Positions 1 through 62,283 of a stretch of DNA of 62,283 nucleotides are shown piece after piece. Every line of letters starts with the position of its first letter. Position 1 is the stretch's first letter. Source of the DNA: an uncultured Bacilli bacterium (GTDB taxonomy: Bacteria > Bacillota_I > Bacilli_A > RF39 > UBA660); NCBI GenBank assembly GCA_910587725.1, contig CAJUNG010000003.1, forward strand, positions 1 to 62,283, written 5' to 3'. The translations under genes and the position numbers were made by a program. The notes below the pieces were generated by a model. It saw nothing but the letters and a program-made list of their open reading frames with translations, was not told the origin of the DNA and did not search any database.

Positions 1-13
1 TACGCATTTTTTG

Positions 14-65
14 TAAAACAAAAAATCTCCTAAAACCCTTATAAATAAAGGAATAGGGAGATTTT
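14..65 (-). terminator. Candidate rho-independent terminator 3' of the pilin-like gene
   Basis: AAAATCTCC (22..30) pairs with GGAGATTTT (57..65), with a nested CCTT/AAGG stem. On the minus strand the hairpin is followed by TTGTTTT. Confidence 0.5.
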
Positions 66-137
66 ATCATTCAAAAAATGATAAATTTGAGAATATAACA
101 CATATTTTTTGGTTGTTCAAGCATTTTTTAAAATTTT

Positions 138-2738
138 CTAAAATTTTAAAAATTTAATTTTACCGACACCATTTCCGGTGATATTTCCATTACTTTGGCT
201 AACTTTTGATACGCCAGAATCAACACTACTTGTTCCCCCTTGTCCACCAACACCAGAAATCGTCGTTCCTCCAGTCGTACATGTATTATGACCTGTCTTA
301 CATCCATCATATTGTTGATCGCATCCGTACTGACAGGTATTCTTAGTAGATGCACAGTCATTCCAAACTTGTTCGTATCCATGACATTGAAAGGAATGCT
401 TTCCTGAACACCTACCACAATCCCATATAGTTTCACTTCCACAGGCAGAATTTTGACAAGTTTTTGCTCTATAAGTAATACAAGCCCAATCATTTACCAT
501 TCCTGCAGCTAATACACAATCTGTCTTAGTATTATGACCCCTTGAACTATCATCAAAGTTAATACTATATTGGTTTACTACCGTCCATCCACAAGCTTCA
601 GTTTGACAAGTTTTATACAAACTACAGGAGCAACGATTACAATTTCCATTCACATATCCCCCAACACATTCATTAGGATTTCCCCATTTGCAACTGCTAC
701 AGTTGACATCCCAGTATCCTGGTTGACAGGTATTTTCTCCCGTCCAACAAGAAACAACAAAGCTTCGATTATTACTTCGTCCGCCCCCGCTTCCATTGCT
801 ACCAGCACTTCCTGATTGTCCTCCACTTTGACTAATTAAACTTCCTTTATTCGTTGGTGCATTAGGCGTTACTCCACCTAAGGAATTTCCATTTCCTCCA
901 ATTCCTCCACCAGAGCCTCCACCTCCTCCGGCACCAATTAAAAGTCTTGTTGAACCTTTCGAAATGATGGTACTTCCTCCTCCACTTCCAGAGTATCCAC
1001 TTCCACCACTTCCTACTTTTCCTATACTAAAGTTTATTGTATCTCCTTTATATAAGTATACACTTCCAACTATCGTTCCCCCTTTTCCTCCATTATTACT
1101 TCCTTGAGCTCCACTTGAGGTTATCTGATAGTATCCACTTGCATATATCTTCGTACTTCCATTCTCAGTAAATACTTTCTCATTTCCATTAACAACATCA
1201 ATTATATTGCTTCCACTCGCTGTATTTCCTGCTCCTGTTCGACTACTACAACTAACCGTATAGTTTCCCTCACTTCGTATAAGACTAGAAATTGCACTAT
1301 TTATCGTTACACTTCCATTTGTGTTTCTATAGACGACACTACTTCCATACTTACACTCTAATACTCCACCAGAAGAACCAAAGGTACCAAACCTAAACAT
1401 ACTAGAAAATGTCTCATTCATCGCACTACTTCCTAGTAATCTTCCATGGGCCTGACTAACTGGCGTAATTCCGACAACTGTCTTATCAATTTTTACTGTA
1501 TAGCACTTCGTATCACTTAAATTTCCTTCCATATCCACTGCTCGTACACATACTGGATGGTGGCTCTCTCCTAAAGTAAAGGTATTTCCACCAATATTTA
1601 CCCAACTTCCATTATCTAACTGTCGCTGATAAGTACTAATTGTAATATTATAAGCAACATTACTAGATAACGTACTCACAACATTACTAACGGACCACGA
1701 ACCAGATAAATAACTTCCTTTCGCATTACTTAACTTGTAACTTACCTTTAAATCAATTACATGAACGGTATTACTTCCTGTTCTAGTGATTCCTGCTCCT
1801 GTTTTTGCTGTACAACTTACGGTATAGCTTCCTTCTTTTTTAATATATTCATTTAACTTCTTATTAATCGTTATCTCTCCACTTTGGTTTTGATAAACTA
1901 CATTACTTCCATATTGACAAGTAATATTTACTCCACTTGGTCCATATGGGGTAAAAGTAAATAAAGTCGAAGTCAAATCATTTAAGGTAGGAGATACCAA
2001 CACTCTTCCATGCGCTTGGAATACTGGTTTTACTTCTACAATAGTTTTATCAATCTTCACGGTATAACATACCGCATCACTAATATTTCCATCAATATCG
2101 ATTGCGCGAACACATACATGATGAGACTCCTGAAGAACAAAACTATTTCCACTAAAGTCTTGCCATGCCCCTCCATCTATACTTCTCTGATAAGTGTCAA
2201 CACGAACACCAAAAAGTTGATTATGATAAAACTCTTGATAGATATTCGTACTACTCCATGTATTTTCCTTATAACTTGCACCACTGCTATTTTCGTGTCT
2301 TAATACATAATCGACTTCGTACTTACTATTATTACTTTCACATTTTGGATTATCCGTCTTATATTCTCCACAAGTAAAACAAGGGGTATATTCATACTTA
2401 TCATCTCCCGTTTTCTCAATAACGACATAACCTTCTTTACTATCACACGGTTTTCCCTTATGGTCAGTAATTTGCTCCATCTCGCCATACTTCACAATTT
2501 GTTCTAACGTAATTCTTTTATATCCACCTAAATTTTTGGGCGTAAAAGATGGGTTATCGGCAAGAAAGTCTACTGCGGATAACTTAATAGAGTCCTCTAA
2601 GGTATCATAATATTGTTTTTCAGTTTTCCCCAAAAAGTCTCTTACTGCAGGGTACGCAATCATAAAAAGTACTGGCAAAATGACCAGAATTGCCAACAGT
2701 TCAATTAATGTAAATCCCTTGTTTCTTTTGTTTTCCAT
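138..2738 (-). CDS. Giant modular type IV pilin-like (prepilin-type N-terminus) surface protein with Ig-like repeats, an ALK/LTK-like glycine-rich domain and a Cys-rich insert
   Basis: Track ORF 138..2783 starts at a TTG with no RBS. The preferred start is ATG 2738, giving MENKRNKG|FTLIELLAILVIL, a class III leader ending in Gly followed by the N-methylation/hydrophobic motif. Next come two 187-aa tandem repeats, a Gly-rich block (GGKGG..GSGGSGYSGSGGG..GAGGGGGSGGGIGGNG), 22 Cys within about 160 aa, and a C-terminal GNGVGKIKF strand. Confidence 0.85.
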   Translation of the reverse strand: MENKRNKGFTLIELLAILVILPVLFMIAYPAVRDFLGKTEKQYYDTLEDSIKLSAVDFLADNPSFTPKNLGGYKRITLEQIVKYGEMEQITDHKGKPCDSKEGYVVIEKTGDDKYEYTPCFTCGEYKTDNPKCESNNSKYEVDYVLRHENSSGASYKENTWSSTNIYQEFYHNQLFGVRVDTYQRSIDGGAWQDFSGNSFVLQESHHVCVRAIDIDGNISDAVCYTVKIDKTIVEVKPVFQAHGRVLVSPTLNDLTSTLFTFTPYGPSGVNITCQYGSNVVYQNQSGEITINKKLNEYIKKEGSYTVSCTAKTGAGITRTGSNTVHVIDLKVSYKLSNAKGSYLSGSWSVSNVVSTLSSNVAYNITISTYQRQLDNGSWVNIGGNTFTLGESHHPVCVRAVDMEGNLSDTKCYTVKIDKTVVGITPVSQAHGRLLGSSAMNETFSSMFRFGTFGSSGGVLECKYGSSVVYRNTNGSVTINSAISSLIRSEGNYTVSCSSRTGAGNTASGSNIIDVVNGNEKVFTENGSTKIYASGYYQITSSGAQGSNNGGKGGTIVGSVYLYKGDTINFSIGKVGSGGSGYSGSGGGSTIISKGSTRLLIGAGGGGGSGGGIGGNGNSLGGVTPNAPTNKGSLISQSGGQSGSAGSNGSGGGRSNNRSFVVSCWTGENTCQPGYWDVNCSSCKWGNPNECVGGYVNGNCNRCSCSLYKTCQTEACGWTVVNQYSINFDDSSRGHNTKTDCVLAAGMVNDWACITYRAKTCQNSACGSETIWDCGRCSGKHSFQCHGYEQVWNDCASTKNTCQYGCDQQYDGCKTGHNTCTTGGTTISGVGGQGGTSSVDSGVSKVSQSNGNITGNGVGKIKFLKF
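1185..2306 (-). repeat. Intragenic tandem duplication (2 x about 187 aa; about 561 nt each) in the pilin-like gene
   Basis: TYQRSIDGGAWQDFSGNSFVLQESHHVCVRAIDIDGNISDAVCYTVKIDKT aligns with TYQRQLDNGSWVNIGGNTFTLGESHHPVCVRAVDMEGNLSDTKCYTVKIDKT at a 187-aa offset. Similarity continues through SYTVSCTAKTGAG / NYTVSCSSRTGAG. Confidence 0.85.
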
Positions 2739-2778
2739 CGCTTCTAGCCTACCTTCTATCTTTATTTTATCATGAAAA

Positions 2779-2806
2779 GACAAAAGAAAAAAGAGGAAAA
2801 TCCTCT
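2779..2806 (-). terminator. Rho-independent terminator of the ABC exporter operon
   Basis: Minus strand reads AGAGGAttTTCCTCT followed by TTTTTCTTTTG. The stem overlaps the TAG stop of the 2805..4778 gene. Confidence 0.6.
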
Positions 2807-4778
2807 ATTCTTCAAATTGCGAATTATAAAGTTTCGCATAAAATCCATTTTTCTTTAATAATTCATCATGTGTTCCTTGTTCGACAATATCCCCATCTTG
2901 CATTACCAAAATCAAATCAGCGTTACGAATCGTAGAAAGTCGGTGAGCAATAATAAAACTAGTTCGTCCTTGCATCAATTGGTCCATTGCCTCTTGAATT
3001 AAAAGCTCTAACCTCGTATCAACACTAGAAGTAGCTTCATCCAAAATCAAAATTTTCGGATTCTTTAAAATTACTCTCGCAATTGTTAACAATTGTTTCT
3101 GACCCTCAGAAATATTACTTGCTTCTTCATTAATTTCCATACCATAACCATCTGGTAAAGTCTTAATAAAGTGTTCAATTCGAGAAGTTCTAGCAACCGT
3201 TTCGATTTCCTCAAAAGTTGAATCTAACTTTCCATAACGAATATTATCTTCAATTGTCCCTGAAAATAACCAAGTATCTTGAAGAACCATTCCAAATAAA
3301 CTGCGAAGTTCACTTCTCGTATACTCCTGAATATTTTTGCCATCAACGGTAATCATACCTTCATCAACATCATAAAAACGCATTAATAATTTAACAATCG
3401 TCGTCTTTCCAGCCCCCGTTGGTCCAACAATCGCAATTTTTTGCCCTGGTTTTACTTTAGCACTAAAATCTTTAATGATTTTCTTATCCTCTGTATAACC
3501 GAAAGCAACCTTTTTAAACTCAACTGTTCCTTTGATTTTATCTAAATCGATATCGCCCACCTTGGTCTCTATTTCTTCTTCAGTTTCTAAAAAGGCAAAT
3601 ACCCTTTCTGCTGCTGCGGCCATAGACTGCAATAAATTAGCAATCTGAGCAATTTGAGCAATGGGTTGATTAAACTGACGAATATACTGAGAAAAAGACA
3701 AAATGTAACCAATTTCTAATTTACCTTGTATCGTTAAATAACCACCAAAAATAGAAATCATCACATATCCTAAATTCCCGATAAAACTCATAATTGGATG
3801 CATCATCCCTGATAGAAACTGACTTTTCCAAGCGGTATGATATAACTTTTCATTAGCTTCATTAAATGCCTCACGAGCTTTATCTTCTCGATTAAAAGTT
3901 TTTACAATCACATGACCTGCATAAATTTCTTCAACTTGAGAATTTACCTCTGCTAAATACTCCTGTTGCATCACAAAATACTTTTGAGAACGTCTTACTA
4001 CAAACATAATCAAAAGAAGAGAAACTGGTAAAATCAAAAGAGACGCTCCAGTTAAAATAGGAGAAATCGATAACATCATGATAATAATTCCAATCAGTGT
4101 AACAATCGAAGAAATAACTTGTGATAAACTTTGTGATAAATTATTACTTAATGTATCAATATCATTGGTTAAGATAGACAAAACTTCTCCATTAGTCCTC
4201 TCTTCAAAATATTTAAGAGGAATATGATTCATCTTAATCGATAACTCTTTTCTTAGCTTATAACTGATTCGTTCCGTAACTTCACTCATGATTAAGCTTT
4301 GGATGATAGAAAAAGAGGCACTAATAATATATAAAATGAGCAAAGTAAGCAAAATTGTCTGAATCTTATCAAAATTAATTCCCTCTCCGCCAGTAAGCTT
4401 AGAAATTAATCCTGTCGAAATTTCCGTTGTTGCACGCCCTAAAATTTTAGGACCGATAATTGAAAATACACTACTTCCAATCGCAAATAATAAACAGAAG
4501 AAAATTCCTAGGCGATATCCTTTTAAATAACGGAAAAGTTTTTTTACTGTACCTTTAAAATCATTCGCCTTCTCTCCTGGTGCCATAGGTCCTCTAGGCA
4601 TTGGTCCACTAGGCCTTTTTGGTTGTTTTTTTACTTCCTTCACTAGTTTTTGGTCTACCTTTTTTGGCTCCTCCACTTGCTTTTTTACTGTTTGCGCTTG
4701 TGGTTTTCTTTTTGCTTCCGGCATCTTTTCTTTGGCTTTCTTGCTTGCTTCTTTCTTTTGTACGTTTTCCTTTGCCAT
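2805..4778 (-). CDS. ABC exporter half-transporter (fused permease and ATPase), second subunit of a heterodimeric pair, with a Lys-rich N-terminal extension
   Basis: Six-TM region followed by Walker A GPTGAGKTT, signature SEGQKQLL and Walker B ILILDEATS. RBS AAAGGAGGAG lies 7 nt before ATG 4778. Confidence 0.9.
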   Translation of the reverse strand: MAKENVQKKEASKKAKEKMPEAKRKPQAQTVKKQVEEPKKVDQKLVKEVKKQPKRPSGPMPRGPMAPGEKANDFKGTVKKLFRYLKGYRLGIFFCLLFAIGSSVFSIIGPKILGRATTEISTGLISKLTGGEGINFDKIQTILLTLLILYIISASFSIIQSLIMSEVTERISYKLRKELSIKMNHIPLKYFEERTNGEVLSILTNDIDTLSNNLSQSLSQVISSIVTLIGIIIMMLSISPILTGASLLILPVSLLLIMFVVRRSQKYFVMQQEYLAEVNSQVEEIYAGHVIVKTFNREDKAREAFNEANEKLYHTAWKSQFLSGMMHPIMSFIGNLGYVMISIFGGYLTIQGKLEIGYILSFSQYIRQFNQPIAQIAQIANLLQSMAAAAERVFAFLETEEEIETKVGDIDLDKIKGTVEFKKVAFGYTEDKKIIKDFSAKVKPGQKIAIVGPTGAGKTTIVKLLMRFYDVDEGMITVDGKNIQEYTRSELRSLFGMVLQDTWLFSGTIEDNIRYGKLDSTFEEIETVARTSRIEHFIKTLPDGYGMEINEEASNISEGQKQLLTIARVILKNPKILILDEATSSVDTRLELLIQEAMDQLMQGRTSFIIAHRLSTIRNADLILVMQDGDIVEQGTHDELLKKNGFYAKLYNSQFEE

Positions 4779-6951
4779 TCTTCATCTCCTCCTTTCCTAA
4801 TTGACTGCTTGCAATTTCACGATATACTGAGCAATTTTCTAACAATTCCTCATGTGTTCCTATCCCAACTACGCTTCCCTCATCTAAAACTAGAATTTGT
4901 TCTGCATTCATAATCGTCGAAACCCGTTGTGCAACAATTAAAATGGTTTTATCCTTCATTTCTTTCTTAATCGCACTTCTCAACGCTTGATCGGTTTTAA
5001 AATCAAGTGCCGAAAATGAATCATCAAAAATATAAATATCGGCATTTTTAGCAATCGCACGGGCAATCGAAAGACGTTGTTTCTGTCCACCAGAGACATT
5101 GCTTCCTCCTTGAGCGATATAAGAATCATAACCCTCTTCTTTTTCTTCGATAAAACTTGTCGCTTGGGCAATCTCCGCTGCTTTTTTCATTTCTTTATCG
5201 GTTAAATCGGGTTTTCCATATTTTATATTTTCTTGAATTGTACCACTAAACAAAATCCCTTTTTGAGGAACATAACCAATTTTATCATGTAACTCTTTTA
5301 GAGGAATTTCTTTAATGTTTACTCCATCCACTAAAATCTCTCCGCTTGTTGCATCAAAAAGTCGAGGGATTAAATTGATGAGTGTACTCTTTCCACTTCC
5401 TGTAGAACCAATAAATGCCGTTGTCGTTCCAGGTGTTGCTTTAAAACTAATATCACTGATGACATCATAATTCGCATCAGGATAACGAAAGGCCACTTTT
5501 TTAAACTCTACGATACCACGGTTAGAAGAAGATAACGGTTTTGTCTCTTTCGCATCTTCAATCATCGGTTTTTCTAGTATAACTTCGTCAATTCTCTTAA
5601 GGGATACAACTGCTCTTGGAATCATAATCGATACCATAGAAATCATAAGGAATGACATAATAATTTGCATAGAATATTGAATAAATGCCATCATATCTCC
5701 AAGGGCCAAGGTTCCTGCATCAATTCCTTTTGCACCAAACCATACAATTAGTAGAGCAACACCATTCATAATAAATGACATTAGTGGCATCATAAAACTC
5801 ATCATTCGGTTAACGAATAAAGAAACACGCATATATTTTTTATTTACTCCGTCAAAACGTTCTTCTTCGTGTTGTTCATTTCCAAATGCTCGAATTGGTA
5901 AAATTCCGTTTAAAATCTCACGAGAAACCAAATTTAATTTATCCACCAATTTCTGAATTACAGAGAATTTCGGAAGAACTAAAATAAATAAAGTGATAAT
6001 AATACTAAGAATGGAAAGAAGAGCAACACCGATAATCCAAGCCATCGATGCATCAGAAGACAATACTTTAAAGAGGGCTCCCACACCAATAATCGGAGCA
6101 TAAATAACCGTTCTAATAATCATCACTAGCATCATTTGAATTTGCGTAACATCATTCGTACTTCTAGTAATTAAGCTAGCAACACCAAATTTTTTCATTT
6201 CTGTATTAGAAAACGACAATACTTTCGAAAATACTCTCTCCCGTAAACTTTTAGCAAGTCCTGCTGCCATTCTTGCCCCAATAAAACCAACACTAACAGT
6301 GCAACACATACTAACAAGGGCAATTAAAATCATCTTAACCCCAGTTCTTAAAATATAATCCGTCTGGATTTTATCAGTATCCATTCCCACTGCTTTATAC
6401 TCCCCTTGAATAAAAGCAAGTACGGCACTTTCTTGAAAAGATTCTGGAATTTTTTCCATTTGTAAGGAAAACTTTGAAATAAATTCTTTCTTTGCTTCCT
6501 TTGGCATCAAAAGAAACTCTTCTAACGAAAAGTCAGCAAAAAAGGCTGCACTCATTTCACTATTTTGAAGTGCACTTAAAATTAATATCGGCTTTCTTAA
6601 AATTTCGCTAGTTCTCGCATCACGGTCACCATTCACTAAATAAATCGCTTCATTTGCTAACGCCGGATATTTTTTTACATATAGTTCATATTTATTATTT
6701 AAAAAAGAATAACTACTAAGAATAATTTGTTTTTCCTCATCACTCATCATTTCCGTTAACATCTTCATCGTACTTCGACGCATTACCTCAGGAACAGAAG
6801 AATCAATTCCACCCTGACTAATTCCAACATTAATAATATTTGAAGTATAAGTAGGTAATGATAAATCACAACTTGCCTGAATCACTAATAAGATAAAAAT
6901 CAAAAAAAGTGAGCGATAATATTTTCTTAAATATTTAAACAATGTTCTCAT
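4609..6951 (-). CDS. ABC exporter half-transporter (fused permease and ATPase), first subunit, with a long periplasmic-side insert after TM1
   Basis: Walker A GSTGSGKST, signature SGGQKQRLSIARA and Walker B IYIFDDSFSALD. RBS AGGAGGGG precedes ATG 6951. The last 57 codons overlap the next gene out of frame. Confidence 0.9.
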   Translation of the reverse strand: MRTLFKYLRKYYRSLFLIFILLVIQASCDLSLPTYTSNIINVGISQGGIDSSVPEVMRRSTMKMLTEMMSDEEKQIILSSYSFLNNKYELYVKKYPALANEAIYLVNGDRDARTSEILRKPILILSALQNSEMSAAFFADFSLEEFLLMPKEAKKEFISKFSLQMEKIPESFQESAVLAFIQGEYKAVGMDTDKIQTDYILRTGVKMILIALVSMCCTVSVGFIGARMAAGLAKSLRERVFSKVLSFSNTEMKKFGVASLITRSTNDVTQIQMMLVMIIRTVIYAPIIGVGALFKVLSSDASMAWIIGVALLSILSIIITLFILVLPKFSVIQKLVDKLNLVSREILNGILPIRAFGNEQHEEERFDGVNKKYMRVSLFVNRMMSFMMPLMSFIMNGVALLIVWFGAKGIDAGTLALGDMMAFIQYSMQIIMSFLMISMVSIMIPRAVVSLKRIDEVILEKPMIEDAKETKPLSSSNRGIVEFKKVAFRYPDANYDVISDISFKATPGTTTAFIGSTGSGKSTLINLIPRLFDATSGEILVDGVNIKEIPLKELHDKIGYVPQKGILFSGTIQENIKYGKPDLTDKEMKKAAEIAQATSFIEEKEEGYDSYIAQGGSNVSGGQKQRLSIARAIAKNADIYIFDDSFSALDFKTDQALRSAIKKEMKDKTILIVAQRVSTIMNAEQILVLDEGSVVGIGTHEELLENCSVYREIASSQLGKEEMKNGKGKRTKERSKQESQRKDAGSKKKTTSANSKKASGGAKKGRPKTSEGSKKTTKKA

Positions 6952-7010
6952 ACTTTCCCCTCCTATTTATATTCTTATGTAAAGTGAGTAAAACTTTTTC
7001 ATAGTTTCTT

Positions 7011-7039
7011 ATTATATTCAAATTTTATGGTAACGTCAA
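7011..7039 (-). promoter_or_regulatory. Sigma-A-type promoter of the ABC exporter operon
   Basis: Minus strand reads TTGACG (7034..7039), a 17-nt spacer, then TATAAT (7011..7016). Confidence 0.6.
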
Positions 7040-7065
7040 GAAATATACCAAAAAATTACATAATC

Positions 7066-8697
7066 TTACACATTCTTTTTCTTTTTAACGAATGTATACC
7101 AATAAAGGCAAGGAAGGAAAAAAATAGATACGATAGAAATCCATCGACTAACAGGAAATCCTCGATAAGTCAAATGATATTTCCCCTCTTTTTCAATTTT
7201 TGCGGCTAAAAATCCTCTTGCACTTTCGTAAGTAGGAATCCGTTCTCCCTCATCATCAACTAATTGATACCCATAATAAAATAATCGTGGAAGTTCAAAT
7301 TCACCTGATTTTTCTAAATGAATCACTTCGAAACTAAAGTCTGGCACCTCATCTTTTAAAATATGAACGTCATCAACAAGGGCATCTTCGATTAAAATCC
7401 CTCTTCCTCGAGAACGAAAATATGTCATATTATAGGAAGTGGAAATAGGCAAGTATTCGGTTTGCCAACCCATACCTCCATCCCACCAAAAATTCTCAAA
7501 ATCGATAAGATTCTGATTGGGAAAATGTAAAGTGAGATGAACGCCAACAATCAAAGAAATCATCACAAGGGCATCAGTAATTGAAGAAGGTTTAATCGCT
7601 TTTAAAGAAAGCGGAGCAAATAAAGAAACCGCAACAGCAACAAAAACCTGAAGTCGCCAAGGAAATTGAATCATCCGAAAGCTAGAAGGTAAAAAGTCCC
7701 AAGGAAACAAAACGGAAGTCATAATAAAACTAGCAAGTCCAAAAACTAAAAAGCCACTAGTGTATGTAGGAAAAGAGATTTTTTTCCGAAAACAATAAGT
7801 AAATACAAGTAAAATCGTTACTACCAAAGGGAAAAACATTTGAATATCATTATGGTCAGATACAGAAAAAGGGTTAACATAGTCAAATAAGGTAAGTGCA
7901 GCCCAATAAATATTTTGTGCCATCGCTCCTTCTTTGAAAACGATATAATTTCCAAATAACTTATGGCAAACAAGGGGAACTAAAAAGAATAAGGTAAGAA
8001 GAAAAACACATCCTGCTGCAGTTAAAAACGGAAGGAAAATCTCTTTTTTAAAAAACTTTTTATGGAAAGTAAGTAAGAAGAGCCCAAAAAGAAAAGTTCC
8101 ATAAACCATCACCGTTAAATGGGAAAGCATAGCCCCTGTATAACCAATAACAAACCAAGGATAAAAGTGTTTTTTATCTCCTTCTAGTAAATATAGAAGT
8201 CCTAAAAGAATCATCGGAATAAAAATAAATAAAAGTACTTCTGCATAAGCACAACGAATATAAACTTCACTAATAAAATAAGGCATCGACATATAAAATA
8301 AGCTAGAAAACAAAGCTAACTTTTCTGACTTTAAAAACTTTTTTGCCAGAAAATACATCATCATTCCCGCAAGATAAATGGTAAGAAAATGAATCACTTT
8401 AAAAACCAAAGAAATATCTGTTGTAAATGTGTTGAAGATAACCCCTGAAAAGGCCGTTACTGTATGGGCAAGTGGAGGATAAAAGATTCGACTTCCATAA
8501 CCAAAATCAGAAGCAATTGTAGGAACTATTAAACTACTACTTTTACCCGTTTCAATTAAATCTTCTATAGCTAGAACATTCGCTACATGAAAATAAGTAT
8601 CATGTCCAGAATGATAAGGATTTCGAAATATAGTTATAGATAAAAAGCAAGTAAATAAAAAAATTAAAAATAAGCTCCCCCATGTTTTCTTTTTCAT
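7066..8697 (-). CDS. Polytopic membrane protein, GT-C-like / PTPS-related (PF10131-like) putative glycosyltransferase
   Basis: More than 10 predicted TM helices. The N-terminal motif HSGHDTYFH..DFGYGSRIFYPPLAH resembles COG5617/PTPS-related membrane proteins. RBS AGAGGTGA is present. Confidence 0.6.
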   Translation of the reverse strand: MKKKTWGSLFLIFLFTCFLSITIFRNPYHSGHDTYFHVANVLAIEDLIETGKSSSLIVPTIASDFGYGSRIFYPPLAHTVTAFSGVIFNTFTTDISLVFKVIHFLTIYLAGMMMYFLAKKFLKSEKLALFSSLFYMSMPYFISEVYIRCAYAEVLLFIFIPMILLGLLYLLEGDKKHFYPWFVIGYTGAMLSHLTVMVYGTFLFGLFLLTFHKKFFKKEIFLPFLTAAGCVFLLTLFFLVPLVCHKLFGNYIVFKEGAMAQNIYWAALTLFDYVNPFSVSDHNDIQMFFPLVVTILLVFTYCFRKKISFPTYTSGFLVFGLASFIMTSVLFPWDFLPSSFRMIQFPWRLQVFVAVAVSLFAPLSLKAIKPSSITDALVMISLIVGVHLTLHFPNQNLIDFENFWWDGGMGWQTEYLPISTSYNMTYFRSRGRGILIEDALVDDVHILKDEVPDFSFEVIHLEKSGEFELPRLFYYGYQLVDDEGERIPTYESARGFLAAKIEKEGKYHLTYRGFPVSRWISIVSIFFLPCLYWYTFVKKKKNV

Positions 8698-8803
8698 CTA
8701 AAATCACCTCTACTACTCTTGAAATAGTATATCAAAGAAGAAGAATTTAGGAAAGAAAAAGAACCAATTTTTTTATCTTTACACCTTCACTTGACAAAAG
8801 CAT

Positions 8804-8832
8804 TTTACATTCTATTCTTTCCTTGTTATAAT
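8804..8832 (+). promoter_or_regulatory. Sigma-A-type promoter (extended -10) of ppiB
   Basis: TTTACA (8804..8809), a 17-nt spacer, then TGtTATAAT (TATAAT 8827..8832). Confidence 0.6.
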
Positions 8833-8851
8833 AAATTTAAGGAGGAGAAAT

Positions 8852-9424
8852 ATGAAAAAGAAAATAGTATATGGATTTACCTTATTTTTGTTTCTATTCA
8901 TGTTAACGGGGTGTGGAAGTGAAAAGATAGAAAAAACAAAAGTGCTAATGAAGGTCAAAGACTATGGAGAAATCACAATCGAGCTAGACCCAACTTATGC
9001 AAAAAAAACGGTTGAAAATTTTAAGGAACTAGTTAGTAGTGGCTTTTATAATGGACTGACCTTTCATCGAATTATTGATGGATTTATGATTCAAGGTGGA
9101 GACCCAGAAGGAACTGGTTTTGGTGGAAGTAGTAAAACAATTAAGGGAGAATTTAGTGAAAATGGTGTAACTAATCCATTAAAACATACCCGTGGAGTCA
9201 TATCGATGGCAAGAAGTGGAAATCCAGATTCTGCAAGTAGTCAATTTTTTATTGTTCATGAGGATAGCCCTCATTTAGATGGATCGTATGCTTCTTTTGG
9301 TATCGTATTAAGTGGAATGGAAGTCGTCGATGAAATCGTTAAAAATACAAAGGTAGAAGATGATGATGGAACGGTATTAAAGAAAAATCAACCAATAATC
9401 GAATCAATCGAAATCATAGAATAA
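8852..9424 (+). CDS. ppiB: Peptidyl-prolyl cis-trans isomerase (cyclophilin type), lipoprotein
   Basis: Lipobox LTGC after the signal peptide. Cyclophilin motifs FHRIIDGFMIQGGDP and SQFFI are present. RBS AAGGAGGAG is present. Confidence 0.92.
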   Translation: MKKKIVYGFTLFLFLFMLTGCGSEKIEKTKVLMKVKDYGEITIELDPTYAKKTVENFKELVSSGFYNGLTFHRIIDGFMIQGGDPEGTGFGGSSKTIKGEFSENGVTNPLKHTRGVISMARSGNPDSASSQFFIVHEDSPHLDGSYASFGIVLSGMEVVDEIVKNTKVEDDDGTVLKKNQPIIESIEIIE

Positions 9425-9474
9425 AAAGGACTGGTACGAAATTAGAAAGATAGTTTCGCATCAGTCCTTTTTTG
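9425..9474 (+). terminator. Rho-independent terminator of ppiB
   Basis: AAAGGACTG..CGAAA...TTTCG..CAGTCCTTTTTT long hairpin with a U-tract. Confidence 0.7.
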
Positions 9475-9514
9475 TAACAAATAAAGAGGACTTTTTCTAG
9501 TTCCTCTTTTTTTC

Positions 9515-10900
9515 TTAATAATCACAAGATTTTGGTGTTCTTGGAAAAGGAATCACATCACGAATATTATCAACACCAGTTAAATAAATTAAAAGACGTT
9601 CAAACCCCATACCAAATCCTGAATGATAACATCCTCCAAATTTTCTTAAATTACAGAACCAATCTACGGTATTTTGGTCAACTCCCATTTCTTTAATTCT
9701 AGTCATTAATTTATCGTAATCCTCTTCTCTTTGGGAACCTCCCATCAATTCTCCTGCACCTGGTACTTCCAAGTCTACAGCAGCAACAGTTTTTCCATCT
9801 TCATTGACTTTCATATACCACGCTTTAATCTCTTTTGGCCAATCCGTAATAAATACAGGCCCATTGAAATACTCCGTAATATAGCGTTCATGTTCTTTGG
9901 CAATATCTTCGCCATAATCTGGCATAAACTCCCATTTTACATCGGCTTTTTTCAAAATATCGACAACATCATGATGCGTAATTCGAACAAATTTAGAGCT
10001 GACTAATTTTTCTAATTTTTCCTTTAATCCTGATTCGACAAAAGAATCGAAAAATTCAATTTCTTTTGGACAATGCGTAAGCACATAAGAAACTACACTT
10101 TTTAGCATATCCTCTTCAATATCCATGAGTCCTTCTAAATCACAAAACGCAATTTCTGGTTCAATCATCCAAAATTCATTAGCATGTGTCTTCGTATTTG
10201 AGTTTTCTGTACGAAAAGTCGGTCCAAACGTATAGATTTTCTTATAACACATCGCAAAAGCTTCTCCATGAAGTTGTCCTGTTCCTGTGACATAGGCGCA
10301 TTTTCCAAACAAATCTTTAGAAAAGTCCACTTGACCTTCTTCATCTTTAGGAAGATTTTGAAAATCTAATGTCGTAATTTTAAACATTTGGTCACTTCCC
10401 TCACAATCCGTAGTCGTAATTAACGGAGTATGAACATAGACATAACCATGGCTTTGAAAATATTCATGAATTGCCATAGCACAAGCGCTTCGCACACGAA
10501 ATACAGCTCCAAAGAGATTGGTTCTTGGGCGTAAATAAGCCTGCTCTCTTAAAAATTCTCTCGTATGACGTTTCGGCTGAATCGGATAATCTTCTGGTGA
10601 ATCTCCTAAAACCTCTAGTTGTTTTAATATGACTTCAAATTCCTGTCCTTCTTTTGGAGAAGAAACCAAAGTTCCTACCACACGAATGGCAGAACCAACT
10701 CTCAATTTCTGAATTTCTAAAAAGTCTTCCAACTGGCTATCATAGACAATTTGAACATTTTGAAAATAAGTTCCATCATTAAAATCAATAAACCCAAATT
10801 CTTTCTGTTTTCGATGATTACGAACCCAACCTTCTAATACAATTTCTTTATTGACTAGAGTATCTAATTCCTTATATACTTCTACTACATCTTTTTTCAT
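9515..10900 (-). CDS. asnS: Asparagine--tRNA ligase
   Basis: Class IIb aaRS with an N-terminal OB fold and motifs FRTENSNT, GGSQREE and GFGMGFERL. Track ORF starts at GTG 10909. ATG 10900 fits the AGGTGA RBS better. Confidence 0.93.
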   Translation of the reverse strand: MKKDVVEVYKELDTLVNKEIVLEGWVRNHRKQKEFGFIDFNDGTYFQNVQIVYDSQLEDFLEIQKLRVGSAIRVVGTLVSSPKEGQEFEVILKQLEVLGDSPEDYPIQPKRHTREFLREQAYLRPRTNLFGAVFRVRSACAMAIHEYFQSHGYVYVHTPLITTTDCEGSDQMFKITTLDFQNLPKDEEGQVDFSKDLFGKCAYVTGTGQLHGEAFAMCYKKIYTFGPTFRTENSNTKTHANEFWMIEPEIAFCDLEGLMDIEEDMLKSVVSYVLTHCPKEIEFFDSFVESGLKEKLEKLVSSKFVRITHHDVVDILKKADVKWEFMPDYGEDIAKEHERYITEYFNGPVFITDWPKEIKAWYMKVNEDGKTVAAVDLEVPGAGELMGGSQREEDYDKLMTRIKEMGVDQNTVDWFCNLRKFGGCYHSGFGMGFERLLIYLTGVDNIRDVIPFPRTPKSCDY

Positions 10901-10920
10901 TCCTCTCACCTTTCTTTACA

Positions 10921-11173
10921 AACACAAAAAATCAAGATATTTATCCCTTCTGGGACGAACATCTTGAAAAGTCCGCGGTACCACCCAATTTATTACAAAA
11001 AATGTAATCGCTCAAAATCAAGATAACGGTTTAACCGGCTTATTCTACTCAAATAATTTTTTCTTTAAGCACTCAAAGGTGTTTTTCAGGTAAGTTTTTA
11101 TACTAAGTTCCACCAAGCCTTAGCTCTCTTGAATAAAAGTTCTTCCCTACTTTTCCTCATCAAACGTTTTATT
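10921..11173 (-). promoter_or_regulatory. T-box riboswitch leader (Asn specifier AAC) controlling asnS
   Basis: Minus strand contains the T-box sequence AATTGGGTGGTACCGCG (10974..10990) and stem I elements TGATGA..AGTA and AGAGAGC..GGTGGAA. The specifier-loop context GAA-a-AAC-A places AAC at 11081..11083. The terminator CAAGAT..ATCTTG is followed by ATTTTTT. Confidence 0.88.
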
Positions 11174-11179
11174 AGGTCT

Positions 11180-11208
11180 ATCATACAAAAAATTCCAATC
11201 AATGTCAA
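11180..11208 (-). promoter_or_regulatory. Sigma-A-type promoter of the asnS T-box leader
   Basis: Minus strand reads TTGACA (11203..11208), a 17-nt spacer, then TATGAT (11180..11185). Confidence 0.65.
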
Positions 11209-11237
11209 TAAAAAAGATACACCAATTATAGTGTACC
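11207..11237 (-). terminator. Candidate rho-independent terminator 3' of the coiled-coil protein gene
   Basis: Minus strand reads GGTACACtataattGGTGTATC followed by TTTTTTATT. Confidence 0.5.
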
Positions 11238-11246
11238 CCAAAAGTT

Positions 11247-13244
11247 TTATTTTATTTTACGTTTTTGATATTCGCTTCCAAGAACTTCACAACAGAAATT
11301 ATCTAACATATCTTGTCGATGTTGTACTAATTTTGCAGATTCTTCTTGACGTTTTCTATTTGCGGCAAGAATTTCTAATCTTTCCTCTTCATACAAAGCA
11401 CTCAATTCTTTCGCAAGACTCATACTAGTTTCTTTTCTTACATCAAGAAAATCACAATACGCTTCAGCGATTCTTTGTAAATTTTGATAATAGTTCGCAA
11501 TTAGAAGATATATTGGTTGTTTTTGTTCATTAACATCTTCTTCACCAATTTTTAAAATATCTCCCTCTAACTCTGCATCTAAAATTTCATCACTACAAAA
11601 TTTAGATGCTCTATCATCAAGAACAAGTTCTCCATTTTCATATGTTGCACTCTTCTGATGCATCAAACAATATTTTAAATGAAGAAACCTTTTTAATGTG
11701 CCCTCATAAAGTCTAGCAGAACCATTTTCCAGTATAATTGGTGAATAATCAATGTCAGTAGAATCATAAGTATAAAAACTTTTTTCTACACTCATATTCT
11801 GAGCAAGTCTCATACTAACTGCCTTAGCAAATTCGGAATCTCCATATTTTACTGAGGCGATGATATCCTCATAAGTCTTCAACATTTGTTCAAAATCAAG
11901 CGAAACATTTTCAAGGCTCATTGAATTTATAATATCTTCATAAGCTTTTTGAAGGATTTCTTTAGTATAAAAGACTTGAAGTGGTGATGAAATAGTATCC
12001 TTTGCATTTTTTTCTTTAGTTTTTTCTTCCGCTATTTTATCTTTTACTTTTTCTGCAAACTCTAAAGCTTCACGACTACCATATTTAGCTACTTCTTTTT
12101 CGTAAGCTTTAAGGCTACCATATTTAGCTATTCCTTTAAGTGTTGCATTGACTGCATTAATCGTCTGCTGTTCAATTTCGGCTTGTTTTTCTTTTAATTT
12201 TTTCTCTACATCCAATTTTTTAGCTTCAATTTGTTCTTTTTCTTTAGCAATTTCTGCTTCCTTAGCCCTTAGTTTTTTTTCAGCAGCTGCTTTTTCCTCT
12301 TGAATTTTCTCTAATGCTTGTCTTCCAATCTCCTGTAAAGCCCTTTGATAATCTGCTTCTTTCTCATCCCATTCTCTATATTTACGTTCATATTCATCAC
12401 CTAAGTTATTATATGACGCTGTTTGAGCAGCCAGTTCTTTCTTAAGTAATTGATTTTTTCCTTGTACTTTTTCTTTCGCTTTTTCCAAAAGAGATGATGC
12501 CATCGTCGTAATTTGTCCTGTAGGTAAAGCTAGTTTATTCATTTTTTCTGGTTTTTTCACTTTTATTCGAGGTACCCCTATAAAAGACACCTTTTTTTCC
12601 TCATTTTCAAACATTAAATTTCCATTTTCTTCAACTAGTTTATATCCTTCTGGTAAAAGAAGTTCACTAACATTCACATCACTTTGAATATAAAAATATT
12701 GATTTCTATTAACATCTGCACCAATCACAGGTGCCATTTTGCAAACAAAACCAGGATTTAATTTCTTTAAAGATTTAATAAATTTCCCGATTGTTTCTGT
12801 ATCCGCAAATAGGTTTGTACTATTCGTAGTAGTAGCAGGTAAACAGCTAAAATCAATTTCTGTTTCTTCGAAATCGAAAAGTTCAAAAGAGTCATCGAAA
12901 GAATCTACACCCTGAACAATTACTTCTTGCTCTTTTGTTTTCTCTTGCGCTTCTGTTTCCTCAATAATTTCACGAACAGCTTCTACATCGACACATTCTT
13001 CTGGACAGTAATAAGCATCAATCGCACGTCTTGCTAATTCTAAGTGCTCTGAAAAATGATTATCTTTCCACTTTTTCATAACAATTGCTTTTTTATCCGA
13101 AGATAAGCTTGAATTTTTAAATTTATCTTCTGCATAAGCTTTACCAATTTCTTCGGCAACATCCAATTCATAATTCTCTAACAATTCCTTATCCCTCATA
13201 AGTCGAACTTGAATGGTTAGATTGTCCTTTAAATTAATTTCCAC
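11247..13244 (-). CDS. Hypothetical protein with a long K/E-rich coiled-coil centre
   Basis: Long ORF with a central AEKKLRAKEAEIAKEKEQIEAKKLDVEKKLKEKQAEIEQ region and no recognisable catalytic motif. Track start is TTG 13304. GTG 13244 follows the strong RBS AAGGGGGA at 6 nt. Confidence 0.7.
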   Translation of the reverse strand: MEINLKDNLTIQVRLMRDKELLENYELDVAEEIGKAYAEDKFKNSSLSSDKKAIVMKKWKDNHFSEHLELARRAIDAYYCPEECVDVEAVREIIEETEAQEKTKEQEVIVQGVDSFDDSFELFDFEETEIDFSCLPATTTNSTNLFADTETIGKFIKSLKKLNPGFVCKMAPVIGADVNRNQYFYIQSDVNVSELLLPEGYKLVEENGNLMFENEEKKVSFIGVPRIKVKKPEKMNKLALPTGQITTMASSLLEKAKEKVQGKNQLLKKELAAQTASYNNLGDEYERKYREWDEKEADYQRALQEIGRQALEKIQEEKAAAEKKLRAKEAEIAKEKEQIEAKKLDVEKKLKEKQAEIEQQTINAVNATLKGIAKYGSLKAYEKEVAKYGSREALEFAEKVKDKIAEEKTKEKNAKDTISSPLQVFYTKEILQKAYEDIINSMSLENVSLDFEQMLKTYEDIIASVKYGDSEFAKAVSMRLAQNMSVEKSFYTYDSTDIDYSPIILENGSARLYEGTLKRFLHLKYCLMHQKSATYENGELVLDDRASKFCSDEILDAELEGDILKIGEEDVNEQKQPIYLLIANYYQNLQRIAEAYCDFLDVRKETSMSLAKELSALYEEERLEILAANRKRQEESAKLVQHRQDMLDNFCCEVLGSEYQKRKIK

Positions 13245-13307
13245 AAAAATTCCCCCTTCAATTAATATGGCCAAAATTATACCACAACAATTCTTTTCTG
13301 TCAAGCA

Positions 13308-13871
13308 CTAATATCCATATCGCAAAACTTCGATACTAGTAGATTTCATTACCCCTAATTGATAAGACTGCTTTTCGCTTTCACAAAGCAAGTCCAAAAC
13401 ATATTTCTTACCAAATCCAATTGCCCCTCCACGGTCTAATACAATTGCATGAATAACCGTATTTCCATTATTGCTAGAAAGCTTTAACACACTTCCCATC
13501 GGAATCGATTTATCTGCAGCAACAATGCGAAGAGTTCCATAGGTTTCATCTTGGTAATAAATGGTATCACTAACCCGATAACCAGAAGCGGTTACTCCAC
13601 TACACCCACGACAATCTGGCCCATAATAACTAACCGTTCCAAGGAAGTGATTGGAATTTTTCGTATTATGATTTTCTTCAATCGTTTTTTTATCTTCAAT
13701 GATTCTAGGTTGTGAAGAAATTACCGTAGTAGATAAAACATTTTCATAAGAAAATGATAATATCTTTTCTTTTTCTATCGATACCGATTTTTCGATAATC
13801 GTCACAATCGTAAAACACATAAATAATAACATAACTCCTATGCTTTTCGAGACATATTCAATACGTTTCAT
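13308..13871 (-). CDS. 3D-domain (MltA/RlpA-like double-psi beta-barrel) membrane-anchored protein
   Basis: N-terminal TM helix, then YYGPDCRGCSGVTASGYRV...IVAADKSIPMGSVL...VLDRGGAI, typical of 3D domains (YuiC/YabE-like). RBS AGGGGGA is present. Confidence 0.8.
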   Translation of the reverse strand: MKRIEYVSKSIGVMLLFMCFTIVTIIEKSVSIEKEKILSFSYENVLSTTVISSQPRIIEDKKTIEENHNTKNSNHFLGTVSYYGPDCRGCSGVTASGYRVSDTIYYQDETYGTLRIVAADKSIPMGSVLKLSSNNGNTVIHAIVLDRGGAIGFGKKYVLDLLCESEKQSYQLGVMKSTSIEVLRYGY

Positions 13872-13900
13872 ATTTTCCCCCTAAACAAAAAACGATTTTT

Positions 13901-13929
13901 ATTATACCACAGTATATGAAGTTTGGCAA
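13901..13929 (-). promoter_or_regulatory. Sigma-A-type promoter (extended -10) of the 3D-domain gene
   Basis: Minus strand reads TTGCCA (13924..13929), a 17-nt spacer, then TGgTATAAT (TATAAT 13901..13906). Confidence 0.6.
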
Positions 13930-13943
13930 ATTTCTTGACTACA

Positions 13944-13973
13944 AATAAAAAAGGAAAGAAGCATTTTCTTTCC
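13944..13973 (-). terminator. Rho-independent terminator after tmk
   Basis: Minus strand reads GGAAAGAAaatgcTTCTTTCC followed by TTTTTTATTTG. Confidence 0.7.
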
Positions 13974-13983
13974 AAAAGTTAAA

Positions 13984-14655
13984 TCAAATAAGACGAAGTA
14001 ATCGCTTTAATATTTCCTCTCCGATTTCCTCAATCCCTTTCATTTGTTGAAACTCAACACAATCGATTCTCTCCCAGTGATAAAGTTCCGAAAGTTCAAG
14101 ATATGTCAATTCCACATTTTTTAAATATTCGCTATCCTTTTCATGATTATCCAAAAATTCTCGACTTTTCATCAATTCTTGAGAAATTTGATAAGGTACA
14201 TGTAAAAAGAAGGTAATATCCGCTTTGGGAAGTCCCAACAACCAATATTCCAATTTATCAATAAACTGATAAGTGTTAAACCGCTCATCTTTATCTAATA
14301 CTTTACAACCTTGATGTGCCATATTAGAACTCGTATAACGATCTAAAATTACAAAGTATCCTTTTTCTAAATATTCATCAATTTTGCCAATATTATATTT
14401 CCGGTCTGCCGCATAGTATAAGCTAGCAATTTTAGCATCGACCTGGACACTACCTTCATCAAAATAACTAGGTCCAATTTCTGGCTTTCCAAGATAACAT
14501 CCTCCAACAATTTTTCCTGTTGGAGTATCGTACATAGGAAAAGACATTTGTATAGCAGAGTATCCCAATGCATTTAATTTTGAGGTAAGTAACTTACTTT
14601 GTGTTTCTTTTCCTGAACAGTCACTGCCCTCGATGATAATGAGTTTTCCTCTCAC
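13984..14655 (-). CDS. tmk: Thymidylate (dTMP) kinase
   Basis: P-loop IIIEGSDCSGKETQ and DRY motif LDRYTSSNMAHQ. GTG 14655 follows RBS AGGGGTGG at 5 nt (track start GTG 14664). Confidence 0.8.
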   Translation of the reverse strand: MRGKLIIIEGSDCSGKETQSKLLTSKLNALGYSAIQMSFPMYDTPTGKIVGGCYLGKPEIGPSYFDEGSVQVDAKIASLYYAADRKYNIGKIDEYLEKGYFVILDRYTSSNMAHQGCKVLDKDERFNTYQFIDKLEYWLLGLPKADITFFLHVPYQISQELMKSREFLDNHEKDSEYLKNVELTYLELSELYHWERIDCVEFQQMKGIEEIGEEILKRLLRLI

Positions 14656-14666
14656 TTGTACCACCC

Positions 14667-15257
14667 CTATTCTACAATTTCATTATGTTCAAATTTAACA
14701 TCCAAAAATTTTTTGCTGGATAGATAATCACACATATGCACAAAATTTTGATATTTTGTATGTGGTTTAGGTAAAATTTCCTCTTTTGTGTAATAATCTG
14801 TATTCCATGGACCCATATGGCTTTTAATACACTCGGAAACAAAGGTTGCATCTTCCAAGTTAAGTCCAATTTCTTCGCGATGTTCTAAAATAAAATTAGC
14901 TGCAAGAAGAGGATGGTCGGCTTTAGTATATTTCTCTTCTGAAAGCCCATGCTTAAAGCTATCATGGAAAAGAATTGCCAAGCACATCAATTCCTGTTCT
15001 CTTAGGGTGTATTTATCCCCAAAGCAAGGATTGTCTAATAATACTCTAGCAAACTTAAATGCCGTCTTCGTATGGCGCACTAATCCTCCCTCACCTAGAG
15101 AAAAAGAAGGATGATATTTTCCCGTAGAACTTGCCGCAACATGGTAAAAGTAATCGGGAATCATATTCGATAATTTTTCGGCAGCACTTCGATACTCACG
15201 CATTTTAAAAGTACTTATCTCTTTTGCTAGTGCTTTTGACTTTAATGTCTCATTCAT
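14667..15257 (-). CDS. HD-domain phosphohydrolase
   Basis: H..HD metal-binding pattern (VRHTKTAF ... ILFHDSFKHG). RBS GGAGGTGA is present. The gene overlaps the hemW 3' end by 8 nt. Confidence 0.75.
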   Translation of the reverse strand: MNETLKSKALAKEISTFKMREYRSAAEKLSNMIPDYFYHVAASSTGKYHPSFSLGEGGLVRHTKTAFKFARVLLDNPCFGDKYTLREQELMCLAILFHDSFKHGLSEEKYTKADHPLLAANFILEHREEIGLNLEDATFVSECIKSHMGPWNTDYYTKEEILPKPHTKYQNFVHMCDYLSSKKFLDVKFEHNEIVE

Positions 15258-16341
15258 AATTTTTCACCTCCAAAAAATGAATCAAAATCGAATTCTCCAA
15301 ATAAAGTTTATCTTTAGGAATTCGAATAAAATCTCCTGTATCTTCTAAAAGTCCTTGATTCAACATCTCTATTATATCAAAACTTTGCTCTATTTTGCGA
15401 TGATATTTTTGAAAAAATTTTATTTTTGCAACGCCCTCTACTTTTCGAAGCCCTAAAATCATTTCATAAATCATCTGATCAGAAAGAGAAACAACTTCCT
15501 CCTCTTGTTTATAAAATCCTTTTTCATATTCATCAAGACTTCTAGTATTTGTATACCTAGTCGATAAATATCCAGAAGCACCTAACCCAAAACCATAATA
15601 TTGTTCGTTATTCCAGTATGTTAGATTATGAAAAGAAGAAAATCCTTCTTTAGAAAAATTACTGATTTCATATTGCTTATATCCATTTTCGCTCAACTTT
15701 TCTCTTAAAATTTCATACATTCTAGCATCATTCTCATCATTTAATCTTTGATATTTCGAGATAAATAATTTCGTATGTTCTTCTAAAATTAAAGAATATG
15801 TAGAAATATGCGGAACATCTAAAGATAATACATAATCTAAGTCTTCTATGAACGCAAAGATTGTCTGCCCAGAAAATCCATACATCAAATCAATATTAAT
15901 ATTAGAAAAATAAGTTTTTACTAAAAGTATATCTTCTTTAGAAACACAACGTTTTCTACCTAAAATAGATAAATAAGCATCATTTTTTGTTTCATGTCCT
16001 ATACTGATTCGATTTACCCCATGTGTTTTCAAAAAGACAAGTTTTTCTTCGGTAATATCTTCGGGATTCATCTCAAAGGTAAATTCTTGAACTTCCGATA
16101 AATCAAACATAGAAACAATTTGAAAAAGCTGTTCAAGTTCTGGTGGGTGCAAACAACTCGGAGTACCTCCACCAATATATAGTGTTCGAATCGGTTCTTT
16201 CTGATAAACTTCTTGAATTTCTTTTTTTAAGCTTTGCAAGTATCGCTCTACAAATTCACCATGATAATACATCTTACAAAAATCGCAATACGAGCAAATA
16301 GACCGGCAAAAAGGAATATGGAGATAAACACTACTAACCAT
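15250..16341 (-). CDS. hemW: Radical SAM heme chaperone HemW (HemN-like, oxygen-independent coproporphyrinogen oxidase family)
   Basis: CxxxCxxC cluster motif YLHIPFCRSICSYCDF plus the HemN C-terminal domain. Position after lepA matches Bacillus. The start overlaps the upstream stop (TAATG). Confidence 0.9.
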   Translation of the reverse strand: MVSSVYLHIPFCRSICSYCDFCKMYYHGEFVERYLQSLKKEIQEVYQKEPIRTLYIGGGTPSCLHPPELEQLFQIVSMFDLSEVQEFTFEMNPEDITEEKLVFLKTHGVNRISIGHETKNDAYLSILGRKRCVSKEDILLVKTYFSNINIDLMYGFSGQTIFAFIEDLDYVLSLDVPHISTYSLILEEHTKLFISKYQRLNDENDARMYEILREKLSENGYKQYEISNFSKEGFSSFHNLTYWNNEQYYGFGLGASGYLSTRYTNTRSLDEYEKGFYKQEEEVVSLSDQMIYEMILGLRKVEGVAKIKFFQKYHRKIEQSFDIIEMLNQGLLEDTGDFIRIPKDKLYLENSILIHFLEVKNYE

Positions 16342-16823
16342 TATCTTTTCCTAGATTTTGCTTCTTCGATGACTTCTGTATCTTTTAATTTGTCAAAACC
16401 ACTTGAACGCATTCTAAGATTATCCTGGGTAGTCTTCTCTAAAAGAGGTAATAAATCTTCATATTGAAGACGCCTAATCGTATCATAAATACTAGAAGAA
16501 GAATAACCAAAAACATCAGATAATTCTTCATAAGTCGCCCCAGTATCAATTCGATAACTAGCCATCTCTAACGCTTCAAAATCAGTAATTGCCAGTTGCC
16601 TTTTTCCCACTCTACCTCCAGCTTGTAGAGCCCTTGCAAGAACAATGTTCTGTGTCTTTTTTAATAAATGATATAAGTCAGCAGAAATAAGCACCAATTT
16701 TTTATTGATATATTTTTGAATTGTAGACTCTGATTTCTGAAAATAATCTGCCGCTTGTTTTACTGTTGTTTGATTTTCTATCATCCAACGAGCAACCTCT
16801 TGAATAAAATCTTCATTTTTCAT
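16341..16823 (-). CDS. SpoIIID-like HTH DNA-binding protein with a second C-terminal HTH
   Basis: The N-terminal segment IENQTTVKQAADYFQKSESTIQKYINKKL ... GGRVGK resembles the SpoIIID HTH plus basic region. A second HTH is ATYEELSDVFGYSSSSIYDTIRRL. RBS GGAGGAGGA is present. Confidence 0.55.
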   Translation of the reverse strand: MKNEDFIQEVARWMIENQTTVKQAADYFQKSESTIQKYINKKLVLISADLYHLLKKTQNIVLARALQAGGRVGKRQLAITDFEALEMASYRIDTGATYEELSDVFGYSSSSIYDTIRRLQYEDLLPLLEKTTQDNLRMRSSGFDKLKDTEVIEEAKSRKR

Positions 16824-16825
16824 GG

Positions 16826-18628
16826 TTATTCCTCCTCCATACTTAATACAGATAAAAATGCTTCTTGTGGCAAAGCGACACTACCAATTTGTTTCATCTT
16901 CTTTTTTCCTTCTTTTTGTTTTTCTAAAAGTTTCTTTTTCCGGGAAATATCTCCCCCATAACATTTAGCAAGAACATCCTTGCGTAAAGCTTTAACTGTA
17001 CTTCTTGCCAAGATTTTGCTACCAACACTTGCCTGAACAGGAATTTCAAACAACTGTCTAGGAATCGTCCCCTTCAATTTTTCTACGACCGCTTTTCCTC
17101 GTAGATAAGCAAAATCCTTATGAACGATTACGGATAGAGCATCAACAACCTCACCATTTAATAAAATATCCATCTTGACTAAGTCACTTTGCTGATAGCC
17201 GATAATTTCATAATCAAAAGAAGCGTAGCCTTTAGTATAAGATTTTAATTTATCAAAAAAATCATAAACAATTTCAGAAAGTGGTAAAGCATAATGAATA
17301 TTCACCCGCTTTTCATCTAAATATTCCATACTTTGATAAATTCCTCGTTTATTTTGACAAAGTTCCATGATTGGCCCAATATAGTCAGATGGGGTAAAAA
17401 TATTCGTTTTAATAAATGGTTCTAATACTTCTTTAATTTTTCCTCTATCAGGAAATTTAGAAGGAGAATCAACAAATATCGTACTTCCATCGGTAAGGTT
17501 TACATGATAAATAACCGAAGGAGACGTTAAAATTAAATCAATATTATATTCTCTTTCGATTCTCTCACGAATCACATCCATATGTAATAAACCTAAAAAA
17601 CCACAACGGAATCCAAAGCCAAGAGCTTTCGAAGTCTCTGGCTCAAAAGTAAGAGAAGCATCATTAAGTTTTAATTTACTAAGAGATTCACGAAGTTCTT
17701 CAAATTTTGATGTCTCAACAGGATAAACCCCACAAAATACCATAGATTTCATCGGTTGATATCCAGGAAGAGGTGTACTTGCTTTATTTTTGGCAAGAGT
17801 CACAGTATCCCCTACTCGTACATCTTCGATATTTTTAATACTCGCAGTAAAAAAGCCGACATCTCCTGGTTGTAATACCTCTTTTTTTCTCTCCTTTGGC
17901 GTCGAAACCCCAAGTTCTAATACTTCATAAGTTGCCCCTGTTTCCATAAAGAGAACCGTATCCCCCACTTTTAAAGTTCCGGAAACAACACGAATCGTTA
18001 CGATAACGCCACGATAAGAATCAAATACGGAATCGAAAATCAATGCCTGTAATGGTGCAGCAGAATCTCCCTTAGGAGAAGGAATACGACAAACGATAGA
18101 ATCCAATAATTCAGAAATTCCAATTCCTTCTTTTGCACTAGTTAAAATAATTTCTTCTTTAGAAAACCCAATATTTCGAATGAGTTCTTCTTCTACTCTC
18201 GGAATATCCGCATTCGGTAAGTCAATTTTATTAATGACCGGAATAATCGTAAGATCATTTTCTAAGGCCAGATAAAGATTAGCCAGTGTCTGTGCTTCCA
18301 TTCCTTGGGCAGCATCTACAACTAAAATCGCCCCCTCACAAGCAGCCAAACTACGAGATACTTCATAGCTAAAGTCAACATGCCCTGGGGTATCAATTAA
18401 ATGAAGGATATATTCTTCTTGTTGATAACGATAAGAAACTTCAACAGAATTTAATTTGATGGTAATTCCTCTTTCTCTTTCTAAATCCATATTGTCCAAA
18501 ATTTGATTTTTCATCTCTCTTTTACTCAGTGCACCACATTCTTCCAAAATCCGATCGGCAAGTGTACTTTTCCCATGATCAATATGAGCAATAATACAAA
18601 AATTACGAACATTCTTTTCTTTTCCCAT
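16826..18628 (-). CDS. lepA: Translation elongation factor 4 (LepA)
   Basis: GTPase motifs [17 protein letters not shown] and NKIDL plus the LepA C-terminal domain. ATG 18628 preferred (track start TTG 18634). Confidence 0.95.
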
Positions 18629-18697
18629 TTCCAATCCCGTCTCTTTCTTTTTCTAGTATATCAAAAATATAGGTGCGGGTAAAGTATTTTAAAAAAT

Positions 18698-18726
18698 ATT
18701 TGTTCTATTCTACATTTGTTCGAAGT
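18698..18726. promoter_or_regulatory. Candidate degenerate LexA (SOS/Cheo) box region upstream of lexA
   Basis: Two direct copies of ATTTGTTC (18698..18705 and 18714..18721), read as GAACAAAT on the minus strand. Minus-strand CGAACAAATGTAGA matches CGAAC-N4-GT of the CGAACN4GTTCG consensus but not the last two bases. Confidence 0.3.
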
Positions 18727-18731
18727 TTTAC

Positions 18732-18760
18732 TTGCAAAAGGAATTTATGTTTGCTATAAT
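18732..18760 (+). promoter_or_regulatory. Sigma-A-type promoter of lexA
   Basis: TTGCAA (18732..18737), a 17-nt spacer, then TATAAT (18755..18760), about 30 nt upstream of the RBS AAAGGAGG. Confidence 0.7.
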
Positions 18761-18792
18761 AACATCAACAACGAGTTAAAGGAGGAAATTTT

Positions 18793-19419
18793 ATGGAGAG
18801 AAAAAAATTAACTGAAAAGCAAGAACAAGTATTAACTGTCATCAAAAAAGCCATAGCAGAAAAAGGATATCCACCAACGGTTAGAGAAATCGGAAATAAA
18901 GTAGGTCTCTCATCAAGTGCCACAACCCAATTCCATATTTGCAAATTACAGGAAAAAGGGTACATCAAAAAAGACGACACCAAAAACCGAACAATCGAAT
19001 TGCTTGTACCTAACGAATATGCCGATAAAAAAGCGAATATCGTAAGTATTCCCCTTCTTGGAAATGTTACGGCAGGTAGTCCAATCGAAGCAATCGAAAC
19101 TCCTGATGAATATATCCAAGTTCCCGGTTTCATGATACCCAAAACAAAAGAAATATTTGCCCTTCATGTGAAAGGAGAAAGCATGATTAACGCAGGAATC
19201 TTCGATGGAGACGTCATCATTGTAGAACGTCGAGATACGGCAAAGAATGGCGAAAAAATCGTCGCAATGACAGAAGAAAATGAAGTCACAGTAAAAACAT
19301 TCTATAAAGAAAAAGACCATATTCGTTTACAACCAGAAAACGATACAATGGCACCAATCATCTTACCTAATGTAACAGTGCTAGGAAAAGTCATTGGATT
19401 ATTTAGAAAAATGGCATAA
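18793..19419 (+). CDS. lexA: LexA repressor (SOS regulator, S24 peptidase)
   Basis: N-terminal winged HTH (PPTVREIGNKVGLSSSATTQFHI), Ala-Gly cleavage site VTAGSP, catalytic Ser in VKGESM and a downstream Lys. Confidence 0.95.
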   Translation: MERKKLTEKQEQVLTVIKKAIAEKGYPPTVREIGNKVGLSSSATTQFHICKLQEKGYIKKDDTKNRTIELLVPNEYADKKANIVSIPLLGNVTAGSPIEAIETPDEYIQVPGFMIPKTKEIFALHVKGESMINAGIFDGDVIIVERRDTAKNGEKIVAMTEENEVTVKTFYKEKDHIRLQPENDTMAPIILPNVTVLGKVIGLFRKMA

Positions 19420-19446
19420 AAAAGAAAAGAACTAGGAAAATCAAAA

Positions 19447-20127
19447 TCACGATTTTTCTGGTTCTTTTTTTATTTCGCTCTGAATCACCCAACTAGCAAT
19501 CAACATTCCAGCAACTCCTGGAACAAAACTACAACTAGGAATTTCTTTACCGTTGGTTCGAATCGGCTCTTCACTACTAGCAAGAACCGTAATCTTACCA
19601 CGAATCCATTCGTCTTTCACAAACTTTCTTAAAATTCTAGCAATTGGGTCATAACTTGTTTTATCTAATGTCGTAATCATTAACTTGCTAGGGTCTAAAC
19701 GTTTTCCCGTTCCCATCGAGGTAATAAAAGGAATCTGTCGAACCTTACAATGTTTAATCATCGACTGTTTCGCCTGAATATCATCACAAGCATCAATCAC
19801 ATAATCCGGTTTATAGGTATCAAAAAGAATTGGGTCATACTTCTCCTGAATGGGAATCACCAATGTATCAGAAAAAGAAGAAATTCTTTCTTTAAATGCT
19901 TCTACTTTGCTTTTTCCTAAATTTTCTTTTGTGGCAATCAACTGACGATTAAAATTAGAAATATCCACTGTATCATAATCGACTAAAATCAAAGACCGAA
20001 CACCACTCCTTGCCAAAGATTCTGCAGCGTAACCTCCAACGCCTCCAATTCCAATAATCATCACATTGATATCACGAATCTTTGAAAAATTGCTAGATCC
20101 TATTAAGGATTCAAATCTTTCATACAT
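19447..20127 (-). CDS. tcdA: tRNA threonylcarbamoyladenosine dehydratase (ThiF/MoeB-family, YrvM/TcdA-like)
   Basis: Rossmann motif IIGIGGVGGYAAESLARSG..LILVDYDTVDISNFNRQ. ATG 20127 fits RBS GAGGTGA (track ORF extends to 20190). Confidence 0.8.
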   Translation of the reverse strand: MYERFESLIGSSNFSKIRDINVMIIGIGGVGGYAAESLARSGVRSLILVDYDTVDISNFNRQLIATKENLGKSKVEAFKERISSFSDTLVIPIQEKYDPILFDTYKPDYVIDACDDIQAKQSMIKHCKVRQIPFITSMGTGKRLDPSKLMITTLDKTSYDPIARILRKFVKDEWIRGKITVLASSEEPIRTNGKEIPSCSFVPGVAGMLIASWVIQSEIKKEPEKS

Positions 20128-20335
20128 AGCCATCACCTCAAAAATTAAAAAAATCCAGACGGACCGTTGTGTACTTGATAAAACCTGCATCTCGCAGGTG
20201 GGTACTCATAACGAAACAATCAGGATTCTTTGAATGATCAAAGCGTTCAACACATGTTCACGATTCTTCGAGTTCCCTTATCTAAAACTTAGTCGGTTTT
20301 ATAAAAGTTACACATATCGTATCCTCTAGATATTT
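20128..20335 (-). other. Candidate structured RNA (cis leader of tcdA or a small RNA); family unassigned
   Basis: Extended -10 TGcTATACT at about 20338..20346 on the minus strand. Nested helices are GATAA/TTATC, GGGAACTC/GAGTACCC, CGAAGAAUCGUGA/UCCUGAUUGUUUCG (with G-U pairs that work only on the minus strand), the terminal hairpin CTTTGAtcatTCAAAG and the side hairpin ACCTGCgagatGCAGGT. Confidence 0.3.
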
Positions 20336-20440
20336 ATAGTATAGCATATAATTTTAAAAATAGTACAAATTTAGCTAATTGTAAACAAAAAAAGAAGAAA
20401 GTTTTATCATCTACAGAATAAAATACACTAGGTGATTATC

Positions 20441-21205
20441 ATGATTTTCAAATATAAAGATATTTCTCTCTACTATGAAAAAAAAGGAATCGGAAAAGAA
20501 GAGCTAGTAATTCTTCCTGGTTGGGGAGATACAAGACCTAGTTGGAACTTTTTGATTAATCTTTTAGCGGATTACTACACAATCTATACAGTAGATTATC
20601 CAGGGTTTGGAAATACTTCCTTCCCCTCTCACGACTTAACGATTTACGATTATACAGAATTAATTAATGCCTGGTTACAATCTCTAGAACTTACTAATCC
20701 AACACTCCTAGGTCATTCTTTTGGCGGACGAATACTAATTGCCCTTACCGGGTACTATCAATATCCATATAAAAAATTAATTCTAATGAATGCTGCAGGA
20801 ATTAAACCTAAGAAAACATTCAAAGCCAAAATAAGAACAATGTGTTATAAGTTTTTAAGAAAGTTAACGAAAATATTTCCGAAAAAAATACAAAAGAAAT
20901 GGCAAGAAAAATTATTCTCCCATTTCTCATCAGAAGACTATAAACTGTTACCGATATCAATGAGAAAAACTTTTCAAAATATCGTCAATGAAGATTTATC
21001 GATTTATTTAAAGAATATTCAAGCACAGACACTGATTCTTTGGGGAAATAATGACACTTCTACCCCAATTCATGATGCATATTTAATGAAAAAGGAAATT
21101 CCAAATGCAAGCTTAATCAGTTTCAAAAATAGTGGACATTTTCTATATTTAGAAAAATTCCAACAAACTTTAGAACAAATTGTAAAATTCGTAGAAAAAG
21201 AGTGA
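20441..21205 (+). CDS. Alpha/beta hydrolase
   Basis: Nucleophile elbow GHSFGG and a late His in SGHF. ATG 20441 follows RBS AGGTGA at 5 nt (track start GTG 20432). Confidence 0.85.
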   Translation: MIFKYKDISLYYEKKGIGKEELVILPGWGDTRPSWNFLINLLADYYTIYTVDYPGFGNTSFPSHDLTIYDYTELINAWLQSLELTNPTLLGHSFGGRILIALTGYYQYPYKKLILMNAAGIKPKKTFKAKIRTMCYKFLRKLTKIFPKKIQKKWQEKLFSHFSSEDYKLLPISMRKTFQNIVNEDLSIYLKNIQAQTLILWGNNDTSTPIHDAYLMKKEIPNASLISFKNSGHFLYLEKFQQTLEQIVKFVEKE

Positions 21206-21209
21206 AAAC

Positions 21210-22583
21210 TCATTCCACTCTTGTAATTTTAGCAAAACCGTCCCCATTATTCCCTACTTGAAAAGAAAAACCATCATGCGTCGGTTGGCCTACAAATTCT
21301 TGTTTTTCCGTCGTCCATTGATATCCTTTACCATCAATCATCATAGTATCTGTAAATCGATATCCTGAATAATGATAAGAACATTGAATATCCGTCGTTC
21401 CATCACTACAACCAGTCTTTGGCGTAATATCTTCTGCACTAGTAATCGCAACACATCCATTATGACCAGAAATATAAGAAGAGCCTCCGCCACCAGAAGG
21501 ATTGGAGTTTCCCCCATAATATCCCCCAGCACCAGGATGATAACTACGACTCCAAGAAATAGAGGCGCCAATACCAAAGCTACCACTTTTACTACCGACC
21601 TTTACAGAATTGGGTGTTGTTGCCGCCTCCCCGCCTTTTGTTTGCGTTGCCGAAGAATTAGGATACCAATAAGTATCTGTTGCATAGGAACGTAATCCTC
21701 CAGCATCTCCGCCATATTCTCCAGAACCATCAGAAAAAGTTCCTCCAGCAGCACCAGCTACCATAATTCGACTAGCAAGGGAAGAAGTCGAATTCCAAGA
21801 ATCAAGAACAAGACGAATATCAGTTGCACCACCACTTCCTGCCGCCAAAGTTAAATCCGACATCATATGACAACAGTTAAATAATTTCCCGCTTCCTCCA
21901 ACATAAACATAAAACTTACTTCCCTTAGTAAGAGAAATAATTCCTGAAGTATAAGCCCCATAAGCTGGAAATCGTAAAGTATAGGAATTATACCCGTTAT
22001 TTCCACTAGCTCCCCAAAGTTCTATCTTATAATTTCCTGAAACAGGTACGGTAAATATTTGAGGCTCCCCTGTATAAGAATAAGTAAAATATTTCGGAAC
22101 AATCTCCTGAGATAAAGAAAGTTGTCCATCTTTTAATCCTAAAGGATTAGAAACAAGTCCTGAAATCGTACCAAATTCTACTTGTACTGCTTCGTTAGAA
22201 AAATTATTAAATAAAATGGAAATCTCTTTCGTTTCCTCCCCTTGTATCACACCCGTCGTATAATCAACAGTATCCACTAAATATCCACCTTCAAAACTAC
22301 CATCACTAATATTCGTCAACAATTGATAATAAAGTTGATATTTTGTATCAATAGGATTCTTACTAATCAATTTTAAAGAAAGAGAAAAAGTAGAACGAGG
22401 GGCAACAGTAATTTGATTCACTTCACCAATTTCTAAAGAATATTCTAATTCACCCACTTGAATATCGAAAGAACCGCCCTCTATTTTATTCGAAAAAATC
22501 GCATAAGAAGAGGAAAAGAAAATTGTACAAAGGAAAATTGCACCAATACAAAAAATACCAATCACTTTACTTCGATTTTTCAA
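21210..22583 (-). CDS. Secreted protein with a TasA-like (SipW-cognate-type) N-terminus and an ALK/LTK-like glycine-rich domain
   Basis: TTG start with RBS AGGTGAG. The signal-like N-terminus ends SSSYAIFSNKIEGGSFDIQVGELEYSL (compare TasA TWAAFND...ASGTLDLS). The Gly-rich domain reads FTVPVSGNYKIELWGASGNNGY ... FYVYVGGSGK ... AGSGGATDIRL ... VAGAAGGT ... GAGGYYGG ... GNNGDGFAKIT. Confidence 0.85.
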   Translation of the reverse strand: MKNRSKVIGIFCIGAIFLCTIFFSSSYAIFSNKIEGGSFDIQVGELEYSLEIGEVNQITVAPRSTFSLSLKLISKNPIDTKYQLYYQLLTNISDGSFEGGYLVDTVDYTTGVIQGEETKEISILFNNFSNEAVQVEFGTISGLVSNPLGLKDGQLSLSQEIVPKYFTYSYTGEPQIFTVPVSGNYKIELWGASGNNGYNSYTLRFPAYGAYTSGIISLTKGSKFYVYVGGSGKLFNCCHMMSDLTLAAGSGGATDIRLVLDSWNSTSSLASRIMVAGAAGGTFSDGSGEYGGDAGGLRSYATDTYWYPNSSATQTKGGEAATTPNSVKVGSKSGSFGIGASISWSRSYHPGAGGYYGGNSNPSGGGGSSYISGHNGCVAITSAEDITPKTGCSDGTTDIQCSYHYSGYRFTDTMMIDGKGYQWTTEKQEFVGQPTHDGFSFQVGNNGDGFAKITRVE

Positions 22584-22644
22584 AAATACTCACCTAACTT
22601 CACTTTGAACATAAAACTTTGAAATCGCCTTATGATATAGAAAT

Positions 22645-22676
22645 ATTATACCCCCCCCCCCAGGCATTTTTGTCAA
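22645..22676 (-). promoter_or_regulatory. Consensus sigma-A promoter with a poly-G tract in the spacer (candidate phase-variable promoter)
   Basis: Minus strand reads TTGACA (22671..22676), aaaatgcct plus G11, then TATAAT (22645..22650). The spacer is 20 nt. The promoter lies about 60 nt upstream of TTG start 22583. Confidence 0.7.
22651..22661. repeat. 11-nt C/G homopolymer
   Basis: Eleven consecutive C on the plus strand. It is the only G/C homopolymer longer than 5 nt that I noticed in this AT-rich window. Confidence 0.95.
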
Positions 22677-22805
22677 TAAAAAAATATTCCCAATAGATGT
22701 ATTCCCAGAATTAACATTATTCATAAAAGAATAGTATCTACAAACGTTATAGCAATTCCTTCTAGATTAGCGTTTTTATAAATATTATCTACCAATTTTC
22801 TTTTA

Positions 22806-22850
22806 ACAAAAAAAATAGATTATCCTCTTTTTGCTATAGGATATCTATTT
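22806..22850 (-). terminator. Rho-independent terminator of ftsK
   Basis: Minus strand reads AAATAGATATCCTatagcaaaaagAGGATAATCTATTT followed by TTTTTG. Confidence 0.7.
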
Positions 22851-22877
22851 TTCACTACATCACTTCTTTTAAAGCTT

Positions 22878-25181
22878 TTATTCTTCTTCTAATTTGATTA
22901 ATACTTCCCTTGGTTTAGAACCATTAGCAGGACCTACAATTCCACGTTCTTCTAATAAATCAATAATTCTTGCCGCACGATTGTAACCAAGTTTGAATCT
23001 TCTTTGTAAAAGAGAAGAACTTGCTTTTCCTGTAGTTACCACAAACTCAACAATATCATTATAAAGTGGGTCATCATACTCTTCTTCTGCACTGGTTACA
23101 TCATCTACCCCAGGACGGTCATTCGATTCTAAATTCAACCATTTTTCATCAAATTGCGCTTTTTGTTGACCAACAGTATAATCTACGATTTTTTCCAAAT
23201 CTTCATCACTGACCCATGCACCTTGTACACGAGTAGGAGAAATCTCTCCCATTGGGAAAAACAACATATCTCCTTTTCCCAAAAGTTTTTCAGCACCACT
23301 AGCATCTAATATCGTACGAGAATCGATTTGTGAAGATACGGCAAAAGATATACGTGATGGAATATTAGCTTTAACAACACCTGTAATAACATCGGTTGAA
23401 GGTCTTTGTGTAGCAACAATTAAGTGAATTCCTGCAGCACGTGCCATCTGTGTGATTCTCATAATCGAATCCTCTACTTCTTTACTAGCAACCAACATTA
23501 AATCCGCAAGCTCGTCGATAATTACAACAATATATTGCATATGAGGAATTTTCTCTTCCTCTTCTTCAATACCTTCATTTTGCTTATCTACCCAAGCATT
23601 ATAAGTAGCGATATTTTTTACATTCTTTTCGCTAAATTTATCATAACGAATCTCCATTTCATGGACAATCTTTTTAAGTGCCTCACTCGCCTTTTTAGGA
23701 TCAGTAACAACAGGCATCAAAAGATGAGGAATTCCATTATACATCGAAAGTTCTACCTTTTTGGGGTCAACTAATACAAGTCTTACTTCATTTGGTTTCG
23801 TCCGCATCAAAATAGAGGCAATAATACAGTTAATACAGACAGATTTTCCAGACCCTGTTGCTCCGGCAACTAGTAAGTGAGGAGTTTTATCGATATCACA
23901 ACAAATACTTCTTCCCATGATATCTTTTCCAAGACCTACTAAAAGTTTATTTGTACTTCCCTTTGCTCGGTCAGACTCTAAAATTTCCCGAAGCCCTACC
24001 ATCATAATCGAATCATTCGCAAGTTCAATTCCCACGGTACTTTTCCCAGGAATCGGTGCTTGAATACGAACATCTTTCTTCGCTAAAGCCAAAGAAATTT
24101 CACGATTTAGTCCTAAAATTTTACTTACCTTTGTACCAGAAGAAATCTCTAATTCATACTGAGTAACACTAGGTCCTACATTAACTTCAACCACTTTTGC
24201 ATGAATACCAAAGTCTTGTAATACTTTTTCTAACTTTTCAATATTACGCTCTAATACCTCACTATTATTTCCATTCTTTTGTTTTTTTACTGGACTAATT
24301 AATGACAATGCTGGTAACTTATATTCATGATTAATATGATAATGAATTTCTGGCTTTTTCTCTTCTTCTTCGATTACTGCTTCTTGGAGCACATTGATAT
24401 GAGGTTTTGGAATTTGCATTGTATTATCTTCTTTTACTCTAGTTAATTCATTAATATTATGAATTTTAATTTTTCCATCTTCTGATGCTTTAGTATCTAC
24501 AACTTCTTCTGGGATATCGACAATATTTTCTATATCTTGAGAAGAATCATTAACTCTAACGTTAGCCATTGTACCACTAAGTTTTTCATCTTTTTTCCGT
24601 TCTTTCTTATGGGCAAAAGCCTCTTTCATTCTCTCAAGTGGATTAAATCCTGTAAGTAGCACAGTTCCTACAAAAATTAAGACACCGGAAACGATATAAG
24701 TACCTTCCATAGCAAAAAGCTTATAAAATAAAATAGAAAAACTTGCCCCAATAATTCCAGCTCCCTTAAGGGTCAAAGGAACCGCTTTTAAGGTATTAGA
24801 AAAATTGGTCAATAAATTATCGACAGTATCTTTAATTACGGTTAATACATCCCCTTCGTTTGCAGTAATATAACTAACATGAGAAAGAACTAAAAAACCT
24901 AAACAAAGGGCATAAAAACCAACTTTACGAGAAGTAAAAAAGCTTGGCCACTTACGCTTTACAATTAGATAAAGTCCAAGCCATAATACTAAGACAATTA
25001 AAATTTGATAGGCAGTCCCTACCAAAAACATTGCAAAACTAGCAACAACTTCTCCGACAAATCCTAAAGGCTTAGGAGGAATACTTAAAACAGAAAGAAT
25101 AATTAAAACAAGCCCAATTAATTCTTCGGTATATTCGAATTTATTCTTTTTTGCATCTTTTCTTTTTTTCTTTTTTGCCAT
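22878..25181 (-). CDS. ftsK: DNA translocase FtsK/SpoIIIE
   Basis: Four N-terminal TM helices, a linker, motor domain with Walker A GATGSGKS and Walker B VVIIDELADL, and the gamma wHTH LLQRRFKLGYNRAARIIDLLEERGIV. Confidence 0.95.
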   Translation of the reverse strand: MAKKKKRKDAKKNKFEYTEELIGLVLIILSVLSIPPKPLGFVGEVVASFAMFLVGTAYQILIVLVLWLGLYLIVKRKWPSFFTSRKVGFYALCLGFLVLSHVSYITANEGDVLTVIKDTVDNLLTNFSNTLKAVPLTLKGAGIIGASFSILFYKLFAMEGTYIVSGVLIFVGTVLLTGFNPLERMKEAFAHKKERKKDEKLSGTMANVRVNDSSQDIENIVDIPEEVVDTKASEDGKIKIHNINELTRVKEDNTMQIPKPHINVLQEAVIEEEEKKPEIHYHINHEYKLPALSLISPVKKQKNGNNSEVLERNIEKLEKVLQDFGIHAKVVEVNVGPSVTQYELEISSGTKVSKILGLNREISLALAKKDVRIQAPIPGKSTVGIELANDSIMMVGLREILESDRAKGSTNKLLVGLGKDIMGRSICCDIDKTPHLLVAGATGSGKSVCINCIIASILMRTKPNEVRLVLVDPKKVELSMYNGIPHLLMPVVTDPKKASEALKKIVHEMEIRYDKFSEKNVKNIATYNAWVDKQNEGIEEEEEKIPHMQYIVVIIDELADLMLVASKEVEDSIMRITQMARAAGIHLIVATQRPSTDVITGVVKANIPSRISFAVSSQIDSRTILDASGAEKLLGKGDMLFFPMGEISPTRVQGAWVSDEDLEKIVDYTVGQQKAQFDEKWLNLESNDRPGVDDVTSAEEEYDDPLYNDIVEFVVTTGKASSSLLQRRFKLGYNRAARIIDLLEERGIVGPANGSKPREVLIKLEEE

Positions 25182-25289
25182 AATTCTATCTACACCTCTT
25201 ACTCTATATATCTAGATTATAGCATTAATTTGATAATTTTAATACCTGTTTTACAAAAATTGACAGCAATTTACGAAAACAAAAAGAGG

Positions 25290-27236
25290 CTATGCCCCTA
25301 ATTCTATTTCATATGGATGTTCATATGTTCCATCCCCTGTATTATCCTTTGCAATAACAACGTTTGACTTTAGATATAGAGATGGACGAACCGCTAGTGC
25401 GGTATCTGAACTAGAATAACTTGAACTACCATACCAAAGTATATTCCTAACGAAACGTGCAGAATCTGGTGTCAATGTCCAAAAATTAATTTTTGTTCCT
25501 CTTGTAATATGACTAGTAAACATTTCTCCTATACGAGGAAGTCCTATATAAACATCTATTTCGTTAGAAAGTTTTTCACAATCTAAAGCAGAAATACCGC
25601 TATTAACCACTTGACAAATACTTGATTTATAATTTCCCCCACTAAATACAGTCCCAAAATACCAATTTTTACTCACTTCTACCATATTTTTTGCTTTATC
25701 CTCTAAGTTCGAATAATAATTATTATATATATTTGTCCTAATTCGAGCGGTTGCAAAACTTGTCTTATACTCAGCATTATCAAATTTCATTTCTCCCAAT
25801 CCACTTGGAATATCCACCGCAGTTACTTTCGTAAGCCCCTCTTCCACTCCAACAATCCGATATAATTCATTATTAAATTTTACATATTCCCCACTATATC
25901 TCGTCGAAAATAAGGTCACACCTGCTATAATCTCTTGTTCATCATCCATTAACTTAAAAGGATCCGAAATACTTCCATTTCCCGATACAATGCGAATATC
26001 GGATTTCAGATTCACAGATGGACGAATCGAATGAGCGCCTGCTGGACTATAATTCTGACTATAGTTATTCTTATTATAATCCCCTGTATCGCTCACAAAC
26101 CAAACAGTAGAGGAGGAACTTAGCGTCATCAACCACCACTGCGTACTATTATTCAAATATCCTGTAGAAGCAATTGCCATGCCCTCGGAATTATTATAGG
26201 TCGTATAATACTCGTATACATTCAAAAGTCCTACAGTTCTTTCTACTTTAGTTACTCCATTTGGTCTTATTGGCACAGAAAGAGTATTTAATCCCGTAGC
26301 ATCCCATATGAAATTTGTTACCAAGTAATCCTCATAATGATGAAGCGTTGGTAAAAACTCTTGATTTAACCATTGGTCCACAAAACTATTCTCAAAATTA
26401 GGTTGATTAACTGAATTATAAGGAATTGCCGTTATTGCATTATCCGTCACCATCTTAACAGCACCAGTTTCATTATTTTTTAATACTACTCTCCATAGTT
26501 TTCCGGAATACCAAATATAATTATTTGCACATTGTCCAACTAAAAATGTATCTACTCCATCATCATAAGTCGTACAATTCTCTCCTAAATTCTCACTTGC
26601 AAATACCTTATCTGTTGCAGGTTCTCCACTTGGTTCTGGAGTTGAAGTTGGCGTTGGATTATCAACGTCCCCCGATGTTTGCTCGATTTCTACTTTAAAA
26701 CTTAAACTTTTTCCAGCAATCCGTGCGTCATCTTCTACACTATCCTTTATCCATAAACGAAGAGCATATTCAATCGTTTGATTTCCCAAAATTACTCCAC
26801 TATTTATCGTATTATCTTGTAAATCTGAAAGTAAGTGAATAGTAACTTGTCCATCTTTTGTAAGTCCACATTTCACGTCTTCTAAGAATAGTTTCTCACC
26901 ACTAGTAATATCTGCTAGTTTCAAAATATAATTTGTGTCTTGTAAGGTTTTGTTAATTAATCGAAAAGTAAAAGCATTCCCTATCATTCCTACTTCATCA
27001 TAAGTTGGAAATGCATCTACTATCGTTAAATTATTATCATCTTCTTGTAATTCTAAAGATAAGTTACCAACATTGATGACTTGTTTCTTTGTTCCGGTTA
27101 AAGCCCGATTCGTGAAGGCATACGTAATTCCTAAGAAAACAACGAAAATACCTGTAATCAAAAGACCTACACTTACAAGTTTTTTCGTTCTATCTAATTT
27201 TTGTTGCCCACCCCCGAACGTATTTTTGTCTTCCAT
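25290..27236 (-). CDS. Secreted/surface protein with a TasA-like (SipW-cognate-type) N-terminus and two C-terminal repeats ending RPS.xLKS
   Basis: RBS AAAGGAGGAAG. The hydrophobic segment ends GITYAFTNRALTGTKKQVINVGNLSLEL. A PT-rich linker follows. Two about 190-aa repeats end in SIRPSVNLKSDIRIVSGNGSISDPF and AVRPSLYLKSNVVIAKDNTGDGTYEHPY. Confidence 0.8.
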   Translation of the reverse strand: MEDKNTFGGGQQKLDRTKKLVSVGLLITGIFVVFLGITYAFTNRALTGTKKQVINVGNLSLELQEDDNNLTIVDAFPTYDEVGMIGNAFTFRLINKTLQDTNYILKLADITSGEKLFLEDVKCGLTKDGQVTIHLLSDLQDNTINSGVILGNQTIEYALRLWIKDSVEDDARIAGKSLSFKVEIEQTSGDVDNPTPTSTPEPSGEPATDKVFASENLGENCTTYDDGVDTFLVGQCANNYIWYSGKLWRVVLKNNETGAVKMVTDNAITAIPYNSVNQPNFENSFVDQWLNQEFLPTLHHYEDYLVTNFIWDATGLNTLSVPIRPNGVTKVERTVGLLNVYEYYTTYNNSEGMAIASTGYLNNSTQWWLMTLSSSSTVWFVSDTGDYNKNNYSQNYSPAGAHSIRPSVNLKSDIRIVSGNGSISDPFKLMDDEQEIIAGVTLFSTRYSGEYVKFNNELYRIVGVEEGLTKVTAVDIPSGLGEMKFDNAEYKTSFATARIRTNIYNNYYSNLEDKAKNMVEVSKNWYFGTVFSGGNYKSSICQVVNSGISALDCEKLSNEIDVYIGLPRIGEMFTSHITRGTKINFWTLTPDSARFVRNILWYGSSSYSSSDTALAVRPSLYLKSNVVIAKDNTGDGTYEHPYEIELGA

Positions 27237-27242
27237 ACTTCT

Positions 27243-27303
27243 TCCTCCTTTAATTGAAGAATAACACTTGTTACCCTCCTACGATAATAAAATAATATCA
27301 TAA
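27243..27303 (-). repeat. 61-nt leader repeat, copy A (5' UTR, uORF and SD of the 25290..27236 gene)
   Basis: Identical over 61 nt to 28527..28587. Similarity resumes in AATATTCAATA 8 nt further on. It contains SD AGGAGGG (27274..27280) and the mini-ORF GTG TTA TTC TTC AAT TAA (27250..27267), whose stop overlaps the main SD. Confidence 0.9.
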
Positions 27304-27320
27304 ACTAGAGAAATATTCAA
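27292..27320 (-). promoter_or_regulatory. Sigma-A-type promoter of the 25290..27236 gene
   Basis: Minus strand reads TTGAAT (27315..27320), a 17-nt spacer, then TATTAT (27292..27297). Both hexamers are conserved in repeat copy B. Confidence 0.5.
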
Positions 27321-27394
27321 TAAAAATGATTTGACAAATAATACATATTTGTATATATATAGCAAATACATTTAAAAGGAGAAAATCAAAATGG

Positions 27395-27422
27395 AGCAAA
27401 AGAAAATCGCATTTCTGCGATT
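27395..27422 (-). terminator. Rho-independent terminator of the 27421..28137 gene
   Basis: Minus strand reads AATCGCAgaaaTGCGATT followed by TTCTTTTG. The stem overlaps the stop codon. Confidence 0.7.
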
Positions 27423-28137
27423 AATTTCTTTTTTTACTTTTAAGATAATAAGACTGATCACATTTTCTTCCTATATAATTTTCAGCATGAATTTTATATT
27501 CAATTTCATATGGGGAAAAGATGGCAGTTTCATTTTGAATTTGTTTTATATAATTCATGATTGCTAACCTTTTTGAATTTAAACTTATTTTTCGTTGTAA
27601 AATTGAGTCTACGTAATCATTTGTCATATCATAATATTCATTTCTTATGTGGCATTTAATCATATCATTGAGTTCATTGACATTATCCAACGACATTATA
27701 AAATCCCAATATAAACCTTCAATTATAGGCATTATTGGTTCCATTTCAATATTAGTAATAATCTCTTGTACTTTTGGTTGGAATAATTCTAAAAATGTTT
27801 TTGAATGATTATTTTTTTCTTCTACTTGTACCTGTTTTGAAGAATTTAGTATGCCTCGTTCAGAAAGTAAAATAACTTTATTGAAATATTGCATTTTTAA
27901 TAGACCTCGCTTAGAATGTGATAATATTAATGATACTATATCCGATAATTCTAATGATTCAAATAATTTCTCCACTCGCTTAAAATGTTCGTCAGCTGAT
28001 AATGACATAAGACTAGATGAAAAAATTACATTCAAATCTATTCCTTTTATTTTGCTTTCTTCATTATTAACAATTGCAATGCCTTCTTTTAAAACAGATT
28101 CTAAAATTTGGATTTTTTGTACTTTTTCTTTCTCCAT
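27421..28137 (-). CDS. Hypothetical protein
   Basis: 238-aa ORF with RBS AAAGGAGAG 7 nt upstream, its own promoter and terminator, and no recognisable motifs. Confidence 0.7.
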   Translation of the reverse strand: MEKEKVQKIQILESVLKEGIAIVNNEESKIKGIDLNVIFSSSLMSLSADEHFKRVEKLFESLELSDIVSLILSHSKRGLLKMQYFNKVILLSERGILNSSKQVQVEEKNNHSKTFLELFQPKVQEIITNIEMEPIMPIIEGLYWDFIMSLDNVNELNDMIKCHIRNEYYDMTNDYVDSILQRKISLNSKRLAIMNYIKQIQNETAIFSPYEIEYKIHAENYIGRKCDQSYYLKSKKRN

Positions 28138-28213
28138 TTTGGTACTCTCCTTTCAAATATTAATTGTTATTCTACATCAAAATAGTATGTTTGTCAAATC
28201 AATTCGATGTTAG

Positions 28214-28242
28214 TTAATAGATACCCCTAGGCATTTTGTAAA
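28214..28242 (-). promoter_or_regulatory. Sigma-A-type promoter of the 27421..28137 gene; paralogous to the poly-G promoter module
   Basis: Minus strand reads TTTACA (28237..28242), a 17-nt spacer, then TATTAA (28214..28219). The spacer aaatgcctaggggtatc shares ACAAAATGCCT.GGGGTAT with 22645..22676. Confidence 0.5.
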
Positions 28243-28526
28243 AAAGTTAAAATTCTAATTACAACAAGATATGAGAATACATTACGAAACTAATAAAGAT
28301 TTTAAAATAAAGCACTTATTAATCTCAAAAGTGTAGCATAAACATCAATATTTTTTGCACTTAAAAAAAGAAGCTATCACTACATCTTAGGATACTAACG
28401 CCTTAATATCAATTGTTTTAACTTGTATTGATAAAAGATTTTAAGAGGACCTTTATTGAACCTACTAACTGTTTTGCATATATGCTTTATTAAGTTCAAA
28501 CATATTTTTTCTTTTTTATGCTTCTT

Positions 28527-28587
28527 TCCTCCTTTAATTGAAGAATAACACTTGTTACCCTCCTACGATAATAAAATAATATCATAA
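28527..28587 (-). repeat. 61-nt leader repeat, copy B (orphan promoter/leader/SD with a dead start codon)
   Basis: Identical to 27243..27303. Downstream of the SD AAAGGAGGAAAG the start position reads ATA (not ATG), followed by AAA AAG AAA AAA TAT GTT TGA. No ORF follows for about 290 nt. Confidence 0.85.
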
Positions 28588-28763
28588 GATGAAGGAATAT
28601 TCAATACGAAAATAAAGAAAAACCGTGAATAAAATTTTCAGATAACCAAAAAAGCAATCCGATAAACTTCCATTTTTTATTCATCAAATTGGGGCATTTA
28701 CCTAAACAAAAAAGAAACCGACGAATACACTATGATAGATGATATAGCAAAGGGGGAAAAAAT

Positions 28764-29165
28764 ATGGAAACAAGAAATGAATGCTGTTTTGCTAACATCT
28801 TAAAAGTCATCGATGTTCTTCAAAGGAATGCGGAAAAGTGTGAGATGGTAGAAGAAGGATGCACAAGACCATATCTTGGAAATTTCACACCACTAGATGT
28901 ATATAACACAAGACCAGTTACATTTTACACCAAATCAGGAAGTATACTAGCTCTTCCTTATACATTAAACGGAGCAAATAATACTTCTTCAGTATTTCGT
29001 GTAGAAAAAGTAAACGATTGTTGTGTAACCGTTAGGATTCTTGCACCAAATCCAGTAGTAGATGAAGCAAGAAGGTACATTTCAACCAATCAATTTGCAA
29101 AAATAAATCTAGAATGTGTATGCGTCCTACAATGCTTACCTGACACAATCGTAGAAAATATTTAA
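28764..29165 (+). CDS. Spore coat / exosporium protein, CotY/CotZ (ExsY) family, paralog 1
   Basis: Cys pattern and motifs match the B. subtilis CotY/CotZ layout: N-terminal CC..I..V..LQ, EEGCTRPYLG, TRPVTFY, SVFRVEKVNDCCVTVRIL and INLECVCVLQCL. RBS AAAGGGGGA is present. Confidence 0.8.
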   Translation: METRNECCFANILKVIDVLQRNAEKCEMVEEGCTRPYLGNFTPLDVYNTRPVTFYTKSGSILALPYTLNGANNTSSVFRVEKVNDCCVTVRILAPNPVVDEARRYISTNQFAKINLECVCVLQCLPDTIVENI

Positions 29166-29181
29166 AGGAGGTGACTTCATT

Positions 29182-29601
29182 TTGAGCTGCATAAATAAAA
29201 AAGAAAACTGCTCTTGCTTACAAGAGTTAGTAGAAACAATTATCAAATTACAAAATTGTTCAGAAAACTGTGAATTAGAATGTGGTGGATGCACAAAGCC
29301 ATTTTTAGGTCCAACACCAACTATCGTATGTTTTAACACAAGACCACTTCATCTATTCAAATGTTTCGACGGAAGCGAATGGACTCTACCTTACACCTAT
29401 AACGGAATTCCTGGAGTAAGTTCTGTTTTTAGAGCAGAATGTTTAGATGGATGTTGCGTAACTTGCAGAATTTTAATTCCTAATCCAGACACAACAAATA
29501 CCACCAATCCATACATCGCAACAGAATCTTACTTCACCATCAACTTAGATTGTGTTGGTGCCGTCTCATGTCTTCCAGACGTCGTTGTTCCAAACCTATA
29601 A
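29182..29601 (+). CDS. Spore coat / exosporium protein, CotY/CotZ (ExsY) family, paralog 2
   Basis: TTG start after RBS AAAGGAGGTGA. Starts MSC like CotY. Motifs are GGCTKPFLG, TRPLHLF, SVFRAECLDGCCVTCRIL and INLDCVGAVSCL. Confidence 0.8.
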   Translation: MSCINKKENCSCLQELVETIIKLQNCSENCELECGGCTKPFLGPTPTIVCFNTRPLHLFKCFDGSEWTLPYTYNGIPGVSSVFRAECLDGCCVTCRILIPNPDTTNTTNPYIATESYFTINLDCVGAVSCLPDVVVPNL

Positions 29602-29611
29602 AAAAATAGCA

Positions 29612-29646
29612 AAAAATCCCAGAGATAACCCTTTGGGATTTTTCTT
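29612..29646. terminator. Bidirectional rho-independent terminator between convergent genes
   Basis: AAATCCCAgagataacccttTGGGATTT flanked by A-run and T-run. Confidence 0.7.
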
Positions 29647-29971
29647 ATTTAATTTGAATATCGATAATATCAGAAATTAAAATTTTTTCATTATCGATTG
29701 TCACTACCGCATTATCTGTTTTCAAAGCAAGTCTAGTTAAATAACGATTTTCCTTAGTTCGAATTTCTACTAATTTTGTATAAACCTGTGCATTTTTTTG
29801 AAATAAAGAATTTAGCGTTTTCGATACTTCACTAGTTAAAGGTACTTCTCGACTAACAAAATCTCGATTGCTTACTTTTTCTTGAACAACATTTTCATCT
29901 TTAGAATAAAAATATTTTTTATTCGGACTACTAGCCGTTGTATTTTTATAAAGTTTTGGCAATTTTTTCAC
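29645..29971 (-). CDS. Hypothetical small protein
   Basis: 108-aa ORF with GTG start 8 nt after RBS GGAGA. No recognised motifs. Confidence 0.6.
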   Translation of the reverse strand: MKKLPKLYKNTTASSPNKKYFYSKDENVVQEKVSNRDFVSREVPLTSEVSKTLNSLFQKNAQVYTKLVEIRTKENRYLTRLALKTDNAVVTIDNEKILISDIIDIQIK

Positions 29972-30049
29972 TTTATCACTCTCCTACTTTATTGTATGCA
30001 AGTCGTATAAATTCTTTCGTAAACCATCATACTAAAAAGGGTGAAGTCT

Positions 30050-31186
30050 ATGACAAAGAAAAAATTTTCAATCGATTTTTTACTACTAGGAATCTTAATT
30101 TTATTTTTTATCATCAGTTATTTAACCATTTCTTCTGCACGAATTTATTTGCCAAGCTATCTCGGAAATTTAGAAATGAAACAAGCGCTATTTTATCTTT
30201 TAGGATTTATTCTTGCAGGAATAATTATTCTTCTATCCAATGAAAAAATATATCGTTTGATTTATGTTCTTTATGGATTAGGAAATCTATCTTTACTTCT
30301 TCTTTTATTTTTTGGAAGTGATATCAATGGAAGTAAGTGTTGGTTTATGATTCCGGGAATCGGTTCTATTCAACCAAGTGAATTTATGAAAATCATCCTC
30401 ATTTTAACACTTTCTGTTTTAACAGAAAATTTCTTTCAAAAGAAAAAAGTAACAATAAAAGAAGAGTTTTTCTTTTTAATCAAAGTCCTTGTAATCGTAT
30501 TAATTCCTAGCATTCTAACTTTTTTAGAACCGGATACAGGAGCAATTCTCATGTATTTTATGATTACACTTGGAATATTATTTCTTTCTCCTTTAAGAAG
30601 ACGGTGGTTCATTGCAGCAATAAGTAGTGTCATCATTGTATTAGGCGTTATCTTTTCTCTTTATTTTTGGAAACAGGATGTCCTCATCAAACTCGTAGGA
30701 ACAGATATATTCTACCGAATGGATAGAATATTAGATTGGCATCAAGGAAGCGGAATGCAATTAGAAAATTCTTTAGTATCGATTGGAAGCAGTGGACTTA
30801 CTGGTCATGGTTATAAAAAGACACCACTTTATTTTCCGGAATCAGGAACTGACTTTATTTTTTCGGTCTATGCCTCTAACTTTGGACTTTTCGGTGCTCT
30901 ATTCCTTGTCATTCTATTTATTATTCTCGATACCCACCTAATCACAATAGCCAAAAATGCAAAAGAGGAAAAATCAAAATACATCTTATCTGGATTTCTA
31001 TTTTTATTGCTCTATCAACAAATTCAAAATATGTCCATGACTTTAGGAATCCTCCCGATTACAGGAATCACACTTCCTTTTATTAGCTATGGTGGTTCTA
31101 GTCTCCTCTCCTACTTTATTATGGTAGGAATCATTCTAAATATTAATCAAGAAAGCAAAAGAAAAGGAAACATTATTTATGGATAG
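30050..31186 (+). CDS. SEDS-family peptidoglycan glycosyltransferase (FtsW/RodA/SpoVE family)
   Basis: About 10 TM helices with motifs SEFMKI and LPFISYGGSS. ATG 30050 follows RBS GGGTGA (track start GTG 30041). Confidence 0.9.
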   Translation: MTKKKFSIDFLLLGILILFFIISYLTISSARIYLPSYLGNLEMKQALFYLLGFILAGIIILLSNEKIYRLIYVLYGLGNLSLLLLLFFGSDINGSKCWFMIPGIGSIQPSEFMKIILILTLSVLTENFFQKKKVTIKEEFFFLIKVLVIVLIPSILTFLEPDTGAILMYFMITLGILFLSPLRRRWFIAAISSVIIVLGVIFSLYFWKQDVLIKLVGTDIFYRMDRILDWHQGSGMQLENSLVSIGSSGLTGHGYKKTPLYFPESGTDFIFSVYASNFGLFGALFLVILFIILDTHLITIAKNAKEEKSKYILSGFLFLLLYQQIQNMSMTLGILPITGITLPFISYGGSSLLSYFIMVGIILNINQESKRKGNIIYG

Positions 31187-31198
31187 AATGTTTCCCAA

Positions 31199-33355
31199 TT
31201 AAAAATGGTAAGGGAAAAAATCAAACTCTAATTTCACCTGCGTATTTGCTTTATAATGGTTTCTTAAATAAGTCAAGGCCGGATATAATTTCTCTTCTCT
31301 TTTATATTTAATGATGATTTGTACTCGATAAATATGATTAACCTTTGAAACAGATGCGGAAGATGGACCAAGAATTAAAGAAGAAGTCAGTTGTTTTGTT
31401 AAAAATTTTCCAATCTTAGAAGCTTCCTCTTGACACTTAAGAAAATCTTTTCCCTGAATACGAAGTGTAGTTAAAAAATAAAAGGGAGGATAACCAAGTT
31501 TTCTTCGAATTTCCATTTCTTTTTCAAAGAATCCTAAATAATCGTGATGCTTGGCATAATCAATGGCATAATGGTCTGGATTAAAGGTTTGAATGTAAAC
31601 CTCTCCTTCACTATCGCTTCTTCCACTTCTTCCTGCTACCTGCATTAACAGTTGAAAGGTTTCTTCACTACTTCGAAAATCAGGAATATGAAGAGAAGTA
31701 TCCGCACTAATTACCCCAACTAAAGTCACCAGAGGAAAATCAAGTCCCTTGGCAATCATCTGAGTTCCTAGCAAAATATCATATTCATGATTTTTAAATG
31801 CCTTAATGATTTTTTCATGTGCCCCTTTCTTGCTTGTCGTATCTAAATCCATTCGTAAAATACGAGCACTAGGAAACAGATGGACAAGTTTTTCTTCTAT
31901 CTTTTCTGTTCCTGTTCCCATATTGGAAAGAGATTCTTCATGACAAGTCGGACAACACTTCAACACCCGCTCAATATAACCACAGTAATGACAACGAAGA
32001 ACACCATCGGCTTTATGGAAAGTAAGAGAAATATCACAATTTGGACACTTTGCCACATAACCACAATTTTTACAAGTAATAAAAGAAGAATATCCTCGAC
32101 GATTTAAAAGTAACATAATTTGTTTATTTTGTGATAAATGAAAAGCAATTTTTTCCTGCAAAATGTTAGAAAACAGAAAATTTCCCTTTTTGGCTTCCTC
32201 GTTCATATCGACAATTTCTACTTTAGGAAGAGGCTTTTGGTTAACTCGGTAAGGAAGTTCTACCAAATGATAAACACCCTTTTTCGCTCTAGCAAAGGAC
32301 TCCAAAGAAGGCGTCGCACTCCCCAAGACAACTTTGGCCTGATGATACTCCCCACGCTTTCTAACGATATCTAAGGTGAAATACTTCGGATTATTTTCTT
32401 GTTTAAAACTACTACTGTGTTCTTCATCCAAAATAATGATGCCAATATTTTTAAGGGGCGCAAAACAAGCACTTCTAGCACCGATAACCACATCGACTTC
32501 TCCTCTAGCAATACGCCGATATTCATCATACTTTTCTCCATCCGAAAGACGAGAATGCAAAACCGCAATACGAGAAAAACGCATCGTAAAACGTTCAGTA
32601 ATTTGCTCGGTTAAAGAAATCTCTGGCACCAATAAAATCGCTTGCCGTCCCGTTTTAAGCACATCTTCGATTAATTGCATATAAACTTCCGTCTTACCAC
32701 TACCAGTTACCCCATGAAGCAAATAAATGTTATCCTCTGTATGTTCAATTTCAAAAACAGCCTGCTTTTGACTTTCTGTTAAGGGGTATTTTTTTGCCTT
32801 AGTAAAACCATACTCTTTTCGGTAAACTTCTTCAGAAATCTCTGAAATAATTCCTTTTTCTAATAACGTTTTCACAGAAGAAGCAGAAATCCTAGTCAGT
32901 ACTTGCTTTTCTATTGAAGGCGTCTCTTTTAACATTTCCAAAATTTCTATCTGTTTTTCTCCTCTTGGCAAATAGGTATCATCCACAAGAAGAATAAACT
33001 TTTTATATTTTCGTCCTACATTCACTCCAGACTTTGCTTTTAAAGCTTTAGGAAGCATCGTTTGACAGCAAGAAATATAAGAGGATAAAGTTACTTTTCT
33101 CATATAGGAAGCCAAAGCTAACAACTCATCCGTTAAAATTACTTCTTCATCCAAAATGCGAATAATCTCTTTTACTGGATATTCTGGCCTTTCCACATTG
33201 ACCTGAACGATAAATCCTTCTAAAATTCGGTTTTGAAAAGGAACCTCTACTCGAACACCAACCTGAGCAAGTGACAGAAATTCTTCATTCACAAAATAAG
33301 TAAACGTCTTATCGACATTTTGGTTCGTAATTTCAATAATTACCTCAATATACAT
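31199..33355 (-). CDS. priA: Primosomal protein N' (replication restart helicase PriA)
   Basis: Walker A GVTGSGKTEVY, DEEH box, Cys4 zinc motifs CKNCGYVAKCPNCD..CHYCG and a helicase C-terminal domain. ATG 33355 follows RBS AGGAGGTGA. Confidence 0.95.
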   Translation of the reverse strand: MYIEVIIEITNQNVDKTFTYFVNEEFLSLAQVGVRVEVPFQNRILEGFIVQVNVERPEYPVKEIIRILDEEVILTDELLALASYMRKVTLSSYISCCQTMLPKALKAKSGVNVGRKYKKFILLVDDTYLPRGEKQIEILEMLKETPSIEKQVLTRISASSVKTLLEKGIISEISEEVYRKEYGFTKAKKYPLTESQKQAVFEIEHTEDNIYLLHGVTGSGKTEVYMQLIEDVLKTGRQAILLVPEISLTEQITERFTMRFSRIAVLHSRLSDGEKYDEYRRIARGEVDVVIGARSACFAPLKNIGIIILDEEHSSSFKQENNPKYFTLDIVRKRGEYHQAKVVLGSATPSLESFARAKKGVYHLVELPYRVNQKPLPKVEIVDMNEEAKKGNFLFSNILQEKIAFHLSQNKQIMLLLNRRGYSSFITCKNCGYVAKCPNCDISLTFHKADGVLRCHYCGYIERVLKCCPTCHEESLSNMGTGTEKIEEKLVHLFPSARILRMDLDTTSKKGAHEKIIKAFKNHEYDILLGTQMIAKGLDFPLVTLVGVISADTSLHIPDFRSSEETFQLLMQVAGRSGRSDSEGEVYIQTFNPDHYAIDYAKHHDYLGFFEKEMEIRRKLGYPPFYFLTTLRIQGKDFLKCQEEASKIGKFLTKQLTSSLILGPSSASVSKVNHIYRVQIIIKYKREEKLYPALTYLRNHYKANTQVKLEFDFFPYHF

Positions 33356-33395
33356 CAAACATCACCTCCTAAAACACTAAGATTTTTCATATCAT

Positions 33396-34058
33396 TTAAT
33401 GTTTACTTTTAATCTCTAAATCGATAATTGTCAAAATGTCCTCAATGGCCTCTTCAATATGGAAAATTCCATTACCAATCGAATAGTAGACAGGATAAAA
33501 TCGATAGGTCTTGTTTTCAATTTCTCTAACAAAGCATTTCCCCCTAGTCTTTGAAACATGGATTTTCTCTCCTAAAACAATCGAGGAAACCTGATTTCCA
33601 AATAAAATCACAACTTTTGGAGAAACCAAAGAAATCTCTTTAAAAAATAAATCTAAGTAAGCTTGGTAAACAGAGTCCGGAAGACTTCTTGCATCAACTT
33701 GCGTACATTTGGCCAGATTCGTAATGTAATATTGGTGCTTTTCTACATTTCGATAAACTTCCTCACTAAAAGAAGGTGTCCAACTAGGTCCAGAAAGTGT
33801 ACGAATCTGATGATAAATTTCCTGGTCTAATAAACCAAGACGAAAAAACAAACTCCAAATATTTTTTGTTCCAATCCAAGGAGACTTCATTCCTTGCCAA
33901 CTCTTTTGAGAAGCAATATTTCTTCTTGTCGGATTCATAAACACAAAACAAATATCTGGGTGATGCAGACATCCACCAAAAGAAATCGAATCCAAATTCT
34001 TATCTCCATAAATTTCTTGTAAATCATCATATGCTTTTGTTAAATTTTCTATCGTCAT
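33396..34058 (-). CDS. Uracil-DNA glycosylase superfamily protein (family not assigned)
   Basis: UDG-fold-like layout with FVFMNPT near the N-terminus and a late NLAKCT motif. ATG 34058 follows RBS AGGTGA (track start GTG 34067). Confidence 0.5.
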   Translation of the reverse strand: MTIENLTKAYDDLQEIYGDKNLDSISFGGCLHHPDICFVFMNPTRRNIASQKSWQGMKSPWIGTKNIWSLFFRLGLLDQEIYHQIRTLSGPSWTPSFSEEVYRNVEKHQYYITNLAKCTQVDARSLPDSVYQAYLDLFFKEISLVSPKVVILFGNQVSSIVLGEKIHVSKTRGKCFVREIENKTYRFYPVYYSIGNGIFHIEEAIEDILTIIDLEIKSKH

Positions 34059-34142
34059 AAGGTTCACCTACAATTTTTATTATAAAGATTTCTAGGGCGA
34101 ATTGCAACCAAAGTAACGAAAAGAAAACTTTTTTTCTTCTTT

Positions 34143-34176
34143 AAAAAAAGAAAACCCTTCTCTATTTAGAGAATGG
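34143..34176 (-). terminator. Rho-independent terminator closing the SipW/TasA-like operon
   Basis: Minus strand reads CCATTCTCTaaaTAGAGAAGGG followed by TTTTCTTTTTTT. Confidence 0.7.
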
Positions 34177-34194
34177 TCTTCTTCCGATAATCTA

Positions 34195-35850
34195 TTAGTT
34201 TTCTTCTAAAATCACTTCTGGAGTAGTATATAAGAAACTATAGCATCCATTAGCATCTTTTTCGTTAATATCGGTATCCTTAATTTCACGCTCTACTCCA
34301 TAAAGAACATCTAAAGCATGAACAAATTTTAAAATTGCCGCTTTATCTTTCGCATTGACACGGAAACTCTTATGATTATCAGTAAATGTAAAATGGTCAT
34401 AATCAATTTTAGAAGCAATGACATAGTTATAAGGGTCATTGGTATCTTCTCCAACATTAGAATATAAATTAAGTAATATTGGATGACCATCCTTTTTATC
34501 TTCGACAAGGAAATACTCACTAAACGATTGTTTTGTCGGGTTCGTATCATTATTATTACGAACTACAGCATAAATTAAGCTAGGATAAGTCTTAATAAAG
34601 GAATCAATCGTTTCTTTAGAAATCACTTCTTCTGAATAAACCATTGGTAAGCTTTTCAAGAACACATTCATCATTCCTGCTCTAGTACCAAAAGAAATGC
34701 GTACTTGATGACGTTGCTTATTATAAGCGTAGTCAAAGATTGTATCACTAACCATACTATACATCATATTTGTATCTGTCTCATTCACTGAAGTAATTCC
34801 TGGAATTTCTCTTAAATTTCCTTGACTATCTGGGAAAATCATATAAGAAACTCCAGTTCCATCAAAAGATTTTACATAAGTGATAACAAGTTCTGAAAGT
34901 CTTTTCGCATCTGCACTCGAATAATTCTTTAAATACATTTTATTCAAATAATATTCAAAAGCAAACTCTAATTCCTCTTTATCTTTAGTCTTAAAAAACT
35001 GAAAACTAAAGAGTGTCTTTGTATAAGCATTCGCATAATTTTCTAAATTCTCACTAATCGAATAAACATAAGCATCATTATCTTCATCATACTCAACGCG
35101 AATTCCTGGCAATTTTAACTGTTGAACACTTTCCTTATTTCCTTCAATGACCATACTTTTCACGAAAGATAGAATTGTATCTTTTGAATTCGTTCCTTGA
35201 GAATAAGCAGTAATCCAGTTCATAAAGGTTTGATAGAAATTACCGTCATTCGCAGGAATCGATAAAATATTCGATACTTCATTCGGTTTTTTCTTATAAA
35301 TATTCGCTAGATATACAGAATGAGAAAGACGGAAGTTTTGTGTAGTATAAAGGAATTTCTCCTCTTCATCAACTTTCTCATAAATAGAAACATCAAAATT
35401 AATCCATACATGTCCATATTCATCTTCAACTAATAAATCTTCGACATTACAACTAAGTGCTGCTTTGGTTGTATTTTGATTTCCATCCGAATAAGTAACG
35501 GTATTATTTTTAACTTTTCCTAAAGAAGTAAGCGTAATTTTTTGACATTTAGGAATCACGACTTCATAGACATCTTCATGTTGAAAATCTCCAATCTCAT
35601 TTCTTGGGAAAGTAAACGATAACTGCATTACCTCTTCTGTTGATGCTTGATAGTTTGGTTTACTTAATGCAATTTGGTTTTCCTTATATAGCTTATATAC
35701 TCCCGTAGAAAATCCAAGAGCTCCTTCTTTTTGACTAAAGTATTTTGCTCGAGAAGGAACAAAACCAGCAAATGAGGCAACCACCACCAAGATTAAAAGC
35801 GTAAGAAATAAATAAAACTTTTTAGAATTTTGCCCTTTTCTTTTGAACAT
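34195..35850 (-). CDS. Secreted protein of the SipW/TasA-like locus (551 aa, no known domain)
   Basis: RBS AAAGGAGGGA. N-terminal K-rich n-region plus a hydrophobic segment ending ...SFAGFVPSRAKYFSQKEGALGF, the same motif class as the neighbouring subunits. Confidence 0.8.
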   Translation of the reverse strand: MFKRKGQNSKKFYLFLTLLILVVVASFAGFVPSRAKYFSQKEGALGFSTGVYKLYKENQIALSKPNYQASTEEVMQLSFTFPRNEIGDFQHEDVYEVVIPKCQKITLTSLGKVKNNTVTYSDGNQNTTKAALSCNVEDLLVEDEYGHVWINFDVSIYEKVDEEEKFLYTTQNFRLSHSVYLANIYKKKPNEVSNILSIPANDGNFYQTFMNWITAYSQGTNSKDTILSFVKSMVIEGNKESVQQLKLPGIRVEYDEDNDAYVYSISENLENYANAYTKTLFSFQFFKTKDKEELEFAFEYYLNKMYLKNYSSADAKRLSELVITYVKSFDGTGVSYMIFPDSQGNLREIPGITSVNETDTNMMYSMVSDTIFDYAYNKQRHQVRISFGTRAGMMNVFLKSLPMVYSEEVISKETIDSFIKTYPSLIYAVVRNNNDTNPTKQSFSEYFLVEDKKDGHPILLNLYSNVGEDTNDPYNYVIASKIDYDHFTFTDNHKSFRVNAKDKAAILKFVHALDVLYGVEREIKDTDINEKDANGCYSFLYTTPEVILEEN

Positions 35851-35867
35851 ACAAATCCCTCCTTTAA

Positions 35868-36389
35868 TTAATCTCTTTGCTCTGCTTTATAGCTAACTGA
35901 AACAACTGGTTCAGTATAAGTTTTTCCTGTATCTTCTCCTTGATACATAATGACTAAGTGATAATCCTTAACCTTACCCTCACCAGCAAAAACAATTTCT
36001 TCTGGTAGAGAATATTCATTTACCCCACTAGGAATCTTCATATCATTTAATGTGAGCATCTGAAAATCTTCTTGGACACGAATCACCAATTGAAAATCCG
36101 ACGTAACATCTAATTTTGAGGTATCTACAGAAAAGTCATATTCAATCTTACTATTCGGTCGAAACAATCCAGAGTTACAAACGTTATTGCTATTGACTTC
36201 TCCCTTACAGTTCTTAGGAAGAACAGCAACTTCGAAACTAGCAACCCGAGAATCACTCGCTTCTTCAAATCGAGAAATATAACGAGAATAAGTAACTACC
36301 GCCGTAAACAGTAACATCACTCCAACATACATCGTCAACCACCGATAAAAGCGACGCCTGAATTTTTGACTAAAAAATAGTTTTTTCAA
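35868..36389 (-). CDS. Small TasA/BsaA-class subunit-like protein (173 aa)
   Basis: TTG start 4 nt after GAGGT. The N-terminus ...TAVVTYSRYISRFEEASDSRVASFEV parallels TYARYTSTFTGTSSARVAKWAF of the 40287..40991 product. A small beta-rich body follows. Confidence 0.75.
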   Translation of the reverse strand: MKKLFFSQKFRRRFYRWLTMYVGVMLLFTAVVTYSRYISRFEEASDSRVASFEVAVLPKNCKGEVNSNNVCNSGLFRPNSKIEYDFSVDTSKLDVTSDFQLVIRVQEDFQMLTLNDMKIPSGVNEYSLPEEIVFAGEGKVKDYHLVIMYQGEDTGKTYTEPVVSVSYKAEQRD

Positions 36390-36396
36390 TCGAACC

Positions 36397-37455
36397 TCAC
36401 AACCTTTCTAACTCTTCTATCTCTTCTAAAAGTTCTACTTCCTTTTGTACTTTCAAGTAAGCATTCTTCGTAAAAAGATAGACACGTCTTTGTTTTTTAT
36501 AAGCATCTTGAATTCGTGATAATTTTTTATATGCGCCAATATAAGCATTCTTTGCCCGAATACAATCATGATAAGCTTTCATATAAAGATTTTTAGAAGT
36601 CTTATGAAGTTCATAAACCTCTTTTTGATAAAGATATACTTCTTTAGAGCTTAAATAAGTAATCTTGGTTTGTGCATAACGATTTTTAACTTCTAAGTAA
36701 ACTTTTTTAATTTGTAAGTAAATCTCTTCTACTCGCTTATAATCATTCTTTAATTGCAAATATCTCTTTTTCAAGTATGGGTCCTTGTTCTTTTCTAGTA
36801 ACAATTCACCCCTTGCAAATGTCGAACGAGGAATAATCATCGTATTTTCTGTGAAATCAGGAAAATCAGAATACTCAGGTTCAGCTTTCAAAGAAGCACT
36901 CTCTTGTTTTTTCTTTTGTTCTTTAAACTCGTAAAACGCTTCTTCTTCTGGGTCTAGAATCGGGTTTCCATCTTTATCAATGCTAAGAAAGATACAAACG
37001 ATAACACCGATAATAAAAATCATCCCGATAACAAATGGATTTCTAAATGATGCGAGAAGCCTTCCCATTCCATTTAGACGAAATAAGTATTTTCCTCGTA
37101 AACTACTTCTTGGCATAGCGTCATCAGAAGAATCATTGGCATCTCCCTTCGTAACCATCTGATCATCATCAATTTTCTCTATCCGGTGAGTGACAAAGGA
37201 CCCGTCGACATCTTTAAAGGTTACGATATCTCCCTTTTGATAATGGGAGGCATTTCGATTAATCACAATCAAATCTCCCACATGAATAGACGGCTCCATC
37301 GAACCAGATACAACTTCCAAAACGGAATAACCGAAAAAGGAAGGAAGTTCTTGATGAAATAGATGAATCGATACAAAGTTGTAAAGATTAAAAGCAAGAA
37401 GGGAAAATAAGACCAGACAAAGGAGACCAATTCCTATTTTCTTGATGATTTTCAT
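36397..37455 (-). CDS. sipW: SipW-type (ER/archaeal-type, S26B) signal peptidase I with a 190-aa C-terminal coiled-coil tail (paralog 2)
   Basis: TM1, catalytic Ser in VVSGSMEPS, His in FVTHRI, TKGDAN and TM2 (FVIGMIFIIGVIVCIFL). Residues 161-352 are a non-peptidase tail with heptad-periodic Tyr. Confidence 0.85.
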   Translation of the reverse strand: MKIIKKIGIGLLCLVLFSLLAFNLYNFVSIHLFHQELPSFFGYSVLEVVSGSMEPSIHVGDLIVINRNASHYQKGDIVTFKDVDGSFVTHRIEKIDDDQMVTKGDANDSSDDAMPRSSLRGKYLFRLNGMGRLLASFRNPFVIGMIFIIGVIVCIFLSIDKDGNPILDPEEEAFYEFKEQKKKQESASLKAEPEYSDFPDFTENTMIIPRSTFARGELLLEKNKDPYLKKRYLQLKNDYKRVEEIYLQIKKVYLEVKNRYAQTKITYLSSKEVYLYQKEVYELHKTSKNLYMKAYHDCIRAKNAYIGAYKKLSRIQDAYKKQRRVYLFTKNAYLKVQKEVELLEEIEELERL

Positions 37456-37469
37456 AAGAATCTACTCTC

Positions 37470-45379: not shown

Positions 45380-46093
45380 TTACTTCCCTCCTAAAAACTG
45401 ATTCACAATATTACTCACTTGTGGTAATGCTTCTAAATAAGCATAATGTGTGTATCCCCCTAATACAATTAATCCTCCATCCTTTAATAATAGCTCTAGT
45501 TTCTTCGCATCTTCCACCGAAGCAGCAGAATCCTCACTTCCCCAAATAAGTAGTGTAGGACATTGAATATTTTTAGCATCTTCGCTTAAGTCTTGCGCAA
45601 CGACTTTAACTAAGGTCTCTCGCATGATTGGTGTTGCATTCCTATAATCTGTAGAACCAATATATTTTTTCATGTATTCTCCAAATCCATTGAAAAAAGG
45701 AACTTTCTTCATCGCCTTCAAAAATGACTCTTTTTTACTAGTTTTTCGTGTTCTAACACAAGGAGCACCAAAAAGAATCAACTTTTCTACTGGATTTCTA
45801 GAAGCATAGGAAATCGCTACTCTACCACCAAAGGAATGACCAATCAATGTGAGATTTTTAAGGCCTAACTCTTGTACGAATTCTTCGATAAATTTCGTAT
45901 AATCTTCAATCGACCAACTACTTACTAATTCAAAGCTTTTCCCAAATCCAGGAAAATCTAAAATCGTCACTCTTTTTCCGACAAGTACATCTCCTAATGG
46001 CTTCATCATCTCGATGTTTTGACCCCAACCATGTAAAAGAAGAACGTCATCTCCCTCACCATATTGTATGTAATTAATATTTCTTTTGCCCAT
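45380..46093 (-). CDS. Alpha/beta hydrolase (paralog of 20441..21205), first gene of the murF-ddl operon
   Basis: LLLHGWG, nucleophile elbow GHSFGG and a late His in YTHYAY. ATG 46093 follows RBS GAGGAG (track start GTG 46105). The stop lies 1 nt before the murF start. Confidence 0.85.
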   Translation of the reverse strand: MGKRNINYIQYGEGDDVLLLHGWGQNIEMMKPLGDVLVGKRVTILDFPGFGKSFELVSSWSIEDYTKFIEEFVQELGLKNLTLIGHSFGGRVAISYASRNPVEKLILFGAPCVRTRKTSKKESFLKAMKKVPFFNGFGEYMKKYIGSTDYRNATPIMRETLVKVVAQDLSEDAKNIQCPTLLIWGSEDSAASVEDAKKLELLLKDGGLIVLGGYTHYAYLEALPQVSNIVNQFLGGK

Positions 46094-46247
46094 GATTCTC
46101 CTCACTTCCCTAAAGCTTAATTAAATTTTAGCACATTTTTTTTCTCTGAACAATACTAAAATAAAACCAAAGTCGATTTCTCTTTTTCCAAATTTATTCA
46201 CCTTCTAGTCAATAAAAAAATGCCAGACTTAAATAGTTCTTGCATTC

Positions 46248-46889
46248 TTATATTGCTTTTTTCTCTTTTACCATCAATAACACTTCATATAAGGACAAGT
46301 GCTTTTTCGTCAAATGATGTTGAATCGAAGAAAGTAATGCTTCTTTAATTTTTTTAGGATTTTCTTCTTCTTTTTCAAAATATTCTAAGTAGAGATAGCG
46401 AAGTTTAGAATACTCTTTTTTCTGATAAGAAGCCGTAATCTCTTTTTCTAAAAAGTTCTTAATTTTTCTTTCTTCTCTAGTGAAAAAAGTATGATGTTCT
46501 CTTTGTTTTAAGGAAACGTAGGAAATTTTCTCTTCTTCTTCCGTTTTAATATATCTCGAAGTCTCTTCTTCATCAGTAGGAAGCAAATGACTTAAAAATA
46601 AGTTTTCGCCTTTTTCATTAAATTCTACAACAATTGAGGATTCTCCATCAGAAAATAAAGCTGCATACTCTATTTTTTCTAAATTATATTTTTCCGTCTC
46701 ATCCGCAATACGGTTTAAGAATTCTTTGTCAACAACGACCTCTTTTTCTATTAAATCAATCATCATCTCCCGGCTTACACGAAACACGGGGATTCTTTTT
46801 ATATGTTCAATATCATCCTCCATCTGCCATTCAAAAAAATCAAAAGCGACTTCCTGTAAATTCACTAACAAATCATATAACATATTCAC
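46248..46889 (-). CDS. YjbA/UPF0736 (DUF3603)-like protein
   Basis: N-terminal MLYDLLVNLQEVAFDFFEWQMEDDIEHIKRIPVFRV resembles B. subtilis YjbA [41 protein letters not shown]. The GTG start overlaps the upstream TGA (GTGA). Confidence 0.6.
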   Translation of the reverse strand: MNMLYDLLVNLQEVAFDFFEWQMEDDIEHIKRIPVFRVSREMMIDLIEKEVVVDKEFLNRIADETEKYNLEKIEYAALFSDGESSIVVEFNEKGENLFLSHLLPTDEEETSRYIKTEEEEKISYVSLKQREHHTFFTREERKIKNFLEKEITASYQKKEYSKLRYLYLEYFEKEEENPKKIKEALLSSIQHHLTKKHLSLYEVLLMVKEKKAI

Positions 46890-47095
46890 TCTTCATCCCT
46901 CTTTCTCATTAGTAAAACAAATAAGGTTAAACCAAGGCCAAGAATCATTAAAAAGAAAGAATATCTGCCAAAAAAAATAGAGAGAAACTTTTTAAAGGAA
47001 ACTTGAAAGGCCAAAACGTTCAAATACAAAATAAAATCGGTAAAAGCTAATACTAGAAAAATAAAACCAACAAAAAACAAAAAAACCATAAACAT
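46886..47095 (-). CDS. Small membrane protein (69 aa, 2 TM)
   Basis: RBS TAGGAGAAG 5 nt before the ATG. Two hydrophobic helices. Translationally coupled to the next gene. Confidence 0.65.
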   Translation of the reverse strand: MFMVFLFFVGFIFLVLAFTDFILYLNVLAFQVSFKKFLSIFFGRYSFFLMILGLGLTLFVLLMRKRDEE

Positions 47096-47162
47096 GACTA
47101 CTTCTCCTATCTTTATTTTACGATAGGAGTTCTAATAATATTATTGGTTTTTCTAAATATTT

Positions 47163-47453
47163 CTATACATTAATTTTAATTGCTGGCTTTTTCTTTCGAC
47201 GAAGGTGACTTTCCCATACGCTTTTTGAAAGAAAAAGAATTCCTAATGCTGAAGCAATGGGCAAGACCAAAAAGAAAATCATCGCAAGGGTTCGGTGGAT
47301 TCCATTAAAATACAAAACAATAGAAGCAATAAAAAGTATCATAATGACAATGCCTAAAAAGATAAAAACCCCCTGCTTTTGCGCACTTTTCATTTTTTTC
47401 TTTTCCCACTTATCTTCGTCCATCATTTCTTTATATTTTTTCTCATCTATCAT
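47163..47453 (-). CDS. Small membrane protein (96 aa, 2 TM)
   Basis: RBS AAAGAGGTTG. Charged N-terminus followed by two hydrophobic helices. Confidence 0.65.
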   Translation of the reverse strand: MIDEKKYKEMMDEDKWEKKKMKSAQKQGVFIFLGIVIMILFIASIVLYFNGIHRTLAMIFFLVLPIASALGILFLSKSVWESHLRRKKKPAIKINV

Positions 47454-47468
47454 ACTACAACCTCTTTT

Positions 47469-48047
47469 CTAAATTAATTTTTCGACTTTTTCTATACAAC
47501 GTTTTGGATTTTTCTTCATGAAATAAATGTATGCACCACTCACCAAAAGACTTCCCGCTTCGGCAATCATCATATCTTCCATCGTATCGGATACACCAGT
47601 TTCTTTAACCCACTGTGTATCTTTATCAAAAAGCGTATCGTAAGTATATTCACAAGACTCCCAAAGAACGGCAATCAAAGCAGAAAAACTAAGTAAGAAA
47701 ATTGCGGTAAATAAAATATGATTTTTACTCAACAATTTGGAATGTTTAGCAAGAAATAAACCGACGAAGGTAAAGAATACACCGGACAAGAAATGGGCCA
47801 ACAAGTCCATCCAGTTCGTCGTATGATACATCTTATAGACAACACCGAGAACATAAGCGATAATGAAAAACAAATAAAAGAACAAAATCATCTCATCACT
47901 TGCTTCATAAGAAAATAAACATTTTAAGAGAAATGGAGCAAAAGCCCCTAAGACAATCGCAATACTACTTAAATTCATTTGCATAACTGCAACCACTAAA
48001 AGACCAAGAAAAATTATCTTATTCGTAAACTTTAGAATTTTCATCAT
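47469..48047 (-). CDS. Hypothetical integral membrane protein (about 5 TM)
   Basis: RBS AAAGGAGGA 5 nt before the ATG. Overlaps the rmuC 3' end by 29 nt. Confidence 0.7.
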   Translation of the reverse strand: MMKILKFTNKIIFLGLLVVAVMQMNLSSIAIVLGAFAPFLLKCLFSYEASDEMILFFYLFFIIAYVLGVVYKMYHTTNWMDLLAHFLSGVFFTFVGLFLAKHSKLLSKNHILFTAIFLLSFSALIAVLWESCEYTYDTLFDKDTQWVKETGVSDTMEDMMIAEAGSLLVSGAYIYFMKKNPKRCIEKVEKLI

Positions 48048-49122
48048 TTCTATCCTCCTTTAATTCATCGACTTCTACCTGATTAATCAAAGCAAATTTT
48101 TTAGAAATCTTCTCTGTGGTGATATGCACATTTTCAATATCTTTATTGACCGTTTGAATACTCTTAGATAGTTTATCCCAACGTTCTTTATAACGAGAAA
48201 ATTCAATTCCTAATTTTTTCAATTCTTCATGGATGACTGAAGTATAAGCATCTCTTTCCATATTCTTAATAATCATTTGAATCACAGTCAAGGTAGAAAT
48301 TAATGTGGTAGGAGAAGACAACCAAACTCTTCTTTTATAAGAGTAATCAATTAAATCGGGATGATGTGCACTAATCTCTGCAAAAATAGCTTCTGCTGGT
48401 AAAAACATAATGGCTTGGTCGGCAGTAACCCCATCGATGATATACTTCATACTAATCGCATCGATATGTTTTTTTACATCTAATTTAAATTGTTTCGCAT
48501 AAGCATCTCTTCGTTCAAGAGAAATATTTTTATCGACCATCATTCGGTAATTTTCTAAAGGAAATTTACTATCGATAACAATCGTACCTAAAGGTTCTGG
48601 TGCATAAAGAACGGAATCCGCAATCATTCCATTCGGAAGCGTTACTTGAAGGTCATAAATTTTTGTACTCTTTTCTCCAAAAACACTAGATAGTACTTGT
48701 TTTAAGTTGACCTCACCAAAAATTCCTCTCGTTTTTTTATCAGTCAAAATACTTTGTAGACCTACAATATCACTAGATAATAAATCAATCTTCTTTTGTG
48801 CCTCATCAATTTTTGCCAATCGTTCAACAACGGAAGTAAAAGTCTTATTCGTTTTCTCAAAATTCTCATCTAACCGCTCATTGACTCGGTCGTTAATTTT
48901 CATCAATTGAACTTCAATTTTTTCTTTTACGGCTTCCATTTCTTTACGGACATTATTTTGTAATTGTTCTTTAAAGTTCGCAATCTCCTGATTGATAGAA
49001 ACTTCAAATCTTCCTAATCGCTCAATCATCTCGCCATTGGTTTGATTTTCTGTCTTTTTAAGTAAAGAAACGACTTGTAATAATAAAACTACGACAAGTA
49101 AAATAATCATTGCGATTTCCAC
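48019..49122 (-). CDS. rmuC: DNA recombination protein RmuC
   Basis: N-terminal TM helix, a long coiled coil and the RmuC nuclease-like C-terminal part (VIDSKFPLENY, MFLPAEAIFAEI). GTG start follows RBS GGAGGTGA. Confidence 0.88.
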   Translation of the reverse strand: MEIAMIILLVVVLLLQVVSLLKKTENQTNGEMIERLGRFEVSINQEIANFKEQLQNNVRKEMEAVKEKIEVQLMKINDRVNERLDENFEKTNKTFTSVVERLAKIDEAQKKIDLLSSDIVGLQSILTDKKTRGIFGEVNLKQVLSSVFGEKSTKIYDLQVTLPNGMIADSVLYAPEPLGTIVIDSKFPLENYRMMVDKNISLERRDAYAKQFKLDVKKHIDAISMKYIIDGVTADQAIMFLPAEAIFAEISAHHPDLIDYSYKRRVWLSSPTTLISTLTVIQMIIKNMERDAYTSVIHEELKKLGIEFSRYKERWDKLSKSIQTVNKDIENVHITTEKISKKFALINQVEVDELKEDRNDENSKVYE

Positions 49123-49136
49123 TTTATCACCTCCAT

Positions 49137-49712
49137 TTAGATTTCTGCAGATTTTTCGATAACTTTAGATGCGATATACGCAAATAAAAGTAAAATAATA
49201 ATTTTTAATAATACACTAAAGTCGGTTAAACTTTCTAACAAACTTGTTCCTACATATCCCCAAAAATAAACCATGACGGCTTTTCCAATCAGTAAGGAAA
49301 AGAAGTATTTACGAAAAGATAAATGCGATAATCCGGCAGCAATATTAATTAAAAATGCAGGGGTAAAAGGAAGTGCAATAAGAATAACCAGATTAGTAAA
49401 TTTAATTTTAGTAATTTTCACCATCCATTTTTTTACTTCGATGTAATCTTTTCTCTCGACCAATCGATAAAGGCGATGAGAAAAAACTTGCCGAAAGAAA
49501 AAAAAGGAACAAGTACAGCCAACAATGGTTGCACCTAAAGATAAGAAATATCCCAAGATACTACCAAAGGTCATTAAATTTAAAGTGATAAAGACAGAAA
49601 GAGGAAGAACAGGAAAAACACTTTCTAACAAAATCAATAAAATTCCCGCCATTGGTCCTGCTTGAGATAAAATATGAATACAACTCTCTACAACTGTATC
49701 GACTATTTCCAC
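49137..49712 (-). CDS. TVP38/TMEM64 (DedA superfamily) membrane protein
   Basis: Typical layout ..ESVFPVLPLSVFITLNLMTFG..GATIVGCTCSFFFFR... GTG 49712 lies 6 nt after GAGGTG (track start GTG 49721). Confidence 0.75.
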   Translation of the reverse strand: MEIVDTVVESCIHILSQAGPMAGILLILLESVFPVLPLSVFITLNLMTFGSILGYFLSLGATIVGCTCSFFFFRQVFSHRLYRLVERKDYIEVKKWMVKITKIKFTNLVILIALPFTPAFLINIAAGLSHLSFRKYFFSLLIGKAVMVYFWGYVGTSLLESLTDFSVLLKIIILLLFAYIASKVIEKSAEI

Positions 49713-49785
49713 GTCTTCCACCTCGTCTATTATCTATTATAACCGAAAAAATAAAAGTTTCACGGCAAAATATAATTTTTCTTTT

Positions 49786-51108
49786 CTACTTGTCAGTTTG
49801 CTTGACAGCAAGATGGGAAATTAAATCTGCTTTCATGTGAGCAACACTAGCACAACTCATAAAGCAGATAACTTCACCTGAAAATCTGGTCACACTTTCC
49901 ATATGATGAACATCTAGCATTTCTTTATTTTCCAGTAAGTCAAAAATCATTTTTGAAGTAACGCCCGGATATTCTTCCTGTTTTTCCCGATTCGCATCAA
50001 TTTCGGTCAAGAAACAAAAATCTGCAAGATTTAAACTATCGGCAAAGTCCGAATAAAAATCTTTTGTCCTAGAATAGGTATTCGGTTTAAAAATGGCAAT
50101 AATTTTTTTATCTGGATACTTTTGTCTTGCTGCTTCTAATGTTGCCCGAATCTCTGTTGGATGATGCGCATAATCATCAATAATTACCGTATTTCCACAG
50201 ATTTCTTCTTGAAAACGTCTTTCGGCATTATGAAATTTTTGCAATTCTTCAAAAATTTGTTCTTTAGGAATATTTAAGTGGTGACAAACCAAAATACAAG
50301 CAACTGCATCTAACACCATATGATTTCCAAATAAGGGAAGCTGAAACGTAGAAAAATAAGTCTCATCTATCCATAAATCGAATTGAACCCCGTCTGTTAA
50401 ACGTTTTAAGTTTTTAATCACTGCATCATTTTCTTCGGAAAAACCATAGTAAATCGCTTTTGTTGTCGGTTTTAGTTTACGAACATTCTCGTTATCCCCA
50501 CATAAAAAGACAGTATCTTTACATTTCTCAATAAAGGTCTGAAATGTAGAAATGATATCATCAATATCTTGGTAACACTCCATATGTTCTAGTTCAATAT
50601 TGGTAACAACTGCAATACTTGGATAATATTTTAAGAAATGACGATTAAACTCATCGGATTCAATCACAAAGTATTGATTTTTTTTATCTAGTTTTCCTCG
50701 ACCATCACCAATAAAATAATTACATCCATACGATTTATCTATAATATCGCTAATCATCGATGTCGTCGTTGTCTTTCCATGCGTACCACAAACGGAAATA
50801 GTTTGGAATCGTTTGGTCAAATCCCCAACAACCTCGTTGTATTCTTTTATTGTTAAGCCAAGCTGCCGCACGCGAACCATTTCTTTATGGTCTTCTTTGA
50901 AGGCTTTAGAATAGGTAACAATCGTATCTTTATCTAATGGATGTGTAGAATCATAAAAAATAGGAATTCCTCTTGCTTTTAATCCTTTTTCTGTAAATTT
51001 TTCTTCTTTGACATCATCATATCCACTAACCGTCTCTCCTAAATCATTTAAAAGGCAAGCAAGGGTTGCCATCCCACTTCCTTTGATTCCAATACAATAA
51101 TATTTCAC
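49786..51108 (-). CDS. murC: UDP-N-acetylmuramate--L-alanine ligase
   Basis: IGIKGSGMATLA dinucleotide-binding N-domain and P-loop VCGTHGKTTTTSM. The start is uncertain between GTG 51117 and GTG 51108, and the latter suits the AAGGA RBS. Confidence 0.92.
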   Translation of the reverse strand: MKYYCIGIKGSGMATLACLLNDLGETVSGYDDVKEEKFTEKGLKARGIPIFYDSTHPLDKDTIVTYSKAFKEDHKEMVRVRQLGLTIKEYNEVVGDLTKRFQTISVCGTHGKTTTTSMISDIIDKSYGCNYFIGDGRGKLDKKNQYFVIESDEFNRHFLKYYPSIAVVTNIELEHMECYQDIDDIISTFQTFIEKCKDTVFLCGDNENVRKLKPTTKAIYYGFSEENDAVIKNLKRLTDGVQFDLWIDETYFSTFQLPLFGNHMVLDAVACILVCHHLNIPKEQIFEELQKFHNAERRFQEEICGNTVIIDDYAHHPTEIRATLEAARQKYPDKKIIAIFKPNTYSRTKDFYSDFADSLNLADFCFLTEIDANREKQEEYPGVTSKMIFDLLENKEMLDVHHMESVTRFSGEVICFMSCASVAHMKADLISHLAVKQTDK

Positions 51109-51290
51109 TTCAATCACGTCCTTATCATCATTATACTATGTTTCAGTAAGGGATACAAGAACTTTTATAGGACAAGAAAAAAAGAAAATTCGCATTTTCT
51201 TTTTCTTATTTTTCTAATCAATTCTTAAAAATGTGCCCAAGTGAGTTCAGTCAGCACAATCGACCACATTCAAAAAATCTACGCATTTTT

Positions 51291-52670
51291 CTATGACTCA
51301 CTCTCTAAAAAGGAATGTAAAAGTCCCTCAAATTCTTTTTGTAAACTTTCTAGTTGTTCCTTACTACTAGCCTCAATTCGCATCGTAATGTTTGGTCCTG
51401 TATTACTTGCCCGAATAGAAACCCAAGCATTCGGATAAGGAACACGAATTCCATCAATTTCTAAAAAAGAATAGTTTTTTCCTCTGACATAATCTTTAAC
51501 TTTTTCAATCACTTCAAATTTAGTCTCATCACTACATGGGAATTTTAATTCTGGAGTCGATGAAAAATGTTCCAAAGAGTCCACCATTTCAGAAAGAGGA
51601 ACATCACTTTTACTAAGTAATTCTAAAACACGAAGAGAAGCATAAATTCCCGAGTCAAATCCTAAAAACTTATCGCGAAAATAAACATGTCCCGAGTATT
51701 CTCCCCCCATAATACAATTTAGTTCCTTAGTTAAGGCTTTGGTATAAGAATTTCCCGTACGAACCATAACACCTTCTACTCCACATTTTTCAATTTCATG
51801 AGTAAGGGTCATTCCACATTTGACATCATATAAAAACTTTGCGCCTTCAATAGAAGATAAATCCCGAACAAATAAAGCCATCACTTCATCCATTCGAAGA
51901 AGTCTTCCCTTATCATCGACAACACCTAGGCGGTCTCCATCTCCATCATAAGCAACCCCAATATCTGCTTTTAATTCAATAACTGCATTTTGTAGTACAC
52001 GCATATTTTCATCGACAGAAGGGTCAGGATGATGATGAGGAAACTCCGGATTACTCTCAGCATATAATAAAACTTCAGAAATCTGAGAAAGAGGAGCAAA
52101 TACATCATTAATAAAAGGAGATGTTGTTCCATTTCCACAATCGACAATCACCTTTAATGGTCTTTTGATTTCTATAGAAGAAAGCAGATAAGAAATATAG
52201 GAATCCTTAATATTCATTCTAGAATGAATTCCATCTCCTGTTGCAAATTCTCCTCTCATTAAAAAGTCATAAAAATCAAGAATTTCTTGCCCTTTCGCAT
52301 TTTGATATTCCCCAAAGGAAATTTTATATCCGTTGTCATCTTTTGGATTGTGACTTGCCGTAATCATACAACCACAATCGATATTTTTTTTATAACAAGC
52401 ATAATAATACATCGGTGTTGTCACTAGTCCTAAGTCTAAGACGTGAACTCCACTTTCGGTCACTCCAGCAATGAAAGTATCGGCTAAATTATCTGAAGAA
52501 TAACGATTATCCCTTCCGACAATACAATCAATTTTACCGAGTTGTCTTAAATAGCTTCCATAAGCTCTACCAATTGTATAACTAATATCCTCGTTGATAT
52601 CTTTTGGATAACACCCGCGAATATCATATTCTCTAAATATATTCTTATTGATTTGTTTGGTAAGTTTCAT
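51291..52670 (-). CDS. Phosphomannomutase/phosphoglucomutase (alpha-D-phosphohexomutase family)
   Basis: FREYDIRG, active-site loop ITASHNPKDDNGYK and Mg site AYDGDGDR. ATG 52670 sits just after the upstream stop and 8 nt from AAAGGGA. Confidence 0.9.
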   Translation of the reverse strand: MKLTKQINKNIFREYDIRGCYPKDINEDISYTIGRAYGSYLRQLGKIDCIVGRDNRYSSDNLADTFIAGVTESGVHVLDLGLVTTPMYYYACYKKNIDCGCMITASHNPKDDNGYKISFGEYQNAKGQEILDFYDFLMRGEFATGDGIHSRMNIKDSYISYLLSSIEIKRPLKVIVDCGNGTTSPFINDVFAPLSQISEVLLYAESNPEFPHHHPDPSVDENMRVLQNAVIELKADIGVAYDGDGDRLGVVDDKGRLLRMDEVMALFVRDLSSIEGAKFLYDVKCGMTLTHEIEKCGVEGVMVRTGNSYTKALTKELNCIMGGEYSGHVYFRDKFLGFDSGIYASLRVLELLSKSDVPLSEMVDSLEHFSSTPELKFPCSDETKFEVIEKVKDYVRGKNYSFLEIDGIRVPYPNAWVSIRASNTGPNITMRIEASSKEQLESLQKEFEGLLHSFLESES

Positions 52671-52671
52671 A

Positions 52672-53775
52672 TTACTCATCCCTTTCTTCTATTCCTACAA
52701 GTTTCGCATGTAATACAACTCGTAATGTATCATTATAACAACTAGAAAGTGTCAAAATTTTATCATTCTCATCTAAATCCACCTGAAAATCATAAACACT
52801 TCTTCCCGATAATATCGTTAAAAACTTTTGAAATTCCGCTTTCGTATTAAAATTCGGCGTGATATAGTACGTTTCTGGTTCTATCGTATAAACACTAAAT
52901 ACTTTCCAAATACTATTTTCCTGAAGTCCCGAAAGATGAACAAAATGATTATCAACATTTTGATACCATGCTTCTTCAACCACCTGTTTTAAACTTCCAA
53001 ACATCGTATTATCAAGTCTTCCATGAGCATAAAGAATCGTGTTTTCATCCAATGAGGAGAAATGATTACGAAAATCGGCAAATACCCAACCAGCATAATT
53101 TTTACTTTTATCAAAAGAATGTCGTAAATAAAAGGTATTATCGGTAGTTTGTACAAAAGGATAATTGATATTTGTATTATTCACTTTAATCCATCCCTTG
53201 ACATCACTATTTTGCTGTAAAAGATTCGTAAAATCTGCATTAAAGTAGGTTAGATTATTCGTCTCTAAATCTGTACCTGTATCGTCTTTGAAAAAATCCT
53301 CAGGAATTACCGCATCATTAACTTTAGTATCGGATACAATTTTTTCAATTTGTTGATTTGTCTTAAAACTATCTCGTCCCCAAAAAAACACTTTATAGGA
53401 AACTACAGCAAGGATAATAAAACAACAACTAAGCAAAATAATCCATGGTCGCTTCTTCGGTTTTACCTTCTTCTTAACAACGATTGGCTCTACAGGTTGA
53501 ACAATATCTAAAAGCTCAATCGTATTTTCTAAAGATACTTTCGCTTCTGTAAATTCTTCGATTTCCTCATCTAGAAGTTCAATTTCTTCGAAAGAGTCAT
53601 CCGAATCAAAATAAAGAGAAGTGTTGCCGCAAGCTAAAAACTCAATCGTATCTTCTAAATTCTTATGGACTTGTTTAGCATCTACTGAAGGTTTAGAAGA
53701 TGAGGAAACATCACCAAAAAGCTCATCTAAAAGATGATCTAATATTTCGGTTGTACTAGAATCATTATCCCGCAT
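52672..53775 (-). CDS. srtB: Class B sortase with an acidic N-terminal cytoplasmic extension
   Basis: TM helix (WIILLSCCFIILAVV), then GWIKVNNTNINYPFVQTTDNTFYL, YAHG and catalytic LTLSSCY. The start is uncertain. ATG 53775 follows GGGGAAAG, and the track ORF extends to TTG 53844. Confidence 0.82.
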   Translation of the reverse strand: MRDNDSSTTEILDHLLDELFGDVSSSSKPSVDAKQVHKNLEDTIEFLACGNTSLYFDSDDSFEEIELLDEEIEEFTEAKVSLENTIELLDIVQPVEPIVVKKKVKPKKRPWIILLSCCFIILAVVSYKVFFWGRDSFKTNQQIEKIVSDTKVNDAVIPEDFFKDDTGTDLETNNLTYFNADFTNLLQQNSDVKGWIKVNNTNINYPFVQTTDNTFYLRHSFDKSKNYAGWVFADFRNHFSSLDENTILYAHGRLDNTMFGSLKQVVEEAWYQNVDNHFVHLSGLQENSIWKVFSVYTIEPETYYITPNFNTKAEFQKFLTILSGRSVYDFQVDLDENDKILTLSSCYNDTLRVVLHAKLVGIEERDE

Positions 53776-53890
53776 CGCTTTCCCCATCTTTCTTTTTATC
53801 CTTACTATATAATAAAGTATACCAAAGGCAGAAGAAAAATACAAGTTTACACTTCACTTGACAAACAAAAGAAAAAAATGTCAAATTATG

Positions 53891-53920
53891 TTGACAGAAA
53901 AGGAAAAAACACGTTAAAAT
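53891..53920 (+). promoter_or_regulatory. Sigma-A-type promoter of the sortase-substrate gene
   Basis: TTGACA (53891..53896), an 18-nt spacer, then TAAAAT (53915..53920). Confidence 0.5.
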
Positions 53921-53956
53921 AAAATCGTAATAGAATAAAGGAGGTTAATTACTATT

Positions 53957-54628
53957 ATGAAAAAATTACTCACCAGTATGCTTATCTTAGCGATGATGAT
54001 TACACCAAATATGGTTCATGCAGCAGGAACTTATTTTGAAGAAGCAAGTTTCACCGATAGTGAAAAAGAAACGATTAAATCAAGAGAAAAGGATGCAAAA
54101 CTCGATAAAACAATTGGCGATGTCCATATGTTAAAGTCTGTAAGTAACGACTTCATCATTTTAACATTTTCAGAAAATGGTGGATTCAGTAAAGATACTT
54201 ATCAATCGATTTTAACGGGAATTAAAATTGCTGTAGGTAGTGAATATGCAAGTTTCTTCGAAGGAGAATACAAAGAAACCGATATCGGAACAGACAAAAG
54301 TTTTACCAACTTCATCGTAGTTAAAAATCCAACGAGAACTGCACCTGAGATTGCAAGCTTTGGTGCTAATGGAACAAATGATATTTTAAGAGTAGAAATT
54401 TGTATTAAAGCATCCGACGTTACACCTAGTCCTAGTCCTACGCCAACACCAAGTAACACACCAACGCCAACACCTACACCAAGTGATGAGCCAGAAGTAC
54501 CAACATCTACACCAACAACTGAAGTAGAAAATCCTTCTACTGGAGATATGAATTTAATCACAATTGGTGCTGTAGTAATCGTTGCTATTCTTGGAATTGG
54601 TCTATCAATTAAAAAAATTCATGAATAA
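53957..54628 (+). CDS. Cell-wall-anchored surface protein (sortase substrate, NPSTG sorting signal)
   Basis: Sec signal ..PNMVHA|AG and a PT-rich stalk TPSPSPTPTPSNTPTPTPTPS. The C-terminal NPSTG (54530..54544) is followed by a hydrophobic helix and a KKIHE tail. Confidence 0.85.
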   Translation: MKKLLTSMLILAMMITPNMVHAAGTYFEEASFTDSEKETIKSREKDAKLDKTIGDVHMLKSVSNDFIILTFSENGGFSKDTYQSILTGIKIAVGSEYASFFEGEYKETDIGTDKSFTNFIVVKNPTRTAPEIASFGANGTNDILRVEICIKASDVTPSPSPTPTPSNTPTPTPTPSDEPEVPTSTPTTEVENPSTGDMNLITIGAVVIVAILGIGLSIKKIHE

Positions 54629-54668
54629 AAAGATTCGGGAAAAATCCTGAACCTTTTTCTTTTGGTAG

Positions 54669-54696
54669 AAATCCTATCTTCCTAGGATTTTTTCTT
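54669..54696 (+). terminator. Rho-independent terminator of the sortase-substrate gene
   Basis: AAATCCTAtcttccTAGGATTT followed by TTTTC. Confidence 0.65.
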
Positions 54697-54913
54697 ATTT
54701 GAATTGTTGCTCCATCTGTTTCATAATCTGATTGATTTGTTTTTGATTAGGCTTTCTTCCCATCTGTGCCATTAGAGCTTTAATCATCTCCTCATTAATG
54801 GGAGGATTCTTTTTTAAATATTTCATCATAAACTTTCGTGCAACGAAAAAGCCAATCACTGCTCCTACTGCCAAAAGACCTACAACTTTTAAAATATCGA
54901 AAAACATTTGCAT
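54695..54913 (-). CDS. yneF: UPF0154 family membrane protein YneF
   Basis: Single TM helix followed by ..KKNPPINEEMIKALMAQMGRKPNQKQINQIM, characteristic of YneF. ATG 54913 lies 9 nt after AAAGGTG. Confidence 0.85.
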   Translation of the reverse strand: MQMFFDILKVVGLLAVGAVIGFFVARKFMMKYLKKNPPINEEMIKALMAQMGRKPNQKQINQIMKQMEQQFK

Positions 54914-54958
54914 GATTTCACACACCTTTCTAACGCTATTTTACTAAATTTTTACAAG

Positions 54959-55384
54959 TTAAACAAGTACTTTAATGTCATTTAAAAAGAAATAATCCTG
55001 ATTTTTGAAATCACATACGAAGAAAGCATCATGATAATCTAATAAAATATTAAAAAAAGAAGAATAGCTATGATTGGTTGTTAATAACATATAGGAATGT
55101 TTAATATTTAAAATACTCACCTCATCTTTATACAGATTATTAATGATATGTTCTGTTTTTGTTTTAGTATAAATCATTTCATGATGATATTTCAAATATA
55201 GTTTTTGGTCAATCCTCTCTTTTTCAATTTTATCCGTTAGTGAAGAAAATACTTGAAACGCATAATCGATTTCACATTTATTTAATGTATAAATTTGTTT
55301 TAACATTTCATATAAGCTGCTAGGTCGTTCATGATAAAGTTTCATAAACTCCTGTCTTACACTAAAAATATAGTAGCTCCGCAA
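54959..55384 (-). CDS. SirA/YneE (DUF2522)-like protein (sporulation inhibitor of replication family)
   Basis: Sits between tkt and yneF, as sirA does in B. subtilis. From TTG 55384 the N-terminus MRSYYIFSVRQEF parallels MERHYYTYLIKEEF. The C-terminal FFVCDFKNQDYFFLNDIK parallels FLAMDFNSKRYGWLNPVK. Confidence 0.55.
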   Translation of the reverse strand: MRSYYIFSVRQEFMKLYHERPSSLYEMLKQIYTLNKCEIDYAFQVFSSLTDKIEKERIDQKLYLKYHHEMIYTKTKTEHIINNLYKDEVSILNIKHSYMLLTTNHSYSSFFNILLDYHDAFFVCDFKNQDYFFLNDIKVLV

Positions 55385-55480
55385 AAAAATCATCCCCTAT
55401 TCTTTTTACTTTTCTAGTATAAAAAAAAGAGAGGAAAAATTTTGTCGAAAAAAAAGAAAAACCGTTAAAATTTTTCTTTC

Positions 55481-57448
55481 TTAAAGTTCTATTTTTTTCT
55501 CTAAAGTATCGATATCTAGCCCCATTTTCTTTAATACGTCTTCACTGGATGCGGAAAAACCAAACTGTGTAGTCGATAATAATTGGTCCCCTTCTCTTAA
55601 CAAAGGATAATAGCTATAAGCAGTCGATGATTCTAGGACGATACGTTTTCCCTTATCTGGTAATATTTCTTTCCTATATTTTTCTTCTTGTGAAAGAAAT
55701 CTAGAAATGGATGGCATACTCACAACACGAACGAATACTCCTCTAGCAAGAAAGCGTTTTTGTAATTCTATCGCCGTTTGTAAGTCATCCCCAGAAGAAA
55801 TCAAAATTCCTTGTAAATTACCAGATTCCCGACAAGCGATGTATCCACCCTTCATCACTTCACTAATTCCACTTTCTGGAAGTGAAGAAACTTTCGTTTT
55901 CGCAAGAGAAATGATACTGACTCCTTCGTTTTTAGCAAAAATTGCCTTATAAGTTCCAATGACTTCGTTCATATCTCCTGGGCGAAAAACTTCAACACCA
56001 GGAATCAAGCGAAGACTATCTAATTGCTCAATCGGTTCATGCGTTGGACCATCTTCACCAACACGGAGGGAATCATGAGTAAAAATATAAGTAACGGGAA
56101 GCTTCATCATTGCTGAAAGTCGAATTGCTGGTTTCATATAATCAGAAAAACTTAAGAATGTCGATACATAAGGACGAAGTCCCACTAAGCACATTCCATT
56201 GATTATCGCAGCAGCAGCATGTTCGCGGACACCAAACCAAATATTTTTCCCACTTCGATTTTTAGAAGAAAAATCCCCTTCTCCTTCCTGATAAGTTTTA
56301 CAAGAAGAGAATAAATCACAACTTCCCCCAATACACAAATCATCATGAATCGAAGAAATCACATCAGAAGAGAAATCTCTTAAAGCACGAGATTCGGCAT
56401 TTTCTTGTTCTAAGTGAATATTTTTTAAGGAAATGGTATAATTGTGTTCTAAAAGACGCGTAAGAAGTTCTTTATTATCGCTCTTTTCAATTCGCTTTTT
56501 ATATCGCTCATATCCTTTCATTGTCCGAGAAGTAATCTGATTAGCAAAATATTCCATCGCTTCATTAGAAACCGTAAACGGAATTTCACGAACACCCAGT
56601 TTATTTTTTATCGAAATCACATCTTCCTCTTCTAAAACTTTTCCATGAGCAAGATTAGTCCCTTCTAGCTTAGAAAATTTCCCAAGTGTCGTCTTAATCG
56701 AAATAAAGGCAGGTTTATCACTATTTTTTGCACTTTCAATCGCTTTATCAATTGCAAGAATGTCCTCTCCATCTTCTACTTCAAACGTTTCAAAACCAAA
56801 AGAGGTCATTCTTTTTAAAATATCTTCGGAAAAAGTAATACTCGCTTGGTTATCTAAAGTTACTCCATTATTATCGTAAAGAACAATTAACTTTTGAAGA
56901 CGCAAAGTTCCTGCTAAGCTTAATGCTTCATAAGAGACACCTTCCATTAAGTCCCCTTCTCCAACAAGAACATAGGTATAAAAATCAACTGGTGGTTCTT
57001 TTTTTGCCTTTAACGTTGAGCGTAAATATTCCTCTCCAAGGGCCATTCCAACCGCCATACCAACACCTTGTCCTAAAGGACCAGTAGAAGCATCCACTCC
57101 TGGGGTAAGACCAAACTCAGGATGTCCTGGCGTAATGGATAAAAGTTGACGAAAACTTTTCATATCATCCAAAGTAAGGGGATATCCTGCCATGAAAAGA
57201 GTTGCATAAAGAAGTGCAGAACCATGCCCTGCTGACATGACAAAACGGTCTCTATTTATCCAATTCGAACAGGTTGGATTAACTTTCATATGTCTACTAT
57301 AAAGCGTATATAAAATTGGTGCTGCACCAAGTACAATTCCTGGATGACCACTTCCTGCATGTTGAATCATATCAAGTCCTAATGCTCGAATCTGAGCAAT
57401 TACCTTTTCATCCATTTCTAACGTATTTTCTTTAGGTTTAAAAATCAT
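55481..57448 (-). CDS. tkt: Transketolase
   Basis: GSGHPG, TPP-binding GEGDLMEG..N and the transketolase pyrimidine-binding and C-terminal domains. RBS GAGGAGGAG is present. Confidence 0.95.
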   Translation of the reverse strand: MIFKPKENTLEMDEKVIAQIRALGLDMIQHAGSGHPGIVLGAAPILYTLYSRHMKVNPTCSNWINRDRFVMSAGHGSALLYATLFMAGYPLTLDDMKSFRQLLSITPGHPEFGLTPGVDASTGPLGQGVGMAVGMALGEEYLRSTLKAKKEPPVDFYTYVLVGEGDLMEGVSYEALSLAGTLRLQKLIVLYDNNGVTLDNQASITFSEDILKRMTSFGFETFEVEDGEDILAIDKAIESAKNSDKPAFISIKTTLGKFSKLEGTNLAHGKVLEEEDVISIKNKLGVREIPFTVSNEAMEYFANQITSRTMKGYERYKKRIEKSDNKELLTRLLEHNYTISLKNIHLEQENAESRALRDFSSDVISSIHDDLCIGGSCDLFSSCKTYQEGEGDFSSKNRSGKNIWFGVREHAAAAIINGMCLVGLRPYVSTFLSFSDYMKPAIRLSAMMKLPVTYIFTHDSLRVGEDGPTHEPIEQLDSLRLIPGVEVFRPGDMNEVIGTYKAIFAKNEGVSIISLAKTKVSSLPESGISEVMKGGYIACRESGNLQGILISSGDDLQTAIELQKRFLARGVFVRVVSMPSISRFLSQEEKYRKEILPDKGKRIVLESSTAYSYYPLLREGDQLLSTTQFGFSASSEDVLKKMGLDIDTLEKKIEL

Positions 57449-57487
57449 ATTTAACTCCTCCTCGCTTATTCAAAAAAAGATGAGAAA

Positions 57488-58720
57488 TTACTCATCTAAA
57501 AATAAATCATCGAATTCCTCTAAAACATTTCTACTAATCACTGACTCTGATGGTTTTAATTCTGATTGTGGTTCAATTTCAAAGTCAATATCTTCTTCTC
57601 TAGTGACAGGTTCAAGTTCAATCGTATCTTCCAATTCATCCATCTGAGGGATTTCTCTCACAGGAATTTCACTCATAGGACTTTCTTCAGGAATCGCTTT
57701 TGCTTGCAGATGTTCTTGTTCCATCTCTTTGGTAATTACCGGCATAAGCCCAGTTAATTCTTCTTCGATTTTCTGCTGTTTCTTCTTTAATTTCTCAATT
57801 CTTTTTTGTTTACTCTTTTCGCTTCTCTCTTTTGTTTTCACATAGAAATAAATTCCAACAATTCCGATAGTTAAAAGAATGATACAAACGACAACAACCA
57901 AAATATAAGTAAGCGTATTTCCTTTACCTGGATTATTATCAGGAACAGGGGTTACTACATCAGATTTCTCCACTTCATCTACAGAAGAGACAATAGAACC
58001 AGGTTCATCTTCTTCATTCAACTCATCTTCAGTTCCACGAGTCACAATAATTCGATATTCTTGACTTTCTCCTGCCGAGTTTTTTACAAGAACACGAATC
58101 GTATTTTTTCCTACACTTAAATTCGTACTTCCACTCACTGTTGCCGTAGCACTTTCATCTTCTACTTCGGGACGAATCGTCACTGCTTCTACATTATAAG
58201 TAACATCAACGGTATAATTGTAAGTTGTACTTTTAAATGGTTCATTTAATGTAGCTCCAACTACCGTTAAAGATTTCAAATTTAAGTTTGTTGTTGCTCG
58301 AATAATCTTAATTGTATAAGTATTCGTTTTTCCAGAAGCTGTTTTTACATTCACTTTAAATACGTTTTCTCCATCTTGCAAGTTCTTAAATCCAAGGTCC
58401 CCTTCATTAATTGTATCTGTATCTACCTCGGTTGTTGCTGAAATATTAACGCTTGTCGTACTGCTTGTTACAGTTGCCGTATATTCGTTTACCGCTTTGC
58501 TAAAATTTTGGTTAAACCGAACTCCCGCAACAGATAAACTTTTTAAGTATCCATCACTTGTCGGTGCTGTAGGTGAAGATGGCGTCGGTGTTGGCGTCGT
58601 TGGTGTTTCTGTAGATGGGTCTCCTGTTGGATTTGGAGTTGGTTCTGCATAAGTCATAACTGGTTGTAAAAGTAGTGCACTAACCGCAAAAAAGAAAAAC
58701 AATTTATTTCTAAGTTTCAT
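57488..58720 (-). CDS. Membrane-anchored surface protein with two cadherin-like beta-sandwich domains and an acidic cytoplasmic tail
   Basis: Sec signal, a PT-rich stretch and two copies of L(K)SL.V.G..LN..F....Y.YT..V (GYLKSLSVAGVRFNQNFSKAVNEYTATV / LKSLTVVGATLNEPFKSTTYNYTVDV). A TM helix and a K-rich then D/E-rich tail follow. ATG 58720 preferred. Confidence 0.75.
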   Translation of the reverse strand: MKLRNKLFFFFAVSALLLQPVMTYAEPTPNPTGDPSTETPTTPTPTPSSPTAPTSDGYLKSLSVAGVRFNQNFSKAVNEYTATVTSSTTSVNISATTEVDTDTINEGDLGFKNLQDGENVFKVNVKTASGKTNTYTIKIIRATTNLNLKSLTVVGATLNEPFKSTTYNYTVDVTYNVEAVTIRPEVEDESATATVSGSTNLSVGKNTIRVLVKNSAGESQEYRIIVTRGTEDELNEEDEPGSIVSSVDEVEKSDVVTPVPDNNPGKGNTLTYILVVVVCIILLTIGIVGIYFYVKTKERSEKSKQKRIEKLKKKQQKIEEELTGLMPVITKEMEQEHLQAKAIPEESPMSEIPVREIPQMDELEDTIELEPVTREEDIDFEIEPQSELKPSESVISRNVLEEFDDLFLDE

Positions 58721-58993
58721 ATAATTCAACTTCCTTTACTTTATAATATGATAGTATTATAGCATAGGATGAAAAAAAAAGAAAGCATTTCTTAATTTTT
58801 CATTCATCTCTAGGAGATTTCCAATAAAGGAAACTTAGGATTGCACCAAAATTCACATTGAATCTAAAAGATATACATAGTATTGATTTAGTAACAAATC
58901 TAAAAATATGATTATAAGGATTCAGTTGTACTAGCTATAGAAAGTTTCTTAACTGTAAAAATACTTGCCAATCTTTAAATTAGAGACAAAAAT

Positions 58994-59293
58994 TTAATAC
59001 TTTTTCACTAGTTTAGAAATCAAGGCTCTACAAGTATTCATTTGAATACAAGCATAAAAATTATTGGTGACTTCTTTCCCCTTGCCTATAGTGGTCGCTT
59101 GATTCGCGTCTTCTTCGGTTTCCCAAAGAACAAAATCAGTCCATATATCTCCTTCTAAGTAATGTTCCCAAGAAATGAATCCTTTAGCTTTAGAAATAAT
59201 TTCATCATGTAGTTTTTTCGTTAATTCTATAAACTGTTCTTCACTTACTCCTCTTTTTAATTTATAAGAAAATATCCAGGCCGTTTTATTCAT
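58994..59293 (-). CDS. Hypothetical small protein (possible dimeric alpha+beta-barrel/ABM-like)
   Basis: 99-aa ORF with RBS GAGGAGGA 6 nt before the ATG. Confidence 0.6.
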   Translation of the reverse strand: MNKTAWIFSYKLKRGVSEEQFIELTKKLHDEIISKAKGFISWEHYLEGDIWTDFVLWETEEDANQATTIGKGKEVTNNFYACIQMNTCRALISKLVKKY

Positions 59294-59379
59294 TATAATT
59301 CCTCCTCATATTCTATGATTATAACATGAAAAAAGCAAATCTTCTATATCATTGATTCGCTTTATCTAAGATAAGGTGA

Positions 59380-59481
59380 TTATTTTTTCTCTTCTTTATT
59401 TTTTTTACTCCACCAAGTACCAGCTAGTGAACAACTTCCACCCATACATATAAATATTATCATAATTATCCAAAATTCCAT
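59380..59481 (-). CDS. Candidate 33-aa membrane peptide (not in the ORF track)
   Basis: RBS GGAGGT 5 nt before ATG 59481. It encodes MEFWIIMIIFICMGGSCSLAGTWWSKKNKEEKK and lies 20 nt downstream of the XRE-family gene. Confidence 0.4.
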   Translation of the reverse strand: MEFWIIMIIFICMGGSCSLAGTWWSKKNKEEKK

Positions 59482-59501
59482 AATTTACCTCCAAATTTTT
59501 T

Positions 59502-60083
59502 TTAAATGTGATGAATCATAAATATTATAATTAAATTAATAATAAGTGCTATGATTCCCATCAAGAATGCAAATAAAATTTTTTGATACATTCTTTTTCC
59601 TTTTTCCTGTTGTGTTTCTTCATAGGTTAATTGCTTTCCATCAAGAAACGAAATAATTTCTTTGTAGGTCTGAATATCATTATTTTTCTTAAATTTTTCA
59701 ATAAATGTTGCCGTTCCAAATGTTATTAGATAAAATAATAACCAAATAAGAACCCCAATACGACCATAAAATTTGCTTAATGGATAAGCACTAATTGTTA
59801 CGATGAGTAATTCTATAAAAAATATACAACTCATCACGTTAAATTCTTTAATTTTTTCCTTATCAATTATTTTTCTCATCTCCTCCACATCTTCTTTTAC
59901 AAAATCATCTAGAGATACATTAAAGAGATTGCTTAACATCACTAAGCTTTTAATATCAGGATAACTTTTATTCGTTTCCCAATTTGAAATAGTCTGTCTT
60001 GAGACAAAGATTTTTAATGCTAGTTCATCTTGGGAAATATTTTGATGCTCCCTATATTTTTTGATTCGTGTTCCAATATCCAT
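59502..60083 (-). CDS. XRE-family HTH transcriptional regulator with C-terminal transmembrane helices
   Basis: HTH_3 motif ISQDELALKIFVSRQTISNWETNKSYPDIKSLVMLSNLFNVSLDDF followed by 3 hydrophobic helices. RBS GGAGGTG is present. Confidence 0.85.
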   Translation of the reverse strand: MDIGTRIKKYREHQNISQDELALKIFVSRQTISNWETNKSYPDIKSLVMLSNLFNVSLDDFVKEDVEEMRKIIDKEKIKEFNVMSCIFFIELLIVTISAYPLSKFYGRIGVLIWLLFYLITFGTATFIEKFKKNNDIQTYKEIISFLDGKQLTYEETQQEKGKRMYQKILFAFLMGIIALIINLIIIFMIHHI

Positions 60084-60213
60084 TTTGCACCTCCAATGTC
60101 ATTTTATAAAAAAAGTGAATATTCTGTCTGCCAAAAGTTTTTGACATCCATGATTTTAACGCTAATACTAACGCATAAGTACTCAATTGTTATCCACTAG
60201 TTTATCTTCTTTT

Positions 60214-60627
60214 TTATTTCTGGGATAAATTATCATCTATATTCTCTCTATTTGGTTTTCTCTTTATAAACAACAATTTCTTCAAATCTTCAATTATTGA
60301 ATAATCCACTATATTAAACATAACCCATTTCCCATCATGAAAAGTTTCAGCAGCATCATAAGATGTCAATACATCAGACGAAAGAGCACTTCTTATTTCC
60401 TCAACCTTAGCTCGTTCATTTTTACCAAAGATAATCATAAAGCCTAAAGTGTGACTGTTGAAATAAAATGCGCATAAAGTTTTCCCACCTTTTCTAAACT
60501 TATATTCATACTTCCATTTTTTACCACCGTTATTCCATATCTGTTCCATATCATAAATTTTTGTTATTTCTATACTAACACAAAAAAATAAACCGAACTT
60601 TTTTGGGGATTCGGATAAAAATCCCAT
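60214..60627 (-). CDS. DUF3788-like protein, possibly 5'-truncated or a remnant
   Basis: The C-terminal about 110 aa (WKYEYKFRKGGKTLCAFYF...GKWVMFNIVD..IEDLKKLLFIKRK) fit the DUF3788 pattern. The N-terminal about 25 aa are atypical, and neither ATG 60627 nor ATG 60549 has an RBS. Confidence 0.45.
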   Translation of the reverse strand: MGFLSESPKKFGLFFCVSIEITKIYDMEQIWNNGGKKWKYEYKFRKGGKTLCAFYFNSHTLGFMIIFGKNERAKVEEIRSALSSDVLTSYDAAETFHDGKWVMFNIVDYSIIEDLKKLLFIKRKPNRENIDDNLSQK

Positions 60628-60656
60628 GGTGCCCTGGAAAGACGTTCAACAACTTT

Positions 60657-61364
60657 TTAAGAATATACATTTCTTATTCCAAGCCTCTTGTATGTATAAT
60701 ATTTTTCTAACACATTTCCTACAACAGTAATATTAGTTTCTTGATATGTTTCTAAACAATCAGGATATTCTGAATCTATAAGTTTCAATTCTCCGTTTTT
60801 TTGTATTTGCAAAATAAACTTATTTGCAGGATCTATAATATGCCTATCTTTTAATAATATTACTTGATGATTGGCTTTATCAATTGCAGGATTTACCTTA
60901 CGCCAAACTCCTGTATTATTATCTACATAAATATATAATAAAGATGGATTATAATTAAACATGCATAATAAGTTATAGTAAAATTCAGTGGCATGTCTAC
61001 AGCAACAAATCCCATACATAATCTGTACCCCTTGACTTATTTCTGAAGGTAATCCTAAGTAGTCATAATTATTATCAAAATTAATTGTTCCATTCATACT
61101 AAAGAGGCCACTATGCAACATCTTAAAAAATATTTTAGAATATGATATTCCATCTTTTGCATCATAGTGTTTCAGATAGTATTTAAGATTAAGTAATATT
61201 ATTTTATAAGCATTTTTAACTATTTTTTTATCAGTTTCAGTAAAATTCAAGTTCCCACATCCCGAATAAAATATATAATTATTAATCACATTTATATTGT
61301 TGATGTCAATGTACAAGTGTGTTTTTACTAAATTGACAAACATCAAATTAATTTCTATAAACAT
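60657..61364 (-). CDS. Hypothetical protein (possible Cys-His-Asp papain/transglutaminase-like fold)
   Basis: 235-aa ORF with no clear RBS. The spaced CCCRHATEF ... ANHQVILL ... IIDPAN hints at a C/H/D triad, which is speculative. Confidence 0.45.
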   Translation of the reverse strand: MFIEINLMFVNLVKTHLYIDINNINVINNYIFYSGCGNLNFTETDKKIVKNAYKIILLNLKYYLKHYDAKDGISYSKIFFKMLHSGLFSMNGTINFDNNYDYLGLPSEISQGVQIMYGICCCRHATEFYYNLLCMFNYNPSLLYIYVDNNTGVWRKVNPAIDKANHQVILLKDRHIIDPANKFILQIQKNGELKLIDSEYPDCLETYQETNITVVGNVLEKYYTYKRLGIRNVYS

Positions 61365-61388
61365 TATACACTAATTTTTGGCATATTA

Positions 61389-61425
61389 AAACTCGAACCT
61401 TAATAATTTCAAAAAGTTCGAGTTT
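61389..61425 (-). terminator. Candidate terminator hairpin downstream of the NUDIX gene
   Basis: AAACTCGAAC (61389..61398) pairs with GTTCGAGTTT (61416..61425). The minus-strand trailing sequence is TTTTAATAT. Confidence 0.4.
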
Positions 61426-61556
61426 GGTATCAATCTGGTGCCATTGTCGTAGGTATCTACAACTTTTTACCACAACGATTGATATAAGAATCAATACTAG
61501 ATACATTTTACCAAGAAATTAAAAAAGTAGCAATATCATTTTGCCACTTAATAAAT

Positions 61557-62117
61557 TTATCTTCCTTTACTATGATTAGTTTCTTTCACATTCGTAAAAT
61601 AGTCATAAAGAGCTGAATACATAATATCTCTTTCTACAACTTGTCTATTAGAAACCATTTTGCTTAATGAATTTATATCTACAAATGCTACTTGTTCTAC
61701 TTCACTTTCCTGAATAGTAATATCAGACATTGTTAAACCATTTTTTCTCAATATATAAAAGTCATAAATTTGATTTTCTATAAAATCTGGTCTAATTACT
61801 CTTTGATCTTTGTATGTTTTTATAAGTTGAAGTTCATCACATTGGGAATCCACATTTACCTCTTCTTTTATTTCTCTTTGAGTAGCAGATAAAGAATCTT
61901 GACCAGCTGAAATATGACCTGCAACAGATATATCCCACATACCAGCATTTTTCTCTTTATTGAATGACCTTTGTTGTAATAATATCTCACTTTTTTCATT
62001 TATTATTGCACACACAATAGCTCTATGCCATAATCCTTTTTTATGAACTTCGTTTCTAGGTAAAGATTCACCTGTTTTTCTTCCTGTGTCATCCAAAATA
62101 TCAAGTAATTCTTCCAT
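61557..62117 (-). CDS. NUDIX hydrolase (IDI/Nudix-like)
   Basis: Nudix box GHISAGQDSLSATQREIKEEVNV (GX5EX7REUXEEXGU pattern). ATG 62117 lies 8 nt after AGAGGTGA (track start GTG 62129). Confidence 0.85.
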   Translation of the reverse strand: MEELLDILDDTGRKTGESLPRNEVHKKGLWHRAIVCAIINEKSEILLQQRSFNKEKNAGMWDISVAGHISAGQDSLSATQREIKEEVNVDSQCDELQLIKTYKDQRVIRPDFIENQIYDFYILRKNGLTMSDITIQESEVEQVAFVDINSLSKMVSNRQVVERDIMYSALYDYFTNVKETNHSKGR

Positions 62118-62283
62118 TTTTATAATCACCTCTTTTTGCTTTGAAAATAAATTGTCTAAGCAAATTATAGCATAAAAACAATATTTTTTCTATATTTCTC
62201 GTTCAAAATCATCCTTACCTTTATCATCAAGTTAATTGCAAAAGTAAATGCAACCCTAAAAAATATATGGAGTTGCATTTAGT

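Follow-up and report, generated by a model that had tools for sequence, protein, structure and literature searches.

A poly-G tract in a promoter spacer as a probable contingency switch for a glycine-rich-domain protein gene in an uncultured Bacilli bacterium

We describe a sigma-A-type promoter, upstream of a gene for a glycine-rich-domain (GRD) protein, whose spacer holds a G tract that we propose to be hypermutable, so that transcription would depend on tract length either as phase variation or as a rheostat. We give this reading a probability of roughly 58%. Judged by its sequence, the site probably belongs with the transcriptional contingency loci of the porA/fetA/tp0126 type; phase variation at this promoter is a well-founded inference, and it is the switching itself that we infer. 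In the proposed mechanism, slipped-strand mispairing during replication would add or remove G's, the gap separating the −35 box from the −10 box would shift with the tract (20 nt at G11, 19 nt at G10 and 17 nt at G8) and promoter strength would follow spacer length. The expected outcome would be a population that is mostly weak or OFF, with a minority of cells carrying stronger promoters, for a protein that is secreted or exposed at the surface. The mechanism takes RNA polymerase to use the hexamers that flank the poly-G, takes spacers of 19–20 nt to be weak and those of 17–18 nt to be strong at this promoter, and presumes that shorter tract alleles arise and are selected.

Results

Structure of the promoter

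The stretch of DNA analysed here (the window) is a chromosomal segment of 62,283 nt and 33% GC. A sequence-only reading had placed two perfect hexamers with a 20-nt spacer at 22645–22676, and both the arrangement and the coordinates proved exact. On the minus strand TTGACA is followed by the non-repetitive AAAATGCCT, the G11 tract and TATAAT (Table 1), so that both hexamers match the sigma-A consensus perfectly and the −35/−10 spacer of the GRD-gene promoter measures 20 nt. The end of AAAATGCCT and the first G's of the tract together form CCTGG across their junction, and the first T of the −10 box TATAAT is at the same time the last letter of a GnT motif. As GnT motifs are T-to-G hotspots (PMC12344412), the promoter would have a second and non-reversible route to inactivation, and the T kept at this junction suggests purifying selection on the −10 box. 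The TTG start codon lies 61 nt 3′ of the end of the −10 box, in line with the earlier statement that the site sits about 60 nt upstream of the TTG start and AGGTGA ribosome-binding site (RBS) of 21210..22583. Transcription would be expected to start at about 22638.

Table 1. Positions of the promoter elements, the gene they are proposed to control and the related cassette copies. Coordinates refer to the window unless a contig is named.
Feature	Position	Strand	Remarks
−35 hexamer TTGACA	22671..22676	−	Perfect sigma-A consensus; invariant in 4/4 aligned copies
Non-repetitive spacer portion AAAATGCCT	22662..22670	−	Identical in L002 and at the unrelated L001 locus; AAAACGCCA in L003
G11 homopolymer, proposed slippage-prone element	22651..22661	−	Read from the window sequence; C11 on the plus strand; G10 in the orthologues L002 and L003
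−10 hexamer TATAAT	22645..22650	−	Perfect consensus; TATGAT in L002, CATAAT in L003, TATACT in L001
Predicted 5′UTR	22584..22644	−	RBS AGGTGA at 22590–22595; start codon TTG at 22583–22581
Controlled gene, 457-aa GRD protein	21210..22583	−	Hydrophobic N-terminal helix, PF12810, AF2 model
Intrinsic terminator of upstream ftsK	22808..22853	−	AT-rich hairpin followed by U8
GNAT cassette copies	L001:4211–4250; L024/L025:1432–1471; L026:1–38		G10; G11 in L026

A run-length count over all 62,283 nt of the window identified no G/C homopolymer above 6 nt other than the G11 tract. The second-longest G/C run is one C6 at 51703–51708 and the remainder are 5 nt or shorter; the earlier description of the tract as the only G/C homopolymer above 5 nt had overlooked this C6, and it is correct for runs above 6 nt. 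Extrapolation of the run-length distribution, with an extension factor of 0.20 per base, gives an expectation of 0.0016 G/C runs of at least 11 nt in the window. Perfect pairs of the form TTGACA-N15-21-TATAAT are likewise few, with 2 observed versus 0.23 expected. The other pair, at 13276–13304 on the minus strand, is spaced by 17 nt and its −10 box is TG-extended (TGGTATAAT); the pair lies at the 5′ end of a mechanical ORF (11247–13304) whose true start is probably further downstream.

The upstream ftsK gene ends in its own terminator, which folds at −14.9 kcal/mol (z −3.4) and as well as which none of 200 shuffled sequences folds, so the GRD gene needs a promoter of its own. The terminator is predicted to insulate the poly-G promoter from read-through. 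A consensus scan with 16–18-nt spacers found no other promoter candidate on the minus strand from the ftsK terminator down to the start codon; its sole hit (22847–22819) falls inside the terminator stem, and the poly-G site, with a spacer of 20 nt as assembled, was not called by it. The tract is therefore flanked by the two boxes of the only promoter-like site of the gene, as read from the sequence and with the transcription start placed by prediction. A known RNA element in the leader was rejected after an Rfam search gave no family match there. We also rejected a coding (translational) tract in the window, where stop codons precede the TTG in all frames at tract lengths from 7 to 14; a tract inside the GRD reading frame was found only in a distant homologue, which is described below.

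Conservation in orthologous promoters

Two close relatives of the GRD gene were compared, L002 (JGI 3300006217) and L003 (ENA ERZ14425211). Orthologous promoters had been named as one place to look for the same tract, and both contigs have it as G10. In L002, where the coding sequence (CDS) is 95.9% identical to the window gene in nucleotides and 97% in amino acids, the core reads TTGACA-AAAATGCCT-G10-TATGAT and agrees with the window at 30 of 32 positions. Homology to the window begins only 7 nt upstream of the −35 box, the 60 nt further upstream being unrelated, and the 5′UTR is 63% identical versus 96% for the CDS. This upstream swap and the difference between 5′UTR and CDS indicate that the locus is a recombination mosaic. 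Where the window has ftsK, L002:1–1250 carries a Fic-domain gene and the 3′ end of a second GRD paralogue, and the paralogue fragment shows 86% nucleotide identity to window positions 21192–21494.

The CDS of L003 is 86% identical to that of the window, on a contig with 2.1x coverage. Its core reads TTGACA-AAAACGCCA-G10-CATAAT, with a tract free of substitutions and flanks that have three; the T-to-A change in the spacer preserves CCWGG at the junction. A frameshift lies in the 5′ part of the CDS (L003:230–300), and the called protein begins at an internal Met (401 aa). At this coverage the frameshift may be a sequencing error rather than the mark of a pseudogene. The persistence of the core and of an uninterrupted G tract in both relatives, despite diverged or unrelated flanks, argues that the promoter core has been retained as a unit. 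By our own estimate the purity of the tract over 14% divergence has a P of about 0.2 under neutrality, which is weak evidence of selection. One Logan contig encodes a protein identical to the window GRD protein, and related NCBI contigs carry P0255 and P0257; the related contigs include one of 61,956 nt from NCBI and one of 9,139 nt with FtsK.

The same cassette at a second locus

A scan of 185,579 representative genomes for TTGACAAAAATGCCT followed by at least 7 G's returned one match, on CANQAQ010000010 (L001), from a rabbit-gut metagenome-assembled genome labelled 'uncultured Bacilli' (GCA_947589275.1). About 0.07 chance occurrences of the 22-mer would be expected in 596 Gb (our arithmetic, for uniform composition), and a match by chance is unlikely. 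The L001 cassette, TTGACA-AAAATGCCT-G10-TATACT, comes after a tRNA-Lys gene and its hairpin and precedes, by about 30 nt, the RBS and ATG of the gene for a cytoplasmic GNAT acetyltransferase, a product that is atypical of contingency genes. Similarity to the window is confined to 39 nt, and the DNA of L001 has 25% GC versus 33% in the window. Contigs that encode the identical GNAT protein have tract lengths of G10, G10 and G11, of which the G11 copy (L026, 4.8x coverage) calls for caution, since it lies 22 nt from the contig end and those 22 nt contain three suspicious mismatches.

More distant GNAT orthologues have the same hexamers and no tract. A 73%-identical orthologue (ten contigs) reads TTGACA-AAAAATTTTATAAAATA-TATACT and a 75%-identical one TTGACA-TTTTTCTTTAAAAGAAA-TATACT, both with 17-nt spacers; AAAAATTTTATAAAATA and TTTTTCTTTAAAAGAAA are two different AT-rich sequences between identical hexamers. 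That these orthologues keep the hexamers at exactly 17 nt supports the hexamers as a real promoter position and indicates that 17 nt is the spacing selected in this lineage, as the sequence-only reading had assumed when it named 17 nt as optimal. By the same measure, the G-tract version is 2–3 nt too long.

Searches beyond these genomes gave little. An exact-pattern scan of metagenome contigs for TTGACAAAAAYGCCWGGGGG found only five chance G5 matches (L004–L008) and an exact-pattern scan of viral contigs found no match, while blastn with the 71-nt region found nothing in plasmids and one insignificant 24-nt match in phages (E 0.2). A scan for GCCT-G10-TATA gave one match, in an unrelated phage contig of 56% GC (L037:2202–2219; IMG/VR UViG 2899452337_000002). 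On the opposite strand of L037 the match is a C10 tract located 13 nt inside a small ORF divided between two frames, and it lies just upstream of an ORF (2355–3347) that by eye resembles a cytosine-C5 DNA methyltransferase. This tract probably represents either a coding poly-C switch of its own or a frameshift in the assembly.

Tract lengths

Homopolymers slip when they are uninterrupted and about 7–8 nt or longer, and runs of 10–11 G's are intrinsically prone to slippage; the tract is an uninterrupted G11 in the window and G10 in the orthologues. Sigma-70 and sigma-A promoters work well with spacers of 17–18 nt and poorly with spacers of 19–20 nt. Between contigs the tract measures 11, 10 and 10 nt at the GRD locus (window, L002 and L003) and 10, 10 and 11 nt at the GNAT locus, a variation of only ±1 in which some of the contigs have low coverage. 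The differences between 10 and 11 could be homopolymer consensus errors, partly from contigs of 2–5x coverage (L003 and L026). The seven assembled copies come from five or six independent samples, and in all of them (7/7) the tract is G10 or G11, with spacers of 19–20 nt. The earlier suggestion of a phase-variable promoter is partly supported, by the position of the promoter and the conserved core, and the 11-versus-10 lengths may fit it too, but the G7–G9 range that it pointed to is not represented: there is no G7–G9 allele and no 17–18-nt spacer among the seven assembled tract copies at the two loci. A spacing of 17 nt is 2–3 deletions away from the assembled lengths. Classical contingency loci are usually one step from ON.

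Gene product

The gene had been thought to encode a secreted glycine-rich protein, and its predicted features agree. They comprise an N-terminal hydrophobic helix (residues 2–32), a beta-rich N-terminal module and an ALK/LTK-type glycine-rich domain (residues 182–454), the last coinciding with a Pfam PF12810 match of 136.2 bits (gathering cut-off 24.5; E 2.4e-39). A plain sequence search of the PDB with the GRD protein gave no match. When its AF2 model (pLDDT 78) was compared with the PDB, the best 21 fold matches were all ALK/LTK TG/GRD structures (probability 1.0, E 3e-8 to 2.5e-6) with modest TM-scores of 0.24–0.43, and the modelled fold is of the TNF-like plus poly-glycine (TG/GRD) kind. 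These predictions give good support to a membrane-anchored or secreted product of the ALK/LTK glycine-rich-domain type. Phase-variable loci typically, and not obligatorily, encode surface-exposed or secreted products, and the predicted features of the GRD protein place it among these. The beta-rich N-terminal module is weakly shared with a neighbouring secreted DUF6273 protein (25290–27236).

G tracts in other family members

A poly-G tract as a general feature of GRD promoters was rejected, as no G/C run of at least 7 nt occurs in the homologue groups P0005 (five contigs), P0013, P0042 (five contigs), P0063 and P0004. The upstream regions of the L017 and L022 GRD genes were read closely and have ordinary promoters. 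In L009 (Logan SRR32634112), which encodes a 48%-identical GRD homologue, a G11 tract at 386–396 begins 31 nt after an ATG. This ATG (355) has a good RBS, AAGGTG, 8 nt upstream, and is separated from the end of the upstream gene by 21 nt, a gap that leaves no room for a promoter. With G9 or G12 the ATG would be in frame with the annotated ORF, and with G11 as assembled it is out of frame (355–411). The L009 tract looks like an independent translational G-tract switch in the GRD family. Its flank, ACAAAAATAGCTA-G11, is oddly like ACAAAAATGCCT-G11 in the window.

Discussion

Alternative explanations

The over-long spacer might itself be the working state of a promoter of fixed length, with slippage as incidental noise. 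Expression would then be permanently low, or would need a factor that untwists or bends the DNA in the manner of MerR, or one that reads GCCWGG-Gn. We consider this unlikely, even though every copy at the two loci, which belong to two genera, has G10 or G11, AAAATGCCT recurs unchanged across unrelated genes and genomes while spacer sequence otherwise varies freely, and the T-to-A change of L003 retains CCWGG at the junction. Spacers of 19–20 nt are a hallmark of MerR-type promoters, and good hexamers at that distance are what the GRD locus has in common with the MerR-family promoters merT, zntA and bmr. Those promoters, however, combine a palindromic operator in the spacer with a MerR regulator that is adjacent or dedicated. 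At the GRD locus neither the spacer nor its surroundings show dyad symmetry, and a MerR-type operator was rejected for want of an inverted repeat; no regulator gene is adjacent, the immediate neighbours being ftsK and an alpha/beta hydrolase gene, and no MerR-family regulator is encoded nearby (FtsK, alpha/beta hydrolase, 6S RNA, ThiF and LexA). CCWGG occurs 42 times in the window versus 36 ± 6 expected, neither a deficit nor an excess, and the idea of methylation or restriction at CCWGG was dropped for lack of such a compositional signal. A constant length would, moreover, be physically impossible for a run of 10–11 G's in a large population. A related and similarly doubtful proposal is that TTGACA-AAAATGCCW-G10/11-TATA is either a portable hypermutable cassette that recombination or lateral transfer carries to unrelated genes and across Bacilli genera (33% and 25% GC), or is kept nearly identical by a dedicated factor that reads GCCWGG-Gn, with 19–20 nt as the regulated working state.

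The tract could also be a neutral or slightly deleterious accident, in which a G run expanded, for example by T-to-G change at GnT together with slippage, and crippled the promoter of a decaying or dispensable gene. Each observed tract length is predicted to give a weak promoter, the L003 CDS is frameshifted, L009 is out of frame as assembled, and GnT motifs are T-to-G hotspots that extend G tracts at high rates (PMC12344412). An accident nevertheless sits poorly with intact coding sequences in the window and L002 (96% nucleotide and 97% amino-acid identity), with perfect hexamers that have been kept, and with a tract that is uninterrupted in lineages 14% diverged and in genomes of 25–33% GC; the L003 frameshift, for its part, is in a contig of 2x coverage. 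We regard it as improbable. Far less credible is a sequencing or assembly artefact, such as the poly-G known from two-channel (two-colour) Illumina chemistry, which we rejected. The L026 copy adjoins a contig end, but elsewhere the tract is internal to long contigs, and independent NCBI, JGI and ENA assemblies agree on its position and have matching unique flanks.

Comparison with known systems

The length-dependent switch that we favour is of a known kind; what is unusual and mildly novel is that a near-identical 39-nt cassette precedes unrelated genes in two genera. In Mycoplasma hyorhinis, a low-GC relative of the Firmicutes, the surface lipoprotein genes vlp have poly-A in the −35/−10 spacer, and a conserved promoter cassette is reused before several genes. 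The vlp system differs from the present one in having poly-A and a cassette common to paralogues within one genome, and not to unrelated genes of two genera.

Tracts in promoter spacers had been put forward as an established mechanism, and the literature agrees, with T. pallidum tp0126 (PMC7864442) and gonococcal fetA and porA (PMC5320596) as examples. In fetA (gonococcal poly-C) and porA, the length of the tract between the −35 and −10 boxes sets the transcription of surface proteins (PMC5320596, PMC7864442). Neisseria porA (poly-G) and fetA/frpB (poly-C) thus share with the GRD locus a G/C homopolymer in the promoter spacer of a surface-protein gene. They differ from it in that the hosts are Gram-negative pathogens, switching and expression have been measured, and the common alleles are at the optimum or one step from it, whereas the GRD locus belongs to an uncultured low-GC Bacilli commensal, has spacers of 19–20 nt only and is known from its sequence.

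The tp0126 promoter of T. pallidum has its poly-G tract between the −35 and −10 elements and works best at 17 nt; for tprL, G8 is active and G10 near background, and most cells in vivo have the low-expression length (PMC7864442). Since the low-expression allele can be the majority there, an assembled consensus in the OFF range is compatible with phase variation at the GRD promoter. More generally, tp0126 and the tpr genes E, G, J and L resemble the GRD locus in having poly-G of about 7–12 nt in or next to promoters of putative surface proteins, G8 or fewer being permissive (PMC7864442). They differ in belonging to a spirochaete, in that several tpr tracts lie upstream of the transcription start and not strictly in the spacer, and in that heterogeneity was established by fragment analysis. 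Bifidobacterium breve provides a G-tract slippage switch for a sortase pilus in a gut commensal (PMC9187656). This switch resembles the coding tract of L009 and differs from the GRD promoter in being intragenic (translational) and in an actinobacterium.

Contingency loci driven by simple sequence repeats have been amply described in pathogens such as Neisseria, Haemophilus, Campylobacter, Treponema and mycoplasmas; in uncultured gut Firmicutes and Bacilli they are, to our knowledge, little charted. If confirmed, the GRD promoter would be a clean example of promoter-spacer contingency in a spore-forming commensal, and would mark an uncharacterised bacterial family of ALK/LTK-type GRD surface proteins as a probable host- or phage-exposed antigen. 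The 39-nt cassette at the GNAT locus and the coding G11 of L009 point to repeated use of G tracts for regulation in this lineage, and the cassette and coding G tracts provide simple sequence signatures for mining 'phasomes' in metagenomes.

Genomic context

The region contains further genes for secreted proteins. On the minus strand at 34195–40193, an S24/S26-like peptidase (36397–37455) is surrounded by large secreted proteins of 551 aa, 173 aa and 907 aa, the last of them cadherin-like. This cluster recalls sipW-tasA-type operons, and also the Peptidase_S26-DUF5305-GRD-GRD operon of the relative L022, in which a Peptidase_S26 gene and a DUF5305 gene precede two GRD genes. The signal peptides of the GRD and DUF6273 proteins are unusual, and the S24/S26-like peptidase may be what processes them.

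Two structured RNAs were located on the minus strand. A 6S RNA gene (20148–20335) lies between the alpha/beta hydrolase and ThiF genes, with its 3′ part overlapped by a mechanical ORF (19447–20190), and a T-box leader (10948–11173) lies upstream of a class II aminoacyl-tRNA synthetase gene (9515–10909). Together with these RNAs the window carries LexA, LepA, PriA, CotZ, SpoIIID and SirA. The sporulation genes among them (16341–16823, 28764–29601 and 54959–55393), for a SpoIIID-like protein, two CotZ-like spore-coat proteins and SirA, point to an endospore-forming member of the Bacilli as the host.
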